Source: an uncultured Methanosarcinales archaeon (GTDB taxonomy: Archaea; Nanobdellota; Nanobdellia; Woesearchaeales; GW2011-AR4). From it: a DNA stretch of 64,000 bases. Below the pieces are notes generated by a model. That model did not search any database. It worked only from the letters and a program-made list of their open reading frames with translations, and was not told where the DNA came from. Both the position numbers and the translations under genes were made by a program. Shown piece by piece: positions 1-64,000 of this stretch; positions within the stretch are counted from its first letter, which is position 1, and each line of letters opens with the position of its first letter. Location: positions 2,544 through 66,543 of the forward strand of contig CAZPFO010000003.1 in assembly GCA_964585935.1 (NCBI GenBank). The letters are read 5' to 3'.

Positions 1-1037
1 GGATACTTCTCTCAGTTTTTGCAGTAACATCCTTATTCTCCTCAGCTATAACTGGTTTTTCTAGTGACCGCTATCCAATAAAATATCTGTCTGTTTTCAG
101 CTTTGCCTTGCTTATCATCTACACATTTGGATTGTCCACAACAAAAAATTTCTGGGTCATCCTCATACTTTTTTTCATAGGGGGGCTTGGCAACAATATC
201 TCAGAAATTTCATTGACAAGCTTTGTTATGAAGATAATAGATAAAAAAAAGTCAGGAAAAAAGCTGGGCATTTTCAACTCAATAACAACAATTGCATCTG
301 GCTTAGGAGCTTTAACTGCAGGCCTGTTGATAGCAAAAATAAAATTTACAGATGTGTTTCTTTTATTGGCCCTGCTGTTTCTTGCAACTATCCTATTCAC
401 CATATTCATAAAAAAGATTGGAACTTTCAAATATAGTATAGGGCACTATAAAGGGGATTTATGGAAAAAAGAGATAATCCTCTTCATCATTATCATTTTC
501 ATATTCACTCTTCATTGGGGTGCTGAAGGAACGTCTTACGCTTTATTATTGAAAGATAATTTTTCTTTGGGACAGACAGCGCTTGGATGGTATATTGGCA
601 CAGCATGGATATTTTTTGGCGTATTCATGTACTTCATAAGCAAACCCATCGATAAAGACAAATTTCTTTCAAAAACATTATACTGGGGTTTGCTATTATC
701 CGGCATAGGCCACATCTTATTTGTTTACCCCAACATAATATATTCTTACCTGCTGAGGTTAATCCACGAATTTGGAGATGCTGCAGTCTACATGTTCCTT
801 TTTGTGGCCATGCACCGCCATTTCCCCTCAGAAAGAATAGGGGGGACTTCAGGAGTTATTTTAACAGTCACAGTCCTAGGCAAATTTTTGGGCTCCCTTA
901 TTTTCGGGCCTATGGGGGATATATTCGGATACCATTATCCTTTTATAATATCAGGCATTCTGACATTATTATGCTTAGGAATAGCTTATTTTTATATAAG
1001 GACCCTGAAAGAAAATGACACCAAAACAACTGCTTAA
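1..1037 (+). CDS. MFS-type membrane transporter (5' end outside window)
   Basis: The frame of ORF 108..1037 has no stop back to base 3, so the gene is 5'-truncated. The product is a series of hydrophobic helices with short basic loops (DKKKSGKKLGIFNS..GLGALTAG), as in major-facilitator permeases. Confidence 0.6.
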   Translation, partial: ILLSVFAVTSLFSSAITGFSSDRYPIKYLSVFSFALLIIYTFGLSTTKNFWVILILFFIGGLGNNISEISLTSFVMKIIDKKKSGKKLGIFNSITTIASGLGALTAGLLIAKIKFTDVFLLLALLFLATILFTIFIKKIGTFKYSIGHYKGDLWKKEIILFIIIIFIFTLHWGAEGTSYALLLKDNFSLGQTALGWYIGTAWIFFGVFMYFISKPIDKDKFLSKTLYWGLLLSGIGHILFVYPNIIYSYLLRLIHEFGDAAVYMFLFVAMHRHFPSERIGGTSGVILTVTVLGKFLGSLIFGPMGDIFGYHYPFIISGILTLLCLGIAYFYIRTLKENDTKTTA

Positions 1038-1839
1038 AAACAAATTAACAGAAAAACAGCTCGGGCTTTTACCGTCTTCTTACGATATTGTAGGCTCTAT
1101 TTTGATATTTTCAGATTTTCCCTCGCAACTCATTAAAAAAGAAAAAACAATTGCTAATGCTCTGCTTGAGCTGCACAAGAATATAAAAACAGTCTGCAAA
1201 AAAACAAAAAAATACTCTGGAAAGTATAGGCTGCCAAAACTAAAAATAATTGCAGGAGAGAAAACAAAAGAAACAACCTACAAAGAGAATAACGTCACTT
1301 TGAGATTAGACGTAGAGAAAGTATACTTCTCTTCAAGATTAAGCTCAGAAAGAAAAAGGATTTACCAGATGGTCAAGCCAAAAGAGTCTGTTTTGGTTAT
1401 GTTCTCTGGCTGCGGGCCATACCCGATCATCATCTCAAAAAACTCAAGGCCAAAAGAAATCTATGGCATCGAGATAAACCCAACTGCCCATAAATACGCA
1501 GAAGAGAATGTAAAATTAAACAAAATTGAAAATATCCGGTTATTCAAAGGGGATGTAAACAAAGTCTTGACAAAAATAAACAAAAAGTTTGACAGGATCC
1601 TGATGCCATTGCCAAAAGGAGCAGAATCATTTTTACCATTAGCCTTAACAAAAATCAAAAAAAACGGAATTATCCATTTCTATGATTTTTTAGCTGAAGA
1701 TGAATTATCAAAAGCAAAAGAGAAAATCAACAAAGCCTGCAAAACAACAAAGAAAAAATGCAGGATTTTGAAAATTGTCAAATGCGGCCAGTTCTCTCCG
1801 AGAAAATACAGGGTTTGTGCAGATATTAAAATAAATTAG
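1015..1839 (+). CDS. trm5: Met-10/Trm5/Taw2-like tRNA methyltransferase
   Basis: ATG at 1015. Class I SAM fold core VLVMFSGCGPYPI..IYGIEINP..FDRILMPLP, typical of archaeal Trm5/TYW2 enzymes. Confidence 0.7.
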   Translation: MTPKQLLKNKLTEKQLGLLPSSYDIVGSILIFSDFPSQLIKKEKTIANALLELHKNIKTVCKKTKKYSGKYRLPKLKIIAGEKTKETTYKENNVTLRLDVEKVYFSSRLSSERKRIYQMVKPKESVLVMFSGCGPYPIIISKNSRPKEIYGIEINPTAHKYAEENVKLNKIENIRLFKGDVNKVLTKINKKFDRILMPLPKGAESFLPLALTKIKKNGIIHFYDFLAEDELSKAKEKINKACKTTKKKCRILKIVKCGQFSPRKYRVCADIKIN

Positions 1840-1850
1840 ATTTAAAATGA

Positions 1851-2459
1851 TCAATTAAGAAACCCATTCTTCTCTAAAACCTCAAGAATGCTCTTTTCCT
1901 CTAGCTCATGCTTAAACCTGCTATGCAATTTCATCTCTTCAATATAACTCTTTATACATCTCTTCATCTCTTCTTCTGTCTCCCCCATCTCCTTTAAAAG
2001 AAGATTAATATCTCCATTCTTGTGATTCTTTTTTGTCAGGTAACAATCATCCTCTTTTATATCATCCTCGTGCTCGACTGTAATCTTAATGTCTCCATCT
2101 TTTTCCTCAAACCAGAAAGGGTAGATCCTGCACATTCTCGGCCTCACATCAAATATCTTACAGCCTTTCTCTCCAAGAAAAAAACATCCCCCATTATTAC
2201 CATTCATCAAAATTACTCTATCTCCAATATACAATAAATCACCTGCTTTTTCATCAACATCTCCATCATCTTCACCATCATCCTCAACCTCTGTTAATCT
2301 ACAAAAATCATCCGGCTTAAGCCCTGTTTTCTTTACAATTCTTCCAATATCGCTTAAAGTAAGCCAAAAACCAGGATCTTTCTCTATAAAAGGGCTCACG
2401 CAGCAATTCGTGCATTCCAGTTTGCCCTTTGCGCACTCCCCACATACATGCTTATCCAT
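1851..2459 (-). CDS. YkgJ-type Cys-cluster (zinc/iron-chelating) protein
   Basis: N-terminal CGECAKGKLECTNCC cluster plus later Cys residues, as in the CxxCxxCC family. Contains an acidic insert (EDDGEDDGDVDE). Confidence 0.55.
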   Translation of the reverse strand: MDKHVCGECAKGKLECTNCCVSPFIEKDPGFWLTLSDIGRIVKKTGLKPDDFCRLTEVEDDGEDDGDVDEKAGDLLYIGDRVILMNGNNGGCFFLGEKGCKIFDVRPRMCRIYPFWFEEKDGDIKITVEHEDDIKEDDCYLTKKNHKNGDINLLLKEMGETEEEMKRCIKSYIEEMKLHSRFKHELEEKSILEVLEKNGFLN

Positions 2460-2811
2460 TTTTTAAAAAGAATCAATATATGGTTAATAAGCGTTTCTAA
2501 ATTCAAAGTTATAGCTATAAAATTTTTGAATTAAAAAAAATACGAAAACAGAAATTAAAAAGTGTGTACGCTCAGCAGTTACTACCTTAAGTCATCTCCT
2601 TTCGGATCTTAGGGTGTTCATATAATCATCGCGTACACTAGGAAACTAATATAATCCCTTATTTAAGGTTTTCCTAAATCAAGTTGAAAAGAACAAAAAA
2701 ATCATCTGCTGGGGAGAACAGTCACTCAGTTCTGCTCTATTAAATCAGGAGCTAGGACACTTAGTGGAGGAACACTAGTGGGGAGGAAATAAATTTTTAC
2801 AAAGTAAAAAC

Positions 2812-4008
2812 TCATCCAAACATCCTCATATAATCTTCCCCTTCCATCTTCTCTTCCTGATTGACCTTGTCAACAGCTCTTAAGAAGTCCTTCATAAATA
2901 TCTTGAACCTGTCTTCTCTTATAGCAAAATAGCCTGCTTCTGTGCATGCAGCCTTGATCTCAGCTCCGGAAAAACCATCCATGATTTCAATTACTTTATT
3001 TACATTAACATCTTTATCCAGATCCATATCCTTGCTGTGTATTTTGAAAATACTCATCCTTGCCTCTTGATTAGGCACAGGAATATTTATCAGCCTGTCA
3101 AGCCTTCCAGGCCTCAAAACTGCAGGATCAAGAATATCTTTTCTGTTAGTGGCCCCTATAACCTTTACATTGCCCAAGGGCTCAAACCCGTCAATCTCTG
3201 CCAATAACTGCATGAAAGTCCTGCTAACCTCCCTTTCACCGGAAGTGCCGACATCTACCCTTTTGGCAGCCAGTGCATCAAGCTCATCAATAAAAATAAT
3301 TGTAGGAGCCCTTTTCCTTGCCAACTCGAAAATCTCCTTTACAAGCTTAGCCCCTTCCCCGATAAATTTCTGCACAAGTTCGCTGCCAACAACCTCGATA
3401 AAAGTGGACTTAGTTGATGCAGCAACAGCCTTTGCCAGCAGTGTTTTTCCTGTGCCGGGAGGCCCATACAACAAAATGCCTTTTGGAGGCTGCACTCCTA
3501 CTTTCTTAAACAATTCGGGTTTCTTTAATGGCAGCTCCACAACTTCCTTGATCTCTTCTATCTGCCTGCTTAATCCACCCACAAACTCCCATGAAATATC
3601 AGGCTGTTCGACAATAACAAACTTCTCAATATTGAACTTTTTTGTTGTAGGTATCTTTTTGATAATATTCAGGTTTTTCTGGTCAGCTAAGACCATATCT
3701 CCTGCCCTCAGCTTTTCACAGCTCTCGCCAACATTGACAGAAAATTGGTTTCCATTGGGTATCCTTATTATAGCATTATTTTTGCTGAAAACATCCATAA
3801 CCTCGCACACCATCAACGGCGGCTCTCTAAACCTGTCCAGCTCTTCTTTCAGCTTGTTCACAGTGCTTTTTAACAGCCTGTTCTCATCATCAGCCTTATT
3901 GGAAACAGCAGTATAATTATAGATTACGCTGTCAAGCACATTTTTTTCTTTTGTGTTGTTCATATTCTTTAGTATGACTTTATTATTTAAAAAGCTTTTT
4001 GATTTCAA
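2812..4008 (-). CDS. pan: proteasome-activating nucleotidase (AAA+ ATPase PAN)
   Basis: Walker A GPPGTGKTLLAKAVA, Walker B IIFIDELD, and an N-terminal coiled coil plus OB region. The start at 4008 is TTG and overlaps the upstream stop; an alternative ATG lies at 3963. Confidence 0.9.
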   Translation of the reverse strand: MKSKSFLNNKVILKNMNNTKEKNVLDSVIYNYTAVSNKADDENRLLKSTVNKLKEELDRFREPPLMVCEVMDVFSKNNAIIRIPNGNQFSVNVGESCEKLRAGDMVLADQKNLNIIKKIPTTKKFNIEKFVIVEQPDISWEFVGGLSRQIEEIKEVVELPLKKPELFKKVGVQPPKGILLYGPPGTGKTLLAKAVAASTKSTFIEVVGSELVQKFIGEGAKLVKEIFELARKRAPTIIFIDELDALAAKRVDVGTSGEREVSRTFMQLLAEIDGFEPLGNVKVIGATNRKDILDPAVLRPGRLDRLINIPVPNQEARMSIFKIHSKDMDLDKDVNVNKVIEIMDGFSGAEIKAACTEAGYFAIREDRFKIFMKDFLRAVDKVNQEEKMEGEDYMRMFG

Positions 4009-4949
4009 ATCAAAAATTTCCCTCTTTTCATAACCAATTTACCATCCACAAAAACATCAGGCTTTCTTATTATGCAATCAACATGAAAAGGAACATCAAA
4101 ACTGCCTCCAAAAGAAGTATTGTCTCCTAGCGCGATATGCACAGTCCCCAAAACCTTTTCATCCTCCAGCACATTCCCGGTTATCTTTGCATCCTTGTTT
4201 GTTCCAAACGCAAATTCAGCAATATTCCTGTATTTTTTATTCTTCAGTTGTTTTTTTAATGTTATTGCCTTTTTTCCTCCTTTTATTTCAGCTGCAAAAC
4301 CATTCTCAACAACAATTTTAACATCCCTATCAACAAGGCCCAATCCCCCAATACTGCTATCAACTACAAAAACCCCCTCTGTTTTGCCCTCTGTTGGCAT
4401 AAATCCAATCTCACCAGCAGGCAGATTCCCAGAAGCTCCTTTTTTTCTATAAATGCCAGAATCATCAAACCATTTTTTACCAAAAATCCCTAAAGAAATA
4501 TCAGTTCCTTTTTTTGTCTTGACCCTGACAACTTTGCCTTTTTTTAATCTTTTTATCAGGCTCAGATTTTTCTTTTCCATCACACTATAACTTCCATTCA
4601 GGGTCCTTTCAATGATATCCTCGCTAATGCCGGGCATTGTTGCCATCCTTACCCCTTCTTTTATAGCATTCTTTCTGGCTCTTGTATGGCTTATGGACTT
4701 TAAGGTTATACCTAGAATAACATCATAACCCAGCATCATATTAGCCACTTTCTTTGGAGGCTCAACTCCATGGGTCTTTGGAATGGGAATTTTAACTAAA
4801 TCAGCATCTGCCATGCTTTTTGCAGCCTCCAAAAAAACCTTTCCTATTTTATTAAGCTTAGAATCAGTGATAATAAGCACTTTTTCATGCTTTTTGACAC
4901 CCATGCAATTTTTTAAAACATTCACCGCAGCTTTTTCTGATTTATTCAT
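4005..4949 (-). CDS. M29-family (aminopeptidase T/PepS-like) aminopeptidase
   Basis: C-terminal signature NIAEFAFGTN..EDEKVLGTVHIALGDN. The ORF-track start at 4964 is TTG, so the ATG at 4949 (MNKSEK) is preferred. The stop overlaps the pan start. Confidence 0.7.
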   Translation of the reverse strand: MNKSEKAAVNVLKNCMGVKKHEKVLIITDSKLNKIGKVFLEAAKSMADADLVKIPIPKTHGVEPPKKVANMMLGYDVILGITLKSISHTRARKNAIKEGVRMATMPGISEDIIERTLNGSYSVMEKKNLSLIKRLKKGKVVRVKTKKGTDISLGIFGKKWFDDSGIYRKKGASGNLPAGEIGFMPTEGKTEGVFVVDSSIGGLGLVDRDVKIVVENGFAAEIKGGKKAITLKKQLKNKKYRNIAEFAFGTNKDAKITGNVLEDEKVLGTVHIALGDNTSFGGSFDVPFHVDCIIRKPDVFVDGKLVMKRGKFLI

Positions 4950-4953
4950 TTGA

Positions 4954-6735
4954 TTATATGGCAAACTCTCCCTTTTTGATCACCCAATGAATCTTTTTCT
5001 TCTTATCAATACCATAAATATCAAGTTTCTGCTTTGGAGAATCTATGACAATATCCCAATGATAGACAGTTGCCCTGTCAGCATCAAAACCCAGGCCAAG
5101 AGCAACGTGGATCATCTTGGCAATTTTCTCATTGACAATCAAATAATCGCAAAGCTTGGCTTTAGGATTCGTATTAACAGCAAACTCTCCAATTTTCCTG
5201 AAATTCCTCTTATACATCTTTATAACTTCCTTGGGCAAACTCTCCTTTTGTTCAAAATTCCTTATCTTCTCTTTGGCTTCTTTCCATTCCTTTCTCATCT
5301 TTTCCAGTATTTTTCCAGGAGCCCTCAGCACCTTATACCCTTTTTCATCAACTTCAACAATTATCGGGCTTTTTTCAGGAATTCTATAACTCCCATCAAT
5401 ATTTATGACAACATCCCCGACAATGATCCCCTCAACCCTCTCAGGAGTCACAAACGCCTCCCCGCTTGGAAAATTCGCATAACTCCCGCATTTTTTCCCT
5501 GTTTTCTTAAAGTGCTCCTGGTCAACTATTGTCCTGACATCAGAATCCTGGGCTATGAATTCCCTCCTGCTTCCATCATTTTTCAGCAAATGAACAGTAA
5601 AGTCAGTTTTATGTCCGTCTACCTGATCACCTATAACTCTTACATGATCACATTTCTCCAGGACCTTTTTTATTTTTATGCTCCTCTTCCTCAGCTTTTC
5701 ATAATTGACATTACACGTTTCAATAAAAATATCTATCGGCAAAGTCTCGGTAACAGCATACCTCATGATGGGGTCTCTGGTCTCAAGAGCACTTTGAGGG
5801 GCATACCTGTCCTTCAGCATCATCTGGCCAGGACTGCTCCACCTTGTTTTTTTATCTAAAGTAGGATACCCTATCTCTTCTCCAAAAAAATGCTTTCCAT
5901 GATAACCCTTGGCATGAATCCCAAAGCCAGCAGTAGCATTCTCAAGTTTATCAATCCTTAACAGCTCTGAAAGCTTCCTGAATTTTTTAAAGACATCTTC
6001 ATCAACATTCTTATCTAACTCACAACCTCTCAGCATAGCCATCAGGTCAGTTGTCCTCACAGGCCTGGCTAAAACTGAGAATTTGTCAGTGCTCGCACCC
6101 AGACTTATATCTGCCCCGAACCTCTTTGCAGCAGTTGTCATGGCCATAGCAATAGAATAAGAATCAAGGTAATCTTCCAAAGGCAGCTCTGTGTTCTTCT
6201 CCCTGGGCACAAGCGCAAACCCGATACTTACCCTGTCTGTGTTTTTCAGATTATACCCTTCTCTCCATATGACCCCTGCAGTATCAACCAGATCTTTCCA
6301 CCTGTACTTTTTATGCCATCTATTCCTGTAGTTCAGCTCAAGAGTGCCGCTAAAACCATTTTCTTTGGAAACAAGGATGATCTCAGGATCCCGGAAGATA
6401 TCTTCAAAACTTTTGTTTTTTGTCCTTTTCGCAACACTTTTTATAAACCCATTCAGGGCCTTCACTTTCAGGGTCTTTAGCTTTTTCTTTTTTTCATTAT
6501 AGACTCTCCACACCCTTCTCACTATGTTCAGGTTTTCACTCACTCCCTCATTGACAACAGCATGTATCTCTCCTCCAAGATCATGCACAGCTCTTGATAA
6601 AGGAGCTAAAGAATAAAACGCCTCTTTATACCTTAGATCAATAACAGCAAAAACAACCTTATTCTCAACCTTTCCTTTGAGAATTTTAGAATATTCGCTT
6701 ACTTCCTTGTTAAAAATCTTTAGATTGTATTTCAT
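4954..6735 (-). CDS. divergent, enlarged M29-like aminopeptidase paralogue
   Basis: The C-terminus KIGEFAVNTNPKA..NEKIAKMIHVALGLG parallels the M29 signature of the downstream gene. It is about 270 aa longer. ATG start at 6735. Confidence 0.5.
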   Translation of the reverse strand: MKYNLKIFNKEVSEYSKILKGKVENKVVFAVIDLRYKEAFYSLAPLSRAVHDLGGEIHAVVNEGVSENLNIVRRVWRVYNEKKKKLKTLKVKALNGFIKSVAKRTKNKSFEDIFRDPEIILVSKENGFSGTLELNYRNRWHKKYRWKDLVDTAGVIWREGYNLKNTDRVSIGFALVPREKNTELPLEDYLDSYSIAMAMTTAAKRFGADISLGASTDKFSVLARPVRTTDLMAMLRGCELDKNVDEDVFKKFRKLSELLRIDKLENATAGFGIHAKGYHGKHFFGEEIGYPTLDKKTRWSSPGQMMLKDRYAPQSALETRDPIMRYAVTETLPIDIFIETCNVNYEKLRKRSIKIKKVLEKCDHVRVIGDQVDGHKTDFTVHLLKNDGSRREFIAQDSDVRTIVDQEHFKKTGKKCGSYANFPSGEAFVTPERVEGIIVGDVVINIDGSYRIPEKSPIIVEVDEKGYKVLRAPGKILEKMRKEWKEAKEKIRNFEQKESLPKEVIKMYKRNFRKIGEFAVNTNPKAKLCDYLIVNEKIAKMIHVALGLGFDADRATVYHWDIVIDSPKQKLDIYGIDKKKKIHWVIKKGEFAI

Positions 6736-6941
6736 TATAGTCTCTTTATCATTGTTTATCTAAATTTTTAATCATTAAAAAAATACAATAGGAAATTTTC
6801 TTGATTCTCAACATGATTGAAAATTTCGTCTTCTTCCATTCCTTCATGTCATGAGTTAAAGGAAAATCCTTAGTTGATTTTCGCAATTACTTTGGAATAA
6901 AGCGAAAATCCTATTTAATTTTATTATTGAATTTTAACTTT

Positions 6942-8018
6942 TCAAACTATTAATAAATCTTTCGTTGCCTTTGTCAATCTGACTGCCTTATTTTCCATCA
7001 GAACAGTATCCTCTATCCTTATCCCGAACTTATTCTCAAAATATATGCCTGGCTCAACAGTAAAGACCATATTTTTCTGGATTTTATCTTTAGAAAGCTC
7101 AGTCAGATTAGGCAGTTCATGAACTTTAACTCCAATACCGTGCCCAAGCCCATGCGTAAAATTATTTTTATATTTATTCAGCATTCTTAATGCTTCACTA
7201 TGCAGATAACCTCCTCTCACCCCTAATTTTATCTTTTTGATTACCTCTTTCTGAACATTCAATAAAAAATTGTAAATCTCTTTTTCTTTCTTATTAATTT
7301 TCCCGATATAAAATGTTCTTGTTGTATCAGAGCAATATCCCTTATAGGTTATCCCAAAATCAACAACGCAAAACCCCTTGCTCATCTTCCTGTTTTCATC
7401 AGAATGTGGCATGCTTGAATTTTTTCCAGAAGCAACTATCGGAGTAAACGCCATGCTGCATCTATTCTTTTTTGTTTCATTCTCTAAAAAAGTCTTTGCT
7501 TCTGTCTCTGTCCTGAATTTCTTTAAATTACTGAAAAACTTCCTTAATATGCTGTCAGAAATTCTGCACGCTTCCTTTATCCTCTTTATCTCCTCTTTTG
7601 TTTTTATTTCCCTTAATTTCAGGCAAAATCCGGAAATATCAGTTGTTTTTGCTTTTTTAAAAGTTTTTTTAATGGCTTTATGGACATTCAATGTTACAAA
7701 TGACTTGTCTATGGCAATTTTCCTTATATTCTTTTTTTTCAGAATCCCCAGAATCGTTTCAGTAATCCTCTTCCCTTTTTTCCTCACAAATGCCTTTATC
7801 TTTGTTTTCTTTGCCTTTTCATATTCCATTTCATGCACAACTAAGAACGGCTTTTTATTTTTTGGAATAACCAAAGCTCCAGAACCACTATAACCTGAAA
7901 AATAGAAAATATTAGGCTCAACAGCATCAAATTCTATATTAAGAAACAAAGCAAAGTCTATCTTTTTCTTTCTTAACTCTTTTTGCATCTCTTTAATTTT
8001 CATACCAAACAAAAACAT
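6942..8018 (-). CDS. M24 Xaa-Pro aminopeptidase/dipeptidase
   Basis: Pita-bread metal ligand motifs HGLGHGIGVKVHE and GIRIEDTV. An alternative leaderless ATG at 8003 (MKIKEMQ) lies about 27 nt from the shared TATA. Confidence 0.85.
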   Translation of the reverse strand: MFLFGMKIKEMQKELRKKKIDFALFLNIEFDAVEPNIFYFSGYSGSGALVIPKNKKPFLVVHEMEYEKAKKTKIKAFVRKKGKRITETILGILKKKNIRKIAIDKSFVTLNVHKAIKKTFKKAKTTDISGFCLKLREIKTKEEIKRIKEACRISDSILRKFFSNLKKFRTETEAKTFLENETKKNRCSMAFTPIVASGKNSSMPHSDENRKMSKGFCVVDFGITYKGYCSDTTRTFYIGKINKKEKEIYNFLLNVQKEVIKKIKLGVRGGYLHSEALRMLNKYKNNFTHGLGHGIGVKVHELPNLTELSKDKIQKNMVFTVEPGIYFENKFGIRIEDTVLMENKAVRLTKATKDLLIV

Positions 8019-8052
8019 TAAATACTATTTAAATCATTTTATTTTTTAACAA

Positions 8053-9261
8053 ATGATAAAACACACCTTAAAAAACGGATTGACTGTGCTTTTCGAGAAA
8101 AGAAACACAAAGACAGTTGCAGTTGAGGTAGCAGTCAGGACAGGCTCAAACAACGAATCCGGGAAGATAAGCGGAATTTCTCATTTTATAGAGCATATGC
8201 TTTTTGAAGGGACAAAAACAAGAAGTTCCTCTAGAGAAATAGCAAACGAGATAGAAAAATTAGGCGGAGAGCTGAACGCATACACTTCAAACGAAAGAAC
8301 GGCTTTTTATGCTAAAGTTTTGAATAAGCACTTTGAAAAAGCTCTGGAAATACTTTCAGATATTCTAAAGAATCCGTTATTTGACAAAAAAGCCATAGAA
8401 AAAGAGAGAAAAGTGATATTGAAGGAAATCAACTTAGTTACTGACGAGCCCCGCTTTCACCAGTGGATTTTGTTCCAAAAAACACTGTTCAAAAAACACC
8501 CCACCAAAAACCCCACATACGGCTCAAAAGAGGCAGTCAAAAGCATTTCAAGAAAAGACATTCTGAATTACTATAAAGCTCATTACACACCCAACAATAT
8601 CATTGTTTCTGTTGTTGGGGATGTAAGCAATATAAAAAATAAAATAAATGATTGCTTTAAAGGCTTAAAAAAATCAGAACTTAAAAAACCTAAAAAAATC
8701 AAAGAGCCCCTGCAGACAAGACCAATAAAAAAAATCGAGAAGAAAAAGTTACTCAGCTCCTACATGATCCTGGGCTATAAGACCCCGAAAAGGTCAGAAA
8801 AAGACAGTTATGCTCTGGATGTGGTTGATTCTGTTTTAGGCCGCGGTCAATCCGGAAGGCTTTTTGACGAGATAAGAAACAAGTTAGGTTTGGTCTACGA
8901 AATAGGAACTCAATACGAGCCCGCAATTGACTATGGTTTTTTTGCAGTTTACTTAAGCACAGACAAAAAAAACATCAATAAGATAAAAAATATCATTTTA
9001 CAGGAATTTGAAAAACTGAAAAAAATAAGCAAAAAGGAATTAGCTGAGGCAAAAACCCAGATAGAAGGCAACTATGCTCTGGAAAATGAAGACAATTTCC
9101 ACAGGGCAGACGAATTCATATTCTGGCAGATGGTCAAAGACGCAAATTTAGCTGGAAATTACATCAAAGAAATAAAAAAAGTAACTAAAAAAGACATTAT
9201 AAAAGTTGTTGATAAATTTCTTAACAAGAATTATACTCTGACAGTTATTGAGCAGGATTAA
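8053..9261 (+). CDS. M16 (pitrilysin/insulinase-like) zinc peptidase
   Basis: Inverted zinc motif HFIEH followed by LFEGT. Length and two-lobe organisation are typical of M16B. Confidence 0.85.
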   Translation: MIKHTLKNGLTVLFEKRNTKTVAVEVAVRTGSNNESGKISGISHFIEHMLFEGTKTRSSSREIANEIEKLGGELNAYTSNERTAFYAKVLNKHFEKALEILSDILKNPLFDKKAIEKERKVILKEINLVTDEPRFHQWILFQKTLFKKHPTKNPTYGSKEAVKSISRKDILNYYKAHYTPNNIIVSVVGDVSNIKNKINDCFKGLKKSELKKPKKIKEPLQTRPIKKIEKKKLLSSYMILGYKTPKRSEKDSYALDVVDSVLGRGQSGRLFDEIRNKLGLVYEIGTQYEPAIDYGFFAVYLSTDKKNINKIKNIILQEFEKLKKISKKELAEAKTQIEGNYALENEDNFHRADEFIFWQMVKDANLAGNYIKEIKKVTKKDIIKVVDKFLNKNYTLTVIEQD

Positions 9262-9269
9262 GGGGGTAT

Positions 9270-10151
9270 ATGGTCAAAAATACAGAATGGAATAATAAGA
9301 ATCTTGCTAAAAATTATGAACTAGGGAGACCCCTAAATTCAAAGATTATTTCCAATTTATTTCACGAAATAAAAAGAATCATTAAAAGTCCATATAACAA
9401 TAAAATTTTACTTGACGCTGGTTGCGGTACTGGAAGAGTAACTTTTCCTTTAGCACAAAAATATAAGCAACTTAAAATTATTGGAATCGATAAATCAAAA
9501 GAGATGTTGTCTGTTTTAAAAAATAAGGTAATTAATTCTAAAATTAAAAATTACGAAATAGTTAATGGAAACCTGACAAAGATTGATTATAAAGAAGACT
9601 ATTTTGATTTTTCATTAATTAGTTCTGTACTCCATTCAATTAAAAATTGGGAGAGTATTTTAAGAGAAATCATAAGAGTCACCAAAAAGGAAGGATTTTT
9701 ATTTTTATTAAGCGAAGAGGGAGAGATTTACAATATCGCATTAGGTCGCTCAAAAAGTAAGAACCGGAACATTACAGAAAAATTCTGGGGAACGTATACC
9801 GATTTAAGACACAAAAACAGATTGAGAGACCCAGAAGAATCCCAAATTGGAATAAAATGGCAGTTAGGGCACCCCGAGTTGATAGCTTACTTAAACCAAA
9901 AGGGTTATCTGGATTCAATTAAGAAAGTGAAAATTAAATGGAAAAAGGATTTTACAGTTAAAGATTTTATGAATATAGTTGAGTGCCGATGCTGGTCATC
10001 TATGTTCACTGCTGATGATGGAAAATATAGAAATCTTGTCAAAGATATGAAACAATGGCTTAAGGATGAGAATATTTCATTAAAAAATAAATGCCCCTCG
10101 AATTTCATTATTAAATGTGATATAGTCAAACTAAAAAACCATACCTTTTAG
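9270..10151 (+). CDS. class I SAM-dependent methyltransferase
   Basis: Motif I LLDAGCGTGRVT with a downstream acidic residue (IGIDKS). GGGGG-type RBS just upstream of the ATG. Confidence 0.7.
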   Translation: MVKNTEWNNKNLAKNYELGRPLNSKIISNLFHEIKRIIKSPYNNKILLDAGCGTGRVTFPLAQKYKQLKIIGIDKSKEMLSVLKNKVINSKIKNYEIVNGNLTKIDYKEDYFDFSLISSVLHSIKNWESILREIIRVTKKEGFLFLLSEEGEIYNIALGRSKSKNRNITEKFWGTYTDLRHKNRLRDPEESQIGIKWQLGHPELIAYLNQKGYLDSIKKVKIKWKKDFTVKDFMNIVECRCWSSMFTADDGKYRNLVKDMKQWLKDENISLKNKCPSNFIIKCDIVKLKNHTF

Positions 10152-10171
10152 AATTATTTTAAGATCAAAAT

Positions 10172-11248
10172 CTACCTGGTGACCTCAAAATTCTTGATAT
10201 CTTCAGCTAATTTTTGTGCTGTTTTGTTTTTCTCTAATGTTTTTCTCACTGGATATATTAAATTGTTTAATTCTTCTCCAACTGATTGCTTTAAATCCAT
10301 CGGATGCACTTTCTTTTGCGAGAACCTTTTCTCCAGATCTTCATAAGAACCGAATTCCAGATTTCCGCCCCATTTTTTTGGTCTTTCTATTTTTAATGTC
10401 TTATTCTTTTCAAAAATTATATATTTGCAATATTCTAAAATTGGATTTTCCTCAACAACACCTTCAGGGCAATATGCTTTGTTGATCTTTCTTTTTATAT
10501 CTTCTTTTGAATCAGACATGAATATTGCAGTATCCGGCCTGCTTTTGCTCATTTTTAGTTGAATTCCTCTTTCAGCGCCCTTTAAGCTGCTTTTAGGCGG
10601 TTGCCCCAGCCCCATAAGCATATGATGGCTCACAACAACAGGTTTGTAAAATCCTAATTTAGGTCCTAATTCTCTTGCTAGTACACTGACTTTTCTCTGG
10701 TCCATGCCTAATTGGCATATATCAACCTCTAACTGGAAAATATCAGCTGCCTGCATACATGGATAAAATATCTGGGATGCTTGTAATACTTCACTTTCAC
10801 TTCTCCCCATTATCTGACCGCATCTTATTATTCTTTTTACAGTGGAATTTCTTGATATCTGCATTACCTTTTTCCAATAGCCCTCATTGTTAACTAAATC
10901 AGAAACCCATAGAAACTCGACCTTATCATCCATACCACATGCTTTCCACACTTCAATTAAATATTTGCCAACCTTCTGGATATTTTCCAAGTTTCCTTCT
11001 AACTTATTATTCGCCCAGGCATGCCAGTCTGCAACTAAAATCTTGAACTTACACCCAGCCTTAACCATCTTATTGATGTTTATAGCTCTCAGAAGCCCTT
11101 GTGCAATATGAATATCCGTTCCAGAAGGCTCAAACCCATCATAAGCTATTGGATTTTTCTTTTTGATCAGAAGTTGTTTCAGCTCCTCTTCTGTTATGAT
11201 TTCCTCTCCAACTTCTTTGATTAGGCTGATTCTTTTGTTAATATCCAT
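10172..11248 (-). CDS. tyrS: tyrosyl-tRNA synthetase (archaeal type)
   Basis: AYDGFEPSGTDIHIAQGL (HIGH-region equivalent), ADWHAWANNK and KMSKS (LKMSKSRP). Confidence 0.85.
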   Translation of the reverse strand: MDINKRISLIKEVGEEIITEEELKQLLIKKKNPIAYDGFEPSGTDIHIAQGLLRAININKMVKAGCKFKILVADWHAWANNKLEGNLENIQKVGKYLIEVWKACGMDDKVEFLWVSDLVNNEGYWKKVMQISRNSTVKRIIRCGQIMGRSESEVLQASQIFYPCMQAADIFQLEVDICQLGMDQRKVSVLARELGPKLGFYKPVVVSHHMLMGLGQPPKSSLKGAERGIQLKMSKSRPDTAIFMSDSKEDIKRKINKAYCPEGVVEENPILEYCKYIIFEKNKTLKIERPKKWGGNLEFGSYEDLEKRFSQKKVHPMDLKQSVGEELNNLIYPVRKTLEKNKTAQKLAEDIKNFEVTR

Positions 11249-11270
11249 ATTAAGGAAAAAATAGGATGAT

Positions 11271-11280
11271 ATTTATTAAA
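11271..11280 (-). promoter_or_regulatory. TATA box for tyrS (leaderless)
   Basis: The minus strand reads TTTAATAAAT, centred about 27 nt upstream of the tyrS ATG at 11248. Confidence 0.45.
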
Positions 11281-11312
11281 AGTTTTTGGTTTTTGGTTAA
11301 AGAATCAATAGT

Positions 11313-11984
11313 TTATCCGATTTTACAATTATCAACCCATTTACAATACTCACACTCTCCTTTATCTTTAGGCATTTCTCCACTAAGAACTTTTAAGGCT
11401 TTTTTGAATATCTTTTCTGCATTTTCAATGCTGATCTTCATCTTCACTAAATCTGTGTTGAAAACAACATTTCCATTTTTATTAACCTTATCAGGATGAT
11501 AAAACAATAGATAAGCATAATCTTCTGTATCATAACCATTTTTCCTCAATAAAAAATTATAGATGTCTAATTGTTCTTGATAATGCTCATGAGTGTCTTC
11601 CTTTAAAGGGTATCCCCTTGTTTTATAGTCCAAAACTATTAATTTATTTCCTTTCACCAGAATATTATCTACTGCTCCTCTGAATAAATTCCCTTCTTTA
11701 TCTTTCCATTGGATGCCTTTGAAGTTGTTTCTCCATACTTCCAGCAGTTCTTTATCATCAAAGAGCTTTAACCCATCGCAGTCTTTATTTTCGCACAATT
11801 CAGGAGGCAATTCTCCTTTTTCCATATAGCTGTCAAAATGAGTCTTAAGGATCTTATCCATTCCACTTGGTAAAGAAGGAAATATTCCTGCTGGCCTTTT
11901 GATTTTCTTGTTAAAATGCAGCCAGAAACATCTAGGGCAGTCTTTTAGAATGCTTAAAGATGAATGGCTGAATTTAAATGGCAT
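11313..11984 (-). CDS. PD-(D/E)XK Cas4/RecB-like nuclease with Fe-S Cys cluster
   Basis: GAVDNI..VLDYKT (D..DxK core), QLDIY (QxxxY), N-terminal CPRC and C-terminal CEYCKWVDNC (C-x2-C-x5-C). Confidence 0.7.
   Translation of the reverse strand: MPFKFSHSSLSILKDCPRCFWLHFNKKIKRPAGIFPSLPSGMDKILKTHFDSYMEKGELPPELCENKDCDGLKLFDDKELLEVWRNNFKGIQWKDKEGNLFRGAVDNILVKGNKLIVLDYKTRGYPLKEDTHEHYQEQLDIYNFLLRKNGYDTEDYAYLLFYHPDKVNKNGNVVFNTDLVKMKISIENAEKIFKKALKVLSGEMPKDKGECEYCKWVDNCKIG
11887..11948. repeat. left copy of a perfect 62-bp inverted repeat (within the 5' end of the nuclease gene)
   Basis: The reverse complement of 11887..11948 is identical to 23378..23439 (CTAAAAGACTGCCCTAGATGTTTCTGGCTGCATTTTAACAAGAAAATCAAAAGGCCAGCAGG). 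Confidence 0.9.
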
Positions 11985-12027
11985 GGTTATTAGTTATGAG
12001 GGGGTTTTAAATAGTTTTTGTTGGATT

Positions 12028-12060
12028 TTCCACTGGACATCCTCGCGTAAGGTATATAAA
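12028..12060 (+). repeat. direct repeat A (TTCCACTGGACATCC..CGTAA..TATATAAA), left island boundary
   Basis: About 29 of 33 positions are identical to 23454..23486. A related third copy lies at 22517..22547, in the same orientation. Confidence 0.85.
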
Positions 12061-12101
12061 GGAGGTCGCATATTATATATTTAACCTAGTATATGACGTA
12101 C

Positions 12102-12130
12102 TTTTACGAAAAGTTTATAAATACGTAAAA
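12102..12130 (+). promoter_or_regulatory. promoter of the TA operon: TATA flanked by a 7-bp inverted repeat
   Basis: TTTATAAATA at 12114..12123 lies about 25-30 nt upstream of the start codons at 12146-12155. Arms TTTTACG (12102..12108) and CGTAAAA (12124..12130) bracket it, a possible antitoxin operator. Confidence 0.4.
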
Positions 12131-12145
12131 CCTACTTATTGCTAG

Positions 12146-12406
12146 GTGATGAGGATGAATGTGGAAACAGCTAAAATGTCAGAAAGAGGGCAGATAATCA
12201 TACCTAAGGAAATAAGGTCTGAAGTTGGAGCTTTAGAAAATACAATTTTTGCATTAAGCAGTATTGATAAAGATACAATAATCATGAAGAAATTAAACAC
12301 AAATGCTCTTGTGAATGAATTTAGAAGATTTAGGAATAAGTCTAAGAAGCTGTCTCCTTTTAGGATAGAGGAAGAGGTAAATGCGGCAAGAAAAAGTCGT
12401 TCTTGA
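12146..12406 (+). CDS. AbrB/SpoVT-fold antitoxin (VapB-like)
   Basis: MSERGQIIIPKEIR is the classic SpoVT/AbrB swapped-hairpin motif. The gene overlaps the PIN gene by 26 nt. GTG at 12146, with in-frame ATGs at 12149 and 12155. Confidence 0.7.
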   Translation: MMRMNVETAKMSERGQIIIPKEIRSEVGALENTIFALSSIDKDTIIMKKLNTNALVNEFRRFRNKSKKLSPFRIEEEVNAARKSRS

Positions 12407-12782
12407 CACGAATATAATAATATCTGCAGCTATTTCTTTGGATGGAAAACCAGCTAGGATCTTTGAACTTTTTTTGAATGGTGATTTAGTTAATTATTCT
12501 TCAAAAGAGATCATTGAAGAAGTTACTGAGGTTATCTCAAGGCCATTTTTTGGAATATCTGAAGAATATAGAGATTTTATTATTTCTAATCTAAAAGATA
12601 AGTCGATTATAATAAAACCGTCTTTCAATGAAGAGATCATTACTGAAGATGTTTCTGATAATAAGTTCATTAATTGCGCTTTATCAGCTAAAGCCTGCAT
12701 TATTTCTGGAGATAGACATTTGCTTAAGTTAAGAATATATAAAGGAGTTCGCGTTTTTAGCGCAACTGAGTTTTTAAAATGA
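12381..12782 (+). CDS. PIN-domain toxin (VapC-like)
   Basis: N-terminal VVLDTNIIISA with later acidic residues (EDVSDNKF, ISGDRHL). Paired with the upstream AbrB-fold gene. Confidence 0.7.
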   Translation: MRQEKVVLDTNIIISAAISLDGKPARIFELFLNGDLVNYSSKEIIEEVTEVISRPFFGISEEYRDFIISNLKDKSIIIKPSFNEEIITEDVSDNKFINCALSAKACIISGDRHLLKLRIYKGVRVFSATEFLK

Positions 12783-13444
12783 AAATTAAGGAAATTGCCC
12801 TAGACCAAAGGCCAAGGGAGAGATTAAAGGCAAATGGAGTAGAGTCTTTATCAGATTCAGAGCTGCTTGCGATTTTGCTGCAGAATGGCACTTTTGGAGA
12901 AAATGTAATAGATATGAGCAACAGGCTTATTTCTTCATTTGGGCTTGAAAAGCTGAATAGCTTAAGCTTAAAGGAAATAATGAAAATAAAAGGAATAGGT
13001 CCTGCAAAGGCTTCTAAACTATTGGCTTCATTTGAGCTTTCTAAAAGAGTAAATTCTGGAAAGATCTGCGAGAAAGTTGTTAAAAATTCTTCTGACATTG
13101 CTAAATATTACATGGAGAAATTAAAGGATAAGAAGAAAGAATACTTTATTGCTGTGTTTTTAGATTCCAAAAACAAAATCATAAAGGATGAAGTGATTTC
13201 AATCGGAACTTTAAATTCTTCATTAGTACATCCAAGAGAGGTGTTTAAGGAAGCTATAAAGAACTCTGCTAATTCAATTATTTTAGTGCATAATCATCCA
13301 AGTGGGGATTGTGAGCCGTCAAATGAAGATATCAAAATAACACAAAAATTAACAGACGCAAGTAATATGTTAAATATACAATTCTTAGACCATATAATTC
13401 TAGGAGATAATTATTGGAAAAGTGTGAAAGCACACCCCTTATAA
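12779..13444 (+). CDS. radC: RadC-like JAB/MPN domain protein
   Basis: HNHPSGDCEPSNED metal motif and an N-terminal HhH-like LSDSELLAILL. ATGA overlap with the PIN gene. Confidence 0.8.
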   Translation: MKIKEIALDQRPRERLKANGVESLSDSELLAILLQNGTFGENVIDMSNRLISSFGLEKLNSLSLKEIMKIKGIGPAKASKLLASFELSKRVNSGKICEKVVKNSSDIAKYYMEKLKDKKKEYFIAVFLDSKNKIIKDEVISIGTLNSSLVHPREVFKEAIKNSANSIILVHNHPSGDCEPSNEDIKITQKLTDASNMLNIQFLDHIILGDNYWKSVKAHPL

Positions 13445-14923
13445 TTTAAGATCTTCTAGAATCTTAATTATTTTTTTTTCATTATCAAGTATTTTCTTTT
13501 TTATTACTTCTGGCTTATCATATTTTACTTCTTCATATTCAATTTCTTTATACTTAGAAATACTTAAGTCATAATTATTTTCTTTAATTTCTTCAAATGG
13601 AACAAAAAAACATTTTCCTTTTCTATCAGAAGGTGTTTCCTTGGTTCTTATTTTAAACTGTTTTATAATATCTGGAATATCATCTTTTTCTATTTTTGTC
13701 CTTTTGTCATCAAGGCTAAAACCATCGTTTTCCATATCATAAAACCAAACATCTTTAGTGGGTTCTCCTTTTGTAAACATCAAAATACCTGTGCTTACTC
13801 CTGCATAAGGCTTAAAAACACCTGAAGGCATGGATATGACTACATCAAGCCTGCATTTTTCTAAAAGCAGTTTTCTAACTTTTTTATGGGCATTTGAATT
13901 TCCAAATAAAACACCATCTGGAACAATTACAGCACATCTCCCACTATTATTAAGAATATTAAACATCAATTCTAAAAATAATATTTCTGTTTTTTTAGTT
14001 TTTATTGTGAAGTTTTCATTTAGCTCAGATTCATCAACACTTCCCTTAAATGGGGGATTTGCAAGAACGATATCATAATACCCTTGTTGATTATATCTTG
14101 TAGATAAAGTATTTATCTGTTTGATATTGGGCCTATGGATTCCATGCATCATAAGATTCATCAAAGACACTCTAGTCATCACAGGATCAAAATCAAAGCC
14201 GTTTAGAGTACTTTCTCTTAATACTTTGTGTTGGTTATCATTTAGTTTGTCCCCAACAAAATTGTATTCGTTTCCTTCTTCATCTTTTTTTATTAATTCT
14301 TTTGAAGTGTTGTTTTTTAATATGTGTTCGTAAGAACTGACTAAGAACCCCGCAGTTCCACAAGCAGGATCGCAAATATTTTCTCCATATTTTGGTTCCA
14401 ATAATTCAACCATCATTTTAATTATGTGCCTTGGAGTTCTGAATTGCCCGTTTTTGCCTGCTGTCTTTAATTCTGACAATAAATATTCGTATAGATCTCC
14501 TTTTGTATCCCTATTTTGCTCTTTTATATGCATGCTGTTGATAATTTTAACTGCTTCTATTAGCAAAGAAGCTGTTGGGATGTTAAAAACAGAGTCTTTC
14601 ATATAAGTTGCATATAATGAATCTTCTCCTCCTAAATTTCTTAAAAAAGGAAATACCTTGTCTCTAACATGGTCTAGTATTTTATCAGCATTATATTCTG
14701 TCCACACAGACCATTTGCAGTTAGTATTGTCTTCGAATATGGATATATGTTTTTTCCCTAATAATTTTGCATCCTGCTCTTTTCTTATATCTTCATCTTC
14801 TAACCGTTTCATAAAGATTAAGTAAGACATTTGTTCTATTGCCTGCAATGGATTGCTAATTCCACCGCTCCAAAACTTATCCCATAATTGGTTTATTTTT
14901 GATTTTAGATTTGTGTCTAGCAT
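13439..14923 (-). CDS. hsdM: type I R-M N6-adenine DNA methyltransferase subunit
   Basis: Motif I DPACGTAGFL, motif IV LANPPFKG, and an N-terminal HsdM helical domain. Confidence 0.9.
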   Translation of the reverse strand: MLDTNLKSKINQLWDKFWSGGISNPLQAIEQMSYLIFMKRLEDEDIRKEQDAKLLGKKHISIFEDNTNCKWSVWTEYNADKILDHVRDKVFPFLRNLGGEDSLYATYMKDSVFNIPTASLLIEAVKIINSMHIKEQNRDTKGDLYEYLLSELKTAGKNGQFRTPRHIIKMMVELLEPKYGENICDPACGTAGFLVSSYEHILKNNTSKELIKKDEEGNEYNFVGDKLNDNQHKVLRESTLNGFDFDPVMTRVSLMNLMMHGIHRPNIKQINTLSTRYNQQGYYDIVLANPPFKGSVDESELNENFTIKTKKTEILFLELMFNILNNSGRCAVIVPDGVLFGNSNAHKKVRKLLLEKCRLDVVISMPSGVFKPYAGVSTGILMFTKGEPTKDVWFYDMENDGFSLDDKRTKIEKDDIPDIIKQFKIRTKETPSDRKGKCFFVPFEEIKENNYDLSISKYKEIEYEEVKYDKPEVIKKKILDNEKKIIKILEDLKL

Positions 14924-14938
14924 TTTATCCCTCCCCGA

Positions 14939-15313
14939 TTATAGTCCTTCCATAAGTAAAATTATCCCAATAATTAAAGAGCCACCAATTCTTAAAATCC
15001 ACCTATTTTGTTGGACTAACTCTTCAAACCACTTAATTTTGCTGATTCTACCATCAGTAATATATGATAAAAAACTCCATGTAGCTAACGTAAAAAAAAC
15101 TATTGAAATAATTCCTATCCATATTTTAACATTTTCCTTAATTCCAAAATAAGATATTAAAGTAACTGAATTCAAAAAGAATGTTAACCTGCTTGTATAT
15201 TTTGTTTCTATGAAAAGCCCGACCAGTAAAAGCGCGACTGCCGGCAGTAAAGCAATATATTCCAACCTAAACCCAGGTATAATCATAAAAAAAGATTGAA
15301 TTAGGTTAGTCAT
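14939..15313 (-). CDS. small four-helix membrane protein embedded in the R-M operon
   Basis: 124 aa with about 4 hydrophobic segments (YIALLPAVALLLVGLFI, LTFFLNSVTLISYFGI, IWIGIISIVFFTLATWSFL, IGGSLIIGIILLM). Its ATG overlaps the hsdS stop by 4 nt. Confidence 0.55.
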   Translation of the reverse strand: MTNLIQSFFMIIPGFRLEYIALLPAVALLLVGLFIETKYTSRLTFFLNSVTLISYFGIKENVKIWIGIISIVFFTLATWSFLSYITDGRISKIKWFEELVQQNRWILRIGGSLIIGIILLMEGL

Positions 15314-16449
15314 ATTATCAATTCCCCTTTGAAAGCTTTTTGCATCAAAGCATTAAATAAGTTGTCAATCTGATTTTTTGAATGTTTCTGTTGCTCTTTC
15401 ATAGCTTCAACTTCTTTAACAATTGAAGCGAATTTGTTTTGGAGTGAGGTTGGGGGGAAAATTATTTTGAAATCAGAGATTTGTCTTGAATTTAAGTGTG
15501 GTTGTCCAGCTCTTCTTGAAAGTGTTTTTATTATTGCCCTACTACTTCCTAAATTTAGCAACTCATTTAAAAAAACTGAATTCAAAATATCATTATTTAG
15601 ATGAAATATAATATCATACCCACCATATGATCCAACATATTTTTTTGTAACTACGGCACAATCCCCTGTGTTTACACCACTTCTAACAATAATCAAATCA
15701 TTTTCCTTAAGTTTACATTTTTCAATTTTTTTAGCTTCATCTTTATTTATATATAATATGCCATTTTCAATAATTCTACCTTGTTTAATGTTTGTTGCTC
15801 GAATAAACTTGATCCCTTCTTTAACATATTCGGGAGGGGAACCAGTTCCATATTTTATTTCAGTTAGATTGTCTCCTATTGTTGAATTGTTCCATCTTTG
15901 CTCATTCTTTATTGGATCTCCAAACATCTCCAAGAAAACACTTTTCAAAAAATCCTTAGTCAATTCATCTGTTTCTTTTCGCAGTTCTTTTGCTTTTTCT
16001 GCTTTTTCTAGGATTGAGACTATTTTTTTCTGGATTTCTTTATTTTCTGGATAATATACTTTAATATCCTGAATATATCCTTTAGAAATATGTTTCAATC
16101 CAGCACCTTTAAACCCTTCTTCTAGAAGATAAATTTTCCCATATAAATAATAATAAACATATTTCGCTATTATTTTGTCTTTTACTTTAACAATAAAACA
16201 ATCTGTGCTTGTTGAAAATTTTTCATTGCAATAATGAATCCCTGCATGTCCGCCAGTTGCAAAGATTAAATATTCTCCATCCTGAGTGTATTCATCAATA
16301 AATTTGGTTTGCTTATCGCTAGATGTAAAAAATTTATATTTACCTTTGTTTAAGCCTTCTCCTGCCTTTATCTTTGATTTTTTTTGAAAGTCAAATACTT
16401 CACCAAGTTCAACTTCTTTCCATCCTTCTGGTAATTTTTGTTTATTCAT
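15310..16449 (-). CDS. hsdS: type I R-M specificity subunit
   Basis: Two target-recognition halves separated by conserved helices (..LKSVFLEMFGDP.. and C-terminal ..LFNALMQKAFKGEL). Confidence 0.85.
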   Translation of the reverse strand: MNKQKLPEGWKEVELGEVFDFQKKSKIKAGEGLNKGKYKFFTSSDKQTKFIDEYTQDGEYLIFATGGHAGIHYCNEKFSTSTDCFIVKVKDKIIAKYVYYYLYGKIYLLEEGFKGAGLKHISKGYIQDIKVYYPENKEIQKKIVSILEKAEKAKELRKETDELTKDFLKSVFLEMFGDPIKNEQRWNNSTIGDNLTEIKYGTGSPPEYVKEGIKFIRATNIKQGRIIENGILYINKDEAKKIEKCKLKENDLIIVRSGVNTGDCAVVTKKYVGSYGGYDIIFHLNNDILNSVFLNELLNLGSSRAIIKTLSRRAGQPHLNSRQISDFKIIFPPTSLQNKFASIVKEVEAMKEQQKHSKNQIDNLFNALMQKAFKGELII

Positions 16450-16450
16450 T

Positions 16451-17185
16451 TTATTTTATATTCTCTTCTGCAAAATCAATCATTTCTTTTAATATTTTTA
16501 AAACTTCTTTTGGATTTTCATTTTTATAATCTTCAGAATAAAGATATCTTGCTGAATCCCTTAAGTTTGACAATTTAGATAAAGTTTCACTAAACTCAAT
16601 CTTAACATTCCCCAAATTTGCCCAATTCTGAAATTTATTCAGTCTATCTTTGTGATTTCTTCCAGTAAGAATCTTATTATCTGCCAACATCAATAAAACA
16701 CTTTTAGCAGATAGTTCAGCAGAAGCAAAAGCATTTTCAAAAAATGGTCTTAATCTACACTTATCTGAGTTTTCTTTTGCACTTTCATAAAATTCTTTAG
16801 AAGCTTTAATATGTTCTTTGATTATTTCTTTGTTATATCTTGCATCAAATGAGATTATCCAATTATTTTTAAATACCAATAAAGTAATATGGGAACAATT
16901 AACATCCTCGCCGGTTAATTTTACATTTTTAATTTTATCAATATCCTTCTCGTAAACTACTTCCCCTTTGTTTATTTGTTTATTGGATTTACATTCAACA
17001 ATTGCTTTAACTTGTTCATTTAATCTTATTCTATTTTTTCTATTTAATGAAAAGATTATTTGGACTTTAGAAATAACAAAATCATCTTTAATTTTTCCAA
17101 ATTTTCTTCTTCTCTCTACCTCAGGTTTCACCCAAATATCCATTACTTGCTGAAAAATTTTTTGTCCAATATTTTCTTCGTTCAT
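16451..17185 (-). CDS. two-domain protein with C-terminal HEPN-like helical domain
   Basis: The C-terminal about 130 aa show the HEPN-like pattern AELSAKSVLLMLA..GRNHKDRLNKF..LSNLRDSARY. The N-terminal about 110 aa are unassigned. A clear R-x4-6-H motif was not seen. Confidence 0.45.
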   Translation of the reverse strand: MNEENIGQKIFQQVMDIWVKPEVERRRKFGKIKDDFVISKVQIIFSLNRKNRIRLNEQVKAIVECKSNKQINKGEVVYEKDIDKIKNVKLTGEDVNCSHITLLVFKNNWIISFDARYNKEIIKEHIKASKEFYESAKENSDKCRLRPFFENAFASAELSAKSVLLMLADNKILTGRNHKDRLNKFQNWANLGNVKIEFSETLSKLSNLRDSARYLYSEDYKNENPKEVLKILKEMIDFAEENIK

Positions 17186-17556
17186 AATCCATTCCCCAAC
17201 ATTTTACTTGGTATTGAAACAGAATCTTTTTTCTTTTTCTTAATAGCTGACGTTCTTTCCTCCAGAGATTTATCTAAAACCTTCTTCAGATCTTCTAAAT
17301 ATTCAGCAGATAAATCTTTTAAAATATTGATTTCCTCATTAGAATCAAGAATAACATCCCAATCAAAAGTATCTTTTCCTTTGTCATAAGAAATAATGTT
17401 TTTTCCAGCAATATTCTGTGGAATAGGAACTTTAATCTCATGTAAAAGTAGATCTCTAATTAAAGATGCAGGAGTAGCGCCTTTTTTTTCACAGTAAGAT
17501 TTAACTAACATTGCTTCATGCACAGTCAGCTTTGTTGAAACGGATTTGAAGTTCAT
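17182..17556 (-). CDS. ribbon-helix-helix-like small protein
   Basis: N-terminal strand-helix-helix pattern STKLTV-HEAMLVKSYCEKKG-TPASLIRDLLLHEI. Its stop overlaps the HEPN-like gene start by 4 nt. Confidence 0.45.
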   Translation of the reverse strand: MNFKSVSTKLTVHEAMLVKSYCEKKGATPASLIRDLLLHEIKVPIPQNIAGKNIISYDKGKDTFDWDVILDSNEEINILKDLSAEYLEDLKKVLDKSLEERTSAIKKKKKDSVSIPSKMLGNGL

Positions 17557-17578
17557 GGTGATTGGAAATTGAAGCTCA

Positions 17579-17586
17579 TTTATATA
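17579..17586 (-). promoter_or_regulatory. TATA box for the RHH/HEPN/hsdS/hsdM transcription unit
   Basis: The minus strand reads TATATAAA, centred about 26 nt upstream of the ATG at 17556. Confidence 0.45.
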
Positions 17587-17600
17587 CTTTTCTGTTTTTC

Positions 17601-17622
17601 ATGGTCAACCTAAGTTGACCAT
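17601..17622. promoter_or_regulatory. perfect palindrome ATGGTCAAC-N4-GTTGACCAT (candidate operator)
   Basis: 9-bp arms with a 4-nt spacer, 15-35 nt upstream of the TATA of the RHH-like gene. Confidence 0.45.
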
Positions 17623-17745
17623 ATTATCAAGCCATTATTAAAAGAAAAGTTTATATACTTACAATCTTATTACCTTATTAACGAGTAAGTCATGCTGAAC
17701 GGATGACGGCTCAGGATTGAGCTCAGGACAAATAAGCATGGTTCG

Positions 17746-18402
17746 TTATTTTTTCTTGAATAAATCATTTTTCTCGATAATAACTTTATCCTTAAATAAG
17801 TTTATGTAAGATTCACAATCTCCCTTTTGCTTGGCAGTATTATACTTATAACCAAAGGCTCCGCATATAAAATCAGTCACTTGCAGTCCTGGATGCCCCG
17901 CTGAACTAACATGCACTACGTTAATCTTAGGCACTTTATTGAAAAGATACACGAATTCTGTCTCGATATATGCTCTAAAATTTTCCATTTGGTTTTTAGA
18001 CATGCATTTATCAAGGTAAATAGTTAAATTATTGGAGATATCAATTTCTTTAAGAGGTTTTTCAAGCAGAATCTTCAAAAGATAATTGTAAAGAATTGGC
18101 AAATTATCCCTTAATTCATTATTTGTATACTCTTTTTTTATTATCAATGAAAATACTTGCAGATCTAGATCTTTTAATCTTGATAGGTATCTTTCTCTGA
18201 TTAAAGGTGAAGAATTTGTAAATTTCAATTCAAATCCCTTTTTATATTTCTTTTTCAAGGTTCTTTGCCTGACTTTCTTTGGGATTCTTAAAAATGCTAC
18301 ATTATCTTTTTCATTATCAATCTTAGCGCAGGTTATTATAAAATAGTTGCTTCCCTTTTCAAAACCCAAATCACCACTCTCATCGATATATAAATAGCCC
18401 AT
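17746..18402 (-). CDS. DUF3800-like protein
   Basis: The N-terminus MGYLYIDESGDLG is the hallmark DUF3800 start motif. The gene starts 1 nt after the hsdR stop. Confidence 0.6.
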   Translation of the reverse strand: MGYLYIDESGDLGFEKGSNYFIITCAKIDNEKDNVAFLRIPKKVRQRTLKKKYKKGFELKFTNSSPLIRERYLSRLKDLDLQVFSLIIKKEYTNNELRDNLPILYNYLLKILLEKPLKEIDISNNLTIYLDKCMSKNQMENFRAYIETEFVYLFNKVPKINVVHVSSAGHPGLQVTDFICGAFGYKYNTAKQKGDCESYINLFKDKVIIEKNDLFKKK

Positions 18403-18403
18403 T

Positions 18404-21124
18404 TTATCTCATTCTTATTTCATTGCACTTCTCTACTATAACCTTTAATTCAGACTCTTCGAATTTATCTAAAGGCCTTTCATCAGAAAGCGGAGATTTT
18501 GCAAAATCAGCAAGTTCAATTTTCTTATGATTTGAGAAAAACTTCTTAAGAAGAAGTAAGAATTCAATTTGCTCATAATTGTATTTTGGATCCATTATGT
18601 GTTTATGAAACTCTCTTTCAATAATCTCTTGAGGGTCATATTCATGTGTTAATCCAATTATTTGATATATAAACACTAAAAAGTCCTTATTTAGCTGGTT
18701 TTGTATATTCTCAATAGAGTAAGCAGGATTTAAAGCTGTTAGTTGTTTTTCAAGGTGTACAATCTCTTTTGAGGTTATGCTTCCTCCGCTCTTTATTTTT
18801 TGTAATATAGGATTATTTTTAACAAATTCCTCAAATTTTGAATCATGTTGTATTTCATAATCTACCTCTTCTTCCCTTATAATCATATCAGGAGCATCAA
18901 CCCTTACCATCTTTTTAGGCAATGGTTCATAGTATTTCATCAAAGGAGCAATCTCTTTAATTAGAAATTCAACTTTCTCGAATGTAAGGTCATCCCAATA
19001 ACTTTCCTGTAACACTTTTAATATGTCCTTTTTCTTATTCTGGATTTCAGAAAGAGAATCTTTCAAAAGAATATTATTAAGCATCTCCCACACATAATTC
19101 TTAATTTTTTCAATTTTATGCTGCTCAGATTTTATTATATGTTTGAATAATTTTTCAGTTTGCAATATGAATGAAGTTATATTAGCATTATCTCCTTGAT
19201 TTAAAATCATTAATGGAGCGATATCTGAAAGAAGTCCTCTGACATATTTCTCCAGATCAAATGTTTTTCCAATTTTGGTTAATAAAGGTAGTTTATCCCT
19301 AATTACAAATGAATCTTTATCAAGACTTTTTATATCCCAAATAAGTTTATCCACTATAATCTTTTTCTGTTCATTACTTAGTTTTTCTTTTAATAGATTA
19401 ACACGATTTTCAAAAATAGATACCATAACATTCTTGCCAGAATCTTTATCTTTTGATTGTTTAATTTTATGAACCTTAATGTTTGAATGGCCCCCAATTA
19501 CAAAATCTAATACTAAAAAATCATTTTTCTCTCTATGCTGCAGCCATTCAGGATGCTTACAAGCATCCAAATTTCTAGTTCCCCTTCCCATCATTTGCCA
19601 AAATCTAATTGAAGAAAAAACAGGCCTTGCAAAAACTAGATTACAAACTTCAGGAATATCAACCCCCGTATCTAACATTCCAACACTTAAAGCAATCCTT
19701 GGCTCTGAATTTAGCTTAAATCTCCTTATCTCATCTTGAGCCCTATATTCATCAGAAGTTATAACTTGTACTTCCTTGCTTAGTTTAGGAAACAATTCTC
19801 CAAATATTTTTTTTATTGCTTTAGCGTGGTTTTTTCCAACACAGAAAAATATGGTTTTTGCTGGGAGATTTTCATCAGACCTGTAACATCTATTAACAAA
19901 TTCGGCGACAATAATCTCATTAATTCTTCTGTCAACAAACACTTTCTCATACTTAGAACCTTCAATTTCAAAACTTTCAGGATCAATTTCCTGCTTTCTT
20001 AACTGATCTTTTAGATCTTCACTCAATTTTTGACCCTTAATGCCTAACTCCAACCGTTCTGTTTCAATTATTTTACCCTTATACGGAACCAAGATCCCAT
20101 CATTAACTGCATCATCATAACTGTACTCAATAGTGGGTTCCCCCCTTTTACATCCAAATAAATCATAAGTGTTTTTGCTCTCATGTTGTCTAGGTGTTGC
20201 AGTTAATCCAACCTTTATTGCATCAAAATACATATTTACATAATTATTTTTATCATAAATTGATCTATGGGCTTCATCAAATATAATCAAGTCAAAAAAA
20301 CCCGGGCTGAATTTCTCAAACATAGTTTTTCCTTTCTTCCCCATCAATGTTTGAATTGTTGAAGTATAAAGCCTTGCAGTAGTTGAAAAACCCTTTATGT
20401 GTAATTCAACTGTAGGCTCTCCCCTAAAAAATTCCTTAAAACCATCTGAACTAGCCTGATTTGCTAAAATAATCCTATCAGCGATAAATAAAACATTCCT
20501 AACATAATTTGCTTTTTTTAATATATCAATCAAAGCCATGGCTAATCGTGTTTTTCCAGTTCCAGTAGCCATTTGAACTAATGCCTTCCCATAACCTTTT
20601 GAGAAATGCTCTGCAAGCTGTTTTACAAACAGGATATTTTTAGGCCTCTTATCTCCCATTATTCTTGGGTTGACTGGAATTTTTGAAGGATCTTTCTGAT
20701 TATTGTAAAGCTCCTTTCTTCTTTTCAAATCTTCTTGCGAAAAAACTCCACTAACTATTCTTTCAATTTCATCTTGATCTTTGTAAATCCATTTTATACC
20801 ATTTGTTAAAAACATAGGTAATCTATAATTGAGCTGTTTTTCAATATCTTTAACATAAGTTCTAGATTGAATAGTACCTGTATCCGGCTCTTTAGAAGGT
20901 TTTTTAACTTCAATTATCGCTAAAGGGGTAAAATCTTCTGCCAACAAAAGATAATCTATAAATCTATCTACTCCTTTTTCTATACTCGGGCCTTTTAAGA
21001 CATAATCTTTATTTTTAAAATTTGACTTAACAGAATTAACTTCTTCTTTTATATATTCTTTTAACCAACCAGCTTTCTTTAGTTGTTTATCAATCAGGTT
21101 TTTCCTTGTTGTTTGTTCATCCAT
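18404..21124 (-). CDS. hsdR: type I restriction enzyme R subunit (helicase-nuclease)
   Basis: N-terminal HsdR-type nuclease region, Walker A MATGTGKT, DEAH box IIFDEAHRS, motif VI QMMGRGTR, and a long C-terminal helical tail. Confidence 0.9.
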   Translation of the reverse strand: MDEQTTRKNLIDKQLKKAGWLKEYIKEEVNSVKSNFKNKDYVLKGPSIEKGVDRFIDYLLLAEDFTPLAIIEVKKPSKEPDTGTIQSRTYVKDIEKQLNYRLPMFLTNGIKWIYKDQDEIERIVSGVFSQEDLKRRKELYNNQKDPSKIPVNPRIMGDKRPKNILFVKQLAEHFSKGYGKALVQMATGTGKTRLAMALIDILKKANYVRNVLFIADRIILANQASSDGFKEFFRGEPTVELHIKGFSTTARLYTSTIQTLMGKKGKTMFEKFSPGFFDLIIFDEAHRSIYDKNNYVNMYFDAIKVGLTATPRQHESKNTYDLFGCKRGEPTIEYSYDDAVNDGILVPYKGKIIETERLELGIKGQKLSEDLKDQLRKQEIDPESFEIEGSKYEKVFVDRRINEIIVAEFVNRCYRSDENLPAKTIFFCVGKNHAKAIKKIFGELFPKLSKEVQVITSDEYRAQDEIRRFKLNSEPRIALSVGMLDTGVDIPEVCNLVFARPVFSSIRFWQMMGRGTRNLDACKHPEWLQHREKNDFLVLDFVIGGHSNIKVHKIKQSKDKDSGKNVMVSIFENRVNLLKEKLSNEQKKIIVDKLIWDIKSLDKDSFVIRDKLPLLTKIGKTFDLEKYVRGLLSDIAPLMILNQGDNANITSFILQTEKLFKHIIKSEQHKIEKIKNYVWEMLNNILLKDSLSEIQNKKKDILKVLQESYWDDLTFEKVEFLIKEIAPLMKYYEPLPKKMVRVDAPDMIIREEEVDYEIQHDSKFEEFVKNNPILQKIKSGGSITSKEIVHLEKQLTALNPAYSIENIQNQLNKDFLVFIYQIIGLTHEYDPQEIIEREFHKHIMDPKYNYEQIEFLLLLKKFFSNHKKIELADFAKSPLSDERPLDKFEESELKVIVEKCNEIRMR

Positions 21125-21344
21125 TTTTAAACTCTTTACCCTCTTGTCTCGATGATAAACATAATACTCTATTTAAACATTTCTCAATATAAAACCAGAA
21201 ATCACAGGGTGGAGGGCTACCACCAACCTTAAAGAGCCAGAATTAAATTCCCTCCCTTGTTTATCATAGAAAACAAATTATCATTGGAAAAAAACTAAGA
21301 ATTCTTTGGCTGAAAAGAATCCAAAACACTGATGAAAAGAAGGC

Positions 21345-22061
21345 TTATTTCTCAAGCACATCTACAAAATTAAATTCAGGAATACCCTCCCCAATAAGTT
21401 TATATCTTCTATGTTCTCTAAATGGTAAGTCTTTAATCAATGAATGATCTAATCTTTCTTGTTCAGCCCAATATAATCCCTCTTTTCCTTTTTCTGTCGT
21501 TTCATTCCCCCAAATCATTGTATAACAAATCACAATTCCACCTTCTTTTAGTACTCTTGCTTTGTTTTCTAAACCCATTCTAATTGCAGCATTACTTCGT
21601 TGTTTTAGTATTCCACCCCCATCCCAATAAGTTGGCACTAAAAAATCACTACTTGCAGTAATATCAAAAGATTGGTCTGGAAATTGAAGTGCCATTGCAT
21701 TCATAACTTGAACATCCAAACCACCCTTCTTACCTTCAATAATGTAATCATCATTAATATCAATTCTAATAACTTTAAATCCTAAAGTTTCAAGAATTTT
21801 TACGCTTAAACCATAACCACATGCAATGTTAAGAACCTCTCCAGTTTTCCCTTCTTTTTCTAATACGGGAATTAATGGAAAATGATTTATGAGTTGGTGA
21901 TATATTCTAAAATTTTGTTGTTCTTTCTCGGATAGAGTAGACACATCAACATTACCATCAATAATTTTCTTATATTCAAGTACACTTTCTGATTGCAATT
22001 TATTAGATATATCCCTGTGTCTATCTTCATCAATCCTTAACTCAACATCTACGCAATTCAT
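21345..22061 (-). CDS. class I SAM-dependent methyltransferase (orphan)
   Basis: Motif I LNIACGYGLS followed by the acidic IRIDIND. The substrate is not inferable. Confidence 0.6.
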   Translation of the reverse strand: MNCVDVELRIDEDRHRDISNKLQSESVLEYKKIIDGNVDVSTLSEKEQQNFRIYHQLINHFPLIPVLEKEGKTGEVLNIACGYGLSVKILETLGFKVIRIDINDDYIIEGKKGGLDVQVMNAMALQFPDQSFDITASSDFLVPTYWDGGGILKQRSNAAIRMGLENKARVLKEGGIVICYTMIWGNETTEKGKEGLYWAEQERLDHSLIKDLPFREHRRYKLIGEGIPEFNFVDVLEK

Positions 22062-22516
22062 AACAGAGACTAAGCATTATCGATTTATAACTTTAACTGA
22101 TTCAAACCATTATTAACCACCCCAAACATTGCCACGAAGGTGTCTTATCAAGGCACGAAGAAACCAAGGAAAGGTTTAAAAAACAGTTTTCATTATTTTA
22201 TATCTAATAGGTAATTCTTAAAAACCAAGAAGTATCTTCCCTCCCCTTTATTTTTCCAGGTCTTCCCCTTGCTACTTTGCCTCCTTACTGACAACAATAC
22301 TCTTTTGCTCATTTTTTAGTGATATAGAAATATATCTTTTTATATCAAAAGATATACATATATTTCAAGTTTTCGGTCTTTTCATAGTCGACAAATTCAT
22401 TTTGGATTCAAAAAAAGGAAAAAAAAGAATTTTAATCGAATTTCTGCTATTCCTCACTATCTAACCCCTCAGAATTCTATAACAAACCCACTCATTCCAC
22501 TTAAATTAGCTCTTTG

Positions 22517-22547
22517 TTCACTGGACATCCACCCATACTATTTAAAC
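22517..22547 (+). repeat. direct repeat B (TTCACTGGACATCC..)
   Basis: Degenerate third copy of the boundary repeat, in the same orientation as A and C. Confidence 0.7.
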
Positions 22548-22549
22548 CT

Positions 22550-22936
22550 CTAAACATTTCTAGCAGAAACAGCAACCGCACCAACAGAAGAGGTATTTAT
22601 ATGATTATTGGGTTCTTTTTTAAATTCCTTCTCAACCACTGATTCGATAACAGACCAAAAGTAATCTATAAATTTCTTTACTGGGGGATTGTTCACATTC
22701 AATTTGTACAGTTTAGCGTTTCCTATATCCCTTGTATGAACTACAATCTTTCTTTTTGTGAACTCTTTCCAGACTGTTTTTAAAGAAGCATAGCTAACTT
22801 TAGAATATCTTGCGATTTCTCTCATTGAATAATCAAGTTCGGAATGGACTATCAAAAAGTCCCATATCCTGTTTTTTACTGTATTTCCTTCGACTTTCAA
22901 AAATACTGATGCCATCATACCAAATAGTGGGCTCAT
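22550..22936 (-). CDS. winged-helix DNA-binding protein
   Basis: RIWDFLIVHSELDYSMREIARYSKVSYASLKTVWKEFTKRKIVVHTRDIGNAKLYKLN fits an HTH plus wing. The ORF-track start at 22939 is TTG. ATGs lie at 22936 and 22918, the latter about 26 nt from a TATA. Confidence 0.55.
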   Translation of the reverse strand: MSPLFGMMASVFLKVEGNTVKNRIWDFLIVHSELDYSMREIARYSKVSYASLKTVWKEFTKRKIVVHTRDIGNAKLYKLNVNNPPVKKFIDYFWSVIESVVEKEFKKEPNNHINTSSVGAVAVSARNV

Positions 22937-22992
22937 CAACTATTTAAATGTTTCTTTTTTATACCTTAAGGGCTAAAAAAATAGCCTTATCT

Positions 22993-23000
22993 TTATATAC
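22993..23000 (+). promoter_or_regulatory. TATA box for the 23022 gene (leaderless)
   Basis: TTTATATA centred about 25 nt upstream of the ATG at 23022. Confidence 0.45.
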
Positions 23001-23021
23001 TAATACTATTTACACATTACA

Positions 23022-23345
23022 ATGAAAGTAAAAAAGAGCGAGTATATCAAGATAAGCAGAACAATGGTCAAAAAACTTTTTGATGAAACATGTTTCGGCA
23101 AGGGCTCTATGTACTTGGATAATCTAGCAAAAGGTTTGAGTAATAGGGAGTTTTCAAGTTTGAATATAACAAAAGATAAAGTAAAAATTGTGCTTGATGC
23201 TTTGGTAAAGCAAAAAATAGTTGGTAAGAAGAAAAAAGAGCATGGCTGGAAGTACTATCTTAACATGGAACGTTATGATAAAATAAAAGAGATTATCAAA
23301 GAAACAGGAAAAAAATCTATTATTCCAATATTATTGATGTTATAA
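23022..23345 (+). CDS. small hypothetical protein, possibly winged-helix
   Basis: 107 aa. VLDALVKQKIVGKKKKEHGWKYYLN resembles a recognition helix plus wing. Confidence 0.35.
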   Translation: MKVKKSEYIKISRTMVKKLFDETCFGKGSMYLDNLAKGLSNREFSSLNITKDKVKIVLDALVKQKIVGKKKKEHGWKYYLNMERYDKIKEIIKETGKKSIIPILLML

Positions 23346-23347
23346 TC

Positions 23348-23476
23348 ATGACCTGCAAATTAGGACATTTATCTTTACTAAAAGACTGCCCTAGATGTTT
23401 CTGGCTGCATTTTAACAAGAAAATCAAAAGGCCAGCAGGGATATCCTCTTCCTTTCCACTGGACATCCCCCCGTAA
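23348..23476 (+). pseudogene. 5' fragment of a Cas4/RecB-like nuclease gene (paralogue of 11313..11984)
   Basis: Encodes MTCKLGHLSLLKDCPRCFWLHFNKKIKRPAGISSSFPLDIPP*. Its 62-bp core is identical to the inverted 5' end of the intact gene. It terminates inside direct repeat C. Confidence 0.7.
23378..23439. repeat. right copy of the perfect 62-bp inverted repeat
   Basis: See 11887..11948. Confidence 0.9.
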
Positions 23477-23486
23477 ACTATATAAA
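23454..23486 (+). repeat. direct repeat C, right island boundary; contains the TATA of the next gene
   Basis: TTCCACTGGACATCCCCCCGTAAACTATATAAA. The TATATAAA at 23479..23486 is centred about 25 nt upstream of the ATG at 23508. Confidence 0.85.
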
Positions 23487-23507
23487 CAACTAATCTATCC
23501 TTTTTTC

Positions 23508-24335
23508 ATGAACATTTCTGTTTCATTGCTTTCAGCTTACCAATACTGCCCAAGAAAGATATTCTTAGAGCGTGTCTTGAAACTTTACGAGCCTCCAAAA
23601 GAAGCATTACTTCTGGGAACAATAAGGCATGAAATATATGAATTAATCAACAACAAGGAAGAAGAAATTGTCACAAATATCCAAGAAAAAACATCTAATG
23701 AAGAATTAGAGACCACATACAAAAACATATATTCAAAAATTCTAAGGAACGTTATTATCAAGCACAAGGAAAACCTGAAACAGTTTGAAGTAAACATAAA
23801 CGAACTTTTCAAAAGAATTCAACCATTGATACAAAACGAAGCAAAAAACAGGTCAAATAACATATCAATCTTCATAAATAAACACAATATCTTCGGCAAA
23901 GAACTATGGGAAAAGCTAACCCCTAAGATACAGTCAGAAATAAAGATAAGATCAGCAACCCTAAACCTGACAGGAATAATTGACCAGCTGGAAATCTACG
24001 AAGATAGCTTTACCCCAATCGAATTAAAGACAGGAAAAGCCCCAAAAGAAGGAGCATGGCCCGGCCATAAGATACAGATTGCAGCATATGCTATGTTATT
24101 AGAAGAAAAGCACAACACCAAAATAAAAGAAGGCTTCATACACTATCTTGATATAAATGAACGTAGACATATCCCGATAAACATCTTCCTAAAAGAAGAG
24201 ATAATTCAATTAATAGAAAAAGTAAAAACCTTGCTGCAAAGCAAAACCATACCAGACTTCTGCAATAATAAAAACAAATGCAATGTATGCGGCCTAAGAA
24301 CCAGCTGTTACGATAAAAAACTAAAAGTTCCTTAA
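23508..24335 (+). CDS. cas4: Cas4-family PD-(D/E)XK exonuclease with 4-Cys cluster (stand-alone)
   Basis: N-terminal YQYCPRKIFLE, core IIDQLE..IELKTGK, and C-terminal CNVCGLRTSC (C-x2-C-x5-C). No CRISPR array or other cas genes in the window. Confidence 0.7.
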   Translation: MNISVSLLSAYQYCPRKIFLERVLKLYEPPKEALLLGTIRHEIYELINNKEEEIVTNIQEKTSNEELETTYKNIYSKILRNVIIKHKENLKQFEVNINELFKRIQPLIQNEAKNRSNNISIFINKHNIFGKELWEKLTPKIQSEIKIRSATLNLTGIIDQLEIYEDSFTPIELKTGKAPKEGAWPGHKIQIAAYAMLLEEKHNTKIKEGFIHYLDINERRHIPINIFLKEEIIQLIEKVKTLLQSKTIPDFCNNKNKCNVCGLRTSCYDKKLKVP

Positions 24336-24986
24336 AACAACGCGAATAAAATCAACAACAATAGAAAAAGGATTGATATACGAGGATTCTGCGCCATAAA
24401 TTGTTTCTATTGGCACATATCTGACTTTAAAGCCTGCTCTTGAAGCCTTGATCAAAAACTCTGTTTCAGCCATATAACCTGATTCATCAACCTTAACCTT
24501 CCTCAGCACATCAGTTTTTATAAATCTATAACCTGATTGAGAGTCAAGAATTCTTTGTCTGCATATCAAAGACAAAACAAATGATGAAAACTTGTTTGCA
24601 ATTATCCTTGATAAGGGCATATGCTCCAGATTCCACATCCTGTTTCCTATGATTATATCCGCATCACTTACTAAAAATTTGGGTATCTCTGAAGGATTAT
24701 GCTGGCCATCTGCATCAATCGTGATAACAGCATCAAAATTATTTTTGACAGCATATCCAAATCCTGCCTTTAGCGCAACCCCCTTGCCCATATTCCTTTC
24801 CATCCTAATAACATCAACACCTTCTCTCTTGATAACTCCATTGTTATCAGTGCTGCCGTCATCAACAACAAGAACATCCTTATTATGTTTTTTTACTTTT
24901 TCAATTACCTCTCCTATATGTTTTCCATCATTATAGCAGGGTATAACAGCTAATACGCTCATATTAAAAGAGAAGTAGTTACGCAT
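24321..24986 (-). CDS. family 2 glycosyltransferase (Dpm1/DPG-synthase-like)
   Basis: VIPCYNDG..VVDDGSTD..DADGQH motifs. Alternative ATG at 24962. Confidence 0.8.
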   Translation of the reverse strand: MRNYFSFNMSVLAVIPCYNDGKHIGEVIEKVKKHNKDVLVVDDGSTDNNGVIKREGVDVIRMERNMGKGVALKAGFGYAVKNNFDAVITIDADGQHNPSEIPKFLVSDADIIIGNRMWNLEHMPLSRIIANKFSSFVLSLICRQRILDSQSGYRFIKTDVLRKVKVDESGYMAETEFLIKASRAGFKVRYVPIETIYGAESSYINPFSIVVDFIRVVLRNF

Positions 24987-25623
24987 ATAAATACTTTTTT
25001 CCTGAAAGCCCTGATATTTCCTTCATGACCTTATTGGTCAGCTCAACCAGTATCTTCTTTGACAGTTTTTTGCTGTAGAACTTCTTAAAATATATCGGCT
25101 TTCCGACCTTGACAGCTATGACTCTCTTGAACTTAGGCATTAATCTGTCTCCAGCAGCAACCTCAATAGACCCTTTTATCCCGATTGGCAGAATTGGAAC
25201 TTTTGCAGCCAGAGCAAGCCTCACAGCCCCTGTTTTCCCGCTCGTAAGACGCCCATCCAAAGCTCTGGGCCCTCCCGGAAACAACCCGGCAATATTCCCC
25301 CCCCGAAGCAAATTTTCAATATTTTTTAATGCCTTTCTCTTCCCGTCATCCAGAGGGACAATACCAGCCCACTCTCTGAAGAACCTGTTAAAAATCCCAA
25401 TCTTCCAGAGAAATTTTGTTCTGCCGGTCATGGCAATGAAATGTATCTTCTTGTTCGTTCTTTTTATCAAGGAATAGAGTATTATAAAAGGATCAAGGTA
25501 GCTTTCATGGTTGGCAACAATAATAAAAGCGCCTTTCAGGGGCGCATTCTCAACACCCCTTACATCTTTAATTAAAGGCTTCAATAATACCCATAATACC
25601 CATCTGAAAACCGGAAATGTCAT
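24979..25623 (-). CDS. PlsC-like lysophospholipid/1-acylglycerol-3-phosphate acyltransferase
   Basis: HX4D motif ANHESYLDP plus the FPGGPR (block III-like) motif. Confidence 0.7.
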   Translation of the reverse strand: MTFPVFRWVLWVLLKPLIKDVRGVENAPLKGAFIIVANHESYLDPFIILYSLIKRTNKKIHFIAMTGRTKFLWKIGIFNRFFREWAGIVPLDDGKRKALKNIENLLRGGNIAGLFPGGPRALDGRLTSGKTGAVRLALAAKVPILPIGIKGSIEVAAGDRLMPKFKRVIAVKVGKPIYFKKFYSKKLSKKILVELTNKVMKEISGLSGKKYLYA

Positions 25624-25782
25624 ATTTCCTCCCTTAATACACCTAATTACATTGATTATTTAAAAGTTTTTGTCATTTCTTCCCCCTTTAAGACAAAATA
25701 AAATTCGATAAGTTTAAATATAACTTAAATAATTCAGTAGTATAATTAGTATAGTGGGGTTTATAACTTAACAGGAGATAAT

Positions 25783-26046
25783 ATGACAGAAGAAGGCAAA
25801 AAATTCTCAAAACAGCTTATAGGCAAGACTGTTGTAAGCAAGACGGGAAAAAGGTTCGGAGAAGTAGGAGACATAGTCTTTGAATCACGCTCTGGAGAAC
25901 TTATACACATGGTCCTGCATAACCCGACATCTTATACTGAAAAACTAGAGCTGGAAAAAGACAAGGACAACCACTTGCTGATACCGTTCAGCGCAGTAAT
26001 CGCCATTGGAGACTTCATGGTCATTGCTGAAGAAGATATTATCTGA
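25783..26046 (+). CDS. PRC-barrel domain protein
   Basis: LIGKTVVSKTGKRFGEVGDIVFESRSGELIHMVL matches the PRC-barrel pattern. AGGAGA RBS upstream. Confidence 0.6.
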   Translation: MTEEGKKFSKQLIGKTVVSKTGKRFGEVGDIVFESRSGELIHMVLHNPTSYTEKLELEKDKDNHLLIPFSAVIAIGDFMVIAEEDII

Positions 26047-26173
26047 TTCTTTATTTTCTAGATAAATATTTAAATCATCATATATTCTCTATTCTGGGGT
26101 TTATCAATAAAATTAATCAATAGAAAGAGTTCAATTAAATTATAAATAAAATTAAAAAATTTACCATTGGATA

Positions 26174-26312
26174 CACAAACACGATAACAATCAGTTGTGA
26201 ACGTGCATCTGCAGTCGTTTTTTAATTTTAATTTTCAAAACAAATAATATAATTAAATAAAATTAACTTAAAAACACACAAATAATTGTTAACGTATAAC
26301 ATAAACATTGAT
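26174..26312 (+). repeat. intergenic module copy 1 (hairpin + conserved box + T6, AT spacer, promoter-like box)
   Basis: Matches 36130..36265. Shared boxes are GTTGTGARCGYGCATCTGCAGYCGTTTTTTA and CACAAATAATTGT(T)AACGTRTAACATAAACATTGAT. Confidence 0.8.
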
Positions 26313-26316
26313 TAAA

Positions 26317-27273
26317 ATGTCAAACGCTATCTGGACTGAAAAATACAGGCCAAAAGAGTTCTCTGAAATAAAAGGCCAGAAGGAGATAGTCAAAAGAGTG
26401 AAGGCCTTTACAGAACAAAAAAACATGCCTCATTTATTGTTTGCAGGCCCTCCTGGTGTTGGAAAAACAACCTTGGCTTTGGTGATAGCAAAGAATTTTT
26501 TTAAGGAAGAGTGGCATCAGAATTTTCTGGAACTGAACGCATCTGACGAGCGAGGCATAGACATAATAAGGAACAAGGTAAAGGATTTCGCAAGAACAAG
26601 GGCAATAGGCGATGTTCCATTTAAGATAATTTATCTTGATGAATGCGACGCATTGACAAGAGAAGCCCAGCAGGCCTTGAGAAGGACAATGGAAAATTAC
26701 ACCAAAACCTGCAGATTTATCCTTTCAGCAAATTATTCTTCAAAAATCATAGACCCGATACAAAGCAGGTGCGCTGTTTTCAGGTTCAAGCTGCTGGAAA
26801 AAAAAGACATAAACTCACTCGTAGAAACAATAGCAAAAGAAGAAAACCTCAAGATAGATGAAAAAGCAGCAGATGCGCTTTATACAGTAAGCGAAGGGGA
26901 CTGTAGGAGAGTTGAGAACATACTGCAGAGCTCTGCAGCAATCTCCTCCACAATAACGGAAGACACTATTTACTCTATGGCATCTGTCGCAAAGCCAAAG
27001 GAAATCAAGGAAGTACTCGAATTAGCCATAAAAAACAGATTCATAGACGCAAGGAAGAAGCTTCTTGACGTGATGCTCAGTTATGGCCTCTCAGGTCATG
27101 ATGTTATAAAGCAGATACAGTCAGAAATCCTTGACCTTGATATGGATAACAGGAAAAAAATGGCTTTGATTGAAAAATGCGGAGAAACAGAGTTTAGGAT
27201 GACTGAAGGAAGTGATGAATACCTCCAATTAGAATCCTTACTAGCTTCTGTAACATTAACAGGTTCTGAATAA
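26317..27273 (+). CDS. rfcS: replication factor C small subunit
   Basis: WTEKYRP, Walker A GPPGVGKTT, LDECDALT, and SRC (QSRCAVFRF). The ORF-track TTG at 26308 is replaced by the ATG at 26317 (MSNAIW). Confidence 0.9.
   Translation: MSNAIWTEKYRPKEFSEIKGQKEIVKRVKAFTEQKNMPHLLFAGPPGVGKTTLALVIAKNFFKEEWHQNFLELNASDERGIDIIRNKVKDFARTRAIGDVPFKIIYLDECDALTREAQQALRRTMENYTKTCRFILSANYSSKIIDPIQSRCAVFRFKLLEKKDINSLVETIAKEENLKIDEKAADALYTVSEGDCRRVENILQSSAAISSTITEDTIYSMASVAKPKEIKEVLELAIKNRFIDARKKLLDVMLSYGLSGHDVIKQIQSEILDLDMDNRKKMALIEKCGETEFRMTEGSDEYLQLESLLASVTLTGSE
27205..27263 (+). repeat. rfcS 3'-end segment, copy 1 (in-gene)
   Basis: Encodes GSDEYLQLESLLASVTLTG. A diverged second copy lies about 180 nt downstream. 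Confidence 0.8.
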
Positions 27274-27278
27274 GGTCC

Positions 27279-27360
27279 GTGGGATTTCGTAGAAATCCCA
27301 CTAGAACACCTTCTTTGATCATTCGCCTTTACGGTGTACCAGAAATGCGAAGTATTTCTG
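27279..27360 (+). other. structured spacer: two perfect hairpins between the rfcS 3'-end copies
   Basis: GTGGGATTTC-gta-GAAATCCCAC at 27279..27301 and CAGAAAT-gcgaagt-ATTTCTG at 27340..27360. By eye the spacer is more GC-rich than its surroundings. Confidence 0.6.
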
Positions 27361-27385
27361 AGTATCTTCGTGAAGAAATGTGACA

Positions 27386-27457
27386 GACGGCTCTGATGAA
27401 TATCTCCAACTTGAAGCACTATTGGCAACAGTAACATTAACAGGAGAAAAACAATAA
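27386..27457 (+). repeat. displaced second copy of the rfcS 3' end
   Basis: Encodes DGSDEYLQLEALLATVTLTGEKQ* with many synonymous differences from copy 1 (for example AGT versus TCT for Ser). It is preceded by in-frame stops. Confidence 0.75.
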
Positions 27458-27476
27458 AAAGAAAAAAATAATAAGG

Positions 27477-28448
27477 TCAGTCTAACAAGTGCTTGACTAA
27501 AATTTTCGTATCCTTGTCATCTTCATAATTGTAATCCAAAGTAATCCTTAACTCTTTCTCAAAATCAGACCTGTCTGTGCTTAAATCCAGCGTGCACGAA
27601 ATAGACCTCTTCCCGTTAACAAGTGTGACAAAATCACTATTGCCCTGCAGACCACTGCAACTCACACTGCCCAGTCCAGGATCAACAGTAACCATCACCT
27701 TATTCAGGTTCCTTCTTCTTTCACTCGAGTCTGAAGGGCAGTCAGCAGCTTGCTGGCCACCACCATACTTAAAAATATCTCCATTCCCTCTATGCACTAC
27801 ATCAAAACTAAACCCTATTTTATCCCTGCCTACAACAGTCTCTTTAAAATTACTCAACTGCACAGGAGCTCCGGAACTATGTACTTGTTTGTTCTCACGC
27901 GGATCGCAAAGAGCACCATCCCTGACATTAATCAGGTCCCTTAAAACACAATACTGCGCCATCCCGGTTGTCTGGTACAAATAACATACATTTGCCCTGA
28001 AAGTGAATTCTTTTCTGTTACCCACTAACTTGCCGACATAATTCAGTTCATCATCCCCCTCAGGAAACTCAACAAAAACAGGCACGCCTTCAATAATATT
28101 GCCTTCTGTATCTCTGCTTCTCCCTATTAAATCATCTTCAGGCATCTGGTTTTGCAGCTGCTCTAGGTAAGATCCAAAATCCTCTGCTCTTATACCAAAT
28201 AAGCTTACCTTTATATCCTGCCTGCCAATATCAAACTCGCCATCATTCCTTAAGCTAACAAGAACATCAAAATCAAAAGTTCCGCTGTCAGTAACCTCTT
28301 CAGGAGGGCTTCCTTCTATAAAGTCTATAAAAACTCCTGTTGTGCCGCCTAAAAAAGGAGCAACACTACCTTGGGTTTCTCCGCCCTGACACCCTGCAAT
28401 AAAGAATAAACTGGTTACAAACATGACAAACAAAACATTTTTATTCAT
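27477..28448 (-). CDS. secreted lipobox protein, surface-module paralogue 1
   Basis: Signal peptide ending FIAGC. Shares the blocks SPPEEV.., VCYLYQT..C, SSGAPVQLSNF and the C-terminal LDYNYEDD with paralogues 2 and 3. GGAGG RBS. Confidence 0.7.
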   Translation of the reverse strand: MNKNVLFVMFVTSLFFIAGCQGGETQGSVAPFLGGTTGVFIDFIEGSPPEEVTDSGTFDFDVLVSLRNDGEFDIGRQDIKVSLFGIRAEDFGSYLEQLQNQMPEDDLIGRSRDTEGNIIEGVPVFVEFPEGDDELNYVGKLVGNRKEFTFRANVCYLYQTTGMAQYCVLRDLINVRDGALCDPRENKQVHSSGAPVQLSNFKETVVGRDKIGFSFDVVHRGNGDIFKYGGGQQAADCPSDSSERRRNLNKVMVTVDPGLGSVSCSGLQGNSDFVTLVNGKRSISCTLDLSTDRSDFEKELRITLDYNYEDDKDTKILVKHLLD

Positions 28449-28568
28449 TTTCGAACCTCCTTTTGAGTAATTATTTTATTTGGTTTATTTAAAGTTTACT
28501 AAAATCCAGGGGATTTTTGGACTTTTCATCTCAAATCCCTGATTTTTGCTCTTCAAACCCCTTAAAAA

Positions 28569-29681
28569 CTATGACTTAGGCACCTTCACAATCTCCACAC
28601 TTTTCGAGATAGTATCCCTATATCCATAAGCAAGCTCAATATACAATGGTGTGGAGTAGGCAGAGCTTACATCATCTTTATAGTCCTTTAAATTACAAAC
28701 AATAAATCCCTTATCATTTATCAGTCTTGCATAGCTTCTATGTTTTTGCTCTTTTCCATAACCCTGCACAGACACAGGAGCATCACAGTCTAACTTGCTT
28801 CCTCCAGTATCCCACCTGTAAACATCATCCCCCATCTGGACCCTGACCACTTTAACCAGATCAATATCGCTTTTTTTCAATACCCCTCCATGGGCAATAT
28901 CCTCTTTCTTATCCTTCCCAGAGCATCTTTTCAAAACATCAGTGGCAATAACATCCCCCTTGCCAACATTCTTGAAATGGATCTTGAACTGCAGGCTATT
29001 GCTCAAAGCCTGCACCTCAACCTGAGTTATAGCAACAGGCGCTCCCTGGCTGCTTAAGCTTATATCTTTTATTTCACAAACCTTCCTCTCATCCACAGTT
29101 GAGAAAGGCCTTGGATCAACACAAACATTCGGGCTGGCCTTAGTCTTGTAATCATAACAGGCAGTAACAAGGAAATTAGGAGTATATTTATCAGCCTCCA
29201 TATTTTTCAAATCAGCAGTCCCTACAAACTCCAACAGATCATAGCCTCCTCCGGGATTGTTGATGTTTTTCCCTTCCAGAATATCTGCTTTGTCTTCAAG
29301 AAGAAAATAAGGGTACTTGTTGATTTTACCGGCCTCCGCACTTTCAAATTCCCATTTATTTATGATATTTGGGTCAAAACCGCTTATAAGAATCACATCA
29401 TCCTCCTTGTCTGTTTTCCACAGCTCCATCCTGCCTTCTTCTACAGGATCAGGATAAGCCCCTTTATTCCACACTTCAATGCTGACAATTATTTTCAAAG
29501 TATCTTCGTCAGCATACATCTTGCTCGGAGGAGCCCCGGACAAAAATTTCACAATCAATCCATCTGTGCCTTTCCTGAACTCAGAGCCTTTCTCACCAGA
29601 AGATGTTGGAGGACTGCACCCAACAATAAAGATTACTATAACAAAAAAGCAAAGAACAAAATTTTTATTGATTTTTACCAT
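28569..29681 (-). CDS. secreted lipobox protein, surface-module paralogue 2
   Basis: ATG at 29681 (MVKINKNF..FIVGC); the ORF-track GTG at 29690 was rejected. Blocks GAPPSKM, ACYDYKTKASPNVCVDP, QGAPVAITQVEV and LAYGYRDT. Confidence 0.7.
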   Translation of the reverse strand: MVKINKNFVLCFFVIVIFIVGCSPPTSSGEKGSEFRKGTDGLIVKFLSGAPPSKMYADEDTLKIIVSIEVWNKGAYPDPVEEGRMELWKTDKEDDVILISGFDPNIINKWEFESAEAGKINKYPYFLLEDKADILEGKNINNPGGGYDLLEFVGTADLKNMEADKYTPNFLVTACYDYKTKASPNVCVDPRPFSTVDERKVCEIKDISLSSQGAPVAITQVEVQALSNSLQFKIHFKNVGKGDVIATDVLKRCSGKDKKEDIAHGGVLKKSDIDLVKVVRVQMGDDVYRWDTGGSKLDCDAPVSVQGYGKEQKHRSYARLINDKGFIVCNLKDYKDDVSSAYSTPLYIELAYGYRDTISKSVEIVKVPKS

Positions 29682-29721
29682 TATTAACACTTTTTATTTA
29701 ATTTATTTATTAATTTTTATT

Positions 29722-30717
29722 TTATGAAGACTCTATATTGAATCCTTTTGATATTGTCGAAGTATACCCATAATCCAGTACTATGCTCAAAGGAGTAAGA
29801 TAAGCTCTGTCAACAGTAATACCTTCCAATGTCTCACACCTGAAAACTCCTTCTTTTCCGCTGAGAACAATCTCTTGGTCACCCCCTTGTTTACAATCTA
29901 AAACAACATTATTAGATAATTTCGTCTCATCTTTATTAATCATGATAACATTAAAATATTTATTCTCTTCATTTGGTTTCCCTCCTCTAGCACCACAGGC
30001 ACTCATATAACTATCCTTCTTTACAACTTCTCCAATTCCTTTATTCTGGACATGCACTATGAATTCAGGCTTTACTAAGTTATCTTCTGCTGGCGCAATC
30101 TTCACCTCAATTTTTGTTATTGCAACAGGAGCACCTTGTCCAGTTAGAAACAATAAATCCTTTACCTCACATGCTTTCTCTACTCCGGCTAAATTATAAA
30201 AATCAGGATCAATGCATACAGTTGTGCTTAGCTTTGTCTGGTAAGGGTAACATGCAGTTGCAAAAACAGAGGATTCATGTATATTACTCAAAGAGCTTAA
30301 CTCCCTCGCTCCTAAGTAAGAATTAACAACAATCTCTTCCCCAACAGGATTGGATAAGGATCTTCCCCTAACACTAAAACTGGAGCTTTTCTCCTGCCCA
30401 TTGTACTCCACCCCATCACTTTCATCTATACTCTTAAAATCAACATAGCCTGATTCAGGGGTTATGACAAAAATGCCCTTCTCTTTCTCAAATCCGACAT
30501 CATAAGCTCCTTTATTCTCAACCCTGACAATCACATTAAATGGGGTATCCCCAAAAACCCTTTTCGGAGGAGCATTATTTACAAAGCTCATCTCAATACC
30601 TTTAGTGCCCTTATAAAGGCTGCTTGCTGCTTTTGTATCACCACCAGGAACAAGACCAATACAGCCCGAAATAATAAAAACCAATGCAAAACCTAAAATT
30701 AAATGTTTTTTTTGCAT
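29722..30717 (-). CDS. secreted lipobox protein, surface-module paralogue 3
   Basis: Signal peptide ending IISGC. Blocks NAPPKRV, ACYPYQTKLSTTVCIDP, QGAPVAITKIEV and LDYGYTST. Confidence 0.7.
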   Translation of the reverse strand: MQKKHLILGFALVFIISGCIGLVPGGDTKAASSLYKGTKGIEMSFVNNAPPKRVFGDTPFNVIVRVENKGAYDVGFEKEKGIFVITPESGYVDFKSIDESDGVEYNGQEKSSSFSVRGRSLSNPVGEEIVVNSYLGARELSSLSNIHESSVFATACYPYQTKLSTTVCIDPDFYNLAGVEKACEVKDLLFLTGQGAPVAITKIEVKIAPAEDNLVKPEFIVHVQNKGIGEVVKKDSYMSACGARGGKPNEENKYFNVIMINKDETKLSNNVVLDCKQGGDQEIVLSGKEGVFRCETLEGITVDRAYLTPLSIVLDYGYTSTISKGFNIESS

Positions 30718-30773
30718 TTTTATTTTTAAATCGACACCCCTTTTAAATTTGTTTTGATTCTTTCCATATAACT

Positions 30774-33662
30774 TTAACTGCTAATCTTAGATTCCGCACT
30801 TCTAACACTCTCTACAAAATTAACATCAGCACCTGTTCCACAACCCCAGCCATTATAACCCCTTAATGCAGCATTCCATTCTCTATACGACGCATAATCT
30901 TTTATGTATCTTGGGTCATGACACACATTATTATCAAGATCTTTAAAATAATCTTCACTAAATCCAGACTTATAGGATTCATATTTATCTTTCAATATAT
31001 TCAACCCGCATTTAATATTTTTTTCCAGGTTATACATATCACTAATACCCATCCCGCAAACTCTGCTAATATAGTCAGCATCATTTATATTCACTTGCAT
31101 CACCCCTATGCTGCTTTTATCGCCACTGGTAATGAGATATTCCTTAGAACAGGTATCTGCATCAGTAGTTTTGCAATTATCCCCTGTACCAGAACCTTCC
31201 TCACAACAATGCCTGAATCTACTTTCAACATAAACCAAAGCCAAAGCTAAATCCTCATCAACTCCCTCTTGTTTTGCAATATCACTTACCTTTCCGGCAA
31301 TTGTTTTATAGATTAACCACCTTGTCTTATCAACTCTGATTTCATCAAGTTCAGTTATTTTACTACCCTTCACAGTTCCAGGCTCAGACTGTACCTGCAC
31401 ATCAATATCTTTACTCACAGCATAATCATACCTTGCCTTTGCCCTGAAATATCTAAGTGTAAAGGGGGTTTTTCTCAGGATTTTAGGCTCCACCTTAAGC
31501 CTGCAGCTGAATGACCTATACCTATCAATATCTTTAAACTTATCAAAAACCAACCAGTCTTCAGCATCAACATCGATAGTATAACCATTATAATCTCCTT
31601 CTCCTTCCTCCCCTTCAAACAATATTTCGCAATCTTTCTCACAGCTTTCAAGCACACTGCTACATTCTTTATCACAATCTTTCGGCACGTTCGGTTTTTT
31701 ATTAGCTTTACAAACACTCACACACGGATCAAACGCCAAATTCTTGCACGACTTTCCCTTACAATCATCCTTTGTGTAAACCTTAAACTCCACAGTACAG
31801 TCATCCTCTAGATTTTCTATTAGGGCTCCAGGCGGCGTTAAAATCACGAGCTCTGTTAAGCTCCTTATAACCCCCTCCCAACCATCTCTGTTTTCCAAAG
31901 TAATTCCCAATCTTGGTCGGGAAACAACATCATCACCAACTTCAATTATTGGGGATGTAGTCTCCATGCCAATTATAACAGGCCCGTCTGTATAAATAGC
32001 AATTGGCTCTTTATCCTTTATCCCGTATTCTCTGAAAGGATCAAGCCCTTCTTTTGTCATATCTCTTTTTTTATCAATATCCATAAAATAAGACTTCAGA
32101 TAAGCTAATGTCTCAAAACTGAATTCAGCATCAACGGTTATTGTGTTTATCCCAAGATCAAAGAACCTAGCATCTTCCCTTATCTCAGTAAGGTCTATCA
32201 GCATCTTCTTAGGCTTAAAGCTACATTCAAAATCCCTTGTTTCAGAACTATATACTGTGAAAGTTTTATTAGGTATTACAGTTGTGGAATCAGTATCAAA
32301 AATAAATCCTTCTTTATAACATTTCATGTCTACATTAACCCCTTCTTCAAGGCTCCTTGCCTTTACACTTCCAAAAACAATAACCTCTTCTCCTTCATAA
32401 TACCTCGGCTGCGAAGTCTGCAGCTTTTCTATAAAAACACCTAACGGCCCATCCTTGTTTTTCTCAACCTCACCTTTGTAATAGCCCCCCGTTGCATGTA
32501 CAAGCTGCGCATCCAAATCAGCCTGAAAGCCTTCCCACGCCTTTTTGAAAGTATCCAGAACATTATTCAGTCCAACAGTGATAAAGTTAGATCCTTCCTG
32601 CCTCTGCTCATCAGTTAAAGTAGCGCCCATATTCTTCAATCCATCCAACCCACCAACAAAATAAAACACATTCATCATTATAACAATAAAAATAAGCATA
32701 CTCATCCCAAAAGTCCTTTTCTGCCGGTGAGAATATATTAACGCAAAATAAAACCATATTGGGATAATTAACCTGTTAGACACAAACGGATTATCAACAA
32801 ATTCTGCTAACAACCCAAACCCAAAAAAATCAAACAGCAAGAGGGCTAGAAAAGTATAATTCGCTCCTGTTGTCCCTCCAACCTTCTCGCCAGAATACCT
32901 GATATAGAGAAAATAAAAACCTAAAACAAACGCAAGATGAATAAGTTGCGTTCCCATACCACCTAAAAAGATAATCAAAGACAATGCTTCAGCAACCAAG
33001 AACCAGGAGATGAATTCCTTTGTATTTGGCCTATACAAAACCCAATACGCTATCAGCAACGTTAAAACAATACTATTAAAAAACCACCCAACATAACTCT
33101 CCATATTGGTAAAATAAAAATTATCCATGAACTTCCCGATATTTATCCCATTAAAGCCAAGAAACTTATCAATAAAATACAGCATAGCAGCCATAAGAAT
33201 AAACATCCTGCCGGATTCTTCATCACCCTCGAGCAACTTCCCCCTCATAATCTCTTTGGCTCTTGCTCCAACATCTCCAATAGGTTTTTTTATGCCTCTC
33301 CCAATCCTCACAATACCCTTTGGATGTTTCCCTATCCACTTCTTAGCTCTCTTTGTCCTATCTTCCAAATGATCAGCATACCTTCCAAAAATTGGTTTTT
33401 TTGCTTCCTCTGCTCTTCTATTCGCTTCCTCTTTCTCATCTCTCAATTCGTCTTCATATCTTTTTAACTCATCAGCAATTAGGGTTTCATCAGTCCAGCC
33501 TAGACCGGGACCTGGGGTTGTAGGGGCTCTTAAATATTTATCATGGGCCTTAATTCTGTCTTCAATCCATTTTTCATCTATACTGCTAAGAACACCACTC
33601 TTATCCTTAAACATCCTTTTAAGAGAATTAGCAAACTTCGAAGCACCTTCTTTTTTTGTCAT
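30774..33662 (-). CDS. 962-aa polytopic membrane protein with paralogue-like ectodomain, Cys-rich linker and C-terminal lytic transglycosylase (SLT) domain
   Basis: About 150 aa charged N-terminus and about 7 TM helices (aa 150-350). The ectodomain has GPVIIGMET and ARYDYAVS blocks, analogous to the lipoproteins. The last about 165 aa contain VYVESRF..SSIGVMQVN..NIKCGLNILKDKY..RGYNGWG. Confidence 0.7.
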   Translation of the reverse strand: MTKKEGASKFANSLKRMFKDKSGVLSSIDEKWIEDRIKAHDKYLRAPTTPGPGLGWTDETLIADELKRYEDELRDEKEEANRRAEEAKKPIFGRYADHLEDRTKRAKKWIGKHPKGIVRIGRGIKKPIGDVGARAKEIMRGKLLEGDEESGRMFILMAAMLYFIDKFLGFNGINIGKFMDNFYFTNMESYVGWFFNSIVLTLLIAYWVLYRPNTKEFISWFLVAEALSLIIFLGGMGTQLIHLAFVLGFYFLYIRYSGEKVGGTTGANYTFLALLLFDFFGFGLLAEFVDNPFVSNRLIIPIWFYFALIYSHRQKRTFGMSMLIFIVIMMNVFYFVGGLDGLKNMGATLTDEQRQEGSNFITVGLNNVLDTFKKAWEGFQADLDAQLVHATGGYYKGEVEKNKDGPLGVFIEKLQTSQPRYYEGEEVIVFGSVKARSLEEGVNVDMKCYKEGFIFDTDSTTVIPNKTFTVYSSETRDFECSFKPKKMLIDLTEIREDARFFDLGINTITVDAEFSFETLAYLKSYFMDIDKKRDMTKEGLDPFREYGIKDKEPIAIYTDGPVIIGMETTSPIIEVGDDVVSRPRLGITLENRDGWEGVIRSLTELVILTPPGALIENLEDDCTVEFKVYTKDDCKGKSCKNLAFDPCVSVCKANKKPNVPKDCDKECSSVLESCEKDCEILFEGEEGEGDYNGYTIDVDAEDWLVFDKFKDIDRYRSFSCRLKVEPKILRKTPFTLRYFRAKARYDYAVSKDIDVQVQSEPGTVKGSKITELDEIRVDKTRWLIYKTIAGKVSDIAKQEGVDEDLALALVYVESRFRHCCEEGSGTGDNCKTTDADTCSKEYLITSGDKSSIGVMQVNINDADYISRVCGMGISDMYNLEKNIKCGLNILKDKYESYKSGFSEDYFKDLDNNVCHDPRYIKDYASYREWNAALRGYNGWGCGTGADVNFVESVRSAESKISS

Positions 33663-33728
33663 TTTTATATTATATGGATTAGAATAAAACTCTTATTAGA
33701 ACGCTTCTTTATAAAATTTATTAAAAAA

Positions 33729-34925
33729 CTAATCTCTTTCTTCCATCTCAACTCTAAGCTCTCTGATTTCAAGCGATGTCCTTGGCCTTATCTCGATATA
33801 ATTATTGCCTTCTTCAACCCAATTCCTTATGCTTCTGCTGTAGTCTTTTTCTTCCTGGTCTATGTTTGTAAGATGCCCATTGATATTAAGGTCAGCTCTC
33901 TTATTGTCATTGTCATCAACAAACTCTATCTTCACCCTTACATCCAGGTCATCGTCTAATATCTCATCCCACTTGCTTTCATTGATTTCAAAATAATAAA
34001 TCCTCTTTTTTGTTTCCTCAGCCTCAAACTCAAGCCTGATCTGCTCAATGCTGTAGCTTCCCCTGTTTGTCTGAAAAACTATGAAGTTTTCGCCGGCATT
34101 CAACACACCTAAAGGAACTGTCTGCTTGTAAGGGTCATCACAGACAGGAACAGCTGAAAATATATCCTGGTTATTAACAGAAACATCCAGGATTCCAACA
34201 TCACTCACTCCCGCACAATAAGGTATGAATTTCAAAGTAGCCTTCTCCAGGTTATTGTATTCTGTCCGCGTTAATGTAAAAACATTCTGGCTTTTCTGCC
34301 TCGTAACATCAGTAATATCTCCTATGATCCTGATATCATCCAGATTATACTCGTTCGTTGACCAAAACCTCCATCCAACAGAAGAAACACTGAACTCCAA
34401 TTCATTTTCCCTCTCTAACCTGCTTTTCTTCAGCCTTACAGGCTCAACAACTTCATCTTCAATATCTTTTTCATAAATTGTTTCCCCATTGAGCTTTATA
34501 GTTAAAACACCCTCATGCTTTTCAGCAGTAAAAGATAGCAAAACCTTATCAACAGTATCCAGATTATCAATAGAAAACCCTACAGTCTTATCATTTTTGT
34601 CAAAAACACCATTCCTGACACTAAAAGGATTTATCCTTTCTATCTCCTTGGCTTCTGTTGACTTGAACAGATAAACATTAGGAAGGTTTTTTTCATCAAC
34701 ACCCTCTACTTTGTCTAATCTTTTCGGGAACTCAAGAAGCAGCACATTCTCATCCTCTTCAGCTTCCCTTTCCTCAGTAGTTTTATTATAAAAAAACTTC
34801 TCCCTGTCAGCAGTTGGCAGATAAATCACATATAATATTATCAAACCTAGAACAATAGCTACAAGAACAGCAGCATTCATGCCGCTTTGCCCTTTCCTCA
34901 TAAAATCACCTTTTTCACTATACAT
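33729..34925 (-). CDS. surface protein with archaeal class III (type IV pilin-like) signal peptide
   Basis: MYSEKGDFMRKGQ/SGMNAAVLVAIVLGLIILYVIYL resembles a prepilin/archaellin signal (basic-G-Q followed by a hydrophobic helix). Start chosen at the ATG at 34925, about 26 nt from a TATA-like box. The ORF-track start at 34988 would overlap the pelota ATG. Confidence 0.55.
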   Translation of the reverse strand: MYSEKGDFMRKGQSGMNAAVLVAIVLGLIILYVIYLPTADREKFFYNKTTEEREAEEDENVLLLEFPKRLDKVEGVDEKNLPNVYLFKSTEAKEIERINPFSVRNGVFDKNDKTVGFSIDNLDTVDKVLLSFTAEKHEGVLTIKLNGETIYEKDIEDEVVEPVRLKKSRLERENELEFSVSSVGWRFWSTNEYNLDDIRIIGDITDVTRQKSQNVFTLTRTEYNNLEKATLKFIPYCAGVSDVGILDVSVNNQDIFSAVPVCDDPYKQTVPLGVLNAGENFIVFQTNRGSYSIEQIRLEFEAEETKKRIYYFEINESKWDEILDDDLDVRVKIEFVDDNDNKRADLNINGHLTNIDQEEKDYSRSIRNWVEEGNNYIEIRPRTSLEIRELRVEMEERD

Positions 34926-34956
34926 AATTTTATCTACCCTCCTGTAAATAAATAGA

Positions 34957-34968
34957 TTTATATATAAA
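34957..34968 (+). promoter_or_regulatory. TATA box for pelota (leaderless)
   Basis: TTTATATATAAA centred about 25 nt upstream of the ATG at 34987. Confidence 0.45.
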
Positions 34969-34986
34969 TGTTTTGATTTAAGACTC

Positions 34987-36051
34987 ATGAAACAAATCTA
35001 CTTTAACCTTAAAAAAGGCGAAATAAAGCTAAAAGCAGAAAACCTGGATGATTTATGGTACTTAAGCAATATAATAGAGCCAAAAGACATAATCAAAGGC
35101 AAAACAGTAAGAAAAATAAAACTAGGCGGAGAAGAACAAAGAAAACAAAAAATAACAAAAAAACCAGTCTTCTTAAAAATCCAGGCAGAAAAAATAGAAT
35201 TCAGCAAGACCTCTGACATCTTAAGAGTTTCAGGAATAATAACACAGGGCCCGGAAGATATAAAGCTCGGAGCTCACCACACTTTTAACATAGAAGAAAA
35301 CTCAATAATAACAATAATAAAAGAAAAATGGTTAATCTTCCAGCTGGACAAATTAAAAGAGGCATGTTCTGAAAAAATCTCCAAAATCCTGATCGTTGTC
35401 CATGACCGCGAAGAAGCTTATTTCGCCTTAATGAAAAAATATGGCTATGAAATCTTAACACACCTAAGAGGAACTGTCCAGAAAAAGGCAGATACAGAGA
35501 AAGTTAGGGGAAATTTCTATTCAGAAATCCTCGCCCAGGTTGATAATTACAATGAAAAATACGCCTTTTCTCAAATAATAATAGCAAGCCCCTCTTTCTG
35601 GAAAGAAGATTTGATGAAAGAGCTAAAAGACGAAGAATTAAAGAAAAAAATTATCTTAGCAACATGCTCATCAGTAGGAAGAAACGGCATAAATGAGATA
35701 CTAAAAAGGCCTGAAACAATACAGGCATTAAAACAGGAAAGAGTATCTAATGAGATTAGCTCAGTGGAAAAATTATTAGACGAGATATCCAAAAATAACC
35801 TTGCTGCATACGGCCTAAAAGAAACAGAAAACGCAGCCTTTGCAGGCGCGGTTAAAGAGCTGCTGATAACAGACACATTAATAATGAAAAGCAGAGACCA
35901 AAACAACTACGAAAAGATAGACACAATCCTGAAAACAGTGGAGCAGACAAAAGGGACTATCCTGATTATAAGCTCAGAGCACGAAGGCGGCAAAAAACTG
36001 GACGGTTTAGGGGGCATAGGCGCAGTTTTAAGATATAAAATGAACTATTAA
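34987..36051 (+). CDS. pelA: Pelota/Dom34 mRNA surveillance factor
   Basis: The N-terminus GEIKLKAENLDDLWYLSNIIEPKD and the eRF1-like central and C-terminal domains are typical of archaeal Pelota. Confidence 0.85.
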   Translation: MKQIYFNLKKGEIKLKAENLDDLWYLSNIIEPKDIIKGKTVRKIKLGGEEQRKQKITKKPVFLKIQAEKIEFSKTSDILRVSGIITQGPEDIKLGAHHTFNIEENSIITIIKEKWLIFQLDKLKEACSEKISKILIVVHDREEAYFALMKKYGYEILTHLRGTVQKKADTEKVRGNFYSEILAQVDNYNEKYAFSQIIIASPSFWKEDLMKELKDEELKKKIILATCSSVGRNGINEILKRPETIQALKQERVSNEISSVEKLLDEISKNNLAAYGLKETENAAFAGAVKELLITDTLIMKSRDQNNYEKIDTILKTVEQTKGTILIISSEHEGGKKLDGLGGIGAVLRYKMNY

Positions 36052-36129
36052 ACAAAAAAATTAATAAACACCTAAAATAAAAATCAATCAAATAAGAAAA
36101 AATTCAATAAAAAAATCAACCAATAAATG

Positions 36130-36265
36130 CACAAACCCTGCTTCCTTGGTTGTGAGCGCGCATCTGCAGCCGTTTTTTATTTAAAATTTAAAACAAATAA
36201 AATTAATAAAAAAACTCAGCTGACAAAAGCACAAATAATTGTAAACGTGTAACATAAACATTGAT
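36130..36265 (+). repeat. intergenic module copy 2
   Basis: See 26174..26312. Same strand, same position relative to the flanking plus-strand genes. Confidence 0.8.
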
Positions 36266-36312
36266 GGTAAACTTCATTGATAACAAAAAATGATAATTAA
36301 AAAAGAGGCTTT

Positions 36313-38049
36313 ATGAAATTCTCAAAACTGATAAAAAAACCAAAGTCATACTTTAGAACAACACCGCATCTTAAGAACTACGAAAAGGAATATAAAAAAT
36401 TTAATTTCAAGGACCATTACAATGAGATTGCCTGGTTTAAGAATAAGAAACTCAATGCAGCATACAATGCAATAACAAAACACACCCTGACAGAAAAGAA
36501 AAACAAAGTTGCCTTATACTGGGAAGGGGACAACAGTATAAAAAAAGAATTCTCTTTCCTTGAGATGGATCTTCTGTCAAACAAGTTTGCCAGCATTTTA
36601 AAAAAATACAAAATAAAGAAAGGAGACCGTGTATTTCTTTTTTTGCCGAGAGTTCCAGAACTCTACATAACTTTTTTGGGAATACTCAAGACAGGAGCCA
36701 TAGCAGGAACTTTATTCTCAGCATTCGGGCATGAAGCATTAGAAGACCGCTTGAAAGACAGTGGCGCAAAAATTGTCGTAACAAACAAAGAGCTCAAGAA
36801 ACGGATATACAAGGTGAAGAGAAACCTTCCTGACCTTAAGCACATCATTGTCATAGATGAGGAAATCAAAAAGAAGAATGAAATAGATTACCGGAAAGAA
36901 ATGCAAACCGCTTCAGCAGAATTCAATATAGCAAAAACAAGCCCGGAAGACTTTGCTTTTATGCTTTATACATCAGGAACAACAGGCAAGCCAAAAGGTG
37001 TTTTGCATGCGCACCTTGCATGCCTCCACGAACACCTCACTGCAAAATATGTTTTGGATATCCATGACGAGGATGTTTATTGGTGCACAGCAGATCCTGG
37101 TTGGGTGACCGGAATAGCCTACGAAATTCTAGGTTCTTGGTCTAACGGAGCATCTTCTTTGATATTTGGCGGCAGATTCAATCCGGAAAAATGGTATAGC
37201 CTGATAGAACAATATAAAGTAAATATTTGGTATACGGCCCCAACCGCAGTTAGGATGTTGATGAGGGCAGGAAAAAACATTACAAAAAAATTCAACCTAA
37301 AAAGCCTGAGGCATTTGTGTTCAGTAGGTGAACCATTAAATCCTGAAGCAATAAAATGGTCCCTGCAAGTATTTAACAGGCCTTTCCATGACAATTACTG
37401 GCAGACAGAAACAGGAGGCATAATCATCGCAAATTATCCTGTTCTTCCAATAAAACCCGGCTCGATGGGCAAGCCAGTTCCGGGAATAGAGCCGGCAATA
37501 ATAGATAACAACGGAAAAAAACTGCCGCCTAACACTGAAGGCAACCTGGCAATAAAGCCCGGCTGGCCTTCAATGATGAGGAAGATATGGAAAAACAAAA
37601 AAAAGTACAACTCATATTTCAATAAGGGATGGTACATAACAGGAGACAAGGCTTATATGGATAAAGACGGTTATTTCTGGTTTATTGGACGTTCAGATGA
37701 TGTAATAAAGACAGCAGGAGAGCGAGTTGGGCCATTTGAAGTAGAATCAGCCCTGATCGAGCACCGGGCTATTGCAGAGGCAGGAGTCATAGGCAAACCT
37801 GATGAGTTAAGGGGAGAGATAATTAAGGCATTCATAACCTTAAACAAAGGTTATAAGCCATCTGAAAGGCTAACCTTGGATATTCAAAAATTCGTGAAGA
37901 AAAGATTAGCAGGCCATGCTTACCCCAGAGAGATAGAAATAAGAGACACTCTGCCAAAAACCCGCTCTGGTAAAATAATGAGGCGCGTTCTAAAAGCGCA
38001 GGAACTGGGTCTTTCAGTAGGAGACACTTCTACTCTGGAAAAGTATTGA
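36313..38049 (+). CDS. acs: AMP-forming acetyl/acyl-CoA synthetase
   Basis: AMP-binding motif YTSGTTGKPKGV, YWQTETGG, GDKAYMDKDGYFWFIGRSDD, and the C-terminal SGKIMRR. Confidence 0.85.
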   Translation: MKFSKLIKKPKSYFRTTPHLKNYEKEYKKFNFKDHYNEIAWFKNKKLNAAYNAITKHTLTEKKNKVALYWEGDNSIKKEFSFLEMDLLSNKFASILKKYKIKKGDRVFLFLPRVPELYITFLGILKTGAIAGTLFSAFGHEALEDRLKDSGAKIVVTNKELKKRIYKVKRNLPDLKHIIVIDEEIKKKNEIDYRKEMQTASAEFNIAKTSPEDFAFMLYTSGTTGKPKGVLHAHLACLHEHLTAKYVLDIHDEDVYWCTADPGWVTGIAYEILGSWSNGASSLIFGGRFNPEKWYSLIEQYKVNIWYTAPTAVRMLMRAGKNITKKFNLKSLRHLCSVGEPLNPEAIKWSLQVFNRPFHDNYWQTETGGIIIANYPVLPIKPGSMGKPVPGIEPAIIDNNGKKLPPNTEGNLAIKPGWPSMMRKIWKNKKKYNSYFNKGWYITGDKAYMDKDGYFWFIGRSDDVIKTAGERVGPFEVESALIEHRAIAEAGVIGKPDELRGEIIKAFITLNKGYKPSERLTLDIQKFVKKRLAGHAYPREIEIRDTLPKTRSGKIMRRVLKAQELGLSVGDTSTLEKY

Positions 38050-38249
38050 GCTTTCTGCTTCTCCTGACAATATATTCTATATTAACAAAAGGTTTAAATA
38101 CTAGTTATGTTTAAATTGTTTTAACTTTAAAGTCATAATTATATGTTACTAAGCCCAAGTAAAACACTAGATTGTGGTAAAAAACAGTAACATATTAATA
38201 GTAGTACCATATCTTTTATCCCCTTTAAATAAAAAAGGGGGTGTGTAAC

Positions 38250-39071
38250 ATGATAGTAAAAGAAGAATTTTTGAGTAAGTTAAGGAGGTATTTTAGCCTG
38301 AATCTATACGAAGTGAAGATCTGGGCAGCGCTGCTTTCTAGGGGTGTATCAACAGCAGGAGAGCTTTCTGATATAGCTGATGTTCCAAGGAGCAGGAGCT
38401 ATGATGTTTTAGAAAGCTTAGAGAAGAAAGGATTTATAGTGATGAAATTAGGCAAGCCTATCAAGTATATAGCAGTTCCGCCAAAAGAAGTTCTGGAAAG
38501 AGTAAAGAAAAATGTACAGGAAGATGCGAAAGAGCAGTTAAAGAAATTAACAGACCTTACTGGAACAGATGTTATAAATGAATTAAATAATCTCCACTCG
38601 CAGGGTGTTGAATTAATAGAGCCAGCAGACCTTTCAGGATCATTACGGGGAAGGCACAATCTCTACAACCATCTAGAGATGGCGATAAAAAATGCAGAAG
38701 ACTCAGTAACTTTGATGACTACATCACAAGGCCTTATGAGGAAAGTAGAAGGCTTAAAGCCGGTCTTTGAAAAACTGAAGAAGCGCGGGGTTAAAATAAG
38801 GATCGCAGCCCCTATAACAAAAGAATGCATGGCGTCAGCAAAAGAAGTGATGAGTGTTGCAGAAGTAAGGAATACAAGCAGCAAGGCAAGATTCTGTATT
38901 GTAGATGGAAAAGAGCTGGTCTTTATGGTGCTTGATGACAAAGAAGTTCATCCAACTTATGATATTGGCATCTGGGTCAACACACCATTCTTTGCAAATG
39001 CTCTGGAGAGCTTATTTGATACTTCATGGAAGAACATGAAGCCAGCGCAGGAAACAATTAAAAAATTATAA
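38250..39071 (+). CDS. TrmB-family transcriptional regulator
   Basis: N-terminal wHTH LYEVKIWAALLSRGVSTAGELSDIADVPRSRSYDVLESLEKKGFI. ATG at 38250; the ORF-track start at 38241 is GTG. Confidence 0.75.
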   Translation: MIVKEEFLSKLRRYFSLNLYEVKIWAALLSRGVSTAGELSDIADVPRSRSYDVLESLEKKGFIVMKLGKPIKYIAVPPKEVLERVKKNVQEDAKEQLKKLTDLTGTDVINELNNLHSQGVELIEPADLSGSLRGRHNLYNHLEMAIKNAEDSVTLMTTSQGLMRKVEGLKPVFEKLKKRGVKIRIAAPITKECMASAKEVMSVAEVRNTSSKARFCIVDGKELVFMVLDDKEVHPTYDIGIWVNTPFFANALESLFDTSWKNMKPAQETIKKL

Positions 39072-39203
39072 TTTTATTTTTTTTCTCTTTTTCTTTATAT
39101 GTTCAAAAGCTATAGATAATTATTTTCTTGTCCTTATTTGTTATTAAACAAAAAGTATAAAAACAAGATATCAACACTCCCAATAAAGGTAAATATAATC
39201 AAA

Positions 39204-40022
39204 ATGGCAAACATAGAAAAACTAAAAAAAATTGCAAATGAATTAAGGAAAGAATCCTTGATCATCACTCACAGGGCCCAATCCGGCCATCCCGGAGGCT
39301 CATTATCTGAAGCAGATATTCTTAGCGCTTTATACTTCTATAAATTAAAAGTTGACCCTAAAAAACCACATTGGGAAGACAGAGACAGATTCGTATTAAG
39401 CAAAGGACATGCCTGCCCCGCATATTATGCTGCTTTGGCTAAAAAAGGATTTTTTGATAAGGAAGTGCTGGAAAGCTTTAGAAAAATCAACAGCATACTC
39501 CAGGGGCACCCCGAACTAAAGACCCCCGGCGTTGATTTTGCAGGGGGCTCTTTAGGCCAGGGAGTATGTTTTGCAAACGGCCTTGCGATAGCAGGAAAGC
39601 TTGACAATAAAAACTACAAAGTTTACGTTTTAATTGGAGACGGCGAGTCTCAGGAAGGCTCTGTATGGGAAGCTGCTATGGCCGCAGCACACCATAAACT
39701 AGACAACATAGTAGTTATCCTTGATAAAAACCAGGTACAGGAAACAGGAAAAACAACTGAAGTGATGAATATTGACCCTGCTCCGGATAAATGGAAAGCA
39801 TTCGGCTTTAACACAATTGAAATTAACGGCCATGATATGGAAGAAATTGTTAAGGCATTGGACGAAGCTGACAAAATTAAAGGAAAACCGACAATGATTG
39901 TGGCTAATACAATAAAAGGAAAAGGGGTTTCCTTTATGGAGCTCAACCATAAATTCCATGGCAAAGCCCCAAATGATGAAGAATTCAAAAAAGCAATGGA
40001 AGAGTTAAGTAAAAATGACTGA
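39204..40022 (+). CDS. transketolase, N-terminal (TPP-binding) subunit
   Basis: SGHPGGSLS, GDGESQEG and the VILDKNQ motif. ATG at 39204 (MANIEKL); the ORF-track start at 39138 is TTG. Confidence 0.85.
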   Translation: MANIEKLKKIANELRKESLIITHRAQSGHPGGSLSEADILSALYFYKLKVDPKKPHWEDRDRFVLSKGHACPAYYAALAKKGFFDKEVLESFRKINSILQGHPELKTPGVDFAGGSLGQGVCFANGLAIAGKLDNKNYKVYVLIGDGESQEGSVWEAAMAAAHHKLDNIVVILDKNQVQETGKTTEVMNIDPAPDKWKAFGFNTIEINGHDMEEIVKALDEADKIKGKPTMIVANTIKGKGVSFMELNHKFHGKAPNDEEFKKAMEELSKND

Positions 40023-40950
40023 TGCAAAAGCAACAAGAGAAGGCTATGGAGATGCACTTGCAGAGATTGCAAAAATAAACAAGAATGTTATTGCTTTAGA
40101 TGCAGACCTGAATGACAGCACTAGAAGCGATTACATTAAAAAAGCAGACCCAAAAAGATTCATAAGCATGGGCATTGCAGAGCAGGACATGATAGGCACC
40201 GCAGCAGGCCTTTCAGTTTCTGGAAAGATTCCTTTTGCAAGCACATTCGCAATTTTTGGGGAAAGGGCATTCGAGTTTGTAAGGAATATAATATCAAGGA
40301 ACAAGCTAAATGTGAAAATTGCAGGAAGTCATGCAGGAATTCACACAGGAGAAGACGGAAAAAGCGCACAAGCAATAGAAGATATCGCAATATACAGGGT
40401 CTTGCCAAATATGGTTGTTATACAACCAAGCGATTATATTGAGACAAAAAAAGCAGTGCACGCATTACTCAATTACAAAGGCCCTAGCTTTATGAGGCTC
40501 CTGAGAAACAAGCTGCCAATAATCCACGATGAAAATTATAAATTTGAACTAGGAAAAGGAGAAATATTAAAGAAAGGCAAAGACGCAGTTATTTTTGCAA
40601 CCGGAACAATGGTCCACGAGTCTTTAAAAGCATACGAAGACCTTAAAAAAGACGGAATAGACGTTTATATCATCAACATCCACACGATAAAACCCCTTGA
40701 TGAAAAATTAATAATTGAACTGGCAAAAAAAACAAACTGCGTTTTAACTGCCGAAGACCATAATATAATAGGCGGCTTGGGAAGCGCAGTTGCAGAAGTC
40801 TTATCTGAAAATTACCCGTGCTTAATGAAAAGGATTGGAGTAAAAGACCAATACGGCGAGTCAGGAAAGCCCGCCGAATTATATGAAAAATATGGTTTAT
40901 CCTCTTCTAGTATTGTTAAAGAAGTTAAAAAAGTTTTAAAGAGGAAATAA
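40015..40950 (+). CDS. transketolase, C-terminal (pyrimidine-binding) subunit
   Basis: GIAEQDMIGTAAGL and the C-terminal transketolase fold. Overlaps the N-terminal subunit gene by 8 nt, the split arrangement common in archaea. Confidence 0.85.
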   Translation: MTDAKATREGYGDALAEIAKINKNVIALDADLNDSTRSDYIKKADPKRFISMGIAEQDMIGTAAGLSVSGKIPFASTFAIFGERAFEFVRNIISRNKLNVKIAGSHAGIHTGEDGKSAQAIEDIAIYRVLPNMVVIQPSDYIETKKAVHALLNYKGPSFMRLLRNKLPIIHDENYKFELGKGEILKKGKDAVIFATGTMVHESLKAYEDLKKDGIDVYIINIHTIKPLDEKLIIELAKKTNCVLTAEDHNIIGGLGSAVAEVLSENYPCLMKRIGVKDQYGESGKPAELYEKYGLSSSSIVKEVKKVLKRK

Positions 40951-41047
40951 GAACAAATTGATTGCAATAAACCCTGATTCTTAACCATAAAAACAATAAA
41001 GATATAAAAACAGAATATTTTTAAACATCCTAACTACCATTACTAAA

Positions 41048-42577
41048 ATGGACCTCAAAAAACTTATACAGACCTTGCATCCATTGGAAAGAAAAGTCCT
41101 GCCTGTTTTAGATAAGCTTAATTCTGTAAAAGGGATAACCCTATCTACAAATTTGCAGGAAGTGGAAGTAATGAGAGCATTGCAGTGGCTGCAGAATAAG
41201 GATATAATCCATCTGAATGAGGAATTAAAAGAGATTGTAGATCTGGATGAAAACGGCAGGAAATACAAAAACAACGGGCTCCCCGAAAAAAAATTTCTTC
41301 AACAAATAAAAGGCATGATACCATTGAATACTATTCAGGAAAATCTTCATCTAAGTAAAGAGGAAGTGAGCATAAGCCTGGGCATTCTTAAATCAAAAGC
41401 AGCCATCGAAATAATAAAAGGTAAAGAATTAAAAATAAAAATCACTGGACAAGGAAAGAAACTTCTGGAAAAACCATCCCAAGAAGAGGAATTTTTACAA
41501 AAGAAATTCCCATTAAATATTAATGAACTTGCACCAGAAGAGAAATTCGCTTTAGACAACCTCAAAAAAAGAAAAAAAATACTGAAAGTTGATTTAGTCA
41601 AAGAAAGAACACCTTCACTGACAGAAACAGGAAAGAAAATAATAAAACAAGGCATAACAACAGGAGATGTCTTAGACAGGCTTACTTCTTCTATGCTGAA
41701 GAACAGCTCATGGAAAAACAAGAATTTCAGGCGATATGATGTTAAGATAAATGTTCCAGAAATCTCAGGCGGCAAAAGGCATTTTGTCTCTCAATCAGTA
41801 AATTACATCAAGAGGATCTGGCTGGATATGGGATTTAAGGAAATGACAGGCAGTCTTTCCCAAACTTCTTTCTGGGATTTGGATGCTTTGTTTGTTCCCC
41901 AGGACCACCCTGCCAGGGATATGCAGGATACTTTCTACATCAAAGACCCGAAATACGGGAAATTGCCTAAAAAACTGGCAGCCAAAGTAAAATCAACACA
42001 TGAAAACGGATGGACAACCGGAAGCAAAGGCTGGAGGTATGAATGGTTTGAAGAAGAAGCAAAAAAATTATTGATGATAACTCATGACACATACCTTAGT
42101 GCAAAAACTTTAGCTTCTATAAAAAAAGAAGACCTTCCTTGGAAATCTTTCCAGATCATGAAGGTTTTCAGGAACGAGGCCTTGTCATGGAAATCTTTAT
42201 TCGAATTTTATCAGATAGGGGGGATTGTTGTTGATCCTAATGCCAATTTTAAAAATCTCAAAGGATACTTAAAGGAATTTTTCAAAAAAATGGGATTCCC
42301 CAATGTAAGGATAAGGCCAGCTCATTTCCCTTACACAGAGCCATCTGCAGAAGTTGATGTATGGCACCCTCAGAAAAAGGAATGGGTTGAAGTGGCGGGT
42401 TCAGGAATATTCCGACCAGAAATGGTGAAGCCTTTACTGGGCTTTGAATGCCCTGTTTTAGCATGGGGGATTGGATTAGAAAGGACCATAATGGAGTATT
42501 ACAATCTATCAGACATCAGGGATGTCTATAAAAATGATCTAAAGCAGTTAAGGGAATCAAAAATCTGGATGAAATAA
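41048..42577 (+). CDS. pheS: phenylalanyl-tRNA synthetase alpha subunit
   Basis: Class II core: HPARDMQDTFY, FRNE and GIGLERT motifs. N-terminal wHTH repeats of the archaeal/eukaryal type. Confidence 0.9.
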   Translation: MDLKKLIQTLHPLERKVLPVLDKLNSVKGITLSTNLQEVEVMRALQWLQNKDIIHLNEELKEIVDLDENGRKYKNNGLPEKKFLQQIKGMIPLNTIQENLHLSKEEVSISLGILKSKAAIEIIKGKELKIKITGQGKKLLEKPSQEEEFLQKKFPLNINELAPEEKFALDNLKKRKKILKVDLVKERTPSLTETGKKIIKQGITTGDVLDRLTSSMLKNSSWKNKNFRRYDVKINVPEISGGKRHFVSQSVNYIKRIWLDMGFKEMTGSLSQTSFWDLDALFVPQDHPARDMQDTFYIKDPKYGKLPKKLAAKVKSTHENGWTTGSKGWRYEWFEEEAKKLLMITHDTYLSAKTLASIKKEDLPWKSFQIMKVFRNEALSWKSLFEFYQIGGIVVDPNANFKNLKGYLKEFFKKMGFPNVRIRPAHFPYTEPSAEVDVWHPQKKEWVEVAGSGIFRPEMVKPLLGFECPVLAWGIGLERTIMEYYNLSDIRDVYKNDLKQLRESKIWMK

Positions 42578-42579
42578 AA

Positions 42580-44229
42580 ATGCCGACAATAAACATCAAT
42601 AAGCAGGTATTTGAAGAATATGTAGGAAAAAAACTGCCTACAGAAAAATTAAAAGACAGGATAAGCTACCTTGGAACAGATTTAGAAGCCATAACTCCGG
42701 AAGAGATCACTGTGGAGATATTTCCTAACCGTCCTGATATGCTCTCAATGCAGGGTTTCGCCCGCGCTTTTAGTTCTTTTATCGGAGCTAAAACAGGCCT
42801 GAAAAATTATAAAGTCGAAGATTCAAAAGAAAAAGTGATAATCGATAAATCCGTTTCAAAAGTAAGGCCCTATACAGCCTGCGCAATCGTTAAAGATATA
42901 AGATATGACAATGAAAAAATAAAAGAGATCATAGATATACAGGAAAAACTGCATATAACTTACGGAAGAAACAGAAAAAAAGTTGCTATTGGAATTTACC
43001 CATTTGAAAAAATCAAAACACCAATAAGATACATTGCAAAAAAACCAGAGGAGATCAAGTTCCAGCCACTGGAATTCTCTAGAAAGATAAACGGAAGGCA
43101 GATTTTAAGCCAGCATCCAGCTGGCCGCGATTATGGGAATCTGCTGGAAGGCTTAGACAAATTCCCCATTTTTATAGACGCTAATAACGAAATCCTCTCA
43201 ATGCCGCCAATCATAAACTCGCACAGGACTGGAAGAATAACAGCAAAAACAAAAGATGTTTTTATTGAATGCTCTGGATTTGACTTCGATGTATTGCAGA
43301 AATGCCTGAACATTATAGTGGCAGCATTATCAGACATGGGGGGAAAAATTTACTCCATGAAGCTGGAGTATCCCGGCAAATCTTACATAACGCCTGATTT
43401 AAAGCCAGAGAACATAAAAGTTGATATCAATTACATAAACAGATTGCTGGGTCTAAATTTAAAAGAGCCGCAATTAAAAAAACTGTTGGGAAGAATGGGT
43501 CTTGGTTATAAAAATAAAAAGGCAATAATTCCGCCATATAGGACAGACATAATCCACCAAAGTGATATCGCAGAAGATATTGCCATAGCATACGGCTATG
43601 AGAACTTCAAGGAAGAAATACCTGAAGTTGCAACCATTGGAGAAGAAGACAAATTTGAAATCTTCAAGGATAAAATAGCAGATGTTCTGGTTGGTTTGGG
43701 GTTGCTTGAAACAACAACATACCACCTGACAAACAAAGAATTCCAGAACAAGAATATGCTTGCAGACTTGCAGCTGATAGAGCTTGCTAATTCAATATCA
43801 AATGAATACGATGTTTTGCGTTCATGGATCACACCTTCATTGCTTGAAATTCTGAAAAACAACAAGCACCACGAATATCCCCAAAAAATATTCACAATAG
43901 GTTCTGTATTCAAGGCAAACAGCAAAGAGGAAACAAACATTGAAGAAAACGAAAGACTTTCTGTTGTAATAGCAGATGAAAAAACAGATTACACAGAGAT
44001 AAAACAGATTCTCGATTATCTATTGAGAATGCTAAACATAAGGTACGAGATAGAAGAAACAGAACACCCCTCATTTATAGAAGGTAGGGTTGCAAGAATC
44101 AAAGTCAATAACAAGAAAGTAGCTTACATAGGTGAGATTTCCCCGAAAGTCATAACAAACTGGGAATTAGAAACTCCGGTAACAGTTTTTGAGTTGAACT
44201 TGAGTGAATTGTTTGGGTTGATTAAATAA
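42580..44229 (+). CDS. pheT: phenylalanyl-tRNA synthetase beta subunit (archaeal type)
   Basis: B3/4 and B5 domain pattern (EIFPNRPDMLS, PPYRTDIIH). Lies immediately downstream of pheS. Confidence 0.9.
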   Translation: MPTININKQVFEEYVGKKLPTEKLKDRISYLGTDLEAITPEEITVEIFPNRPDMLSMQGFARAFSSFIGAKTGLKNYKVEDSKEKVIIDKSVSKVRPYTACAIVKDIRYDNEKIKEIIDIQEKLHITYGRNRKKVAIGIYPFEKIKTPIRYIAKKPEEIKFQPLEFSRKINGRQILSQHPAGRDYGNLLEGLDKFPIFIDANNEILSMPPIINSHRTGRITAKTKDVFIECSGFDFDVLQKCLNIIVAALSDMGGKIYSMKLEYPGKSYITPDLKPENIKVDINYINRLLGLNLKEPQLKKLLGRMGLGYKNKKAIIPPYRTDIIHQSDIAEDIAIAYGYENFKEEIPEVATIGEEDKFEIFKDKIADVLVGLGLLETTTYHLTNKEFQNKNMLADLQLIELANSISNEYDVLRSWITPSLLEILKNNKHHEYPQKIFTIGSVFKANSKEETNIEENERLSVVIADEKTDYTEIKQILDYLLRMLNIRYEIEETEHPSFIEGRVARIKVNNKKVAYIGEISPKVITNWELETPVTVFELNLSELFGLIK

Positions 44230-44231
44230 AA
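44180..44231 (+). repeat. 52-bp direct repeat, copy 1 (3' end of pheT including the stop)
   Basis: TAACAGTTTTTGAGTTGAACTTGAGTGAATTGTTTGGGTTGATTAAATAAAA is identical to 45526..45577. Confidence 0.95.
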
Positions 44232-44298
44232 TTTAATATAGCTATTATTTTTATCTCTAAATCTCAAACAAGCAAATAAAAAGATTTTTATAGTAGTT

Positions 44299-44748
44299 AT
44301 GCCAAAAAATGATATTATGAAAAGGTTAATACTTGTGTTAATATTTGTTGTATCCCTTTTTGGATGTAATACTGGAGAGAGGATACAAACAGATAGTGGA
44401 GATGGCTACAAAGGCATCATTGAGGATAATAAGTATGCTCCAGCTGGTTGTACCCCAGTAACTGGTCAAATAGGGTGTGGAGATTTTAAAGCATCAACAA
44501 CTCAAGTTGAGGTAGAAATTCTAGTATATGGTTGGGTTGATTCTACAGTTTATCTTGGGGACGGCAATATAGAAATCCCATGCGAACCAAACGATTCAAA
44601 AAAATCAGAGAGAGATTTTAAATGGTTTATATGTAAAGGAAACTTCATTCCAGGACCTTTAACTACCTTAATAACAATAAAACATATCAATAATGAAGGG
44701 GAAGAAGAATTAATTACTGGAAAACTTCGAGTGAGGGTGGAGGGATAA
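44299..44748 (+). CDS. small lipobox protein
   Basis: MKRLILVLIFVVSLFGC signal. An alternative leaderless ATG at 44320 lies about 26 nt from a TATA-like box. Confidence 0.5.
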   Translation: MPKNDIMKRLILVLIFVVSLFGCNTGERIQTDSGDGYKGIIEDNKYAPAGCTPVTGQIGCGDFKASTTQVEVEILVYGWVDSTVYLGDGNIEIPCEPNDSKKSERDFKWFICKGNFIPGPLTTLITIKHINNEGEEELITGKLRVRVEG

Positions 44749-44812
44749 GAAAATAAGTTAATCACAAATTTTTCTGGAAAAATTTAAATATATAAAATCT
44801 CAGGTTAATAAT

Positions 44813-45439
44813 ATGCTAACTGAAAATAGTTCTGGAGCTGGAAAGAATGCTCTTATTCCTGAAGAAATCAAGAAATGGAATTGGGGAGCTTTTCTGTTGA
44901 ATTGGATATGGGGGCTTAGAAATAACACTTATATTGCATTATTGATGTTTGTACCCATTTTAAATTTCATAATTCCATTTTATTTGGGTTTTAAAGGAAA
45001 TGAGCTCGCTTGGAGAAATAAAAAATGGGAGAGTTTAGAAGAGTTCATTAAAATTCAAAAAAAGTGGGCTATGTGGGGCATTATAATCATTATTCTTTTG
45101 CTTGTTATTAATATCGCTATATTTACTATAGCTGCTAGTAAAGTTAATTTTTTTGAAACAGTAAAAGTCGCTAATTATATATCGAAAGAAGCTCTTGATG
45201 TAGTACAAGCAAATGAAGAAGCTGTTAATCTATTTGGAGAACCAATCAAAAATGAGTTAGGTAGGGAAGGTAAGTTTAGTGGCAATGAAAAAGAAATATT
45301 GACTGCCTCCCAAAAAATCAGCGGTCCAAATAAAAAAGGTACAATCTTTTTAAAAGCGAAGAAAATACAAGATAAATATGAGATTTACTTTTTAGAAGTA
45401 AGAAGTGATGATGGGGAAAAATTGGTAATCCTAGAATAA
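44813..45439 (+). CDS. membrane protein (3 TM) with soluble C-terminal domain
   Basis: WNWGAFLLNWIWGLRNNTYIALLMFVP and two further hydrophobic helices. No function assignable. Confidence 0.5.
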   Translation: MLTENSSGAGKNALIPEEIKKWNWGAFLLNWIWGLRNNTYIALLMFVPILNFIIPFYLGFKGNELAWRNKKWESLEEFIKIQKKWAMWGIIIIILLLVINIAIFTIAASKVNFFETVKVANYISKEALDVVQANEEAVNLFGEPIKNELGREGKFSGNEKEILTASQKISGPNKKGTIFLKAKKIQDKYEIYFLEVRSDDGEKLVILE

Positions 45440-45525
45440 TCAAAAAAACCCACTTCACCACCCTTTTCATCTACAACCTATTGTGAAAATAGGTAATAAT
45501 TACTTCACTAGCTAAGAAACACCAC

Positions 45526-45577
45526 TAACAGTTTTTGAGTTGAACTTGAGTGAATTGTTTGGGTTGATTAAATAAAA
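45526..45577 (+). repeat. 52-bp direct repeat, copy 2 (orphan pheT 3' end)
   Basis: Identical to 44180..44231. Confidence 0.95.
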
Positions 45578-45595
45578 AAGAAATAAAATATTTAC

Positions 45596-46342
45596 TTACC
45601 CTCCACCAAAAAGCCACTTAAACCAGTTTATTATTTTTTGAATAAAGCTCGCTTCAATACACTTGCTATTTACACATACATTACTAACACATTCATAATT
45701 ATTACTACAAGATTCTTCCTTTGATTTTTGCTCTTTTATTTCGTTATCCAGATCGCAGAATCGTCCTTTAATCCTGACCCCATAAGGGATACATTTTTCA
45801 TCTGACATACATCCATCACAAGGAATCCTTTTTTGTGTTGGTTCTTCAATTGGTGGCTCTTCTTCAATAACTTCTGGAGGAATACCTTCTTCTGATGACG
45901 CAACTTTATAAGCTATTTCAATAGTTTCTCTGTTATTTAGATCCTGTACCTTTATTGTAGGATTATCGCTTGTTTTTTTATCCGAACCTTGGTATCTCAT
46001 AACTCCATAATTTTTAAGGTAAAAATATTCTTTTTTAGATACTGAATCAGATTCATCACCTGTAATATCCACTGAATATGTGCCCATTTCTCCATCTCCA
46101 TCGAGGTCAACCTTAACAGAAAAATCATCCGAACTAATATCTGAACTGCTAACAACCTTATAAGTTTCACCACCAAGCTTCAAAGAAGCTTCTGCATAAT
46201 CTTCTTTGTCTGATTCATAAACAACCTTGCCAGCCAAATTAACTTCATTTCCAGAAAGCCAATCAAAAAAACCCGCTTGTACACTTGGAACAATTAGAAA
46301 TATTGATACTAAAAAAAACAAAAATAAATTTTGATACTTCAT
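45596..46342 (-). CDS. secreted protein with C-terminal Cys-rich region
   Basis: Signal peptide LFLFFLVSIFLIVPSVQA, C-terminal CDGC..C..C..C..C..C pattern, and a GAGGTGA RBS. Confidence 0.55.
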   Translation of the reverse strand: MKYQNLFLFFLVSIFLIVPSVQAGFFDWLSGNEVNLAGKVVYESDKEDYAEASLKLGGETYKVVSSSDISSDDFSVKVDLDGDGEMGTYSVDITGDESDSVSKKEYFYLKNYGVMRYQGSDKKTSDNPTIKVQDLNNRETIEIAYKVASSEEGIPPEVIEEEPPIEEPTQKRIPCDGCMSDEKCIPYGVRIKGRFCDLDNEIKEQKSKEESCSNNYECVSNVCVNSKCIEASFIQKIINWFKWLFGGG

Positions 46343-46536
46343 TTTAATTTCACCTCAAGATTTTAATTTTATTTAAATAACTATTTATAGCTTTTATTAA
46401 ACTTAGAATTAATAAAGATATCGATTTTGCCCAAGCAGGCATATTACGAAAAACCCTACTTCAACTTTAAAGAACTAAAAAAACATTAACTTGCTAATTG
46501 AAATAAAAAATAGTTAAAACACAAATTATTTTTTTG

Positions 46537-46854
46537 TTACTGTTCAACCCAAATCTCATATGGGTTTTTAGAATCAAACATTTTACCTTTAATAATAATT
46601 TCTTTATTATTTCTTCTTGCTTGCACCATCATTTTTCGCTGATAATAATTAAGATTGATTACAAAAAATAATATTACTATGGCCATTATGAACCAGGATA
46701 AATTTTTAATATTTTCTGGAACAATAAAATATGAGATTAGTGCTATGATAACTACAAACAGGTACCAAATTAAATTCTTTTGTTTAAATTTATAAATAAT
46801 ATACTTTTTCTTATTTCTTTGTTCTTCTCTACCTTTCTCATAAAATATATTCAT
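46537..46854 (-). CDS. small two-helix membrane protein
   Basis: 105 aa with two hydrophobic segments. No recognisable motif. Confidence 0.4.
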   Translation of the reverse strand: MNIFYEKGREEQRNKKKYIIYKFKQKNLIWYLFVVIIALISYFIVPENIKNLSWFIMAIVILFFVINLNYYQRKMMVQARRNNKEIIIKGKMFDSKNPYEIWVEQ

Positions 46855-46913
46855 AAATAATAAAATATTGCAACTTATATTTAAATAATTCGAAAATTCT
46901 TTTACACCTACTT

Positions 46914-47345
46914 TTACTTCTCTTCAGCCTTTTTATCCTTCGCTTCCTTTTCCTTCGGCTTCTCTGTTTTAACTTTCTCTTCCTTTGCTTTTTTCTTAGC
47001 CTCTTTCCTCTCTTCTTTCTTAGCCTTCTTCTTATCTTTACCCTTCTCTTCTTCAACAACTTTCTTCTTTCTTATTCTCTTAGGCCTTTCTGTTTTCTCT
47101 TTTGGTTTAGTGCTTCTGACTTCTATGCCTTTCTCTTTCAATGCTTCAGCAACATCTTCATGAGAAGCCCCTTTCTTTATCTTTAAGACTTCCCCTAAAG
47201 GCTCCAGGTGAAGAATATTGCACTTTCTTCTCCTTGTTTCACCATCTATAAGAACAAAGTTACCATCAAGAATATCAACAACAACACACTTTCCACCAGC
47301 GTCCCTGCCAGCAGTTTTTAAACACAATCTTCCAACTTCAATCAT
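46914..47345 (-). CDS. rpl14e: ribosomal protein L14e with Lys/Glu-rich C-terminal tail
   Basis: MIEVGRLCLKTAGRDAGGKCVVVDILD (KOW). GGAGGA RBS 8 nt upstream of the ATG at 47345. About 70 aa K/E tail. Confidence 0.85.
   Translation of the reverse strand: MIEVGRLCLKTAGRDAGGKCVVVDILDGNFVLIDGETRRRKCNILHLEPLGEVLKIKKGASHEDVAEALKEKGIEVRSTKPKEKTERPKRIRKKKVVEEEKGKDKKKAKKEERKEAKKKAKEEKVKTEKPKEKEAKDKKAEEK
46918..47000. repeat. 83-bp near-identical DNA repeat encoding a K/E-rich tail (copy in rpl14e)
   Basis: Matches 57753..57835 in rps3 with 1 mismatch. Encodes KKKAKEEKVKTEKPKEKE(A/G)KDKKAEEK. Confidence 0.85.
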
Positions 47346-47454
47346 TTTTATTCCTCCAGTCTCCATCCAAAGAGTCTGTCACCAAAACCCGGGAGATTAT
47401 TAAGTTATTTTTTTAGTTTATTTTAATTTTTTATTGATAATTTTAATATTGATT

Positions 47455-47724
47455 TTACTTTTTCCTTGCCTTTTCTACAAAAACCAATCTCATACATTTA
47501 CTGCATAAAACACCGCCATAGGGTCTTTCAGGCCTCTTCTCTGTTTTGCTCATTGTCATCATCTTATGCGGCCTTTCTCTTGGCACGCCCTTCAGTATAG
47601 CCTTGCATCTACCGCACTTGGCCTTGCTTGGCTTCTTCCTCTTATAATGAATAACTGTTTTTCCGCCAGGCACTTTCCTGTACACTTTCCTCCAAGACCT
47701 CGATCTTTTGTTTGGTGCAGGCAT
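47455..47724 (-). CDS. rpl34e: ribosomal protein L34e
   Basis: SRSWRKVYRKVPGGKTVIHYKRKKPSKAKCGRC.. Confidence 0.9.
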   Translation of the reverse strand: MPAPNKRSRSWRKVYRKVPGGKTVIHYKRKKPSKAKCGRCKAILKGVPRERPHKMMTMSKTEKRPERPYGGVLCSKCMRLVFVEKARKK

Positions 47725-47788
47725 TTTAATCCTATACGAGAAAATGTGTTTTATTTATAAAGCTTTGGATTGAAGATAATCTGCCTTT

Positions 47789-48538
47789 TCAGTAGACCTT
47801 CATCCATTTTCTCAATAAAATACTGAATACCAGAGAAAGTATAATATAAGTCCCCAACCATCCAATCTTCCAAAATCCCAGGTTCAGAACAATATTCTTC
47901 TCATTATCTATTTTTATCATGTTTATATTTCCGTCTCTAACACTTTTAATAGGCTCTTTGTATTCAAATTCTGTTGAAATTAGAACTTCTTTATTGTATT
48001 TCTGATTGTTAAAGTCATATTCCAGCAGATACTCTCCTGCATCACCCTTCAAGACCCACTTGATCTCACCATCTTTTACTTCTTTAACAGACCCCCCTTC
48101 AATAAATAAGCCTTCAGGAACACTAAGCGCTATCTCTCCTTCAGCATTTTTCTCGAAAATAACAGTTGTTGTAAAGTCCTGGTCTGGCAGGATAGGCGCA
48201 TAAGCAAGATGCCCATTCATCCACCCAAATATTAATATTATTGGTAGAAACGTAAACAAGGTTGACTTCATAGAATGGCTCATATATTTCATATTTATCT
48301 TCATAGACCTTTTCTGAACCTCCATTGCTTTCTTGGGATCATGCTTCAATTCCTTAATCTGCTTTTGAAACTCTTTCATCTCAGCCTTCAAATCCTTCAT
48401 CAGGCTTTGGTTCGTTGTAAACTTATATACCAGTGTTATAATCAAAGAAATCATAAATGACAGTATCACAACAGCCCACAGGATAGGCAGTTTGAGCAAA
48501 GGGATCAATACAGGGTTTAACAAATTATCAAATACCAT
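47789..48538 (-). CDS. DUF106/EMC3/archaeal YidC-like membrane insertase homologue with extra C-terminal domain
   Basis: TM1, then the coiled coil KDLKAEMKEFQKQIKELKHDPKKAMEVQKRSMKINMKYM, then TM helices. The position next to secY is the conserved archaeal one. Confidence 0.6.
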   Translation of the reverse strand: MVFDNLLNPVLIPLLKLPILWAVVILSFMISLIITLVYKFTTNQSLMKDLKAEMKEFQKQIKELKHDPKKAMEVQKRSMKINMKYMSHSMKSTLFTFLPIILIFGWMNGHLAYAPILPDQDFTTTVIFEKNAEGEIALSVPEGLFIEGGSVKEVKDGEIKWVLKGDAGEYLLEYDFNNQKYNKEVLISTEFEYKEPIKSVRDGNINMIKIDNEKNIVLNLGFWKIGWLGTYIILSLVFSILLRKWMKVY

Positions 48539-48595
48539 TTTATTAATTTATTTTTTAATTAGTTTTTTTTATAATAGTTTCGTTTTAATAAATCT

Positions 48596-50002
48596 CTATC
48601 CTCCCATAAACCTTCTCATCATTGGATTCATATCCATCATGTGCTGCTGTGCTATCTCTTCATAAAGCCTGTAAACAATCATAACGCTAAGCAATATTCC
48701 GGTTCCCCTGCTCAAGGCCCCTGTCAAATCCGCCAGCCCTGCCAAAAAACCAACAGCCAAGCCACCCATGACAGTCAATGGCCATATATATCTGTTTAAG
48801 ATTCTTTCCAGGATCCTCTCATCCTTCCTAAAGCCGGGTATTTGCAGGCCAGAACTCATCATATTCTTTGCCTGGCTTTTGGCATCCATGCCTGCTGTCT
48901 GTACCCAGAATATGCTGAAAATAACAGCTCCTACTATCATAAAGAGCAAATAAGCCAAAGCCTGCCACATTTCTGAAAAATTAAAAGAACCTGTTATAAC
49001 ACTCCTCACAACATTCGGGCTTTGTATAAAATAAACCAGCCCGGAGATTGGCTGCCCTGACGATTCGCTGAACCTCCCTAGCAAAGGAAATCCCCAGTTT
49101 TGCAGCAACCTGCCCCATAGCTGCATATTCGCCATCAACGCAGCCACCAGAATAACAGGAATATTTGATGTGTAAAGGAAGCTCAAAGGCCACCTTATTC
49201 CATGCCCCCTCACTCTCCCAAAACTCAATGGAATCTCTACCTTCATTGCCTGGGCATAAACCGAAATAACAAACACTAAAACAGTAGATAATAACGCTGC
49301 AAGCATTATGCCTGCTGTTGTAGGGTCGCCAGCTGCAAGGCTTTGGAATAAAGCAGGCACCGCTCCTATTGAATAAGTGACTCCTGCTAAACCAGTAGGT
49401 CCTGGCAGCCAGTTAAACGCCTGTATGAATATCTCCTTGCTAACCCCGGCTACAATAAATAAGCTCAATCCAGAGCCAAAACCCCACTTGCTCACTACTT
49501 CATCCATAAACAGGATCATTATACCTCCTAAAATCAATTGAAAAATTAATACAAGCTGCAACTGGAAATAAAATGCAGTGCCCTGGAACTGCGTAGCCGG
49601 AGCCAAACCACCCATAAAAACATAGATTGCACCCTCAAAAACAATGAAGAATATTGCAAGAAGTTTTTGAACTCCCTGGAAAGTCCTTTTGCCCTCAGGG
49701 CTTGTTAAATCAAATTTCAAAATACCGGATCCATTCAATAACTGCAGAACGATGGATGCAGTGACTATTGGCCCAATACCTAAGCTGATTATAGAGCCGA
49801 ACTCCGCTCCTAAAATGATAGATAAATTCTGAAATTGCTGCAGGGCATTAACTCCAAGGCCAAATAAAGGCAATAAGCCAAGAAAATAAAAAATCACAAG
49901 AATAACTGCTGTCCACTTCAGCTTTTCCTTAAAGGAAAGCATCTTCTGAGTAGGCCCTTCAACTTCAGGCAGATTGTTCAAAAAAGTTTTCCAGACAGAC
50001 AT
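48596..50002 (-). CDS. secY: preprotein translocase subunit SecY
   Basis: 10-TM profile. Conserved position after L15. Confidence 0.92.
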   Translation of the reverse strand: MSVWKTFLNNLPEVEGPTQKMLSFKEKLKWTAVILVIFYFLGLLPLFGLGVNALQQFQNLSIILGAEFGSIISLGIGPIVTASIVLQLLNGSGILKFDLTSPEGKRTFQGVQKLLAIFFIVFEGAIYVFMGGLAPATQFQGTAFYFQLQLVLIFQLILGGIMILFMDEVVSKWGFGSGLSLFIVAGVSKEIFIQAFNWLPGPTGLAGVTYSIGAVPALFQSLAAGDPTTAGIMLAALLSTVLVFVISVYAQAMKVEIPLSFGRVRGHGIRWPLSFLYTSNIPVILVAALMANMQLWGRLLQNWGFPLLGRFSESSGQPISGLVYFIQSPNVVRSVITGSFNFSEMWQALAYLLFMIVGAVIFSIFWVQTAGMDAKSQAKNMMSSGLQIPGFRKDERILERILNRYIWPLTVMGGLAVGFLAGLADLTGALSRGTGILLSVMIVYRLYEEIAQQHMMDMNPMMRRFMGG

Positions 50003-50016
50003 TTTAGATAAGTTTT

Positions 50017-50490
50017 CTATTCTTTCTCTTTAACTTCCTCTTTTTTTACTTCTGATAAGATTATTTCCCCGCCACTGCTTTTTATTTTCTCAACAGCTTT
50101 CTTTGAAGCATAAGGTACATTTATTTTAAGCTTATTTAATACCTTCCCCTTGCTCAATAATTTATTAAAGCCCAGCTTTACCATATCAACAATATAAAAA
50201 TCTCCTTCTTTGGAAACAAGTTTTTTATTCAAAAAAGAGCTCAACCTCTCTTCTATTTCACTTATATTCACAGCTTTCACTTTTCTCTTAACGCCTTTGC
50301 TCTTAAATCCTGTTTTCCCAAAGTATTTCTCTTTCCAGAATTTTGGCTTAGTTGAATCTCCTCTTTTGCCGCTTCCGGCATTGCCCCTCCCGCCCCTATT
50401 TCCGGCTCCCCTATTCTTCTTCATGCTTCCATAGCCATGGGTTGTGGAGCCTCTCTCCTTTACCTTCTTCTTTCTTTTATTAACGACCAT
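50017..50490 (-). CDS. rpl15: ribosomal protein L15 (uL15)
   Basis: GYGSMKKNRGAGNRGGRGNAGSGKRG. Confidence 0.9.
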   Translation of the reverse strand: MVVNKRKKKVKERGSTTHGYGSMKKNRGAGNRGGRGNAGSGKRGDSTKPKFWKEKYFGKTGFKSKGVKRKVKAVNISEIEERLSSFLNKKLVSKEGDFYIVDMVKLGFNKLLSKGKVLNKLKINVPYASKKAVEKIKSSGGEIILSEVKKEEVKEKE

Positions 50491-50948
50491 TATAACATCC
50501 TCTTGATTAAGTCATTTATCTTCTCGCCCATGTAGCCTAAAGCTCCTCCTTTGCTAAAAGAGACCTTTATGCCTTTCCTCGCAAAACCCCCTTTAGGCAT
50601 ATTCAGCCTGAAAAATTTCTTTATTTTTTTGCCATTAACTTCTGTAAAATCATTATACTTCACTTTTCCCTTCTTGTCTTCTTCTCTGCCTTTATACTCT
50701 TCCCCCCTTTTCTCAGCTAACAGCTTAAAAGTTTCATCATCTATCTCGCCCCAGGCAGTATAATCCTTGACCTTTTCCATCATACCCTTATACAGGCTAT
50801 TATTTGGGACAACAACACAAACATTTTTTCTGTGTAGTCTTAAAAATTTCATTGCGTCATCTATACCTCTCTTTACACCGGTAAGGCCCCTGATCCTGAT
50901 TACTGCAAGGTTTCCTTTACTTTCTTCCTTATCCACTTTCTTGTTCAT
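50490..50948 (-). CDS. rpl30: ribosomal protein L30 (uL30)
   Basis: LAVIRIRGLTGVKRGIDDAMKFLRLHRKN. Confidence 0.9.
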   Translation of the reverse strand: MNKKVDKEESKGNLAVIRIRGLTGVKRGIDDAMKFLRLHRKNVCVVVPNNSLYKGMMEKVKDYTAWGEIDDETFKLLAEKRGEEYKGREEDKKGKVKYNDFTEVNGKKIKKFFRLNMPKGGFARKGIKVSFSKGGALGYMGEKINDLIKRML

Positions 50949-51723
50949 TTTCTTCTTCCTTCACATTCGCAACATCCGTGCTTGAGATGCCTTCTACAAA
51001 ATTTCCATATTTCCCGTGTATTTTCATCTCCATAAGCCTTCTTAAAGCATCAAAACATGCATTCACCAAATTCAGCTTTGTTTTTGTCTGCCCCAAAGTT
51101 TTTGACCAAATATCTTTTACTCCAGCCATCTTTAATATTTTTTTGCATTCCTCATCCACACATAATCCAGTGCCTCTTGGAGCAGGAATCAATTTGATAA
51201 TTACAGAACCGCACTTCCCTTCAACAGCAAAAGGCATCGTATGTGCCTCCTTGCAGCCGCATTGCCAGCTACCGCACCCCCTCCTTATCTTTATTATATT
51301 CAATTTAGCATTCCTTATTGCTTTCTCTCTTGCAGGCACAGTCTCTTTGCTCTTCCCATAACCCACCCCGATATAACCATCTTCATTGCCCACAATAGCA
51401 AAAGTGGCAAATTTAGGTTTATTGCCTTCCTGCGTTTTCTTTTGGGTTTGCTTGAATACTCTCTTTGAACCGCCTCCAAATTTCCCTTTTGACTGCCCCA
51501 CTAACAGTAAATCAGTGCTCAAATTTGGCAATAAAACATCGACAATCTGGTCTTCCAGTATTCTATCCCTCTTATCCAGAATCTGATCTATGTTCATTAC
51601 CTCTCCGCTTTTTACTTTCTTGCCTAATGTAGTTTTTGGATTCCAGCCTTCTTTATCAAATTCCCTTTTTGTCTCTCTGGTTTCCCTTCTGGGGAATCTT
51701 CTACCTCTGCTTTTCTTTTCCAT
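50929..51723 (-). CDS. rps5: ribosomal protein S5 (uS5)
   Basis: dsRBD plus S5 C-terminal domain pattern (FATFAIVGNEDGYIGVGYGKSKE). Operon position. Confidence 0.9.
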   Translation of the reverse strand: MEKKSRGRRFPRRETRETKREFDKEGWNPKTTLGKKVKSGEVMNIDQILDKRDRILEDQIVDVLLPNLSTDLLLVGQSKGKFGGGSKRVFKQTQKKTQEGNKPKFATFAIVGNEDGYIGVGYGKSKETVPAREKAIRNAKLNIIKIRRGCGSWQCGCKEAHTMPFAVEGKCGSVIIKLIPAPRGTGLCVDEECKKILKMAGVKDIWSKTLGQTKTKLNLVNACFDALRRLMEMKIHGKYGNFVEGISSTDVANVKEEENEQESG

Positions 51724-52306
51724 CTTTGCCCCCTGCTATATTATTTTTAACATCTTCAAAGCACTTTACAATCTGCAATGGATCAATGCCTTTTTTAGTA
51801 TAGCTGCTGAATTGTTTTTCAAGAACTTCTTTGTCCTTTAGTTTCGATGCAAAATCACCAATATGTTTTCCCATAAGCCTGTCTTTAGAAGGCAATATTT
51901 TTGGATTATGCGCCACCTTCAATCCAGAATCCAGAATTCCTGCCAGGACAGCATAAATCCTTGAGCCATTTACAGAGGCATGCAGCCCAATATCCAGCAC
52001 AAGCCCATCTATGCCCTGTTTTTTTCCTTTCTTCCCTAACAAAAACCCTGTAAGGTATGCAGCAGGCACATTCCCTTTATTAAATTTCCACCCTAATTTT
52101 TCAAGCTCGCCCGAATGGCAGGATAAAACTGTTTTGTCCCCTTTAGGAGCATATTCCACTATGTTAGCTTGTATATTTTTGAGTGATTTTCTGACTACAA
52201 GCCTCAATTTATTGGAAATCAGAATATTGAGCCTCTTCTTGTAATTAGTCCTGCCTTCCCTCTTCCTCCTGTACAATATCCTATGAGTCTTAGCTTTACT
52301 TTTCAT
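51701..52306 (-). CDS. rpl18: ribosomal protein L18 (uL18)
   Basis: YRRKREGRTNYKKRLNIL..RLVVRKSLKNIQANIVE. Confidence 0.9.
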   Translation of the reverse strand: MKSKAKTHRILYRRKREGRTNYKKRLNILISNKLRLVVRKSLKNIQANIVEYAPKGDKTVLSCHSGELEKLGWKFNKGNVPAAYLTGFLLGKKGKKQGIDGLVLDIGLHASVNGSRIYAVLAGILDSGLKVAHNPKILPSKDRLMGKHIGDFASKLKDKEVLEKQFSSYTKKGIDPLQIVKCFEDVKNNIAGGKDGKEKQR

Positions 52307-52751
52307 TTTTTATCAAACCGCGCTCCCCCAAATGCAACTTAATATGCCTCTTGCTTCTGAAAAAGCCGCCTTTTATTTTCATGTAAATATTCTGGTAATC
52401 ACTTTTGCTTATGACTTTTTTATCTCTCAAATTTTTTATAAAACTTCTTTGGATTCTTACCCGGTTTGCCCACGCTTTCTTTTTTGGGAGCCTTGCAGTT
52501 TTTTTGCCTTTTCTCGAGCCAACACCTCTCTGCCTGCCTTTTCTCCTCTGTTCTTTTCTTTTTCTGGCCCTTCCTTTCGAAACCCCTTCTGCAGCCTTTT
52601 TTATTATTGCTTTAACCCCTATCAAACCCCTTATATCTGCCTTGGTTATAGATTCTTTTATCTCATCCAAACTATCTGGATCAAACACAATTCTCTTCTC
52701 AGAGCATTTTAAAATCTGAGCTGCCAGCCTTTTTTGCACTTTTAATTTCAT
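52296..52751 (-). CDS. rpl19e: ribosomal protein L19e
   Basis: MKLKVQKRLAAQILKCSEKRIVFDP. Confidence 0.9.
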   Translation of the reverse strand: MKLKVQKRLAAQILKCSEKRIVFDPDSLDEIKESITKADIRGLIGVKAIIKKAAEGVSKGRARKRKEQRRKGRQRGVGSRKGKKTARLPKKKAWANRVRIQRSFIKNLRDKKVISKSDYQNIYMKIKGGFFRSKRHIKLHLGERGLIKNEK

Positions 52752-52767
52752 TTTCTCCGAAACCTTA

Positions 52768-53334
52768 TCATTCTTTCTTTGTCAAAATCTTGTCCTTTTC
52801 TTCTTTCTCTTTTTTCTTTTTGTCTTCTTCTGTGAGCTTCTCAGCCAGTTTCTCATCTTTCTTTGGCTTTTCCTTTTTCTTCTCTTTTTTCTCCTTTAGC
52901 TTCTTCTGCTTCTCTTTTCTTTTGCTTAATCCTTCTTCAATTTTTTTCAAATACCCTTCAATATCTTTAATATTCAAAATTTCTATCCCTACCTCTTTCA
53001 GTTTCTTTACAACCTCATACTTTTTTCTCGAGCCGATTCTCTTTGAAATAACCGCGCCTTCAGTCTCTTTTTTTATTTTAATTATATCCTCTACTGAATT
53101 CACTATTGCCTGCTTTAAGCCGGTTCTATGCAGGCCCCTCACTTTTTTTGGAGCCCTGAAACCAATTGAAATTTTTTTAGGCTTGCCTTTAAACATGAGC
53201 CTCACTTTCGAATGCAGGCCGCGAGGCCTTCTCCACTTCTTCCCCAGCCTCTTTTTATGGAAGTCATGCCTGACAAAATTAGGTTTTTTCCCCTTCAGCT
53301 TTTTCCTTAACTCTAACATTTCTTTGATGCTCAT
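52768..53334 (-). CDS. rpl32e: ribosomal protein L32e with K/E-rich C-terminal tail
   Basis: PNFVRHDFHKKRLGKKWRRPRGLHSKVR, with a tail KRKEKQKKLKEKKEKKKEKPKKDEK.. Confidence 0.9.
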   Translation of the reverse strand: MSIKEMLELRKKLKGKKPNFVRHDFHKKRLGKKWRRPRGLHSKVRLMFKGKPKKISIGFRAPKKVRGLHRTGLKQAIVNSVEDIIKIKKETEGAVISKRIGSRKKYEVVKKLKEVGIEILNIKDIEGYLKKIEEGLSKRKEKQKKLKEKKEKKKEKPKKDEKLAEKLTEEDKKKKEKEEKDKILTKKE

Positions 53335-53891
53335 TTTATTTCTTTTCCATCTTTATTAACCAGCCAAATACCATCCTGAAAAATTCTTGAATCATAACCT
53401 GTCCTTCTTGCCAATTGCTCTATATCTCCGCTTACCTGCCCTGCTAACTCTTTATTTGTGCTTTCAACCAGCACTTGGTCACCCTCAACTTTCACATTGA
53501 CATCCTTCTTCAGTTTCAAAATTCTTGGAATTTTCTCACCAAGAAAATTCTTGATTATTAAATCCTGGCCGCTTACAGAAACATTCATTGGAAAATGCCC
53601 TGAACATATTTTCAAAGCATACTTGTGCCCTTCGCTAACACCCTTAACCATGTTCTTTAAATGCGCAACAAAAGAGCCAATAATCTTTTTTTCCCTCTTT
53701 GTGTTTCTTACAGCTTTAAAAAAAACCTCATTGCCTTTCAATTCCACTTTTGTGTATGGATTATTGAAGCTCTTCTTCAATTCGCCCTTCTGGCCTTTTA
53801 ATGTTAGTGTAGTGCTGTCAAGACTGGCTGAAACACCTTCAGGCAATACAACCTTGCCTTCTATTCTTTTCTTTTTTTTGGCTTTTTCCAT
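53331..53891 (-). CDS. rpl6: ribosomal protein L6 (uL6)
   Basis: VVLPEGVSASLDSTTLTLKGQKGEL. ATG at 53891, 2 nt after the rps8 stop; the ORF-track start at 53903 is TTG. Confidence 0.9.
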   Translation of the reverse strand: MEKAKKKKRIEGKVVLPEGVSASLDSTTLTLKGQKGELKKSFNNPYTKVELKGNEVFFKAVRNTKREKKIIGSFVAHLKNMVKGVSEGHKYALKICSGHFPMNVSVSGQDLIIKNFLGEKIPRILKLKKDVNVKVEGDQVLVESTNKELAGQVSGDIEQLARRTGYDSRIFQDGIWLVNKDGKEIK

Positions 53892-53893
53892 TT

Positions 53894-54283
53894 TTAATAG
53901 CAATAGCCTATCAGCCTCCCACCTATGCCTTTTTTCTTTGCATCATAGTGGGTCATAATGCCCTGAGTCGTTGCAACAAAAATAATGCCCATATCTTTTG
54001 CAGGAAGGTACCTCTTCTCAAACTTTTCATAACCATCGCTTCTTAAACTGTACCTTGGCTTTATCACGCCGCATTTGTTTACCCTGCCTAAAAGATTTAA
54101 TTGAATGCAATTGCCTCTGCCATCCTCGACTTCTTTGAAGTCTCCAATATATCCATGCTCTTTTATAACTTTCAAGACCTCTTTGATCAGCTTTGAAACA
54201 GGCTTGATCATGCACTCATTCCTTCCTATCTTCTCGCTGTTCAGTATAACCGATAAAGCATTTGATAATGGGTCATTTAACAT
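53894..54283 (-). CDS. rps8: ribosomal protein S8 (uS8)
   Basis: MLNDPLSNALSVILNSEK. GGAGGT RBS about 7 nt upstream of the ATG at 54283; the ORF-track start at 54304 is probably too long. Confidence 0.9.
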   Translation of the reverse strand: MLNDPLSNALSVILNSEKIGRNECMIKPVSKLIKEVLKVIKEHGYIGDFKEVEDGRGNCIQLNLLGRVNKCGVIKPRYSLRSDGYEKFEKRYLPAKDMGIIFVATTQGIMTHYDAKKKGIGGRLIGYCY

Positions 54284-54303
54284 ATAACCAACCTCCATAC
54301 ACA

Positions 54304-54534
54304 TTAACTATATTTTTTGAACCCTAATTTTGGGGCTATTTCCCTAAAGCACTGCCTGCAGAGATTTAAGCCGTATTTGCCTATATGGCCGCGTATTCTG
54401 CCGCATCTCCTGCACCTATTTAGGCTGGTTGCAAACCTTCTTTCTTTTGGGGAATTATGTTTTACAAACTTAGCCATCTTGACAGGTTTTGCTTTCAGCT
54501 GCTTGAAAACCTTTTTATAATCACTGTATGTCAT
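54304..54534 (-). CDS. rps14: ribosomal protein S14 (uS14, zinc type)
   Basis: [28 protein letters not shown] at 54534 preceded by GGTGA. A canonical-length alternative starts at 54477 (MAKFVKHN). Confidence 0.85.
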
Positions 54535-55048
54535 TTTCTTCTTCACCTACTTGAACATCAAATTCTTTTTTCATAAAATCAATTGCCGCTTGTTGGCTTA
54601 TTTTATGCTTCTTAGGTATTTTTCTTTTCATTAACCTTCTTCTGCTTATCCTATATCCTGCTCTTTTTAGCCTTACACATACCTGCAGGCCCATAATCCC
54701 TATCTTGGGGTCATATTTTGCGCCTTCTATATCAATATACTCTGCTATTCCAAATGATATGTTCCCGTTATTATCAAATTGGCTTACTTTTAGTGTCTTG
54801 TCTTTCGCACCCAATAATCTTAAAAGCAATTTTCTTGCATTCCCTTTCCTCAAAGTAACTTTACAGCCTATTGGCAGCCCTGGCCTTAAGCCCCATTCCT
54901 GCAGCCTCTTGTTGGTGATTGTTTTGACTGGTTTAGCCTCTGTAATATTCTTTAATAAGACAAGAGCATTATCTAGTTTGGACTTGTCCTTGCCAACCCC
55001 TACATTGAGGATTACCTTTTCTATCTTTACATCTCTCATAAGATTCAT
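54521..55048 (-). CDS. rpl5: ribosomal protein L5 (uL5)
   Basis: [16 protein letters not shown].. Confidence 0.9.
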
Positions 55049-55057
55049 CTTGACTCA

Positions 55058-55738
55058 TCACTTCCTTACAGATATAATCGGTTTCTCTACCCCGACAACA
55101 AAGGCATATTCCTTCAGGGTTTCAAATACTCCCTCGCTGCTTTTGTATTTTATTTTGCCTCTGCTTATGGCCTCAACCACGCCGCACACCCCCAGATGTT
55201 TGCCCCCCGTCAGATAAATCAGCTTGCCTTTTTCAAGTTTTAAGTGATCTTTAATATTGTTTCCGGGCATTTCTATAACAAGAGTATCTCCTAATTTGTA
55301 TACATCTTTATCCACCAGCAGGTTTTTACCGTCATACAGGTTCAACTGCACCTTCTTGCCAATTTTTTTCTTGCCGACAATCTTGCAGGGCTTCAGATTA
55401 GCTTCATTCTTTTCTATCTTGACTAAACCAATCTTCTTTCCATTAAAAACAACCCTGAATGCTTCTTTTGTTTCTTTTACTTCAATAATATCAAAAATAC
55501 CCACAGGAAATTTATGGTCCTTTCTCCTAACGCCATCTACAAGAACATTATTGTTCAATAAGATGCGCTTTACTTCTTTTGAATTAGAGGCAGTTTCCAG
55601 CAAATCCCTGAATACCAAGACCAAGGGCACACTTGATTTTAATGAGTGCGGGCCTGGACTGGGCTTTGCAACAAATTTTATTCCTTTTCTTTTCAAGCTC
55701 CATTTTTTTGGAGCACTCAATCTTTTCAAGTGACTCAT
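55058..55738 (-). CDS. rps4e: ribosomal protein S4e
   Basis: MSHLKRLSAPKKWSLKRKGIKFVAKPSPGPHSL. Confidence 0.92.
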   Translation of the reverse strand: MSHLKRLSAPKKWSLKRKGIKFVAKPSPGPHSLKSSVPLVLVFRDLLETASNSKEVKRILLNNNVLVDGVRRKDHKFPVGIFDIIEVKETKEAFRVVFNGKKIGLVKIEKNEANLKPCKIVGKKKIGKKVQLNLYDGKNLLVDKDVYKLGDTLVIEMPGNNIKDHLKLEKGKLIYLTGGKHLGVCGVVEAISRGKIKYKSSEGVFETLKEYAFVVGVEKPIISVRK

Positions 55739-56124
55739 TTTGTTTTGCCCCTCTCCAGCATTTTTCTTCTCATTTTATCATCCAAATTTAATTCAGTAAT
55801 TATAAGGTTTGAAGGTTCAAATGGATAAGTCGCCTTTGTCCCGTCTTTTTTCGCAATCTCCACACCCTCAATATAGACCTTTGATTTTTTTAAATCGATT
55901 CTTTCGATTTTTCCTTCATGCTTTCTGAATTGCCCTCTTAACACCTTTACTTTGTCTCCTTTTTTCAGGCTAAAATTCCTCTTTTCATGCTTTTTCCTCA
56001 GGTCTTTCGAGACAATAGCTCTCATAAACTTCTGTTTTATATGCAAAGGAGCATTGTATCTGTACTTGCGCTGTTTTCTTTGCTGCTTGCTGCTCTTCCA
56101 TTTTATTGAAAATTTCTTTTTCAT
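55735..56124 (-). CDS. rpl24: ribosomal protein L24 (uL24)
   Basis: KOW motif KKGDKVKVLRGQFRKHEGKI. Confidence 0.9.
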   Translation of the reverse strand: MKKKFSIKWKSSKQQRKQRKYRYNAPLHIKQKFMRAIVSKDLRKKHEKRNFSLKKGDKVKVLRGQFRKHEGKIERIDLKKSKVYIEGVEIAKKDGTKATYPFEPSNLIITELNLDDKMRRKMLERGKTK

Positions 56125-56125
56125 A

Positions 56126-56527
56126 CTATACCACCATACTGGCTACCTTTGCAATGCCCGGCCACCTCTCGCAAGCCTCTTTTGCAATGGCCCCTTTGAA
56201 TATTGTGCCTTTTGGATTTCCTTTATCATCTTTTAAAACAACTGCGGCGTTATCTTCAAACTTGATTCTTGTGCCATCAGCTCTTCTGTAATCCTTTTTT
56301 TGCCTCACTATGACTGCAAAAACAGTCTGCTTTCTCATGTCAGGCCTGCCTCTCCTTACAGATACCATCACTAAGTCGCCTACACCGCAGGCAGGCATCC
56401 TGCCCTTTACAGTTTTTAATCCTATGACTGTAAAAACCTTCACCACTTTAGCTCCCGAATTATCGCAGGTTTCTATTTCACTTCCTACAGGGATCCCCCT
56501 GGTTATCTTAGCTTTTACCGGCTGCAT
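56126..56527 (-). CDS. rpl14: ribosomal protein L14 (uL14)
   Basis: [16 protein letters not shown].. Confidence 0.92.
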
Positions 56528-56942
56528 CTTCTTCTCCTTTAGCGTTTTCTTTCTCTGTTTTCTCTTCCTCAGTCTTCTCTTCTTTCTTAATATCTGCTTT
56601 TGATTCCTCTCTTGCTTCCATCTTCTCTTTGAATCCCTTTTCCTTGCCCAAAACCTCTATAATCACCAAATTCTTTGTTTTGCTTAAAGGCCTGCATTCT
56701 ACAATTTTTACCAAATCTCCGTCTTTTGCATTTATACATTCCGGATTATGCGCCTTGACCTTGCTTCTCTTCTTTTCATACCTTTCATACTTCCTTAAAT
56801 ACTGCCTTCTGTTCCATTCAACCAGAGCGGTTCTTTGCATTTTGGTTGAAATCACTGTACCGATAAAGTTCCTCCCTCTAGTCATTAAATTGCCATGAAA
56901 AGGGCAATTCTCATCATTGCATTTTTTTAGGCTTTTTTTCAT
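56508..56942 (-). CDS. rps17: ribosomal protein S17 (uS17) with acidic/K-rich tail
   Basis: [31 protein letters not shown]. Confidence 0.9.
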
Positions 56943-57184
56943 AATTTCACCCTATCTTCCGGCCTTGCAACTATCTCGCTCCCTTCAATGATAATCTTTT
57001 CATTGTTAATTGCAAATTCCATTTTGCTGTTTTTTTTGATAATCTTTTTAATGCCCCCTTGGGTTTTTATTGTAAGCATATTTTTTGTTTCATCTATTAT
57101 CTTTCCACACATATTCTTTCCAATAATCTTCACATTCATCCCTATAAGCTCTTTTTTCAAGAGCTCTTTGAGCTTTTTTTCCAT
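56939..57184 (-). CDS. rnp1: RNase P protein component 1 (Rpp29/Pop4)
   Basis: [29 protein letters not shown]. Conserved position between L29/SUI1 and S17. Confidence 0.8.
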
Positions 57185-57185
57185 C

Positions 57186-57494
57186 CTATTCTAGTTCTAT
57201 TGTATCCGGCGGAAAACCGACACCCATCAGGACCTTTTTTACCTTATTTTTGTGGTCCCCCTGCAATTCTATTTTGCCTTCTTTTGATGTCCCACCGCAT
57301 GCAAACTCACTTTTAAGTTTCTTAGTCAAATCCTTGAAGTCGATCTCTTTTTCATCAATCCCTTCTATTATTGTGTAAACTTTCCTGAATTTCTTCTTTT
57401 CAAGGTACACTCTGATTTTTTGACTTTCTTTTGCTATTGTCTCACAAACACAAAGCTCTTTTACAAGGCCGCATTTTGGGCAAACTTCAGTCAT
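57186..57494 (-). CDS. sui1: translation initiation factor aSUI1 (eIF1)
   Basis: N-terminal CPKCG..CVC zinc knuckle plus the SUI1 fold IRVYLEKKKFRKVYTIIEGI. Confidence 0.85.
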   Translation of the reverse strand: MTEVCPKCGLVKELCVCETIAKESQKIRVYLEKKKFRKVYTIIEGIDEKEIDFKDLTKKLKSEFACGGTSKEGKIELQGDHKNKVKKVLMGVGFPPDTIELE

Positions 57495-57712
57495 GCTTTT
57501 TTCTCAACCTCCTTCTCTTTTGTGGCAGGCTTATCTCTAAGCGCTGTCAAAATTTTTGCTATTGTTTTTTTTATAGCTTTGACCTGCCCAGGGCTTTTTG
57601 GAGTAGTGCCTATTGCAACCTGGGCATTGACTTTAATCAATTCTTTTTTTAATTCGGATAATTTTGTATTCAAACTTTCGCTGTCCATATTCCTGATCTC
57701 TTTCGCTTTCAT
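57491..57712 (-). CDS. rpl29: ribosomal protein L29 (uL29)
   Basis: MKAKEIRNMDSESLNTKLSELKKELIKV. Confidence 0.9.
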   Translation of the reverse strand: MKAKEIRNMDSESLNTKLSELKKELIKVNAQVAIGTTPKSPGQVKAIKKTIAKILTALRDKPATKEKEVEKKA

Positions 57713-57715
57713 TTT

Positions 57716-58549
57716 TTACTCTTCATTCCGCTTTCTCTTTTTTTCTTCTTCCTTCTCTTCAGCCTTTTTATCCTTCCCTTCCTTTTCCTTCGGCTTCTCT
57801 GTTTTAACTTTCTCTTCCTTTGCTTTTTTCTTAGCTTCCTTTTTCTTAACTTCTTCTTCCCCTTCCGCTTCTTTTTTATCGCTCTTTTTAATATCTTCTT
57901 TTGCCTCCACTTCTTCCTCTCCTTCTTTGACCTCTTCAACTATTTCTTCCTTCTCCTCAATCAATTCTATATTATCAGGTAATTTAGTGGTAGGAGGCAT
58001 AATCTTGATTTTAACACCAACAACCCCTTTTTTTAACTTGGCTTGAACATCAGCGGTATCTACCCCCGTTATTGAAATATCTCCGCATTTTTTTAGATAA
58101 CCTGAATAAAATCTCCAGCTTTTAGCCCTGCTGCTCGGGACTTTTCCGCTGATTATTATTTCAATGCCTAATGCTCCCGAACCCATAACCTCTCCCATCA
58201 TCTTATGGCCAATAGATTTGAATCTCTGCGATCCAAATCTTTCCAGAAAATCCACGATTCTTTCAGCAACTATATTGGCATCCAAACTAAGATTTTCAAC
58301 TTCATTGATTTCTATCTGCGGATTTTCAAGATTAAATTTCTTTTTCAGGTTTTTTGTTAATTGCTTTATATTCTGGCCCCTTCTGCCAACTATCAGGCCG
58401 GGCCTCGAAGCATAAATTGTTATTTTCTCTCCCAATGGGGTCTTGACCATTTTTGTATGGCTATGCCCAACATTACTCAGGCTGTCTGAAATATACTCCT
58501 CAATTTCATGCTCTTTTATTTTCTGCAAAACGAATTTTCTCTCAATCAT
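57716..58549 (-). CDS. rps3: ribosomal protein S3 (uS3) with about 75-aa K/E-rich tail
   Basis: KH domain, IYASRPGLIVGRRGQNIKQL. The tail shares DNA-level repeats with rpl14e and rpl22. Confidence 0.92.
   Translation of the reverse strand: MIERKFVLQKIKEHEIEEYISDSLSNVGHSHTKMVKTPLGEKITIYASRPGLIVGRRGQNIKQLTKNLKKKFNLENPQIEINEVENLSLDANIVAERIVDFLERFGSQRFKSIGHKMMGEVMGSGALGIEIIISGKVPSSRAKSWRFYSGYLKKCGDISITGVDTADVQAKLKKGVVGVKIKIMPPTTKLPDNIELIEEKEEIVEEVKEGEEEVEAKEDIKKSDKKEAEGEEEVKKKEAKKKAKEEKVKTEKPKEKEGKDKKAEEKEEEKKRKRNEE
57753..57835. repeat. 83-bp K/E-tail DNA repeat (copy in rps3)
   Basis: See 46918..47000. Confidence 0.85.
57862..57902. repeat. 41-bp K/E-tail DNA repeat (rps3 copy)
   Basis: Identical to 58604..58644 in rpl22. 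Encodes KEDIKKSDKKEAE. Confidence 0.8.
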
Positions 58550-59087
58550 TTTTCTTCTCAGCTAATTTCTTTCTTCCTTCATCTTTTTTCTTCACTTTTT
58601 CCACTTCCGCTTCTTTTTTATCGCTCTTTTTAATATCTTCTTTTGGCTCCTTCTTCGTCTTTTCCGCAACAATAATCTCTACATTTGTTCTTTTCATTTC
58701 TCTTCTTCTCTTTCTTCCATAGTGCCATGCTTTGCCCCCTTTATGGGAGCAGATATGAGTTATTGTCAAATTTGATGTATTCAAACCCTTGAATTGAGCA
58801 TTAGCCTCCACAGTTTCTAATAAGCTAATCAGCTCTTTTGAAACCTTAAGCGGAAATCTGCCTGCTCCGATCTTTTTTTTATGGCCCATATCGCTATTAA
58901 ATCTTTTAAAAGGCATAGCCATCTTCTTTTCTGAGATTTTTTTCAGAGCACCTTTGGCATAAGCAACATTCTTGCCCCTGATAAAATTACAGGTCTCCAC
59001 TGTCTGCTTGAATGATATTGGCAGATTCCTTCCCATTGCCTTCGCCATATGCTCCTTATCGAATTTTTTTGTTGCGTAATTGACCAT
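58542..59087 (-). CDS. rpl22: ribosomal protein L22 (uL22) with K/E-rich tail
   Basis: AKAMGRNLPISFKQTVETCNFIRGK. Confidence 0.9.
   Translation of the reverse strand: MVNYATKKFDKEHMAKAMGRNLPISFKQTVETCNFIRGKNVAYAKGALKKISEKKMAMPFKRFNSDMGHKKKIGAGRFPLKVSKELISLLETVEANAQFKGLNTSNLTITHICSHKGGKAWHYGRKRRREMKRTNVEIIVAEKTKKEPKEDIKKSDKKEAEVEKVKKKDEGRKKLAEKKND
58604..58644. repeat. 41-bp K/E-tail DNA repeat (rpl22 copy)
   Basis: See 57862..57902. Confidence 0.8.
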
Positions 59088-59088
59088 T

Positions 59089-59472
59089 TTACTTGACTGA
59101 TAAGCTTGAACTTGACCTTGTAGATCCTATTCCTGGTGCTGAATGTGCTACTTTTTTTCTTGTAATGACAAACTCCCCCAGGTAATGCCCTATCATCTCC
59201 TCAGTTATTCTTACAGCTGTAAACTCTTTTCCACTATGTACTTTCACCATAGTACCAATCATTTCAGGCACTATTATCATATCCCTGCAGTGCGTTTTAA
59301 TATCCTGGCCCCCACTTTTTATATTTTTCAGCAGCCTTTTTTGCTGGTCAGTAAATCCCCTCTTCAATGACCTTCTTTGTCTTGCAGGCAATAATTCCTT
59401 AAACTCATTTATGCTTATATTTTTCAGTTCCTCTTGCGTTTTTCCCCTGTATGTAAATTCTTTTTTAGCCAT
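59089..59472 (-). CDS. rps19: ribosomal protein S19 (uS19)
   Basis: [34 protein letters not shown]. Confidence 0.9.
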
Positions 59473-59476
59473 TTTC

Positions 59477-60193
59477 TTACTTTTTTCTCCTGCCTGTTCT
59501 TTTAGGCGCTATCTTGCCAACTTTTCTTCCAGGGGGCGCATCCCTTGATGATTGGGTAGGCCTTCCCTTATTTCCAGAGCTGCTTCCTCCAAAAGGATGG
59601 TCAACAGCATTCATTGAAGTTCCGGATACCTTAGGCCATAATTTATTCTTCGCTCTCATGGCATAATACTTCACACCAGCTTTCAAAAACGGTTTATCTT
59701 TTCTTCCGCTGCCTGCAATAACACCAACAACCGCTCTGCAGTCAGACATGAACTCTCTTTTTTTGTTTGAAGGTAACTGGACAACAATCTTATTTTTGAA
59801 TTTTGAGACTATCTTTGCAAAAGCTCCCGAAGTCCTTACAAATTTGCCCCCATCCCCAGGGTTCCCTTCAATATTGTAAACAGGAGTCCCTTCAGGTATA
59901 TTCTTTAAAGGCAACGTGCTTCCAACTCTTATCTCTGCCTTATCACCCATCCCTATATCATCCCCTACTTTGACACCTTCCGGAGCCTGAACCAATGTTT
60001 CATCCCCATTTTCATATTTTACCTGCATCAAAGGAGCGCTATGTCCTCTGCAGTGCACCAGATCAACAATCTCTCCTTCCACATTCTCTTTCACGTGCCT
60101 GGCATGTTTAGCCTTGCCTTTATACTTGAAATTAGGCGCCCTATATGTTGGGCTTCCTTTCCCCCTCCTCTGCTGTATTAAATTTTTGCCCAT
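59477..60193 (-). CDS. rpl2: ribosomal protein L2 (uL2)
   Basis: [31 protein letters not shown]. Confidence 0.95.
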
Positions 60194-60209
60194 TTAAACC
60201 ACTTCAAAA

Positions 60210-60470
60210 TCACATTAAACCTAATTTAGTAGCAATATCAATTGCAGGTGTTTTTTGCGAAAACCCCACATACGCTCTTTTTTTACCATCACGATCATTC
60301 AATGTTTTCACGCTAACAACTTCCGCCTTGAACATTTCTTCTATCGCTTTCCTGATGTCATTTTTATTTGCCTTTTTATCTACAACAAAGACTAATCTAT
60401 TTTCGGCTTCCATCAGCCTTATCGATTTTTCAGTTGATAAAGGATACTTTATTATTTTGTATGGATCCAT
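60210..60470 (-). CDS. rpl23: ribosomal protein L23 (uL23)
   Basis: IIKYPLSTEKSIRLME.. Confidence 0.9.
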   Translation of the reverse strand: MDPYKIIKYPLSTEKSIRLMEAENRLVFVVDKKANKNDIRKAIEEMFKAEVVSVKTLNDRDGKKRAYVGFSQKTPAIDIATKLGLM

Positions 60471-60471
60471 C

Positions 60472-61281
60472 TTACTCTAAAAACAATCCTCCTTTGCTTA
60501 AAATATCAATTGCTCCTTCGCTCCATAAAGTTGCCCTTCCCGGATTTGTTCCAGGGGCTAAAAGCTCTGCATTCAGTTTTTTTACTTCAATAATCTCTAC
60601 ACCGGCAATGTTTTTAGCAGCTTCAACTGCTTTGCATTTTTTTGAAACGACAATTAAAGGGCCCTTTTTCTTTACATACTTTCTCCCCCTGCTTTTGCCT
60701 TTTCCAGCCCTTATACTTTTCTTAGCAACCCTTTCCAGCTCTTCTCCAAAACCGATATTTTCTAAAAAATCCCTTACATCTTTTGTCTTGCTTAAACTCT
60801 CAATTTTTATATCCACAATAAAAGGATAGCTTTCTGGGATGATGTGCCCTCTTTCTTTGACAATATCCTTCAATACAGTCGCGCTTATAGCCCCCCTTAT
60901 AGCCTTCCCCCTTTCTTTTTCATTTATTTTTTTCTTCCATGACTTTTCTGCTTTTGGCGGATGCGCTCGTCTTCCTCCAACAGTCCCGGGTGCAAAAGCT
61001 CCTGTCCAGTTAAACCTTGTTCCGCTCCTGCTCATTATTTTTCTTGGAACTCTTGAAATGCCGTGGCCATACATCCCTCTGTACTTATGCCTTCTTTTTG
61101 ATAAAAGTGCAGATGCTCTTTTGCCGGCCTCGGGGCTTGCGCCATAACTTTGCCTTTTATTGCTCTGGATAGTCAGTACAGCCCTTTTTATCAAGTCAGG
61201 CCTTATATCCTCATTAAACTGGCTAGGCAAATCCCTCTCCTTCACTTTCTTGTTTGAAATATCAATCACATTTAATTTCAT
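60472..61281 (-). CDS. rpl4: ribosomal protein L4 (uL4)
   Basis: GHGISRVPRK..GGRRAHPPK. Confidence 0.9.
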   Translation of the reverse strand: MKLNVIDISNKKVKERDLPSQFNEDIRPDLIKRAVLTIQSNKRQSYGASPEAGKRASALLSKRRHKYRGMYGHGISRVPRKIMSRSGTRFNWTGAFAPGTVGGRRAHPPKAEKSWKKKINEKERGKAIRGAISATVLKDIVKERGHIIPESYPFIVDIKIESLSKTKDVRDFLENIGFGEELERVAKKSIRAGKGKSRGRKYVKKKGPLIVVSKKCKAVEAAKNIAGVEIIEVKKLNAELLAPGTNPGRATLWSEGAIDILSKGGLFLE

Positions 61282-61282
61282 T

Positions 61283-62263
61283 TTAATTTCCCTGTTTTGA
61301 TACTATGCTTGAGTATGATACAATTGGCGCTTCTGCAGGTATTTTTTTACTCTGCCTTATTGTATGATTAAACCTGATCAGTCTTTTAGCAGGACCGATA
61401 ATAGAACCTTTTACCAGAATGTAAGGGTTCTTTACAGCACCATACTTTAAGAAACCCCCTTTTTGTGCCACTTCCTCTGGCTTCTCTCCTATCTTTATCA
61501 GCCATTTATTATATTCCGTCCTTAAATGATAGCCCATCTTGCCTGCATGCGCTACTCTCCACATAAAATGGCCTTGCCCTTTCCATCCGCCTAAGCTTCC
61601 CGGGTTTCTTCTGTTTTTTTCCGACTTGTGCCTCTTTAAACTAATCCCGAACCTTTTAACAGGCCCCTGAAAGCCCTTCCCTTTTGTTATAGCATGCACA
61701 TCCAGCTGCTGGCCTGCTGTAAAAACTTCACCAATGTTGATTTCCTTGCCTAATTTTTCCTGGGCATATTTTAGCTGCTCCTCCTTGCTGCCACCTAAAC
61801 CAATTTCAAAAATTTCCGGTTTTTTCTTTATCCCTGTTAATTTAGGCTGCGTATAAACCATCAGCCTTATCATATCATAGTCTTTGATATCCTCTATCTT
61901 TTTCTTGATATTTTTAGGAATAGTAATCTTTCTGCCTAGCTCCTTATCAACCTTATCAGCAAAAACCTCAGAAACAAGCTTTAAACCCTCTGTATTTTTT
62001 TTATAGAATTTTATAGAAGCAGTTTTTATTGGTGGACACTCGATGATTGTCGCAGGACAGAAAATTTCTTCGCCCTTTGTCAACGAAGTCTTTCTGCTGT
62101 CATTGATCATCAGATGGGTCATTCCCACCTTGTAGCCTGCAAAGCCCAACGGCTTAACATCTTTACTTTTAGCCCAAGACCTAATTCTAGCATAACTCCT
62201 CTTGGCCCTTTTTCTTGGCCAGAACTGCAAACTTCCCTTTCTTGGTTTCCTGATGTTAGGCAT
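61283..62263 (-). CDS. rpl3: ribosomal protein L3 (uL3)
   Basis: RKPRKGSLQFWPRKRAKR..GFQGPVKRFG. Confidence 0.95.
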   Translation of the reverse strand: MPNIRKPRKGSLQFWPRKRAKRSYARIRSWAKSKDVKPLGFAGYKVGMTHLMINDSRKTSLTKGEEIFCPATIIECPPIKTASIKFYKKNTEGLKLVSEVFADKVDKELGRKITIPKNIKKKIEDIKDYDMIRLMVYTQPKLTGIKKKPEIFEIGLGGSKEEQLKYAQEKLGKEINIGEVFTAGQQLDVHAITKGKGFQGPVKRFGISLKRHKSEKNRRNPGSLGGWKGQGHFMWRVAHAGKMGYHLRTEYNKWLIKIGEKPEEVAQKGGFLKYGAVKNPYILVKGSIIGPAKRLIRFNHTIRQSKKIPAEAPIVSYSSIVSKQGN

Positions 62264-62293
62264 TTTATTGCGTCAACCACCTCTATTTGGCGT

Positions 62294-62388
62294 AGATAGA
62301 TATCAATAAGCAATATCTATCTTGAAAAAAGCCTTTTTCTGAAGTTCTTTTATAGAAAACAGTCTGGAACTGTACTGAAAAGAACTTC
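62294..62388 (-). promoter_or_regulatory. structured leader upstream of the rpl3 operon (two long hairpins)
   Basis: AGATAGATAT-N9-ATATCTATCT at 62294..62322 and GAAGTTCTTTT-N26-AAAAGAACTTC at 62341..62388. TTTATAAATA (minus strand) at about 62455-62464 would give an untranslated leader of about 170 nt. Confidence 0.35.
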
Positions 62389-62471
62389 TTTTCAGGCTCG
62401 TTTTACAACATAGTATTTGATTATAAACACTATCTAAAGATAGTTGAGAATTATAGATTTATTTATAAATG

Positions 62472-63992
62472 TTACTGTTTGTTCTTCTTGTTTCCCTTAT
62501 TCAAATACTTCCCTTTCCTCACCGCATACGTAACCGGATTCTTGATCTTATTGCATAAATTATCGGGTTTGCAAACACCAATATCAACATAGTACATCTT
62601 ATTGCTGCAATTTGGAGGCAGTATCTTTTTCTTTTGCTGTTTATGATATCTTATCTGCCCCACAATTGAAACCTCCCTTAAAGGCTCTTCCAGTTTTTCA
62701 TTCCACTCTCTAAGATATTTCTCAATCTTGTCATACTCCCATCCGCATGACGTAAGAAAATTTGTCAGGATAAACAGTGCTCTCTTCCTGCCGTCTTTTA
62801 ATTGCCCGGATAACGCTTTTATGCATGGGGGAAACAGATGTTCAGGCACTTCCCCTATGCTTTCATACACTCTTTCAGGGATTTTTTCTTCATCCCCTTC
62901 TTTGCCCTTAGCAAACTCCAGGGATTCATGCACTAATTTTCTCAGCTCTCCTTTCTTTACGTTTCCTCTGTCCAGAAACCTCCATTTAGATATCTTAACA
63001 TTCTCTGGCTTGGCATATTTTTTATCAAATTTCAAAACCTTTTCAGGGTTAAAAGTCCTTGAAACCAGCTTTGATTTTTCATGCAGGGAATAAGGCATCC
63101 TGTAAAGATGCCTTGAAGAGATCAATAAAGTATCTACATCAATGATTGAAAGCGGATCGAAAGTTGAGCGATAACTGTTTGAGCCGCATTTACATAAGCT
63201 TTTTTTGTCTTCTATCCTCTCCATCAGTACATTGCATTTTTCACACTTCATAAAATCAGCATCATTGTTCTTTACAGAAGACTGGCATTTTGGGCAGATA
63301 AATTCCCTATCTGCTTTTTTTATTTCTTTTACCCCTTTTCCGCATTCTGAACATACCTTTTTTGTAAGCTCACTAAATCTTTTTGAAGTAATCTTCTCAA
63401 GGTCTTTTATGGATTTTTTGATCTGGCCTCCGAATGTGATGCTGTTGTCCTCATTAACTTTTGTGTATTTTTCATCTGCACTTATCATCTCCAGCAAAAA
63501 AGAGGCTATTGCCCTTGGCAGTTCAGGGAACAAACTCTCTGTTTTTTTCCCATCTACTTCTTTAGGAAATGCCTCAAACGGCACCCCTATATGAAATCCT
63601 TTATTGCCTGAAAATTTTATTGATGTGGACTCTACTCCAAAATCTCTTAAAGTTCTGACCATCAACCATGTTATCATCTTTGAAATTTCCCAGTACGGGC
63701 AGTCAATGTCCAAAACCAGATCCCACCCTTTCCTTAAGCTCTCTAAGTCTTTTCTCCTCATAGTGGGGTCCAGCTGCAGAGGATTCTTCCACAACTCCTC
63801 AGATGCGTGAAAAGAAGTAGCACCTTGTTTTGCCAGCTCTAAAATATCCGCCGGATGCTGCAGGATATCAGGCCTTTTCCCGAACTGGTCATTGAACCTG
63901 ACAGCAACCTCCCTGTCTTGGGCATTATGTATAATCTCTTCCTGGATATCTTTCCTCTTATAGTAGCTTAAGGTAGTGCTTATTGGAATCAT
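62472..63992 (-). CDS. priS: fused DNA primase: PriS catalytic domain + PriL-CTD-like Fe-S domain
   Basis: AEP catalytic motifs DLVLDID and FSGNKGFHI. Central CxxC zinc ribbons. The C-terminus has FPPCIKAL plus dispersed Cys (PPNCS, GVCKPDNLC), resembling the PriL C-terminal domain. Confidence 0.75.
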   Translation of the reverse strand: MIPISTTLSYYKRKDIQEEIIHNAQDREVAVRFNDQFGKRPDILQHPADILELAKQGATSFHASEELWKNPLQLDPTMRRKDLESLRKGWDLVLDIDCPYWEISKMITWLMVRTLRDFGVESTSIKFSGNKGFHIGVPFEAFPKEVDGKKTESLFPELPRAIASFLLEMISADEKYTKVNEDNSITFGGQIKKSIKDLEKITSKRFSELTKKVCSECGKGVKEIKKADREFICPKCQSSVKNNDADFMKCEKCNVLMERIEDKKSLCKCGSNSYRSTFDPLSIIDVDTLLISSRHLYRMPYSLHEKSKLVSRTFNPEKVLKFDKKYAKPENVKISKWRFLDRGNVKKGELRKLVHESLEFAKGKEGDEEKIPERVYESIGEVPEHLFPPCIKALSGQLKDGRKRALFILTNFLTSCGWEYDKIEKYLREWNEKLEEPLREVSIVGQIRYHKQQKKKILPPNCSNKMYYVDIGVCKPDNLCNKIKNPVTYAVRKGKYLNKGNKKNKQ

Positions 63993-64000
63993 AATAAGGA

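Follow-up and report, generated by a model that had tools for sequence, protein, structure and literature searches.

Clusters of defence systems have been described as defence islands, or hot spots, that lie between core genes (Makarova et al. 2011; for E. coli, PMC10121019). Few have been reported from DPANN archaea, with 7 islands in 1453 archaeal MAGs (PMC12259885). The locus described here lies in a chromosomal stretch of 64,000 nucleotides (the window) from a tiny DPANN (Woesearchaeota-like) archaeon. It resembles the known hot spots in that type I restriction-modification (R-M), toxin-antitoxin (TA), HEPN and DUF3800/PDC-M04A genes are gathered as varying content between conserved flanks, but differs from them in its DPANN host and its frame of two solo Cas4-family nucleases, in that no integrase or mobile-element backbone is visible, and in the sharing of one promoter module between the flanking genes and several of the cargo units. 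Solo-Cas4 genes are known from DPANN archaea, and the window holds exactly such a pair; their inheritance is described as mostly vertical (Hudaiberdiev et al. 2017, PMC5704561). In contrast, one member of the pair (termed NUC) is found in very variable neighbourhoods, is present or absent at the same slot, and scores under the cutoffs of Cas4 models.

Individual features of the locus also recall other systems. BrxR/CapW-type WYL or wHTH repressors are shared regulators of diverse bacterial defence systems, and here too one short operator-like element stands before many unrelated defence and nuclease genes and travels with them; unlike the bacterial cases, it lies upstream of archaeal BRE/TATA signals and predicted leaderless mRNAs, and its regulator is putative. 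Integrative elements such as SXT/R391 in prfC insert into the 5' part of a gene and provide a new 5' end for it. The same arrangement, in which a displaced 5' fragment and an intact gene lie on opposite sides, is seen at NUC relics in five loci (L066, L042, L083, L062 and L006), but these have no integrase, variable repeat ends and tiny units (0.7-1.5 kb), and the window relic stands in inverted orientation. Integrons and CALINs, including archaeal ones, stack small cassettes, often of TA type, beside a conserved gene with a repeated sequence between them (PMC9668308), as is observed in L066 and L006; however, neither IntI nor an attC-like hairpin was found, the cassettes have their own promoters, and the repeat is coding DNA of the neighbouring nuclease gene. 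Finally, invertible segments (shufflons, Hin/Gin-type systems and hsdS inversions) share the inverted repeats around a type I R-M system, but here the repeat lies outside hsdS and one of its arms is a decayed pseudogene. Because the direct repeats of the island are best read as copies of a promoter signal and its inverted repeat as a leftover of NUC, we regard it as a fast-changing defence slot framed by two conserved Cas4-type nuclease genes and not as a self-mobile element.

A variable slot between conserved genes

A Pfam scan of the window ORFs found housekeeping genes in the flanks, and the G+C content is 0.27-0.33 over 9-24 kb, compared with 0.32-0.43 (mostly 0.35-0.41) in the remaining window. 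The frame M16-TyrRS ... Cas4-PRC barrel-RFC is common to all relatives compared (loci that were all picked for carrying NUC or Cas4), and what lies between varies: five syntenic loci hold five different contents upstream of Cas4, from nothing up to 11.5 kb. The slot of L104, whose M16, TyrRS, Cas4 and RFC are 77%, 66%, 69% and 86% identical to those of the window, contains one EamA gene; that of L090 is empty, with 108 nt between TyrRS and Cas4; L013 has NUC and 1.37 kb with a ParE-like TA module; L107 has RadC, GMT-wHTH and a radical-SAM gene; and the window has NUC and 11.5 kb of defence cargo. The preliminary description had held the segment to be accessory, and these sites bear it out: L104 and L090 carry neither the island nor NUC, and others are filled differently. 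The window and the more distant L013 have NUC, whereas the closer L104 lacks it; NUC may be ancestral in the slot or may have come with the cargo.

The coordinates of the features are collected in Table 1. The translation of NUC has an N-terminal CxxC pair (C16, C19) and a C-terminal CX2CX5C motif; it matches Pfam PDDEXK_1 (E=1e-12) and only weakly Cas4, falling under the cutoffs of the NCBIfam and PADLOC Cas4 models. It has 3750 homologues, the best of which are 73-82% identical and are named Woesearchaeota; none was found in viral contigs. NUC neighbourhoods are highly variable, the commonest neighbour family occurring in 12 of 83 loci. The Cas4 gene at the other edge is unambiguous by model score (TIGR00372 cas4, 112 bits against a cutoff of 65; also Pfam Cas_Cas4). 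The cargo is of defence type, as had been proposed, with a complete type I R-M system, AbrB-PIN, RadC, HEPN and DUF3800 (Pfam, PADLOC). A non-coding block near its right end has counterparts at ~76% identity in two further NUC-bearing islands, in which a block of this type precedes a gene of 79-80 aa that appears to have decayed in the window. Homologues of u129 and u107 form the same divergent pair in L055.

Table 1. Coordinates of the slot, its cargo and its repeats (positions in the window).
Feature	Position	Strand	Details
NUC, solo Cas4-like PD-(D/E)XK nuclease, 223 aa	11313-11984	-	conserved; left edge of variable slot
Inverted repeat, left arm	11868-11948	-	inside NUC 5' coding region, codons 13-39; perfect core 11887-11948
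NUC TATA box (inferred)	12005-12013	-	TATTTAAAA; begins 29 nt before ATG at 11984
Repeat A	12027-12060	+	core CACTGGACAT 12031-12040; TATATAAA 12053-12060
AbrB/MazE-type antitoxin	12146-12406	+	cargo operon 12146-13444; Pfam, NCBIfam
PIN toxin	12381-12782	+	same operon; Pfam, NCBIfam
RadC	12779-13444	+	same operon; Pfam, NCBIfam
Type I R-M operon with inserted genes	13439-21124	-	Pfam, PADLOC
HsdM	13439-14923	-	Pfam; PADLOC MTase_I E=6e-175
Unknown gene in R-M operon	14939-15313	-	
HsdS	15310-16449	-	Pfam; PADLOC Specificity_I
HEPN protein	16451-17185	-	Pfam
Unknown gene in R-M operon	17182-17556	-	
DUF3800	17746-18402	-	Pfam; PADLOC PDC-M04A
HsdR	18404-21124	-	Pfam; PADLOC REase_I
SAM-dependent methyltransferase	21345-22061	-	Methyltransf_11
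Conserved non-coding block	22289-22475		A/T-rich palindrome 22320-22367
Repeat B, degenerate module copy	22515-22548	+	exact core 22519-22528; TATA-like TATTTAAA 22539-22546
u129, divergent partner of u107	22550-22939	-	weak winged-helix matches only
u107, divergent partner of u129	23022-23345	+	weak winged-helix matches only
NUC 5' relic, 42-aa ORF	23348-23476	+	ATG 3 nt after u107 stop; right arm 23378-23458; perfect core 23378-23439
Repeat C, predicted native Cas4 promoter	23453-23486	+	core 23457-23466; TATATAAA 23479-23486; Cas4 ATG 23508, 21 nt on
Solo Cas4, 275 aa	23508-24335	+	conserved; right edge of slot

The NUC 5' relic and the inverted repeat

The inverted repeat and the truncated ORF noted in the preliminary description are both real: the arms span 81 nt at 93% complementarity and include a perfect run of 62 nt, and the 42-aa peptide matches NUC residues 1-39 at 74% identity, with a 2-aa deletion in its N-terminus relative to the NUC family consensus. 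Both junctions are also present in an independent assembly (NCBI VAPB01, contigs L001 and L002), so the arrangement is not an assembly artefact. Identity along the repeat is uneven. The 30 nt before the core are identical at 17 of 30 positions with a 6-nt indel in the automatic alignment (~22/30 when realigned by eye) and the 20 nt after it at 13 of 20, such that the relic flanks are about 57-73% identical to NUC against 62/62 in the core. The perfect core is not plain sequence conservation, since the window gene agrees with seven further NUC alleles at only 40-51 of these 62 columns (65-82%). Gene conversion, one of the readings first offered for a perfect core in diverged flanks, thus best fits the comparison of core, flanks and alleles. 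The relic would be a dead remnant of the NUC 5' end, left by an earlier rearrangement at the NUC start, whose central 62 nt were probably copied recently from, or to, the live gene. Homology between relic and NUC fades where repeat C starts (CCAAGTGGAAT in NUC, CCACTGGACAT in the motif).

Such relics recur. A second copy of the region -20 to +120 is found in the same locus for 7 of 81 NUC genes, compared with 8 of 782 other genes (odds ratio 9.2, p=1.7e-4), and 8/8 relics tested were closest to their own resident gene. In six other loci the second NUC 5' copy is direct, not inverted. Some NUC relics bound stacked toxin-antitoxin cassettes. The recurrence of the relics, including at the borders of cassettes, suggests that recombination is concentrated at the NUC 5' end.

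The same observations could be taken further, with the NUC 5' end as the landing site of an integron-like platform that lacks an integrase, on which promoter-led cassettes (HEPN-MNT and others) stack and each leave a relic, the window relic and island being products of that system. Besides the relic excess, the structure of L066 speaks for this: an intact NUC is preceded by three units of relic, TATA, MNT and HEPN, whose cassette proteins are only 24-30% identical while their relics reach 80-92%, and unit 2 has its orthologue in the MNT-HEPN-NUC operon of L076 (71% nt identity over 1.1 kb), from which it follows that a later unit inserted into NUC and duplicated its first ~90 nt. L042 has the order MNT-HEPN-relic, inserted genes, NUC, and in L006 HEPN-MNT and ParE cassettes are bounded by 45-nt fragments of the NUC 3' end. 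We nevertheless consider such a platform unlikely. Relic starts vary from -159 to +8 and ends from +31 to +117, with no fixed crossover point; relics occur in only 7/81 loci; no enzyme is implicated and no identical cassette was seen in two different arrays; and the window relic is inverted and has no cassette array next to it. The picture could equally result from unequal crossing-over or from homologous recombination of Campbell type, with later selection for an intact NUC.

Direct repeats as probable copies of a promoter module

The direct repeats are likewise real: all three copies lie on the + strand, and the 15-mer TTCCACTGGACATCC is matched exactly by A and C and with two mismatches by B, the one other match within the 64 kb (at 3750) having three. 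They were initially read as attL/attR with a tandem secondary module, a reading that is not supported. The repeats belong to a module found across the lineage, in which CACTGGACAT is followed after 10-13 nt by a TATA box and after a further 21-27 nt by an ATG of leaderless type. In 1.27 Mb of non-redundant loci there are 15 exact copies of CACTGGACAT, compared with 1.0 +/- 1.45 for 400 control 10-mers of the same composition, and 15/15 copies have an A/T-only TATA-like box 10-13 nt downstream. The distance from core start to ATG is 51-59 nt in nine copies (eight exact and one, in L039, with one mismatch), behind which lie Cas4 (three times), NUC (L084), RadC (L063) and LAGLIDADG-like, BRO-N, NTase-like and L041 ORFs; two further copies, before Cas4 in L104 and in L107, have a distance of 52 nt. 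Window genes in general show a maximum of A/T-only TATA-like 8-mers at positions -32 to -24 relative to the start codon. From this geometry and conservation, the TATA boxes and transcription starts are predicted, the upstream element is probably a transcription-factor site, and the spacing of the predicted NUC TATA box implies that its mRNA, too, would be leaderless.

The three copies appear to have different histories. Repeat C is 88% identical to A and would be the native promoter of Cas4, a module of its type being found at the same place in L104, L107, L013 and L090. Repeat A lies 42 nt from the NUC ATG and faces away from NUC, toward the AbrB-PIN-RadC genes; because its TATA box is 85-95 nt ahead of the start of AbrB, whose operon has a nearer TATA of its own at 12114-12123, A may not be the working promoter there. 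A is of a copy type that commonly accompanies NUC, also at unrelated loci: NUC and the motif are no more than ~60 nt apart in L084, L069 and L041, another copy with one mismatch is near NUC in L054, and in L076 the motif stands ahead of, and is predicted to drive, the MNT-HEPN-NUC operon. Repeat B, 65% identical to A and with a spacer 2 nt shorter, sits at the end of the non-coding block conserved in other genomes, has no ATG at the usual distance and no gene start behind it, and is probably a relic, a decayed copy of the module. The likeness of the repeats would thus stem from a putative shared regulator and not from target duplication on insertion of an element.

An integrated mobile island from A to C, with its attB in the Cas4 promoter, B marking a second tandem module, and an integrase acting in trans or lost, is quite unlikely. 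It would account for direct repeats with a 16-nt identical stretch around the cargo, for the single, near-identical motif copy in L104 and L090, exactly as an attB would look, and for variable DNA that starts no more than 3 nt from the motif edge in all five relatives; a 4.2-kb module in L107 also lies between direct copies (1943 and 6129), and two further islands (L098/L099 and L100) have tyrosine recombinase genes close to NUC. However, a fixed distance to TATA and ATG before many unrelated genes in many genomes fits a promoter, which the single copy in L104 and L090 would be for Cas4, and the association of A-type copies with NUC elsewhere and the place of B in a conserved block argue against attachment sites. 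L104 and L090 are not empty sites of an A-C element, because NUC, which lies outside A-C, is missing there too. The copies in L013 are head-to-head or inverted, not direct, and scans of the window found no integrase, tRNA gene or excisionase; the lack of an integrase already remarked on holds for recombinase domains across the 44 window ORFs scanned (Pfam). Nucleotide homology between the window and L013 starts exactly at 23454, that is, at the motif, and given the onset of variable DNA at its edge in the five relatives, the motif may have a second role as a recombination breakpoint.

Orientation of the segment and turnover of the slot

It had also been suggested that the inverted repeat might be a substrate for inversion of the 11.4-kb segment. 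In such a working switch, homologous or site-specific recombination across the 62-81 bp would exchange the N-terminus and promoter of NUC, its own leaderless promoter for read-through from u107, giving two population states. The perfect 62-nt core indicates that the arms do recombine, at least by conversion; a crossover within it would preserve the NUC reading frame and give the protein an alternative N-terminus, and the u107 stop is followed after 3 nt by the relic ATG, a stop-to-ATG arrangement also present in HEPN-NUC operons (L066 and L042). We consider the switch improbable, since the window and the independent contigs L001 and L002 agree in a single orientation, an invertase gene is lacking, the relic is decayed in its flanks and departs from the family consensus at its N-terminus, and second NUC 5' copies elsewhere are direct. 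A peptide search, a weak one, did not recover a chimeric NUC, and short-read unitigs end at the repeat. That the relic is kept as a regulator, through a leftward transcript from the quasi-symmetric TATA of C that would run antisense to the relic and might base-pair with NUC mRNA over its first ~80 nt, is most improbable: TTTATATA (23486-23479, - strand) is a good TATA box and the complementarity over 62-81 nt is perfect or near-perfect, but a BRE-like purine-rich CGTAAAC is found on the Cas4 side only, no relic accompanies the orthologous promoters of L104, L090 and L013, relics elsewhere are direct and not antisense-capable, and there is no Rfam match or unusual fold.

We thus favour, at a probability of about 0.65, a joint reading in which a recombination-prone slot, a shared promoter module and a converted NUC relic are combined with host recombination and no integrase of the island's own. 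The space upstream of the conserved solo Cas4 would be the slot, here holding a second, Cas4-like nuclease (NUC) and 11.5 kb of cargo. Gain, loss and flipping of cargo would result from host recombination at short homologies, namely NUC 5' ends, promoter modules and microhomologies, and turnover of the defence cargo would need no self-encoded integrase.

A variable slot between two Cas4-family nuclease genes

Outside the island, the window encodes housekeeping functions, including a proteasome ATPase, M16, M24 and M29 peptidases, a TyrRS-type synthetase, RFC, eRF1 and transketolase. The island itself lies between the genes for a nuclease (termed NUC here) and a solo Cas4, and several defence systems are clustered there: a complete type I restriction-modification (R-M) operon, AbrB-PIN, a HEPN protein, a DUF3800 protein (PDC-M04A), RadC and the two Cas4-family nucleases. 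The ORF domain scan covered 44 window ORFs outside a long run of short co-oriented ORFs at 50–62 kb, including all island ORFs of at least 100 aa. The right-hand nuclease is a bona fide Cas4, with a TIGR00372 score of 112 bits (cutoff 65). NUC scores 34.6 bits, under the Cas4-family cutoff, but carries one or two N-terminal cysteines and a C-terminal CX2CX5C pattern, and is thus described as Cas4-like, a putative member of the family. No BLAST-level similarity was found between the two nucleases of the window, and a search of solved-structure sequences with NUC gave no match. Its homologs number in the thousands, and those with names belong to Woesearchaeota or Nanoarchaeota; a viral origin of NUC was rejected, as no real relative is present in IMG/VR (one 26% match). 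Solo Cas4 genes are known from DPANN genomes, some of which hold two distinct ones (PMC5704561).

Features of the island, its edges and one comparison locus
Feature	Position (strand)	Description
NUC	11313-11984 (-)	PD-(D/E)XK, Cas4-like nuclease, leftmost of the series; below Cas4 cutoffs
Repeat A	12027-12060	Direct repeat
AbrB-PIN and RadC		Next to the right of NUC
Type I R-M operon, complete		Contains inserted HEPN and DUF3800 genes and two genes of unknown function
Methyltransferase		Right of the type I R-M operon
Repeat B	22515-22548	Direct repeat
u129 and u107	22550-23345	Two small genes, divergent, weakly wHTH-like; right of the methyltransferase
NUC relic	23348-23476 (+)	Between the small wHTH-like genes and the solo Cas4
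Repeat C	23453-23486	Direct repeat
Solo Cas4	23508-24335 (+)	Bona fide; right end of the series
Inverted pair	11868-11948 / 23378-23458	Left and right arms
Locus L006, partial NUC and 45-nt repeats	12676-12895, 14024-14103, 15179-15223, 15852-15896

Relatives were located through their NUC and Cas4 homologs, and across five of them, the window included, five different contents occupy the same position between conserved flanks. The close relative L104 has the same long gene order (M16 77%, TyrRS 66%, Cas4 69%, PRC-barrel protein 92% and RFC 86% identical) and holds a single EamA transporter gene between TyrRS and Cas4, with neither NUC nor the island. In L107 (Cas4 71% identical) the slot contains RadC, a GMT-wHTH gene, a radical-SAM gene and small ORFs; in L013 it contains NUC and 1.37 kb with a ParE-type toxin-antitoxin (TA) module; and in L090 it is empty, with 108 nt alone. 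Relative to L104, the window also has an extra methyltransferase gene between M16 and TyrRS (9270-10151), at which a stretch of low G+C content (9-24 kb) begins, and an extra GT2-acyltransferase pair between Cas4 and the PRC-barrel gene (24321-25623). The neighbourhoods of NUC are extremely variable, the commonest neighbour family (HsdS) being found in just 12 of 83 loci, and the closest homologs of NUC all lie amid R-M, GmrSD, SIR2, HEPN, Fic and similar genes. The 11.4-kb segment is accessory, as the preliminary description had proposed, since relatives hold nothing or other content at the same slot. The slot is a hot spot, and with clustered systems and differing content between conserved flanks the locus has both characters of a defence island.

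Several further observations concern NUC and its island. NUC is 61-78% identical across Woesearchaeota and Pacearchaeota genomes (loci L010-L089); the figures for TyrRS and Cas4 from these relatives are 38-66% and 33-71%. In some genomes NUC is present twice (L053 and L086 on one contig; L019 and L058). The gene is often the last of its operon, with its ATG overlapping the preceding stop codon, as in HsdR-YgjP-NUC (L101) and HEPN-NUC (L066). Within the type I R-M operon of the window, an Rfam DUF3800-X RNA motif (17679-17748, + strand; 60.3 bits, gathering score 38.2) is found directly upstream of the gene for DUF3800 (17746-18402, - strand), with the motif annotated on the strand opposite to that of the gene. 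A short inverted repeat at 12095-12131 (CTTTTACG ... CGTAAAA) sits astride the proximal TATA box of the AbrB-PIN operon and, read by eye, is a likely autoregulatory operator.

The direct repeats and a probable shared promoter element

The three direct repeats exist as first described: a repeat finder recovered A, B and C as one family, in which C is 88% identical to A over 34 nt (16 nt of it identical) and B is 65% identical to A. A and C carry exact copies of their 15-mer, B carries it with two mismatches, and one further match, with three mismatches, is found in the 64 kb (at 3750). In a non-redundant set of loci with the window (1.27 Mb), 15 copies of the core of the repeat, CACTGGACAT, are present, against 1.0 +/- 1.45 for words of the same composition. 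An A/T-only TATA-like box lies 10-13 nt behind every one of them, and in nine copies (eight exact ones and that of L039, with one mismatch) a gene-opening ATG is found 51-59 nt from the start of the core. The genes concerned encode Cas4 (three times), NUC (L084), RadC (L063), LAGLIDADG-like, BRO-N and nucleotidyltransferase-like proteins and the product of an L041 ORF, and the module was found at two further Cas4 genes (L104 and L107). A TATA-like peak at -32 to -24 is the signature of archaeal promoters with leaderless mRNAs. Among the window's genes, A/T-only TATA-like octamers peak at -32 to -24 from the start codons, and a scan for bacterial sigma-70 promoters gave results at or under chance, as expected in an archaeon.

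Repeat C has the geometry of a Cas4 promoter, since the spacing of its TATA box and ATG is that of the other copies: the box starts at -29 from the Cas4 ATG, which lies 21 nt past it. The same module stands ahead of Cas4 in all four syntenic relatives (L104, L107, L013 and L090), L104 and L090 being without NUC and island, and nucleotide homology with L013 starts exactly at motif C. Copies of type A are found near NUC at unrelated loci, where the motif is the predicted NUC promoter (L084), is predicted to drive an MNT-HEPN-NUC operon (L076), is divergent from NUC (L069, and L054 with one mismatch) or lies just downstream of it (L041); in the window, A lies between two diverging TATA boxes, one of which is that of NUC. 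The simplest reading of these sequences is that the repeats are the shared upstream element of a putative regulon of nuclease, repair and defence genes, and that two copies bracket the slot because both bracketing genes would belong to it. B had been taken for a tandem secondary module of the island. That is not upheld, as its spacer is 2 nt shorter, it has no ATG behind it, and the non-coding block that it closes has counterparts of 76% identity in two other genomes.

A number of side observations were made around this element. A partial second copy, CACTGG(A/T)CACTGGACAT, precedes the core at L076 8906, L014 11116, L039 13171 and L084 9942, an arrangement that suggests tandem half-sites for a presumed regulator, and TCCAcTGGA, at the centre of the window copies, is palindromic. 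The proteins u129 and u107 are weak wHTH candidates for such a regulator. A possible fourth, degenerate copy lies before RadC, inside the end of the PIN gene (12705-12743; TCTGGAGATAGACATTTGC...ATATATAAA); its TATA and following bases are like those of repeat A (direct-repeat family D19), and a clean motif is found at RadC in L063. The non-coding block is about 190 nt long and is shared, at about 76% identity, by three NUC-bearing islands from different organisms (window 22289-22475, L099 692-878, L100 2430-2587). It holds an A/T-rich palindrome with a perfect centre (window 22320-22367) and in L099 and L100 precedes a gene of 79-80 aa starting MAKRVLLSIPE, RHH-like by eye, the window counterpart of which looks decayed. 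No Rfam family was matched in 21900-23600, a region that covers the block.

The preliminary description read A and C as attL and attR, and several features are shared with such sites: direct repeats stand at both ends of the island, variable DNA always begins at the edge of the motif, and sites with one copy are also what an attB would look like. Three of five defining characters are nevertheless lacking, namely a recombinase, an empty site and specificity of the repeat for the ends. The core precedes a TATA box in all 15 copies, usually 51-59 nt before the ATG of unrelated genes. The 44 scanned ORFs contain no tyrosine or serine recombinase domain and no match to Phage_integrase, in agreement with the earlier remark that no integrase is present. 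The proposed empty site (flank, one repeat, flank) was not found, as L104 and L090 have a single copy yet also lack NUC, which lies outside A-C, and L104 has its EamA gene at the position of NUC and island. An att role of the motif, though conceivable, is not needed to account for the repeats. Nor does the window contain a tRNA as insertion target, and attC-like folding of A, B, C and the relic is no better than that of shuffled sequence (z -0.8 to +1.0). The locus thus differs from an integron or CALIN, having neither an IntI-type integrase among its scanned ORFs nor attC hairpins, and resembles an integrase-mediated island in its direct repeats but not in recombinase, empty site or end-specific repeat. 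Matches to the motif in IMG/VR (two) are about the number estimated for chance.

The idea that C is a hybrid att site (A-type left, Cas4-type right) was rejected, as this CATCCCC-type sequence is also the native Cas4 promoter of the close relatives L104 and L107. That B is the original Cas4 site, with B-C inserted later, is not supported, as the DNA upstream of B aligns with the non-coding block of L099 and L100 and not with the Cas4-upstream DNA of L104 and L107. In NUC islands of other organisms, tyrosine recombinase genes were seen 1.2 kb downstream of NUC (L098 6895-7713, L099 10392-11210) and 9 kb upstream of it (L100 462-1196); some NUC islands may be integrase-borne, though that of the window seems not to be.

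The inverted repeat and the relics of NUC

The inverted pair spans 81 nt at 93% identity, and its right arm is part of a 42-codon ORF (the relic) that matches NUC residues 1-39. As previously noted, a perfect core lies in diverged flanks: 62 of 62 positions are identical, with 17/30 and a 6-nt gap before and 13/20 after, so that the flanks are about 60-70% identical. Both junctions are reproduced base for base in contigs of an independent assembly (L001 and L002), and the structure is thus no assembly chimera. Judged from its sequence, the inverted repeat is a non-functional remnant of the NUC 5' end. The relic starts 3 nt past the u107 stop, like the stop-to-ATG arrangement from HEPN to NUC in L066 and L042, and its homology with NUC fades at the start of the Cas4 promoter motif, at a patch of microhomology (CCAAGTGGAAT vs CCACTGGACAT). 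Over the same 62 columns, seven other NUC alleles share just 40-51 positions with the window gene; as they differ at 11-22 positions, the perfect core is best explained by recent gene conversion between relic and live NUC, as had been suggested. Logan unitigs L003, L005 and L103 end within or at the edge of the core, as k-mer graph branching would predict, and carry no information on orientation.

The relic may derive from a different NUC allele class (MTYKL type), and its first 15 nt do resemble L055 and L066; over its whole length, however, every relic tested, the window's included, has the NUC gene of its own locus as closest match. The inverted state was looked for with the relic ORF as a peptide query, which ran 6 residues too long past the stop and was matched in a word index in which short queries are weak; one unrelated truncated NUC was returned. 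The window resembles a site-specific invertible segment in its inverted ends, but no invertase was found among the scanned ORFs, and the 11.4-kb segment was seen in one orientation alone, in the window and in L001/L002. That the window is L013 with the whole segment inverted was rejected, as A corresponds in place and direction to the NUC-proximal degenerate copy of L013, and the two cargos have nothing in common. All other relics seen are direct, so that in the window the piece from u129 through u107 to the relic, at least, must once have been flipped or inserted backwards.

Relics are enriched at NUC. A second copy of the -20..+120 segment is found nearby for 7 of 81 NUC genes; among other genes the figure is 8 of 782 (odds ratio 9.2, p=1.7e-4). 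In L066 (6376-10651), the clearest case, three units, each consisting of a 5' relic (69-81 nt), a TATA box, a wHTH-nucleotidyltransferase (MNT) gene and a HEPN gene, stand ahead of an intact NUC; between units, identity is 24-30% for the cassette proteins and 80-92% for the relics. The plain MNT-HEPN-NUC operon of L076 is the ortholog of unit 2, which indicates that a later unit entered NUC and duplicated the first ~90 nt of the gene. A second partial NUC in L006 consists of the upstream region and first 61 nt and, separately, the last ~50 nt, and three 45-nt direct repeats that derive from the NUC 3' end flank two gene pairs, HEPN-MNT and ParE-antitoxin. The ends of the relics vary among loci, which favours homologous or illegitimate recombination over a fixed-site enzyme.

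A possible route of cassette gain and its meaning

The variable slot, the promoter geometry and its conservation at orthologous promoters, the heterogeneous identity of the inverted repeat and the enrichment of relics at NUC are observed. A mechanism that would join them is one in which a putative regulator, bound to the CACTGGACAT element, governs Cas4 and NUC together with some of the cargo, and cargo turns over as the host recombines short stretches of homology (NUC 5' ends, promoter modules and microhomologies), while selection would keep NUC intact; the 62-nt core would then be a conversion tract. The first 40-120 nt of NUC might be a reusable landing site in Woesearchaeota, an integron-like but integrase-free cassette platform, a reading that we consider unlikely as a whole, at a probability of roughly 0.15. 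If it were true, promoter-led cassettes (HEPN-MNT, other TA pairs and small genes) would be stacked at the NUC 5' end, with each insertion restoring an intact NUC and leaving a 5' relic. The platform would be anchored in a nuclease coding sequence and possibly served by NUC itself, the window's inverted, gene-converted relic and large island would come from the same process, and the shared promoter element would join the cassettes in one regulon.

DPANN archaea have tiny genomes. Few defence islands have been reported from them (PMC12259885). What is new here is that the host is a DPANN archaeon, that two solo Cas4-family nucleases frame the slot, that the cargo shares the promoter element and that NUC 5' relics recur. 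For genome scans the locus carries a warning, in that copies of a promoter module around a variable region can mimic attL/attR. For the lineage, it offers a well-defined slot of fast turnover between two solo Cas4-family nucleases, and the excess of NUC 5' relics, some of which bound stacked TA cassettes, hints at integrase-free cassette gain. Across Woesearchaeota, the short promoter element is found at Cas4, NUC, RadC and various genes of defence or selfish type, and it would offer a first way into a regulon for defence or repair in this uncultured lineage.

What the first reader, a model, noticed from the sequence alone, without database searches (positions are those of the whole stretch)
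13439..21124. Type I R-M operon interrupted by four tightly coupled non-R-M genes: candidate composite defence system
On the minus strand the order is as follows. hsdR (18404..21124) is followed after a 1-nt gap by a DUF3800-like gene (17746..18402). Then comes a 189-nt spacer with its own TATA and a perfect 9-bp-arm palindrome. Next is the RHH-like gene (17182..17556), which overlaps the HEPN-like gene (16451..17185) by 4 nt. After a 1-nt gap comes hsdS (15310..16449), which overlaps a 4-TM protein gene (14939..15313) by 4 nt. After a 15-nt gap comes hsdM (13439..14923). A canonical type I system needs only R, M and S. Here every junction between a canonical subunit gene and an insert is 15 nt or less, or overlapping, so the extra genes must be co-expressed, and probably co-translated, with the R-M subunits. 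HEPN domains are typically RNase effectors of abortive-infection and toxin systems. Small multi-TM proteins are common Abi effectors, and DUF3800 has no established function. The arrangement suggests a type I R-M backbone wired to a second-line, abortive or sensor module. I am not aware of this specific five-to-seven-gene architecture having been described.
Basis: partly seen in the sequence, partly recalled or inferred. Interest (0 to 1): 0.8.

Follow-up and report, generated by a model that had tools for sequence, protein, structure and literature searches.

The report
Restriction operon carrying swappable defence inserts
A DNA-restriction (type I R-M) operon of a tiny DPANN archaeon carries three exchangeable add-on modules and its own regulator gene; this is a rich example of the known habit of defence genes nesting inside restriction operons, not a new fixed seven-gene system.

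Summary
DUF3800 and HEPN are confirmed. RHH is plausible. The small protein has 3-4 TM segments.

Related DPANN loci show a conserved backbone, hsdR | RHH-hsdS-hsdM, with three cargo slots.
- One orthologous locus has all slots empty.
- Others carry DUF3800 plus RNA and the 4-TM gene but no HEPN.
- Others carry unrelated genes in the same slots.

The RHH gene is the operon's leader gene. A clade-specific palindrome lies just upstream of a TATA box at -30, so it is most likely a controller and not a HEPN antitoxin.

The 244-aa HEPN protein belongs to a large family: a novel N-terminal domain plus HEPN-T, with at least 868 clusters. It is translationally coupled to type I, II, IIG and III R-M genes in 15 of 21 loci.

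The 'composite system' reading is therefore only partly supported. These are independent embedded modules, a known phenomenon (PrrC; Payne 2024; Anantharaman 2013). I score it as a new variant of a known kind, with moderate interest.

The parts
18404..21124 (-). hsdR, type I restriction subunit (906 aa), EcoAI/EcoEI-like. First gene of transcription unit 1.
   Evidence: Pfam ResIII 1.8e-30, EcoEI_R_C and HSDR_N; PADLOC REase_I 2.4e-97. The NCBIfam EcoAI-family match is below its cut-off. GTGKT at 188 and DEAH at 283. A TATA-like TTTAAATA lies about 45 nt upstream of the ATG.
17746..18402 (-). DUF3800 protein (218 aa), an RNase H-fold nuclease family. This is the slot A cargo, 1 nt after hsdR.
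   Evidence: PF12686 at 1.1e-14; PADLOC PDC-M04A at 4.9e-10; RT-DUF3800 (DRT VII) at 8e-7; phrog_9243 at 5e-15. The D7-E8 and Q174xxD177 motifs are conserved in homologues. The RNase H fold is taken from PMC10910872 and PMC12669027.
17679..17748 (+). DUF3800-X small RNA gene, convergent with the DUF3800 gene and overlapping its stop codon by 3 nt.
   Evidence: Rfam RF02984 at 60.3 bits against a gathering score of 38.2, E 1e-10. The same convergent arrangement occurs in L015, L044 and L038. RNAalifold predicts 19 pairs, 8 with compensatory changes.
17650..17657 (+). TATA box (TTTATATA) about 22-26 nt upstream of the sRNA 5' end. Putative sRNA promoter.
   Evidence: Read directly from the sequence. 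It is conserved in position in L015 and L038. Its function is inferred.
17749..17757 (+). T-run (TTTTTTCTT) directly after the closing helix of the sRNA. Putative terminator.
   Evidence: Sequence. It is conserved in L015. Its function is inferred.
17640..17649 (-). CTTTTCTTTT run on the minus strand. Putative terminator of the hsdR-DUF3800 transcript, which would then carry the full antisense of the sRNA in its 3' UTR.
   Evidence: Sequence. Inference only.
17601..17622 (.). Perfect inverted repeat ATGGTCAAC-TTAG-GTTGACCAT. Putative operator of the RHH protein.
   Evidence: The positional equivalents are GGTTAAC-N5-GTTAACC (L015, L043, L044), GTAAAC-N4-GTTTAC (L012) and AGGTGTA|TACACCT (L006; imperfect in L023). 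In the loci with a -30 TATA the repeat ends 35-44 nt before the RHH ATG.
17579..17586 (-). TATA box (TATATAAA) 30 nt upstream of the RHH ATG. Promoter of transcription unit 2, giving a leaderless or near-leaderless transcript.
   Evidence: A TATA-like box sits at -30 in the window, L015, L043, L012 and L006.
17182..17556 (-). RHH-like regulator (124 aa). It is the leader gene of the hsdS-hsdM operon and part of the backbone, not cargo.
   Evidence: Homologues lie directly 5' of hsdS, or of slot B cargo, in L012-14, L015-18, L042, L043 and L044. Short 57-60 aa versions occur in L006 and L023. The profile matches NikR 2bj1 at E=0.014. There is no Pfam, PADLOC or NCBIfam hit.
16451..17185 (-). 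Two-domain protein (244 aa): a novel N-terminal alpha+beta domain (residues 1-118) plus a C-terminal HEPN-T domain (119-243). This is the slot B cargo.
   Evidence: PF05168 at 9.6e-6. AF2 pLDDT 91; Foldseek matches 2hsb (TMt 0.79), 2q00, 4nqf and 1o3u. The N-domain has no PDB fold match. The family has 868 representatives. R26, N56 and H178 are invariant; E157, R209, R213 and Y214 are nearly invariant.
15310..16449 (-). hsdS, specificity subunit (379 aa, two TRDs).
   Evidence: Pfam Methylase_S 3e-33 with two stretches; PADLOC Specificity_I 1.1e-61.
14939..15313 (-). Small membrane protein (124 aa, 3-4 TM segments). This is the slot C cargo.
   Evidence: Hydropathy. Four homologues at 50-68% identity. 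It follows hsdS in the window, L015-18 and L045, and follows a PD-(D/E)XK nuclease gene in L046/47. No family hit, apart from a sub-threshold NCBIfam match to a small membrane protein model (NF033853, 16.4 bits against a cut-off of 33).
13439..14923 (-). hsdM, N6-adenine methyltransferase subunit (494 aa).
   Evidence: Pfam N6_Mtase 4e-67 and HsdM_N; PADLOC MTase_I 5.7e-175. NPPF at 289. 75% identical to the L013 orthologue.

Best explanation
This is an intact type I (EcoAI/EcoEI-like) restriction-modification locus of a DPANN archaeon. It has a conserved backbone and three cargo slots.

Backbone:
- Unit 1 is hsdR.
- Unit 2 is RHH-hsdS-hsdM. It is read from a TATA box 30 nt before the RHH start codon.
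- A clade-specific palindrome abuts that TATA box. The RHH protein most likely binds it and autoregulates the S/M operon. This makes it a functional analogue of R-M controller proteins.

Cargo in this window:
- Slot A (hsdR|RHH) holds a self-contained two-part module. It consists of a DUF3800 RNase H-fold nuclease gene and its cognate DUF3800-X small RNA. The RNA is transcribed convergently from its own TATA box and ends at a T-run.
- Slot B (RHH|hsdS) holds a two-domain protein: a novel N-terminal domain plus a HEPN-T domain. Its family rides translationally coupled inside type I, II, IIG and III R-M operons.
- Slot C (hsdS|hsdM) holds a small 3-4-TM membrane protein.

Shown: the gene structure, the domain identities, the RNA, the slot variability in orthologous loci and the R-M linkage of the HEPN family.

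Inferred:
- The cargo modules are independent second-line defences that borrow the R-M operon's expression.
- The HEPN protein acts like PrrC. It would be a latent RNase kept silent by, or sensing through its N-domain, the co-translated R-M enzyme, and released when restriction is blocked or overwhelmed.
- DUF3800 is a nuclease controlled or guided by its RNA.
For: Observation and domains.

Organism: homologues carry names of Nanoarchaeota, Pacearchaeota and Woesearchaeota MAGs.

Modularity:
- L012-14 are hsdR-56 nt-RHH-hsdS-hsdM, with HsdM 75%, HsdR 59% and RHH 47% identical to the window.
- L015-18 are DUF3800-RNA-RHH-hsdS-4TM-hsdM, with no HEPN.
- L044 is hsdR-DUF3800-RNA-RHH-256aa-95aa-hsdS-112aa(TM)-52aa(TM)-hsdM.
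- L042, L023 and L006 carry yet other cargo.
- L043 keeps only a decayed RNA remnant and has no DUF3800 gene.

RHH as controller:
- It is always the first gene after the promoter.
- An inverted repeat followed by a TATA box at -30 is found in five loci.
- The half-sites track the RHH clade. They are GGTNAAC for the 124-136 aa clade (GTAAAC in L012) and AGGTGTA for the 57-60 aa clade.
- Both arms change together between the window (GGTCAAC/GTTGACC) and L015 (GGTTAAC/GTTAACC).

HEPN and R-M linkage across 21 distinct loci:
- 4 type I.
- 3 type III.
- 4 type II (MTase plus HNH).
- 4 MmeI-like.
- 6 with no R-M gene identified.
- With a generous 5% chance of adjacency, the binomial P is about 1e-15.

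Family size and conservation.

DUF3800 plus RNA as an autonomous unit:
- The same convergent pair occurs on a viral contig where no neighbour matched any Pfam family (L038).
- Compensatory changes support the RNA structure.
- A G-U pair in L015 and the flanking TATA box and T-run fix the strand.

Literature: embedding in R-M loci, and the PrrC-type guard model for R-M-linked HEPN, are established ideas (PMC3710099, PMC12707154, 10.1101/2024.01.29.577857).
Against: - No expression, binding or phenotype data exist for any part.
- The HEPN domain lacks a conserved Rx4-6H motif. R209 is nearly invariant, but the position 7 residues downstream of it is H in only some members and Y in the window. 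RNase activity is therefore unproven. The only invariant His is H178.
- RHH identity is not statistically established.
- Six of 21 HEPN loci show no R-M neighbour. Some of these are short contigs or have unannotatable neighbours.
- Only a handful of orthologous type I loci were recovered. The RHH-anchored metagenome scan gave 5, so the slot statistics are small.
- Slot C holds a membrane protein in every locus where it is filled. This could mean the slot C product is a functional partner of the R-M enzyme and not independent cargo.
Confidence: 0.6

Rival explanations
1. First reader's reading. The seven genes form one obligate composite defence system. The DUF3800, RHH, HEPN and 4-TM proteins would work physically with HsdR, HsdM and HsdS as a wired sensor-effector machine.
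For: - All junctions are overlapping or at most 15 nt.
- The HEPN family is nearly always coupled to R-M genes.
- Slot C holds a membrane protein in all six orthologous or related type I loci where it is filled.
- TM proteins are enriched within three genes of HEPN: 32 of 104 against 29 of 202, Fisher P=0.0013, by a crude hydropathy method.
Against: - Close orthologous R-M loci lack all cargo (L012-14). Others carry subsets or unrelated cargo.
- HEPN occurs with type II, IIG and III R-M systems that have no DUF3800, RHH or 4-TM gene.
- DUF3800 plus RNA occurs without an identifiable R-M gene nearby on a viral contig.
- The 4-TM family also follows a PD-(D/E)XK nuclease gene.
Confidence: 0.12
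2. RHH-HEPN is a type II toxin-antitoxin (addiction) pair that merely stabilises the locus. RHH would be the antitoxin and autorepressor, and HEPN the toxin.
For: - The two genes overlap by 4 nt in antitoxin-then-toxin order.
- A palindromic operator lies upstream.
- HEPN domains are common toxins (PMC3710099).
Against: - The same RHH family sits directly 5' of hsdS with the same ATGA overlap where no HEPN exists (L012-14, L015-18).
- HEPN-244 occurs without any RHH in type II, III and IIG loci and in L028.
- In L006 and L023 other ORFs separate RHH and HEPN.
Confidence: 0.1
3. The HEPN-244 protein is a non-catalytic accessory or regulatory subunit of R-M enzymes, not a suicide RNase. It might bind a nucleotide or nucleic acid and modulate restriction or modification, for example in restriction alleviation or assembly.
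For: - There is no conserved canonical Rx4-6H motif.
- Some HEPN domains are non-catalytic binders (abstract of PMC3710099).
- It is coupled to methyltransferase genes as often as to nuclease genes.
- It was not found in the IMG/VR viral contigs.
Against: - The polar constellation E157/H178/R209/R213/Y214 is invariant or nearly invariant across 89 members at 25-53% identity to the window protein. This fits an active site. [quoted passage not shown]
- R-M systems of four different types, which share no common subunit, carry the gene. That is hard to reconcile with a specific structural subunit.
Confidence: 0.15

Closest known systems
PrrC / EcoprrI (anticodon nuclease embedded in a type IC R-M locus) and the RloC/Rlo genes of Campylobacter type I loci
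   Same: A HEPN-superfamily gene sits inside a type I hsd operon and is co-expressed with it. The guard model, in which an RNase is unleashed when restriction is inhibited, is the best available analogy (PMC12707154, PMC3710099).
   Different: HEPN-244 has no ABC-ATPase N-domain. It has instead a 118-aa alpha+beta domain with no Pfam or PDB match. Its HEPN domain is of the HEPN-T (PF05168) type. It is linked to type I, II, IIG and III systems and is archaeal. No trigger or target is known.
'Guilt-by-embedding' candidates of Payne et al. 2024 (PADLOC HEC/PDC systems), in particular PDC-M04
   Same: These are genes nested in type I R-M, BREX, DISARM or Hma operons. The window's DUF3800 protein hits PDC-M04A (4.9e-10). 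PDC-M04 is a two-gene cassette listed with a count of 679.
   Different: No neighbour hits a second PDC-M04 component. The partner here is an RNA (DUF3800-X), not a protein. HEPN-244, RHH and the 4-TM protein have no PADLOC model.
DUF3800-associated RNA motifs (Weinberg et al. 2017; Rfam RF02984 DUF3800-X)
   Same: The RNA matches the family model above its gathering score and lies next to a DUF3800 gene (PMC5737381).
   Different: Added here:
- an archaeal TATA box and T-run bracket a transcript of about 70 nt;
- the orientation is convergent, with a 3-nt overlap of the stop codon, in the window, L015 and L044, and convergent 9 nt downstream of the gene in L038;
- the pair sits inside an R-M operon;
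- the RNA has decayed where the gene is lost (L043).
The function is still unknown.
HEPN-MNT toxin-antitoxin systems (HepT/MntA; PADLOC PDC-M05)
   Same: Same HEPN fold. Foldseek also lists 7ae6 and 7bxo, although with weak E-values of about 0.05 to 0.25.
   Different: There is no nucleotidyltransferase partner or domain. The N-domain is not an NTase by Pfam or fold search.
Controller (C) proteins of type II R-M systems, and RptR
   Same: A small DNA-binding protein is encoded first in the operon, with a palindromic operator at its own promoter. RptR shows that repressors control R-M and defence islands (PMC12255303).
   Different: The fold is RHH-like, not an HTH. The system is type I. The promoter is archaeal (TATA/BRE). 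There is a C-terminal extension of about 70 aa with a weak NikR-like match.

Membership tests
Type I restriction-modification system | HsdR with an SF2 helicase/translocase core and an N-terminal PD-(D/E)XK nuclease region | tested here: met
   ResIII 1.8e-30, Helicase_C, HSDR_N 26.9 bits against a cut-off of 25.1, EcoEI_R_C; GTGKT at 188 and DEAH at 283.
Type I restriction-modification system | HsdM gamma-class N6-adenine methyltransferase with an NPPF motif and an HsdM_N domain | tested here: met
   N6_Mtase 4e-67, HsdM_N 9e-14, NPPF at 289.
Type I restriction-modification system | HsdS with two target-recognition domains | tested here: met
   Methylase_S 3e-33 with two matched stretches; PADLOC Specificity_I 1e-61.
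Type I restriction-modification system | Restriction and methylation activity with a bipartite recognition site | not testable with these tools
   Needs methylome data or a biochemical assay.
HEPN superfamily | Four-helix up-down bundle fold | tested here: met
   AF2 model with pLDDT 91. Foldseek probability 0.99-1.00 to 2hsb (TMt 0.79), 2q00, 4nqf and 1o3u. PF05168 is above its cut-off.
HEPN superfamily | Conserved Rx4-6H catalytic motif | tested here: not met
   R209 is nearly invariant, but the position 7 residues downstream of it is H in only some members and Y in the window. The invariant His is H178, elsewhere in the domain. This matches the Table 1 note for HEPN-T in PMC3710099.
HEPN-MNT toxin-antitoxin | A cognate minimal nucleotidyltransferase, adjacent or fused | tested here: not met
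   No NTP_transf_2 or Polbeta hit in the protein or its neighbours. The N-domain has no NTase fold match.
PrrC/RloC anticodon nucleases | N-terminal ABC-type ATPase fused to the C-terminal nuclease | tested here: not met
   No ATPase domain. The protein is 244 aa, with a non-ATPase N-domain.
DUF3800 (PF12686) | Profile match above the gathering score, with an N-terminal DE motif and a C-terminal QxxD motif | tested here: met
   55.8 bits against 21. D7-E8 and Q174xxD177 are conserved in homologues.
DUF3800-X RNA (RF02984) | Covariance-model score above the gathering score, next to a DUF3800 gene | tested here: met
   60.3 bits against 38.2. The three-helix structure is recovered independently, with 8 of 19 pairs showing compensatory changes.
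PADLOC PDC-M04 | Both cassette components (A and B) present and adjacent | tested here: not met
   Only PDC-M04A is hit (4.9e-10). No neighbour hits another PDC-M04 model.
Ribbon-helix-helix (CopG/Arc/MetJ/NikR) regulators | N-terminal beta-alpha-alpha DNA-binding motif detectable by profile or structure | tested here: inconclusive
   No Pfam hit. NikR 2bj1 at E=0.014 and AvtR at 0.81. hhalign to CopG and Arc is in register but gives a probability of at most 3%.
Ribbon-helix-helix (CopG/Arc/MetJ/NikR) regulators | A palindromic operator at its own promoter | tested here: met
   The inverted repeat ends 35-44 nt before the ATG, next to the TATA box at -30, in five loci. The half-sites co-vary with the RHH clade. 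Binding itself was not tested.

The most novel reading that the evidence does not exclude
HEPN-244 would be a general guardian of restriction enzymes. Its N-terminal domain, so far undescribed, would dock onto or sense unrelated R-M enzymes of types I, II, IIG and III and switch on a non-canonical HEPN-T RNase when restriction is inhibited. In the same operon, the DUF3800 protein and its convergent sRNA would form an RNA-controlled RNase H-like nuclease defence. One RHH-controlled R-M operon would then deliver three mechanistically distinct second-line defences, including a membrane effector, in an organism group (DPANN) thought to be poor in R-M and CRISPR.
Probability: 0.2. Interest if true: 0.75.

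Novelty: new variant of a known kind. Interest (0 to 1): 0.45.

Why it matters
Defence genes nested in R-M operons are a proven source of new immune systems. This locus gives four concrete, testable leads in archaea, where few defences have been validated.
- A large R-M-linked protein family (at least 868 clusters) with an unknown N-terminal domain and an atypical HEPN active site. It has no PADLOC model and no Pfam model for the N-domain.
- A clean genetic definition (promoter, terminator, orientation) of a DUF3800/DUF3800-X protein-RNA pair. Its function has been an open question since 2017.
- A candidate RHH controller with a defined operator for an archaeal type I R-M operon.
- A recurrent membrane-protein slot between hsdS and hsdM.

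None of these overturns current concepts. Together they make the guard hypothesis for R-M-linked HEPN proteins, and the role of DUF3800 RNAs, experimentally approachable.

Tried and rejected
- PADLOC, NCBIfam and PHROGs gave nothing for HEPN-244 or RHH, and for the 4-TM protein only a sub-threshold NCBIfam small-membrane-protein match.
- The word-index homology search found only 1 RHH homologue and 4 homologues of the 4-TM protein. The RHH-anchored metagenome scan returned just 5 loci.
- IMG/VR scans found no relative of HEPN-244 and no close relative of the window's DUF3800 protein. An RNA-pattern scan gave one true DUF3800-X (L038) and one false match (L039).
- Foldseek of the isolated N-domain against the PDB gave no credible match (best E 0.43, probability 0.08). 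A sequence profile against the PDB hit only the Ika4 and Ika8 entries, over 23 residues, which I take to be spurious.
- The diverse alignment A7 was too divergent for a locus search.
- One Rfam call exceeded the size limit.
- The idea that RHH-HEPN is a toxin-antitoxin pair was considered and rejected on context.
- The idea that the palindrome is significant on its own was rejected, because comparable hairpins occur elsewhere in the window.
- The sigma-70 promoter and terminator scanner was not used, because the organism is archaeal.

Full report
OBSERVATION

The junctions are as described:
- hsdR|DUF3800 is TAA-A-ATG.
- RHH|HEPN is an ATGA overlap.
- HEPN|hsdS is TAA-A-ATG.
- hsdS|4TM is an ATGA overlap.
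- 4TM|hsdM is a 15-nt gap holding GGGGAGGG.

GGGGA Shine-Dalgarno-like motifs precede the HEPN, 4-TM and hsdM genes.

The R-M backbone looks intact:
- HsdR has ResIII, Helicase_C, HSDR_N and EcoEI_R_C domains, with GTGKT at 188 and DEAH at 283.
- HsdS has two Methylase_S stretches.
- HsdM has HsdM_N and N6_Mtase domains with NPPF at 289.

DUF3800 is a clear PF12686 member (55.8 bits). The 244-aa protein passes the Pfam HEPN cut-off (26.2 against 22). A confident AF2 model (pLDDT 91.3) has a C-terminal four-helix domain that Foldseek matches to the HEPN proteins 2hsb, 2q00, 4nqf and 1o3u, with probability 0.99-1.00. The 124-aa 'RHH-like' protein has no family hit. The 124-aa membrane protein has three strong hydrophobic segments and one weaker one.

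The 189-nt 'spacer' is not empty. Rfam places a DUF3800-X RNA (RF02984; 60.3 bits, gathering score 38.2, E 1e-10) at 17679-17748 on the plus strand. It is convergent with the DUF3800 gene and overlaps its stop codon by 3 nt.

One of the two TATA boxes (TTTATATA, 17650-17657 on the plus strand) lies about 22-26 nt upstream of the RNA's 5' end. A T-run (17749-17757) follows its closing helix.

The same gene-then-convergent-RNA arrangement occurs in L015 (59.8 bits), L044 (64.6 bits) and the viral contig L038 (75.5 bits). RNAalifold on the four copies recovers the three-helix Rfam structure, with 8 of 19 pairs showing compensatory changes. A G-U pair in L015 is compatible only with the plus-strand reading.

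Weinberg et al. 2017 (PMC5737381) described eleven DUF3800-associated RNA motifs of unknown function. DUF3800 is now regarded as an RNase H-fold nuclease that accompanies retrons, DRT and Cas12/Cas13 loci (PMC10910872, PMC12669027, PMC8632793).

ORGANISM AND SETTING

Homologues carry names of Nanoarchaeota, Pacearchaeota and Woesearchaeota MAGs, so this is a DPANN archaeon.

The locus lies in a low-GC stretch: 0.27-0.33 between about 12 and 24 kb, against mostly 0.35-0.43 elsewhere in the window. Its neighbours are a PD-(D/E)XK nuclease, an 86-aa ORF plus a PIN protein (VapBC-like), RadC, a SAM methyltransferase and a Cas4-like nuclease.

BACKBONE VERSUS CARGO

The RHH-like protein has few detectable homologues, but their contexts are decisive.
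- In L012-14 the order is hsdR-56 nt-RHH(128 aa)-ATGA-hsdS-hsdM with nothing else. HsdM is 75%, HsdR 59% and RHH 47% identical to the window.
- In L015-18 it is DUF3800-RNA-RHH(133)-hsdS-4TM-hsdM, with no HEPN.
- In L044 it is hsdR-DUF3800-RNA-RHH(136)-256 aa-95 aa-hsdS-112 aa-52 aa-hsdM.
- In L042 it is RHH-186 aa-hsdS-100 aa-hsdM.
- More distant type I loci, L006/L022 and L023, have a 57-60 aa protein that aligns to the RHH N-terminal part. It is followed by other ORFs, HEPN-244, hsdS, a further ORF and hsdM.

RHH is therefore a backbone gene, and there are three slots:
- Slot A (hsdR|RHH).
- Slot B (RHH|hsdS).
- Slot C (hsdS|hsdM).

Each slot can be empty or hold different cargo, and each remains translationally coupled. 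L043 retains only a decayed remnant of the RNA gene, with the central hairpin deleted, and has no DUF3800 gene. This is consistent with loss of the pair as a unit.

REGULATOR

Upstream of the RHH gene, an inverted repeat is followed by a TATA-like box exactly 30 nt before the ATG in the window, L015, L043, L012 and L006. Transcripts would be leaderless or nearly so.

The repeats are:
- ATGGTCAAC-N4-GTTGACCAT in the window.
- GGTTAAC-N5-GTTAACC in L015, L043 and L044.
- GTAAAC-N4-GTTTAC in L012.
- AGGTGTA|TACACCT for the short-RHH clade in L006, and an imperfect copy in L023.

Both arms change together between the window and L015.

A profile of the family weakly matches NikR (2bj1, E 0.014) and the archaeal-virus RHH protein AvtR (E 0.81). 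hhalign puts the predicted strand and two helices in register with CopG and Arc, but without significance.

I conclude, with moderate confidence, that this is an RHH-type autoregulator of the hsdS-hsdM operon. It would be an analogue, not a homologue, of R-M controller proteins.

THE HEPN PROTEIN

It is full-length conserved, at 52-81% identity among the 120 best of 191 hits. Its N-terminal domain (one long helix plus six strands, residues 1-118) has no Pfam model and no PDB fold match.

A profile of the N-domain alone finds 868 cluster representatives in 1.8 billion, 509 of them at E of 1e-10 or better. Most are 240-290 aa with the domain at the N-terminus. Of 89 sampled, 80 carry PF05168 and none carries a Pfam-recognised domain in the N-terminal region.

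Across these 89 (25-53% identical to the window protein):
- R26, N56 and H178 are invariant.
- P21, E22, Q42, R54, H99, T101, E157, R209, R213 and Y214 are nearly invariant.

The canonical Rx4-6H motif is not conserved. This fits the HEPN-T description by Anantharaman et al. ('a conserved H elsewhere'; PMC3710099).

Contexts of 21 distinct loci:
- Type I: the window, L006, L023 and L028. L028 also holds an embedded Shedu-like gene.
- Type III: mod-HEPN-res in L008 and L027, and mod-res-193 aa-HEPN in L009.
- Type II: N6_N4 MTase-HEPN followed by a convergent HNH gene in L021, and the same MTase-HEPN-convergent short ORF arrangement in L020, L032 and L033, whose ORFs were not scanned.
- MmeI-like: L004, L024, L029 and L036.
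- No recognisable R-M gene: six loci.

Junctions to the R-M genes are mostly -4 to +7 nt. Even if 5% chance adjacency is allowed, 15 of 21 gives a binomial P of about 1e-15.

The gene was not found in the IMG/VR viral contigs and has no PADLOC model.

THE MEMBRANE PROTEIN

Its four homologues sit after hsdS (L015-18, L045), after a PD-(D/E)XK nuclease gene with an overlap (L046/47), or in an unresolved context (L019).

The slot C products of L044, L042, L023 and L006 did not match the window's 4-TM protein in the phmmer screens, yet all have TM segments. TM proteins are enriched within three genes of HEPN-244: 32 of 104 against 29 of 202, Fisher P 0.0013. The hydropathy method is crude.

INTERPRETATION

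The structural picture is well supported. A controller-led type I R-M operon serves as a platform for exchangeable, co-translated cargo.

The functional picture is inferred from the families and the literature.
- Embedding of defence genes in type I R-M, BREX, DISARM and Hma loci is established (Payne et al. 2024; PrrC; TgvAB; Rlo genes).
- At least 16 HEPN clades are R-M-linked, and the proposed logic is a PrrC-like back-up RNase (PMC3710099).

I therefore favour three independent second-line modules over one obligate seven-gene machine. They are:
- DUF3800 plus its sRNA.
- HEPN-244 as an R-M guard, with its N-domain as sensor or docking domain.
- A small membrane effector or anchor.

The toxin-antitoxin reading of RHH-HEPN is rejected on context. 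A non-catalytic role for HEPN-244 cannot be excluded.

NOVELTY AND SCORE

The kind, accessory defence genes embedded in an R-M operon, is known. So are the HEPN link to R-M and the DUF3800 link to RNA motifs.

New here:
- the three-slot organisation in DPANN type I loci;
- the RHH and operator control element;
- the definition of a large family combining the N-domain with HEPN-T, linked to all major R-M types;
- the archaeal promoter, terminator and orientation of DUF3800-X;
- the recurring membrane-protein slot.

I rate it a new variant of a known kind, with interest 0.45.

Noticed in passing
window 12146-13444 (+): An 86-aa ORF (12146-12406) overlaps a PIN-domain gene (12381-12782; PIN_3 4.5e-17). 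This looks like a VapBC-type toxin-antitoxin pair. It is followed, with a 4-nt overlap, by RadC/JAB (12779-13444), whose 3' end overlaps the convergent hsdM stop by 6 nt.
   Followed up: partly
window 11313-11984 (-), 21345-22061 (-), 23508-24335 (+); GC profile 12-24 kb: The R-M locus sits in a low-GC stretch (0.27-0.33, against mostly 0.35-0.43 elsewhere in the window). It is flanked by a PD-(D/E)XK nuclease, a SAM methyltransferase and a Cas4-like PD-(D/E)XK nuclease. This suggests a small, horizontally acquired defence island next to a Trp/Tyr-tRNA synthetase gene.
   Followed up: partly
L043 430-480: A decayed remnant of the DUF3800-X RNA gene. Both ends are recognisable, but the central hairpin and the GAACGGATGA region are deleted. 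It lies upstream of the RHH promoter in a locus with no DUF3800 gene, so the RNA seems to decay once the protein gene is lost.
   Followed up: partly
slot between hsdS and hsdM: window 14939-15313; L044 12656-13136; L042 2327-2629; L023 11861-12331; L006 10985-11995: Whenever this slot is filled, it encodes a membrane protein, but from families that did not match one another in the phmmer screens (124, 112+52, 100, 156 and 336 aa). This hints at a functional need for a membrane component in these DPANN type I systems, as an anchor or an effector.
   Followed up: partly
L028 5727-13770: A type I locus with a different gene order: hsdM-99 aa-Shedu-like (SduA_C 2.5e-13)-hsdS-HEPN-244-hsdR. HEPN-244 overlaps both hsdS and hsdR by 4 nt. 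It is a second example of multiple defence cargo in one hsd operon.
   Followed up: no
L008 / L026 (about 1700-15700): A type III mod-HEPN-244-res cassette lies inside what looks like an integrated element: Rep_1 replication protein, phage-type integrase and an adjacent tRNA gene. A 271-aa DUF3800 gene lies 5 kb away and has no detectable Rfam DUF3800 motif.
   Followed up: no
L046 93-1138 and L047: The 4-TM family is also found overlapping the 3' end of a PD-(D/E)XK nuclease gene by 7 nt. Its coupling to nuclease genes is therefore not restricted to hsdS.
   Followed up: no
L038 11910-12622 (IMG/VR viral contig): A DUF3800 gene (210 aa) plus a convergent DUF3800-X RNA (75.5 bits) lie on a predicted viral contig where no neighbour matched any Pfam family. 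The pair is a mobile, self-contained unit.
   Followed up: partly
window 1-64000: No tRNA gene was detected in 64 kb, and DUF3800-X is the only Rfam family found. GC skew is strongly negative over most of the window, which tracks minus-strand coding.
   Followed up: no

Follow-up and report, generated by a model that had tools for sequence, protein, structure and literature searches.

The window, by which we mean the whole 64,000-nucleotide stretch of DNA that was analysed, contains a previously undescribed set of five surface-protein genes, here called A to E, all of which were recovered from the list of open reading frames on the minus strand and at the coordinates given by the initial annotation. 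The genes and their features, with the basis of each assignment in brackets where it differs from the reading frame itself, are as follows.

33729..34925, minus strand: gene A, surface protein of 390–398 aa with a prepilin-type (class III-like) N-terminus (ORF, homologue alignment)
34815..34901, minus strand: signal motif RKG↓QS of A, followed by a hydrophobic helix of ~22 residues (sequence, motif conservation)
33732..34568, minus strand: three tandem beta-sandwich repeats of A, ~95 residues each, residues 120–398 (self hhalign)
30774..33662, minus strand: gene B, 962-aa polytopic membrane protein with ectodomain and SLT domain (ORF, Pfam, alignment, AF2)
33213..33662, minus strand: Lys/Glu-rich N-terminal region of B, residues 1–150, presumed cytoplasmic (alignment)
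32637..33212, minus strand: membrane domain of B, ~7 TM helices, residues ~151–342 (hydropathy, AF2 helices)
31383..32510, minus strand: ectodomain of B, two beta-sandwich domains, residues ~385–760 (alignment, AF2, Foldseek)
31593..31799, minus strand: Cys-rich helical insertion of B, 8 Cys, residues ~622–690, inside the second beta domain (alignment, AF2)
30852..31277, minus strand: C-terminal lytic transglycosylase (SLT/GH23) of B, residues 796–937 (PF01464, motifs, Foldseek)
29722..30717, minus strand: gene C, lipoprotein paralogue at operon position 1, 331 aa, signal peptide ending IISGC
28569..29681, minus strand: gene D, lipoprotein paralogue at operon position 2, 370 aa, signal peptide ending FIVGC
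27477..28448, minus strand: gene E, lipoprotein paralogue at operon position 3, 323 aa, signal peptide ending FIAGC
27443..27476, minus strand: T-rich tract directly 3' of E (read from sequence)

Across 80 species-level Woesearchaeota/Nanoarchaeota genomes the gene order is Pelota, A-B-C-D-E, RFC; the full string of Pelota, A, B, three lipoprotein genes and RFC is contained in 44 of these genomes, and 76 of the 80 loci are consistent with the same order up to contig limits, despite protein identities of 28–40%. B and C abut or overlap, with a median gap of 1 nt and gaps of no more than 30 nt in 42 of 48 cases, and the A-B, C-D and D-E gaps measure 40–120 nt and include AT-rich promoter-like tracts. 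The T-rich tract behind E is the likely terminus of the transcription unit, which converges with the RFC gene. The flanking genes encode Pelota, acetyl-CoA synthetase, TrmB, RFC, a PRC barrel protein and a Cas4-like protein. The five genes form an operon that is inherited vertically and typifies Woesearchaeota/Nanoarchaeota; the claim that they form a co-ordered, dedicated envelope module is thus borne out by near-universal synteny across the lineage, and the synteny in relatives, whose absence had been named beforehand as grounds for abandoning that claim, is present in the 80 species genomes. No VirB4/VirD4-type ATPases were found at the locus or its flanks, and neither a pilus ATPase nor a platform protein or prepilin peptidase was found among the window ORFs scanned (part of all ORFs) or within 10 kb of the operon in loci L001 and L003.

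Because the homologues of A begin M(K/R)K(A/G)Q..., its true start is probably Met9, at coordinate 34901. The N-terminal consensus of 55 homologues reads [KR][KR][AGS]Q(G/S)G.NAA(I/V)LVAII.GLIILYI.FLP..ER, and the class III signal of A itself is RKG↓QSGMNAAVLVAIVLGLIILYVIYLP, its [KR]-[GAS] motif and hydrophobic helix being found in ~50 homologues, which agrees with the earlier description of a pilin-signal protein encoded first in the set. In the repeat region residues 120–304 align with residues 221–398 (self hhalign, E 3e-9). A faint likeness of these repeats to carbohydrate-binding jelly-rolls was detected, with matches of the CBM-like profile PF14683 to 7 of 44 members (best E 2e-4) and of A to the CBM region of a GH26 mannanase at E 0.29; A belongs to no Pfam or NCBIfam family.

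The presumed cytoplasmic region of B is highly charged (36 K+R and 29 D+E), poorly conserved and of variable length among homologues. The ~7 TM helices expected, between residues 150 and 342, are seen both in the hydropathy profile and in the AF2 model, and this membrane domain has no relative in Pfam or the PDB. The ectodomain is the best-conserved part of the B family and holds the nearly invariant columns in an alignment of 80 sequences. The B motifs quoted earlier, GPVIIGMET and ARYDYAVS, were both located. What had been taken for a Cys-rich linker preceding the SLT domain is instead a clade-specific insertion within the second beta domain, since conserved B strands come after it; it is found only in the window's clade and is absent from distant homologues (P0102, L001 and L003).

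The paralogy proposed for the three lipoproteins was recovered by BLASTP at levels well beyond chance (C-D 8e-30, C-E 7e-15, D-E 3e-13), E being the most divergent of the three throughout the family. Each has a positively charged n-region, a hydrophobic core and [LVI][ASTVI][GAS]C within ~25 residues; the lipobox Cys is invariant in an alignment of 74 members and is present in 49–50 of 51 orthologues per operon position, with G, A or S at −1. The archaeal lipidation enzyme AliA is reported from DPANN in general (PMC12462473). The four blocks quoted for these proteins were all located, namely the N-terminal one (NAPPK / GAPPS / GSPPE), the Cys-bracketed one (ACYPYQTK..VCIDP / ACYDYKTK..VCVDP / VCYLYQT..C), the third (GQGAPVAIT / SQGAPVAIT / SSGAPVQLS) and the fourth (LDYGY / LAYGY / LDYNY), and six conserved Cys per protein accompany the lipobox Cys. 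The family is very large, comprising 3052 clusters at 50% identity, and its enlarged members carry C-terminal adhesion modules (LRR, fn3 or Big_5). E had been singled out as the most GC-rich, and it is (41.6%), but the margin over D (40.7%) is slight, with C at 37.4% and the window at 35.8%; the different history read into this did not hold, as positional orthology was found in 51 of 51 loci at each of the three positions. With orthologues standing third in all 51 loci, E is an ancient, vertically inherited paralogue and not a foreign gene.

The core families, i.e., A, the B core and C/D/E, have no sequence relative in Pfam, NCBIfam or the PDB, so that the ectodomain announced as novel is indeed new as a family and belongs to no curated one, but its fold class is ordinary. 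The AF2 model of C (pLDDT 91.9, all-beta) shows Ig/CARDB-like beta-sandwiches in tandem, which is a fold class already known, and it has no close structural match; the model of B is of moderate confidence (pLDDT 73.7, pTM 0.44). Both models share their best types of Foldseek match, which are tandem Ig-like adhesins, pilins and integrins, at E 6e-6 to 1e-3 and prob up to 1.0 but with TM-scores of only 0.2–0.26. The matches include AgI/II C-terminal domains, RrgB/SpaA-type pilins, CfaB, CARDB/DUF11 repeat proteins, integrin alpha calf/thigh domains and complement MG domains, those of the B ectodomain being complement MG, integrin calf and Gram-positive pilins. At the profile level, CARDB matches 3 of 74 lipoproteins at E 0.043 or worse, which does not amount to a match of the family to PF07705 (CARDB) or PF01345 (DUF11), and the B core gives zero matches. 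The Foldseek results put the fold into the Ig-like class but do not establish membership among these repeat proteins.

Whether the same fold is present four times, as had been asserted, depends on the domain considered. The second domains of B and the lipoproteins appear weakly but reproducibly related, with hhalign P-values of 3.6e-4 (local) and 1.3e-4 (global) against at least 0.045 for reversed controls, and with HMM scores whose median is +3.1 bits, where reversed decoys give −1.4. In the AF2 models the order of secondary-structure elements is common to the B ectodomain and the lipoproteins, which, together with the Ig-like matches, is in keeping with the assertion. Homology of the first domain (P 0.054, parallel topology only) or of the whole ectodomain (hhalign prob 0.3–4.5%, not significant) was not obtained.

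The lytic transglycosylase reported in B exceeds the curated threshold of PF01464 (21.3 bits), whether the whole protein (36.0 bits, 5.6e-9) or its tail (40.9 bits, 1.7e-10) is searched. A catalytic Glu in E-S, together with GLMQ and AYNxG, provides the defining motifs of family 1 lytic transglycosylases; in B these are intact as VESRF (ES), GVMQVN and GYNGWG, and of 21 homologue tails bearing GxMQ, 19 retain ES, GxMQ and YNG. In the moderate-confidence model the domain has a lysozyme-like alpha-helical fold, matching goose lysozyme 1gbs (prob 1.00, TMt 0.49), MltE 6ghy (prob 0.99) and Slt 5o1j (prob 1.00). The C-terminus of B is a swappable module: among 53 tails scanned there were 24 with SLT, 4 with GH73 glucosaminidase, 3 with fn3 and one each with NlpC/P60, a lysozyme-like domain and SLT_2, and P0102 has M23 at this place. 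Unrelated enzyme families with one common substrate are fused at one position, which points to peptidoglycan, and likely the bacterial cell wall, as the target of these hydrolases. About 13 of 65 B proteins (~20%) end directly behind the ectodomain without any such module, and additional tails among the 53 have no recognisable hydrolase; the conserved core must therefore serve a function independent of peptidoglycan.

We propose that the operon encodes a membrane-anchored surface scaffold which would present cell-wall hydrolases and adhesins, tether the archaeon to a bacterium and open its sacculus, a reading that in our judgement is evenly balanced between right and wrong. An extracellular location is indicated by the lipobox Cys, the six further Cys, the prepilin-like N-terminus of A and the seven TM helices of B with their Lys/Arg-rich N-terminus. 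Held by these helices, B would project its two-domain beta-sandwich ectodomain outward; the anciently diverged C, D and E, each of two Ig/CARDB-like sandwiches, would lie beside it on the outside of the membrane, and, sharing at least the second domain with B, would probably form with it a hetero-oligomeric stalk or base. We infer that the C-termini are directed away from the membrane and bear lineage-specific working ends: on B, in roughly every second species, a peptidoglycan hydrolase whose family is one or another of several that are unrelated (SLT in the window), and on some lipoproteins LRR, fn3 or Big_5 binding modules. A may act as an accessory adhesin whose three beta-sandwich repeats may bind glycans. 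The complex would thus tether the archaeon to a bacterial cell and cut the sacculus locally, be it for attachment, membrane access or scavenging of wall fragments. Murein synthesis is, to our knowledge, not known in these archaea, and the substrate of the enzyme would therefore be the wall of a bacterium. It counts against contact with bacteria that the DPANN hosts known to us are archaea, and that we know of no bacterial host demonstrated for a woesearchaeon. That the genes are kept strictly as a single copy amid housekeeping genes would suit a basic part of the envelope as well as it suits a host-contact device. Binding or degradation of bacterial walls has been put forward as a role for SLT-domain proteins of Woese- and Pacearchaeota (PMC8204110, PMC9723730), and archaeal peptidoglycan hydrolases are able to kill bacteria (PMC12352652).

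Other explanations have to be weighed against this proposal. That the five genes are functionally unrelated neighbours, whose common surface location is a coincidence, could be read from the promoter-like tracts in three of the gaps, but is scarcely credible given an order kept in 76 of 80 species loci at such low protein identity, the abutting or overlapping B and C, and one domain common to four of the five proteins. Nor is it at all probable that the hydrolase opens or turns over a murein-like polymer of the archaeon itself in the manner of FlgJ or VirB1, which clear a way through the sacculus for a trans-envelope machine; this would rest on an analogy, the set of families on B being the same as on bacterial machine-linked hydrolases, and against it stands that we know of no murein synthesis in the lineage. 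No murein synthesis genes were found in the 64-kb window, which is too small to exclude them genome-wide. Moreover, most archaeal peptidoglycan hydrolases occur in lineages without pseudomurein (PMC12352652). An antibacterial or feeding device, which would kill or lyse neighbours or harvest muropeptides and amino sugars from loose wall debris without stable host attachment, accords with the several hydrolase families on B, the CBM-like repeats in A, the bacterial killing by archaeal enzymes (PMC12352652) and the 'vampiristic' proposal for Woesearchaeota (PMC9723730). We nevertheless regard it as improbable, since an enzyme tethered to the membrane reaches no further than contact distance, a point in favour of attachment, since bacteriolytic enzymes that are secreted can do without a 7-TM anchor, three lipoproteins and a fixed operon, and since B variants without a hydrolase exist.

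More serious, though still on the unlikely side, is the explanation that the operon encodes a housekeeping envelope structure, i.e., an S-layer, its membrane anchor or a scaffold between membrane and S-layer, of which hydrolases and adhesins are optional passengers. Near-universal, single-copy, fixed-order conservation amid housekeeping genes is what would be expected of such a structure, and the TM domain, the ectodomain and the three lipoproteins are kept even where B lacks a C-terminal module. The very large size of the family (the 3052 clusters) and its fold class are also in agreement, archaeal S-layer proteins being commonly built from tandem Ig-like domains. Sequence conservation of 30–60% across the order is, however, high for S-layer proteins, and the frequent murein hydrolase passenger is left unexplained. 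Four homologous membrane-anchored proteins together with a pilin-like protein are likewise atypical, as S-layers usually consist of one or two proteins (PMC5744192).

The scaffold reading may also be put more boldly, as a cross-domain contact machine defining Woesearchaeota/Nanoarchaeota, in which a hetero-oligomer of the 7-TM protein and three lipoproteins, all made from one shared two-sandwich module, would together with a pilin-like lectin dock the archaeon onto bacteria and breach their peptidoglycan with an exchangeable enzymatic tip; this form is speculative and we consider it rather doubtful. If it is true, much of this very large group of uncultured archaea would live on bacteria and not on archaea. 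The operon is in any case a candidate, open to test, for the means by which these archaea make contact with bacteria.

Membrane scaffolds with a locally acting wall hydrolase are known from FlgJ (flagella), VirB1, PrgK and TcpG (type IV secretion) and from SpoIID/M/P engulfment; such machine-linked hydrolases of bacteria swap among GH73, SLT, M23 and NlpC/P60 at one position and have a polytopic membrane partner. B shows the same set of exchangeable hydrolase families, but there is no sequence relationship, no genes for a secretion ATPase, rod, needle or pilus lie nearby, and the producer belongs to archaea not known to make murein, for which reason the wall being cut would be that of another cell. 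With tandem Ig-like adhesins and pilins, the best Foldseek matches of both models, the proteins share an all-beta, elongated and extracellular build; they differ in being anchored by a lipobox or 7 TM helices and not by sortase or usher, and the Cys pattern, GQGAPVAIT and LDYGY are specific to the lipoprotein family. A resembles archaeal type IV pilins and other class III proteins in having [KR][GAS]↓Q followed by ~22 hydrophobic residues, and class III-signal binding proteins also in its large extracellular domain (10.64898/2026.04.22.720090). It departs from archaeal type IV pilins in its size (~390 aa), in having three beta-sandwich repeats without a pilin Pfam domain, and in that no ATPase, platform or peptidase genes adjoin it.

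A close comparison is with the published SLT proteins of Woese- and Pacearchaeota (PMC8204110; Vigneron et al. 2022, PMC9723730), with which B shares the lineage, the architecture of a large extracellular membrane-associated SLT/GH23 protein and the proposal of bacterial wall binding or degradation. Our literature search returned no description of the five-gene operon or of a B core with swappable ends, and the published proteins (fam00969, with which B was compared by lineage, domain and location only) were treated alone. The SLT domain of B, in contrast, is one interchangeable end on a conserved core of 7 TM helices and two sandwiches, and B itself belongs to a fixed five-gene operon whose other products are three paralogous lipoproteins and a pilin-like protein.

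Five minus-strand genes lie side by side in the window, which is archaeal DNA with a low GC content (35.8%), and they are flanked by two plus-strand housekeeping-type neighbours:

34987..36051, plus strand: Pelota gene, flanking the five-gene set
33729..34925, minus strand: A, prepilin-type surface protein, the ORF between Pelota and RFC
30774..33662, minus strand: B, polytopic membrane protein with an ectodomain, 962 aa
29722..30717, minus strand: C, lipobox lipoprotein, 331 aa
28569..29681, minus strand: D, lipobox lipoprotein, 370 aa
27477..28448, minus strand: E, lipobox lipoprotein, 323 aa
26308..27273, plus strand: RFC small-subunit gene, the other flank

The five ORFs, and all of the motifs quoted for them in the initial annotation, are present in the sequence, and the three lipoproteins it had called paralogous align over their full length in BLASTP (C-D 8e-30, C-E 7e-15, D-E 3e-13). 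Its wall-lytic domain on B was confirmed as an SLT domain (PF01464, residues 796-937, 36 bits against a cut-off of 21.3), this being the only curated family match in the set: A, C, D and E have none, NCBIfam gave no match to any of the five proteins, and PDB sequence searches with B, its SLT tail, the B core profile and the A profile returned nothing meaningful. The spacer between D and E (28449..28568, minus strand) contains an inverted repeat, CAGGGAUUU...AAAUCCCCUG, followed by a U-run, a TATA-like tract and GGAGG ahead of E, elements which could constitute an internal terminator and promoter; as a significant structure the repeat was rejected, its fold being no better than that of shuffled sequence (z = -1.57).

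The closest informative relatives of C were unnamed or hypothetical proteins from Woesearchaeota and Aenigmarchaeota (83 matches), and two long contigs with homologues 37-38% identical (L001 and L003) have all five genes in unchanged order, bounded by Pelota and RFC/PRC-barrel genes. A pattern scan from a 29-sequence alignment, in which each of 185,579 species was represented by a single genome, detected a relative in 152 genomes; 80 loci were kept, and profiles of A, B, the C/D/E family, Pelota, RFC and the PRC barrel were mapped onto all of their ORFs. The complete arrangement, with Pelota and RFC on the minus strand enclosing A, B and three consecutive C/D/E-family genes on the plus strand, occurs in 44 of the 80 loci, A and B followed by the three genes in 47, and a consistent partial order in 76, the incomplete loci being mostly short contigs or having their match close to a contig end. 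B and C usually abut or overlap (median gap 1 nt; 30 nt or less in 42 of 48). When 1.84 billion representatives were searched exhaustively with HMMER, 3052 clusters at 50% identity (E 1e-3 or better) fell in the C/D/E family. The viral contigs searched contained no relatives, and a viral or mobile origin is accordingly disfavoured.

The loci are labelled Woesearchaeota, Nanoarchaeota or Nanoarchaeia, save for one Aenigmatarchaeota, two with no label beyond 'archaeon', and a group of third-party 'Methanosarcinales' MAGs. About 25 of the 80 come from TPA records titled 'uncultured Methanosarcinales archaeon' (L007, L010-L012, L014, L016, L017, L019-L021 and others) and share both operon and neighbourhood with the Woesearchaeota- and Nanoarchaeota-labelled loci; the Methanosarcinales labels are probably wrong or placeholders. 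Enlarged A homologues of 559-695 aa (L045, L046, L069, L074, L081) and four to five lipoprotein paralogues within the same operon frame (L057, L064, L082) indicate lineage-specific elaboration of the module. The flanking RFC ORF reaches 846 aa in L005 and 955 aa in L016, against ~320 aa elsewhere, suggesting an intein or other insertion.

Whether C, D or E was the query, its best match in any other genome lay at the corresponding position of the operon (51 of 51 cases for each); the triplication therefore came before these species radiated, and the order has not changed from then on. In every genome E has diverged further than the other paralogues, and it is invariably third in order. The initial annotation had read a higher GC content in E as a hint of a different history, which did not hold up: E (41.6%) is close to D (40.7%), with C at 37.4% and A and B at 37.9% each, there is no sign of separate acquisition, and the idea that E was gained horizontally was rejected on its GC content and fixed position.

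The lipobox cysteine of the lipoproteins is invariant in a 74-sequence alignment and is found in 49-50 of 51 orthologues per position, preceded by G/A/S and hydrophobic residues. Six more cysteines are conserved (156/168/183/241/275/294 in C), fitting the expectation for an extracellular disulfide-bonded protein. The AlphaFold2 model of C, built from the 74-sequence alignment, is all-beta (pLDDT 91.9, pTM 0.85), with two strand-rich halves, each having a strand of ~24 residues at its end. Foldseek matched this model to integrin alpha thigh/calf domains, complement MG domains, the AgI/II C-terminal adhesin, Gram-positive pilins and CfaB in the PDB, with E-values down to 6e-6 yet TM-scores of only ~0.2, and among viral models to DUF11, clumping-factor and TRAP-beta type proteins. 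Pfam gave no family match to the C/D/E family (of 74 members, three matched CARDB, none better than E 0.043). The proposal of a novel ectodomain thus stands as regards the family, which has no curated entry and nothing structurally close to it, but not as regards the fold class, which on the predicted model is ordinary, namely tandem Ig/CARDB-like sandwiches. Enlarged lipoprotein homologues were considered as paralogue fusions, which would have made a Rosetta-stone case for a complex, and this was rejected: they hold a single module with C-terminal extensions or with insertions inside it. The extensions matched by Pfam were fn3, LRR and Big_5, and the lipoprotein C-terminus is therefore a site where binding modules get added.

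Protein B may be divided as follows:

residues 1-150: variable, Lys/Glu-rich N-terminal region
residues 151-342: ~7 TM helices
residues ~385-760: conserved ectodomain
beyond the ectodomain: C-terminal tail

Almost all of its nearly invariant positions (80-sequence alignment) fall in the ectodomain, and the core is without a Pfam or PDB sequence relative. The membrane domain was rejected as a pilus platform, O-antigen ligase-like protein or other known enzyme, there being no recurrent family (O-antigen_lig in 1 of 65 members, E 0.0036). The Cys-rich stretch described initially as a linker (residues ~622-690, eight cysteines) is instead an insertion inside the second beta domain, confined to the window's clade and helical in the predicted model (19-sequence alignment, pLDDT 73.7).

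The tail was surveyed in 65 near-complete B proteins from genomes of other species and in the window's own. About 13 of the 65 end within 10 residues of the ectodomain; 53 tails of at least 60 aa were scanned for domains, revealing SLT in 24, GH73 glucosaminidase in four, fn3 in three, and NlpC/P60, lysozyme-like and SLT_2 domains in one each, while a metagenomic B homologue (P0102) bears a peptidase M23. The ES, GxMQ and YNG motifs are kept in 19 of 21 SLT tails (VESRF, GVMQVN and GYNGWG in the window), and the modelled SLT domain matches goose lysozyme, MltE and Slt in Foldseek. This shows the wall-cutting domain of B to be an exchangeable tip on a conserved scaffold; that unrelated enzyme families with one substrate share one fusion point is the strongest functional clue in the data.

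Whether the same fold occurs four times, as initially claimed, depends on the domain considered. Comparison of the whole B ectodomain with the lipoprotein profile was not significant, either with shallow profiles (probability 0.3%) or with 153- and 84-sequence profiles (1.5% and 4.5%). The second domains gave P 3.6e-4 locally and 1.3e-4 globally over 121 columns, against 0.045 or more for reversed-sequence controls, whereas the first domains gave only P 0.054. An HMM of the second domain of B gave the 153 lipoproteins a median score of +3.1 bits, with matches in the correct region (44 above 5 bits, maximum 13.1), against -1.4 bits for reversed decoys (two above 5). In the B and C models the elements follow one another in the same order: there are two halves rich in strands, and a strand of 24-26 residues completes each. 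The two models also match the same generic structures. A common second domain is thus likely, and a common first domain plausible but unproven.

The N-termini of A homologues follow the consensus M(K/R)K(A/G/S)Q(G/S)G.NAA(I/V)LVAII.GLIILYI.FLP..ER, in which a basic and then a small residue precede Gln, and ~22 hydrophobic residues come directly after it. This fits the archaeal class III (prepilin-type) pattern, so the signal initially assigned to A is upheld, and it suggests, from sequence, Met9 (34901) as the true start. The remainder of A includes three tandem ~95-residue repeats (residues 120-304 against 221-398, E 3e-9) with a faint resemblance to carbohydrate-binding jelly rolls (seven of 44 members match PF14683, E 2e-4 at best; GH26 CBM region, E 0.29 with the A profile). 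No pilus ATPase, platform protein or prepilin peptidase was found among the window ORFs scanned or beside the operon in L001 and L003.

Elsewhere in the window, a type I restriction-modification system occupies 13439..21124 on the minus strand (HsdM 13439..14923, HsdS 15310..16449, HsdR 18404..21124), with a HEPN-domain gene (16451..17185) and a DUF3800 gene (17746..18402) between HsdS and HsdR; its GC content of 27-31%, against 36% for the window, points to what is probably an inserted defence island. A protein of ~590 aa without a Pfam match (4954..6735, minus strand; L001 18945..20720, L003 17885..19651), whose gene adjoins M24 and M29 peptidase genes both here and in distant relatives, is another lineage-specific unknown of the same conserved neighbourhood. 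Of two PD-(D/E)XK/Cas4-like nuclease genes (23508..24335, plus; 11313..11984, minus), near which no CRISPR array or other cas genes were seen, the former is the counterpart of a Cas4/Dna2-like gene conserved beside the PRC-barrel gene in L001.

The best-supported model, to which we give about an even chance, is a membrane-anchored extracellular scaffold contacting bacteria. B, C, D and E would form the scaffold, with outward-pointing C-termini bearing lineage-specific working ends, most commonly the peptidoglycan hydrolase on B; A would be a pilin-like accessory that may bind glycans, and the complex would hold archaeon and bacterium together while opening the sacculus of the latter locally. 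To our knowledge the lineage makes no murein, so the substrate of the hydrolase would be the bacterial wall. The model extends earlier proposals of bacterial-wall interaction, which rested on the SLT proteins of the lineage alone (PMC8204110, PMC9723730), and is consistent with the action of archaeal peptidoglycan hydrolases on bacteria (PMC12352652); lipid anchoring of the lipoproteins is plausible because AliA occurs in DPANN (PMC12462473). The genes, their signals, the paralogy, the synteny, the domain content and the fold class are demonstrated here, whereas assembly, orientation, activity and target are inferred.

The main rival, which we consider somewhat unlikely, sees the module as a housekeeping structure of the envelope or of S-layer type, with the hydrolases as mere riders; in its favour are the universally conserved core and the existence of B variants without a hydrolase, and it has to be weighed against the recurrent fusion of different wall hydrolases. 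Lesser alternatives are a contact-independent antibacterial or feeding use of the enzymes, remodelling of the cell's own wall, and, set beside the conserved gene order, a merely coincidental neighbourhood of the five genes. That the scaffold represents a new cross-domain contact machine we regard as somewhat unlikely.

Among uncultured archaea, Woesearchaeota and related groups have some of the widest distributions. Their SLT proteins, an earlier hint of bacterial hosts, are now placed in an operon that is strictly conserved and encodes five orphan envelope proteins, providing conserved targets for antibodies and tags, cryo-ET landmarks for the contact site and a marker for genome surveys, while recombinant hydrolase assays could identify host wall chemotypes. 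Three sizeable protein families are added that are absent from the curated libraries searched (Pfam, NCBIfam, PDB), and a literature search found no description of the operon or of these core families. What is already known are the SLT-domain proteins of the lineage, from the literature, and the fold class, which is common; as a kind of system, we rate the module among surface scaffolds carrying wall hydrolases or adhesins.
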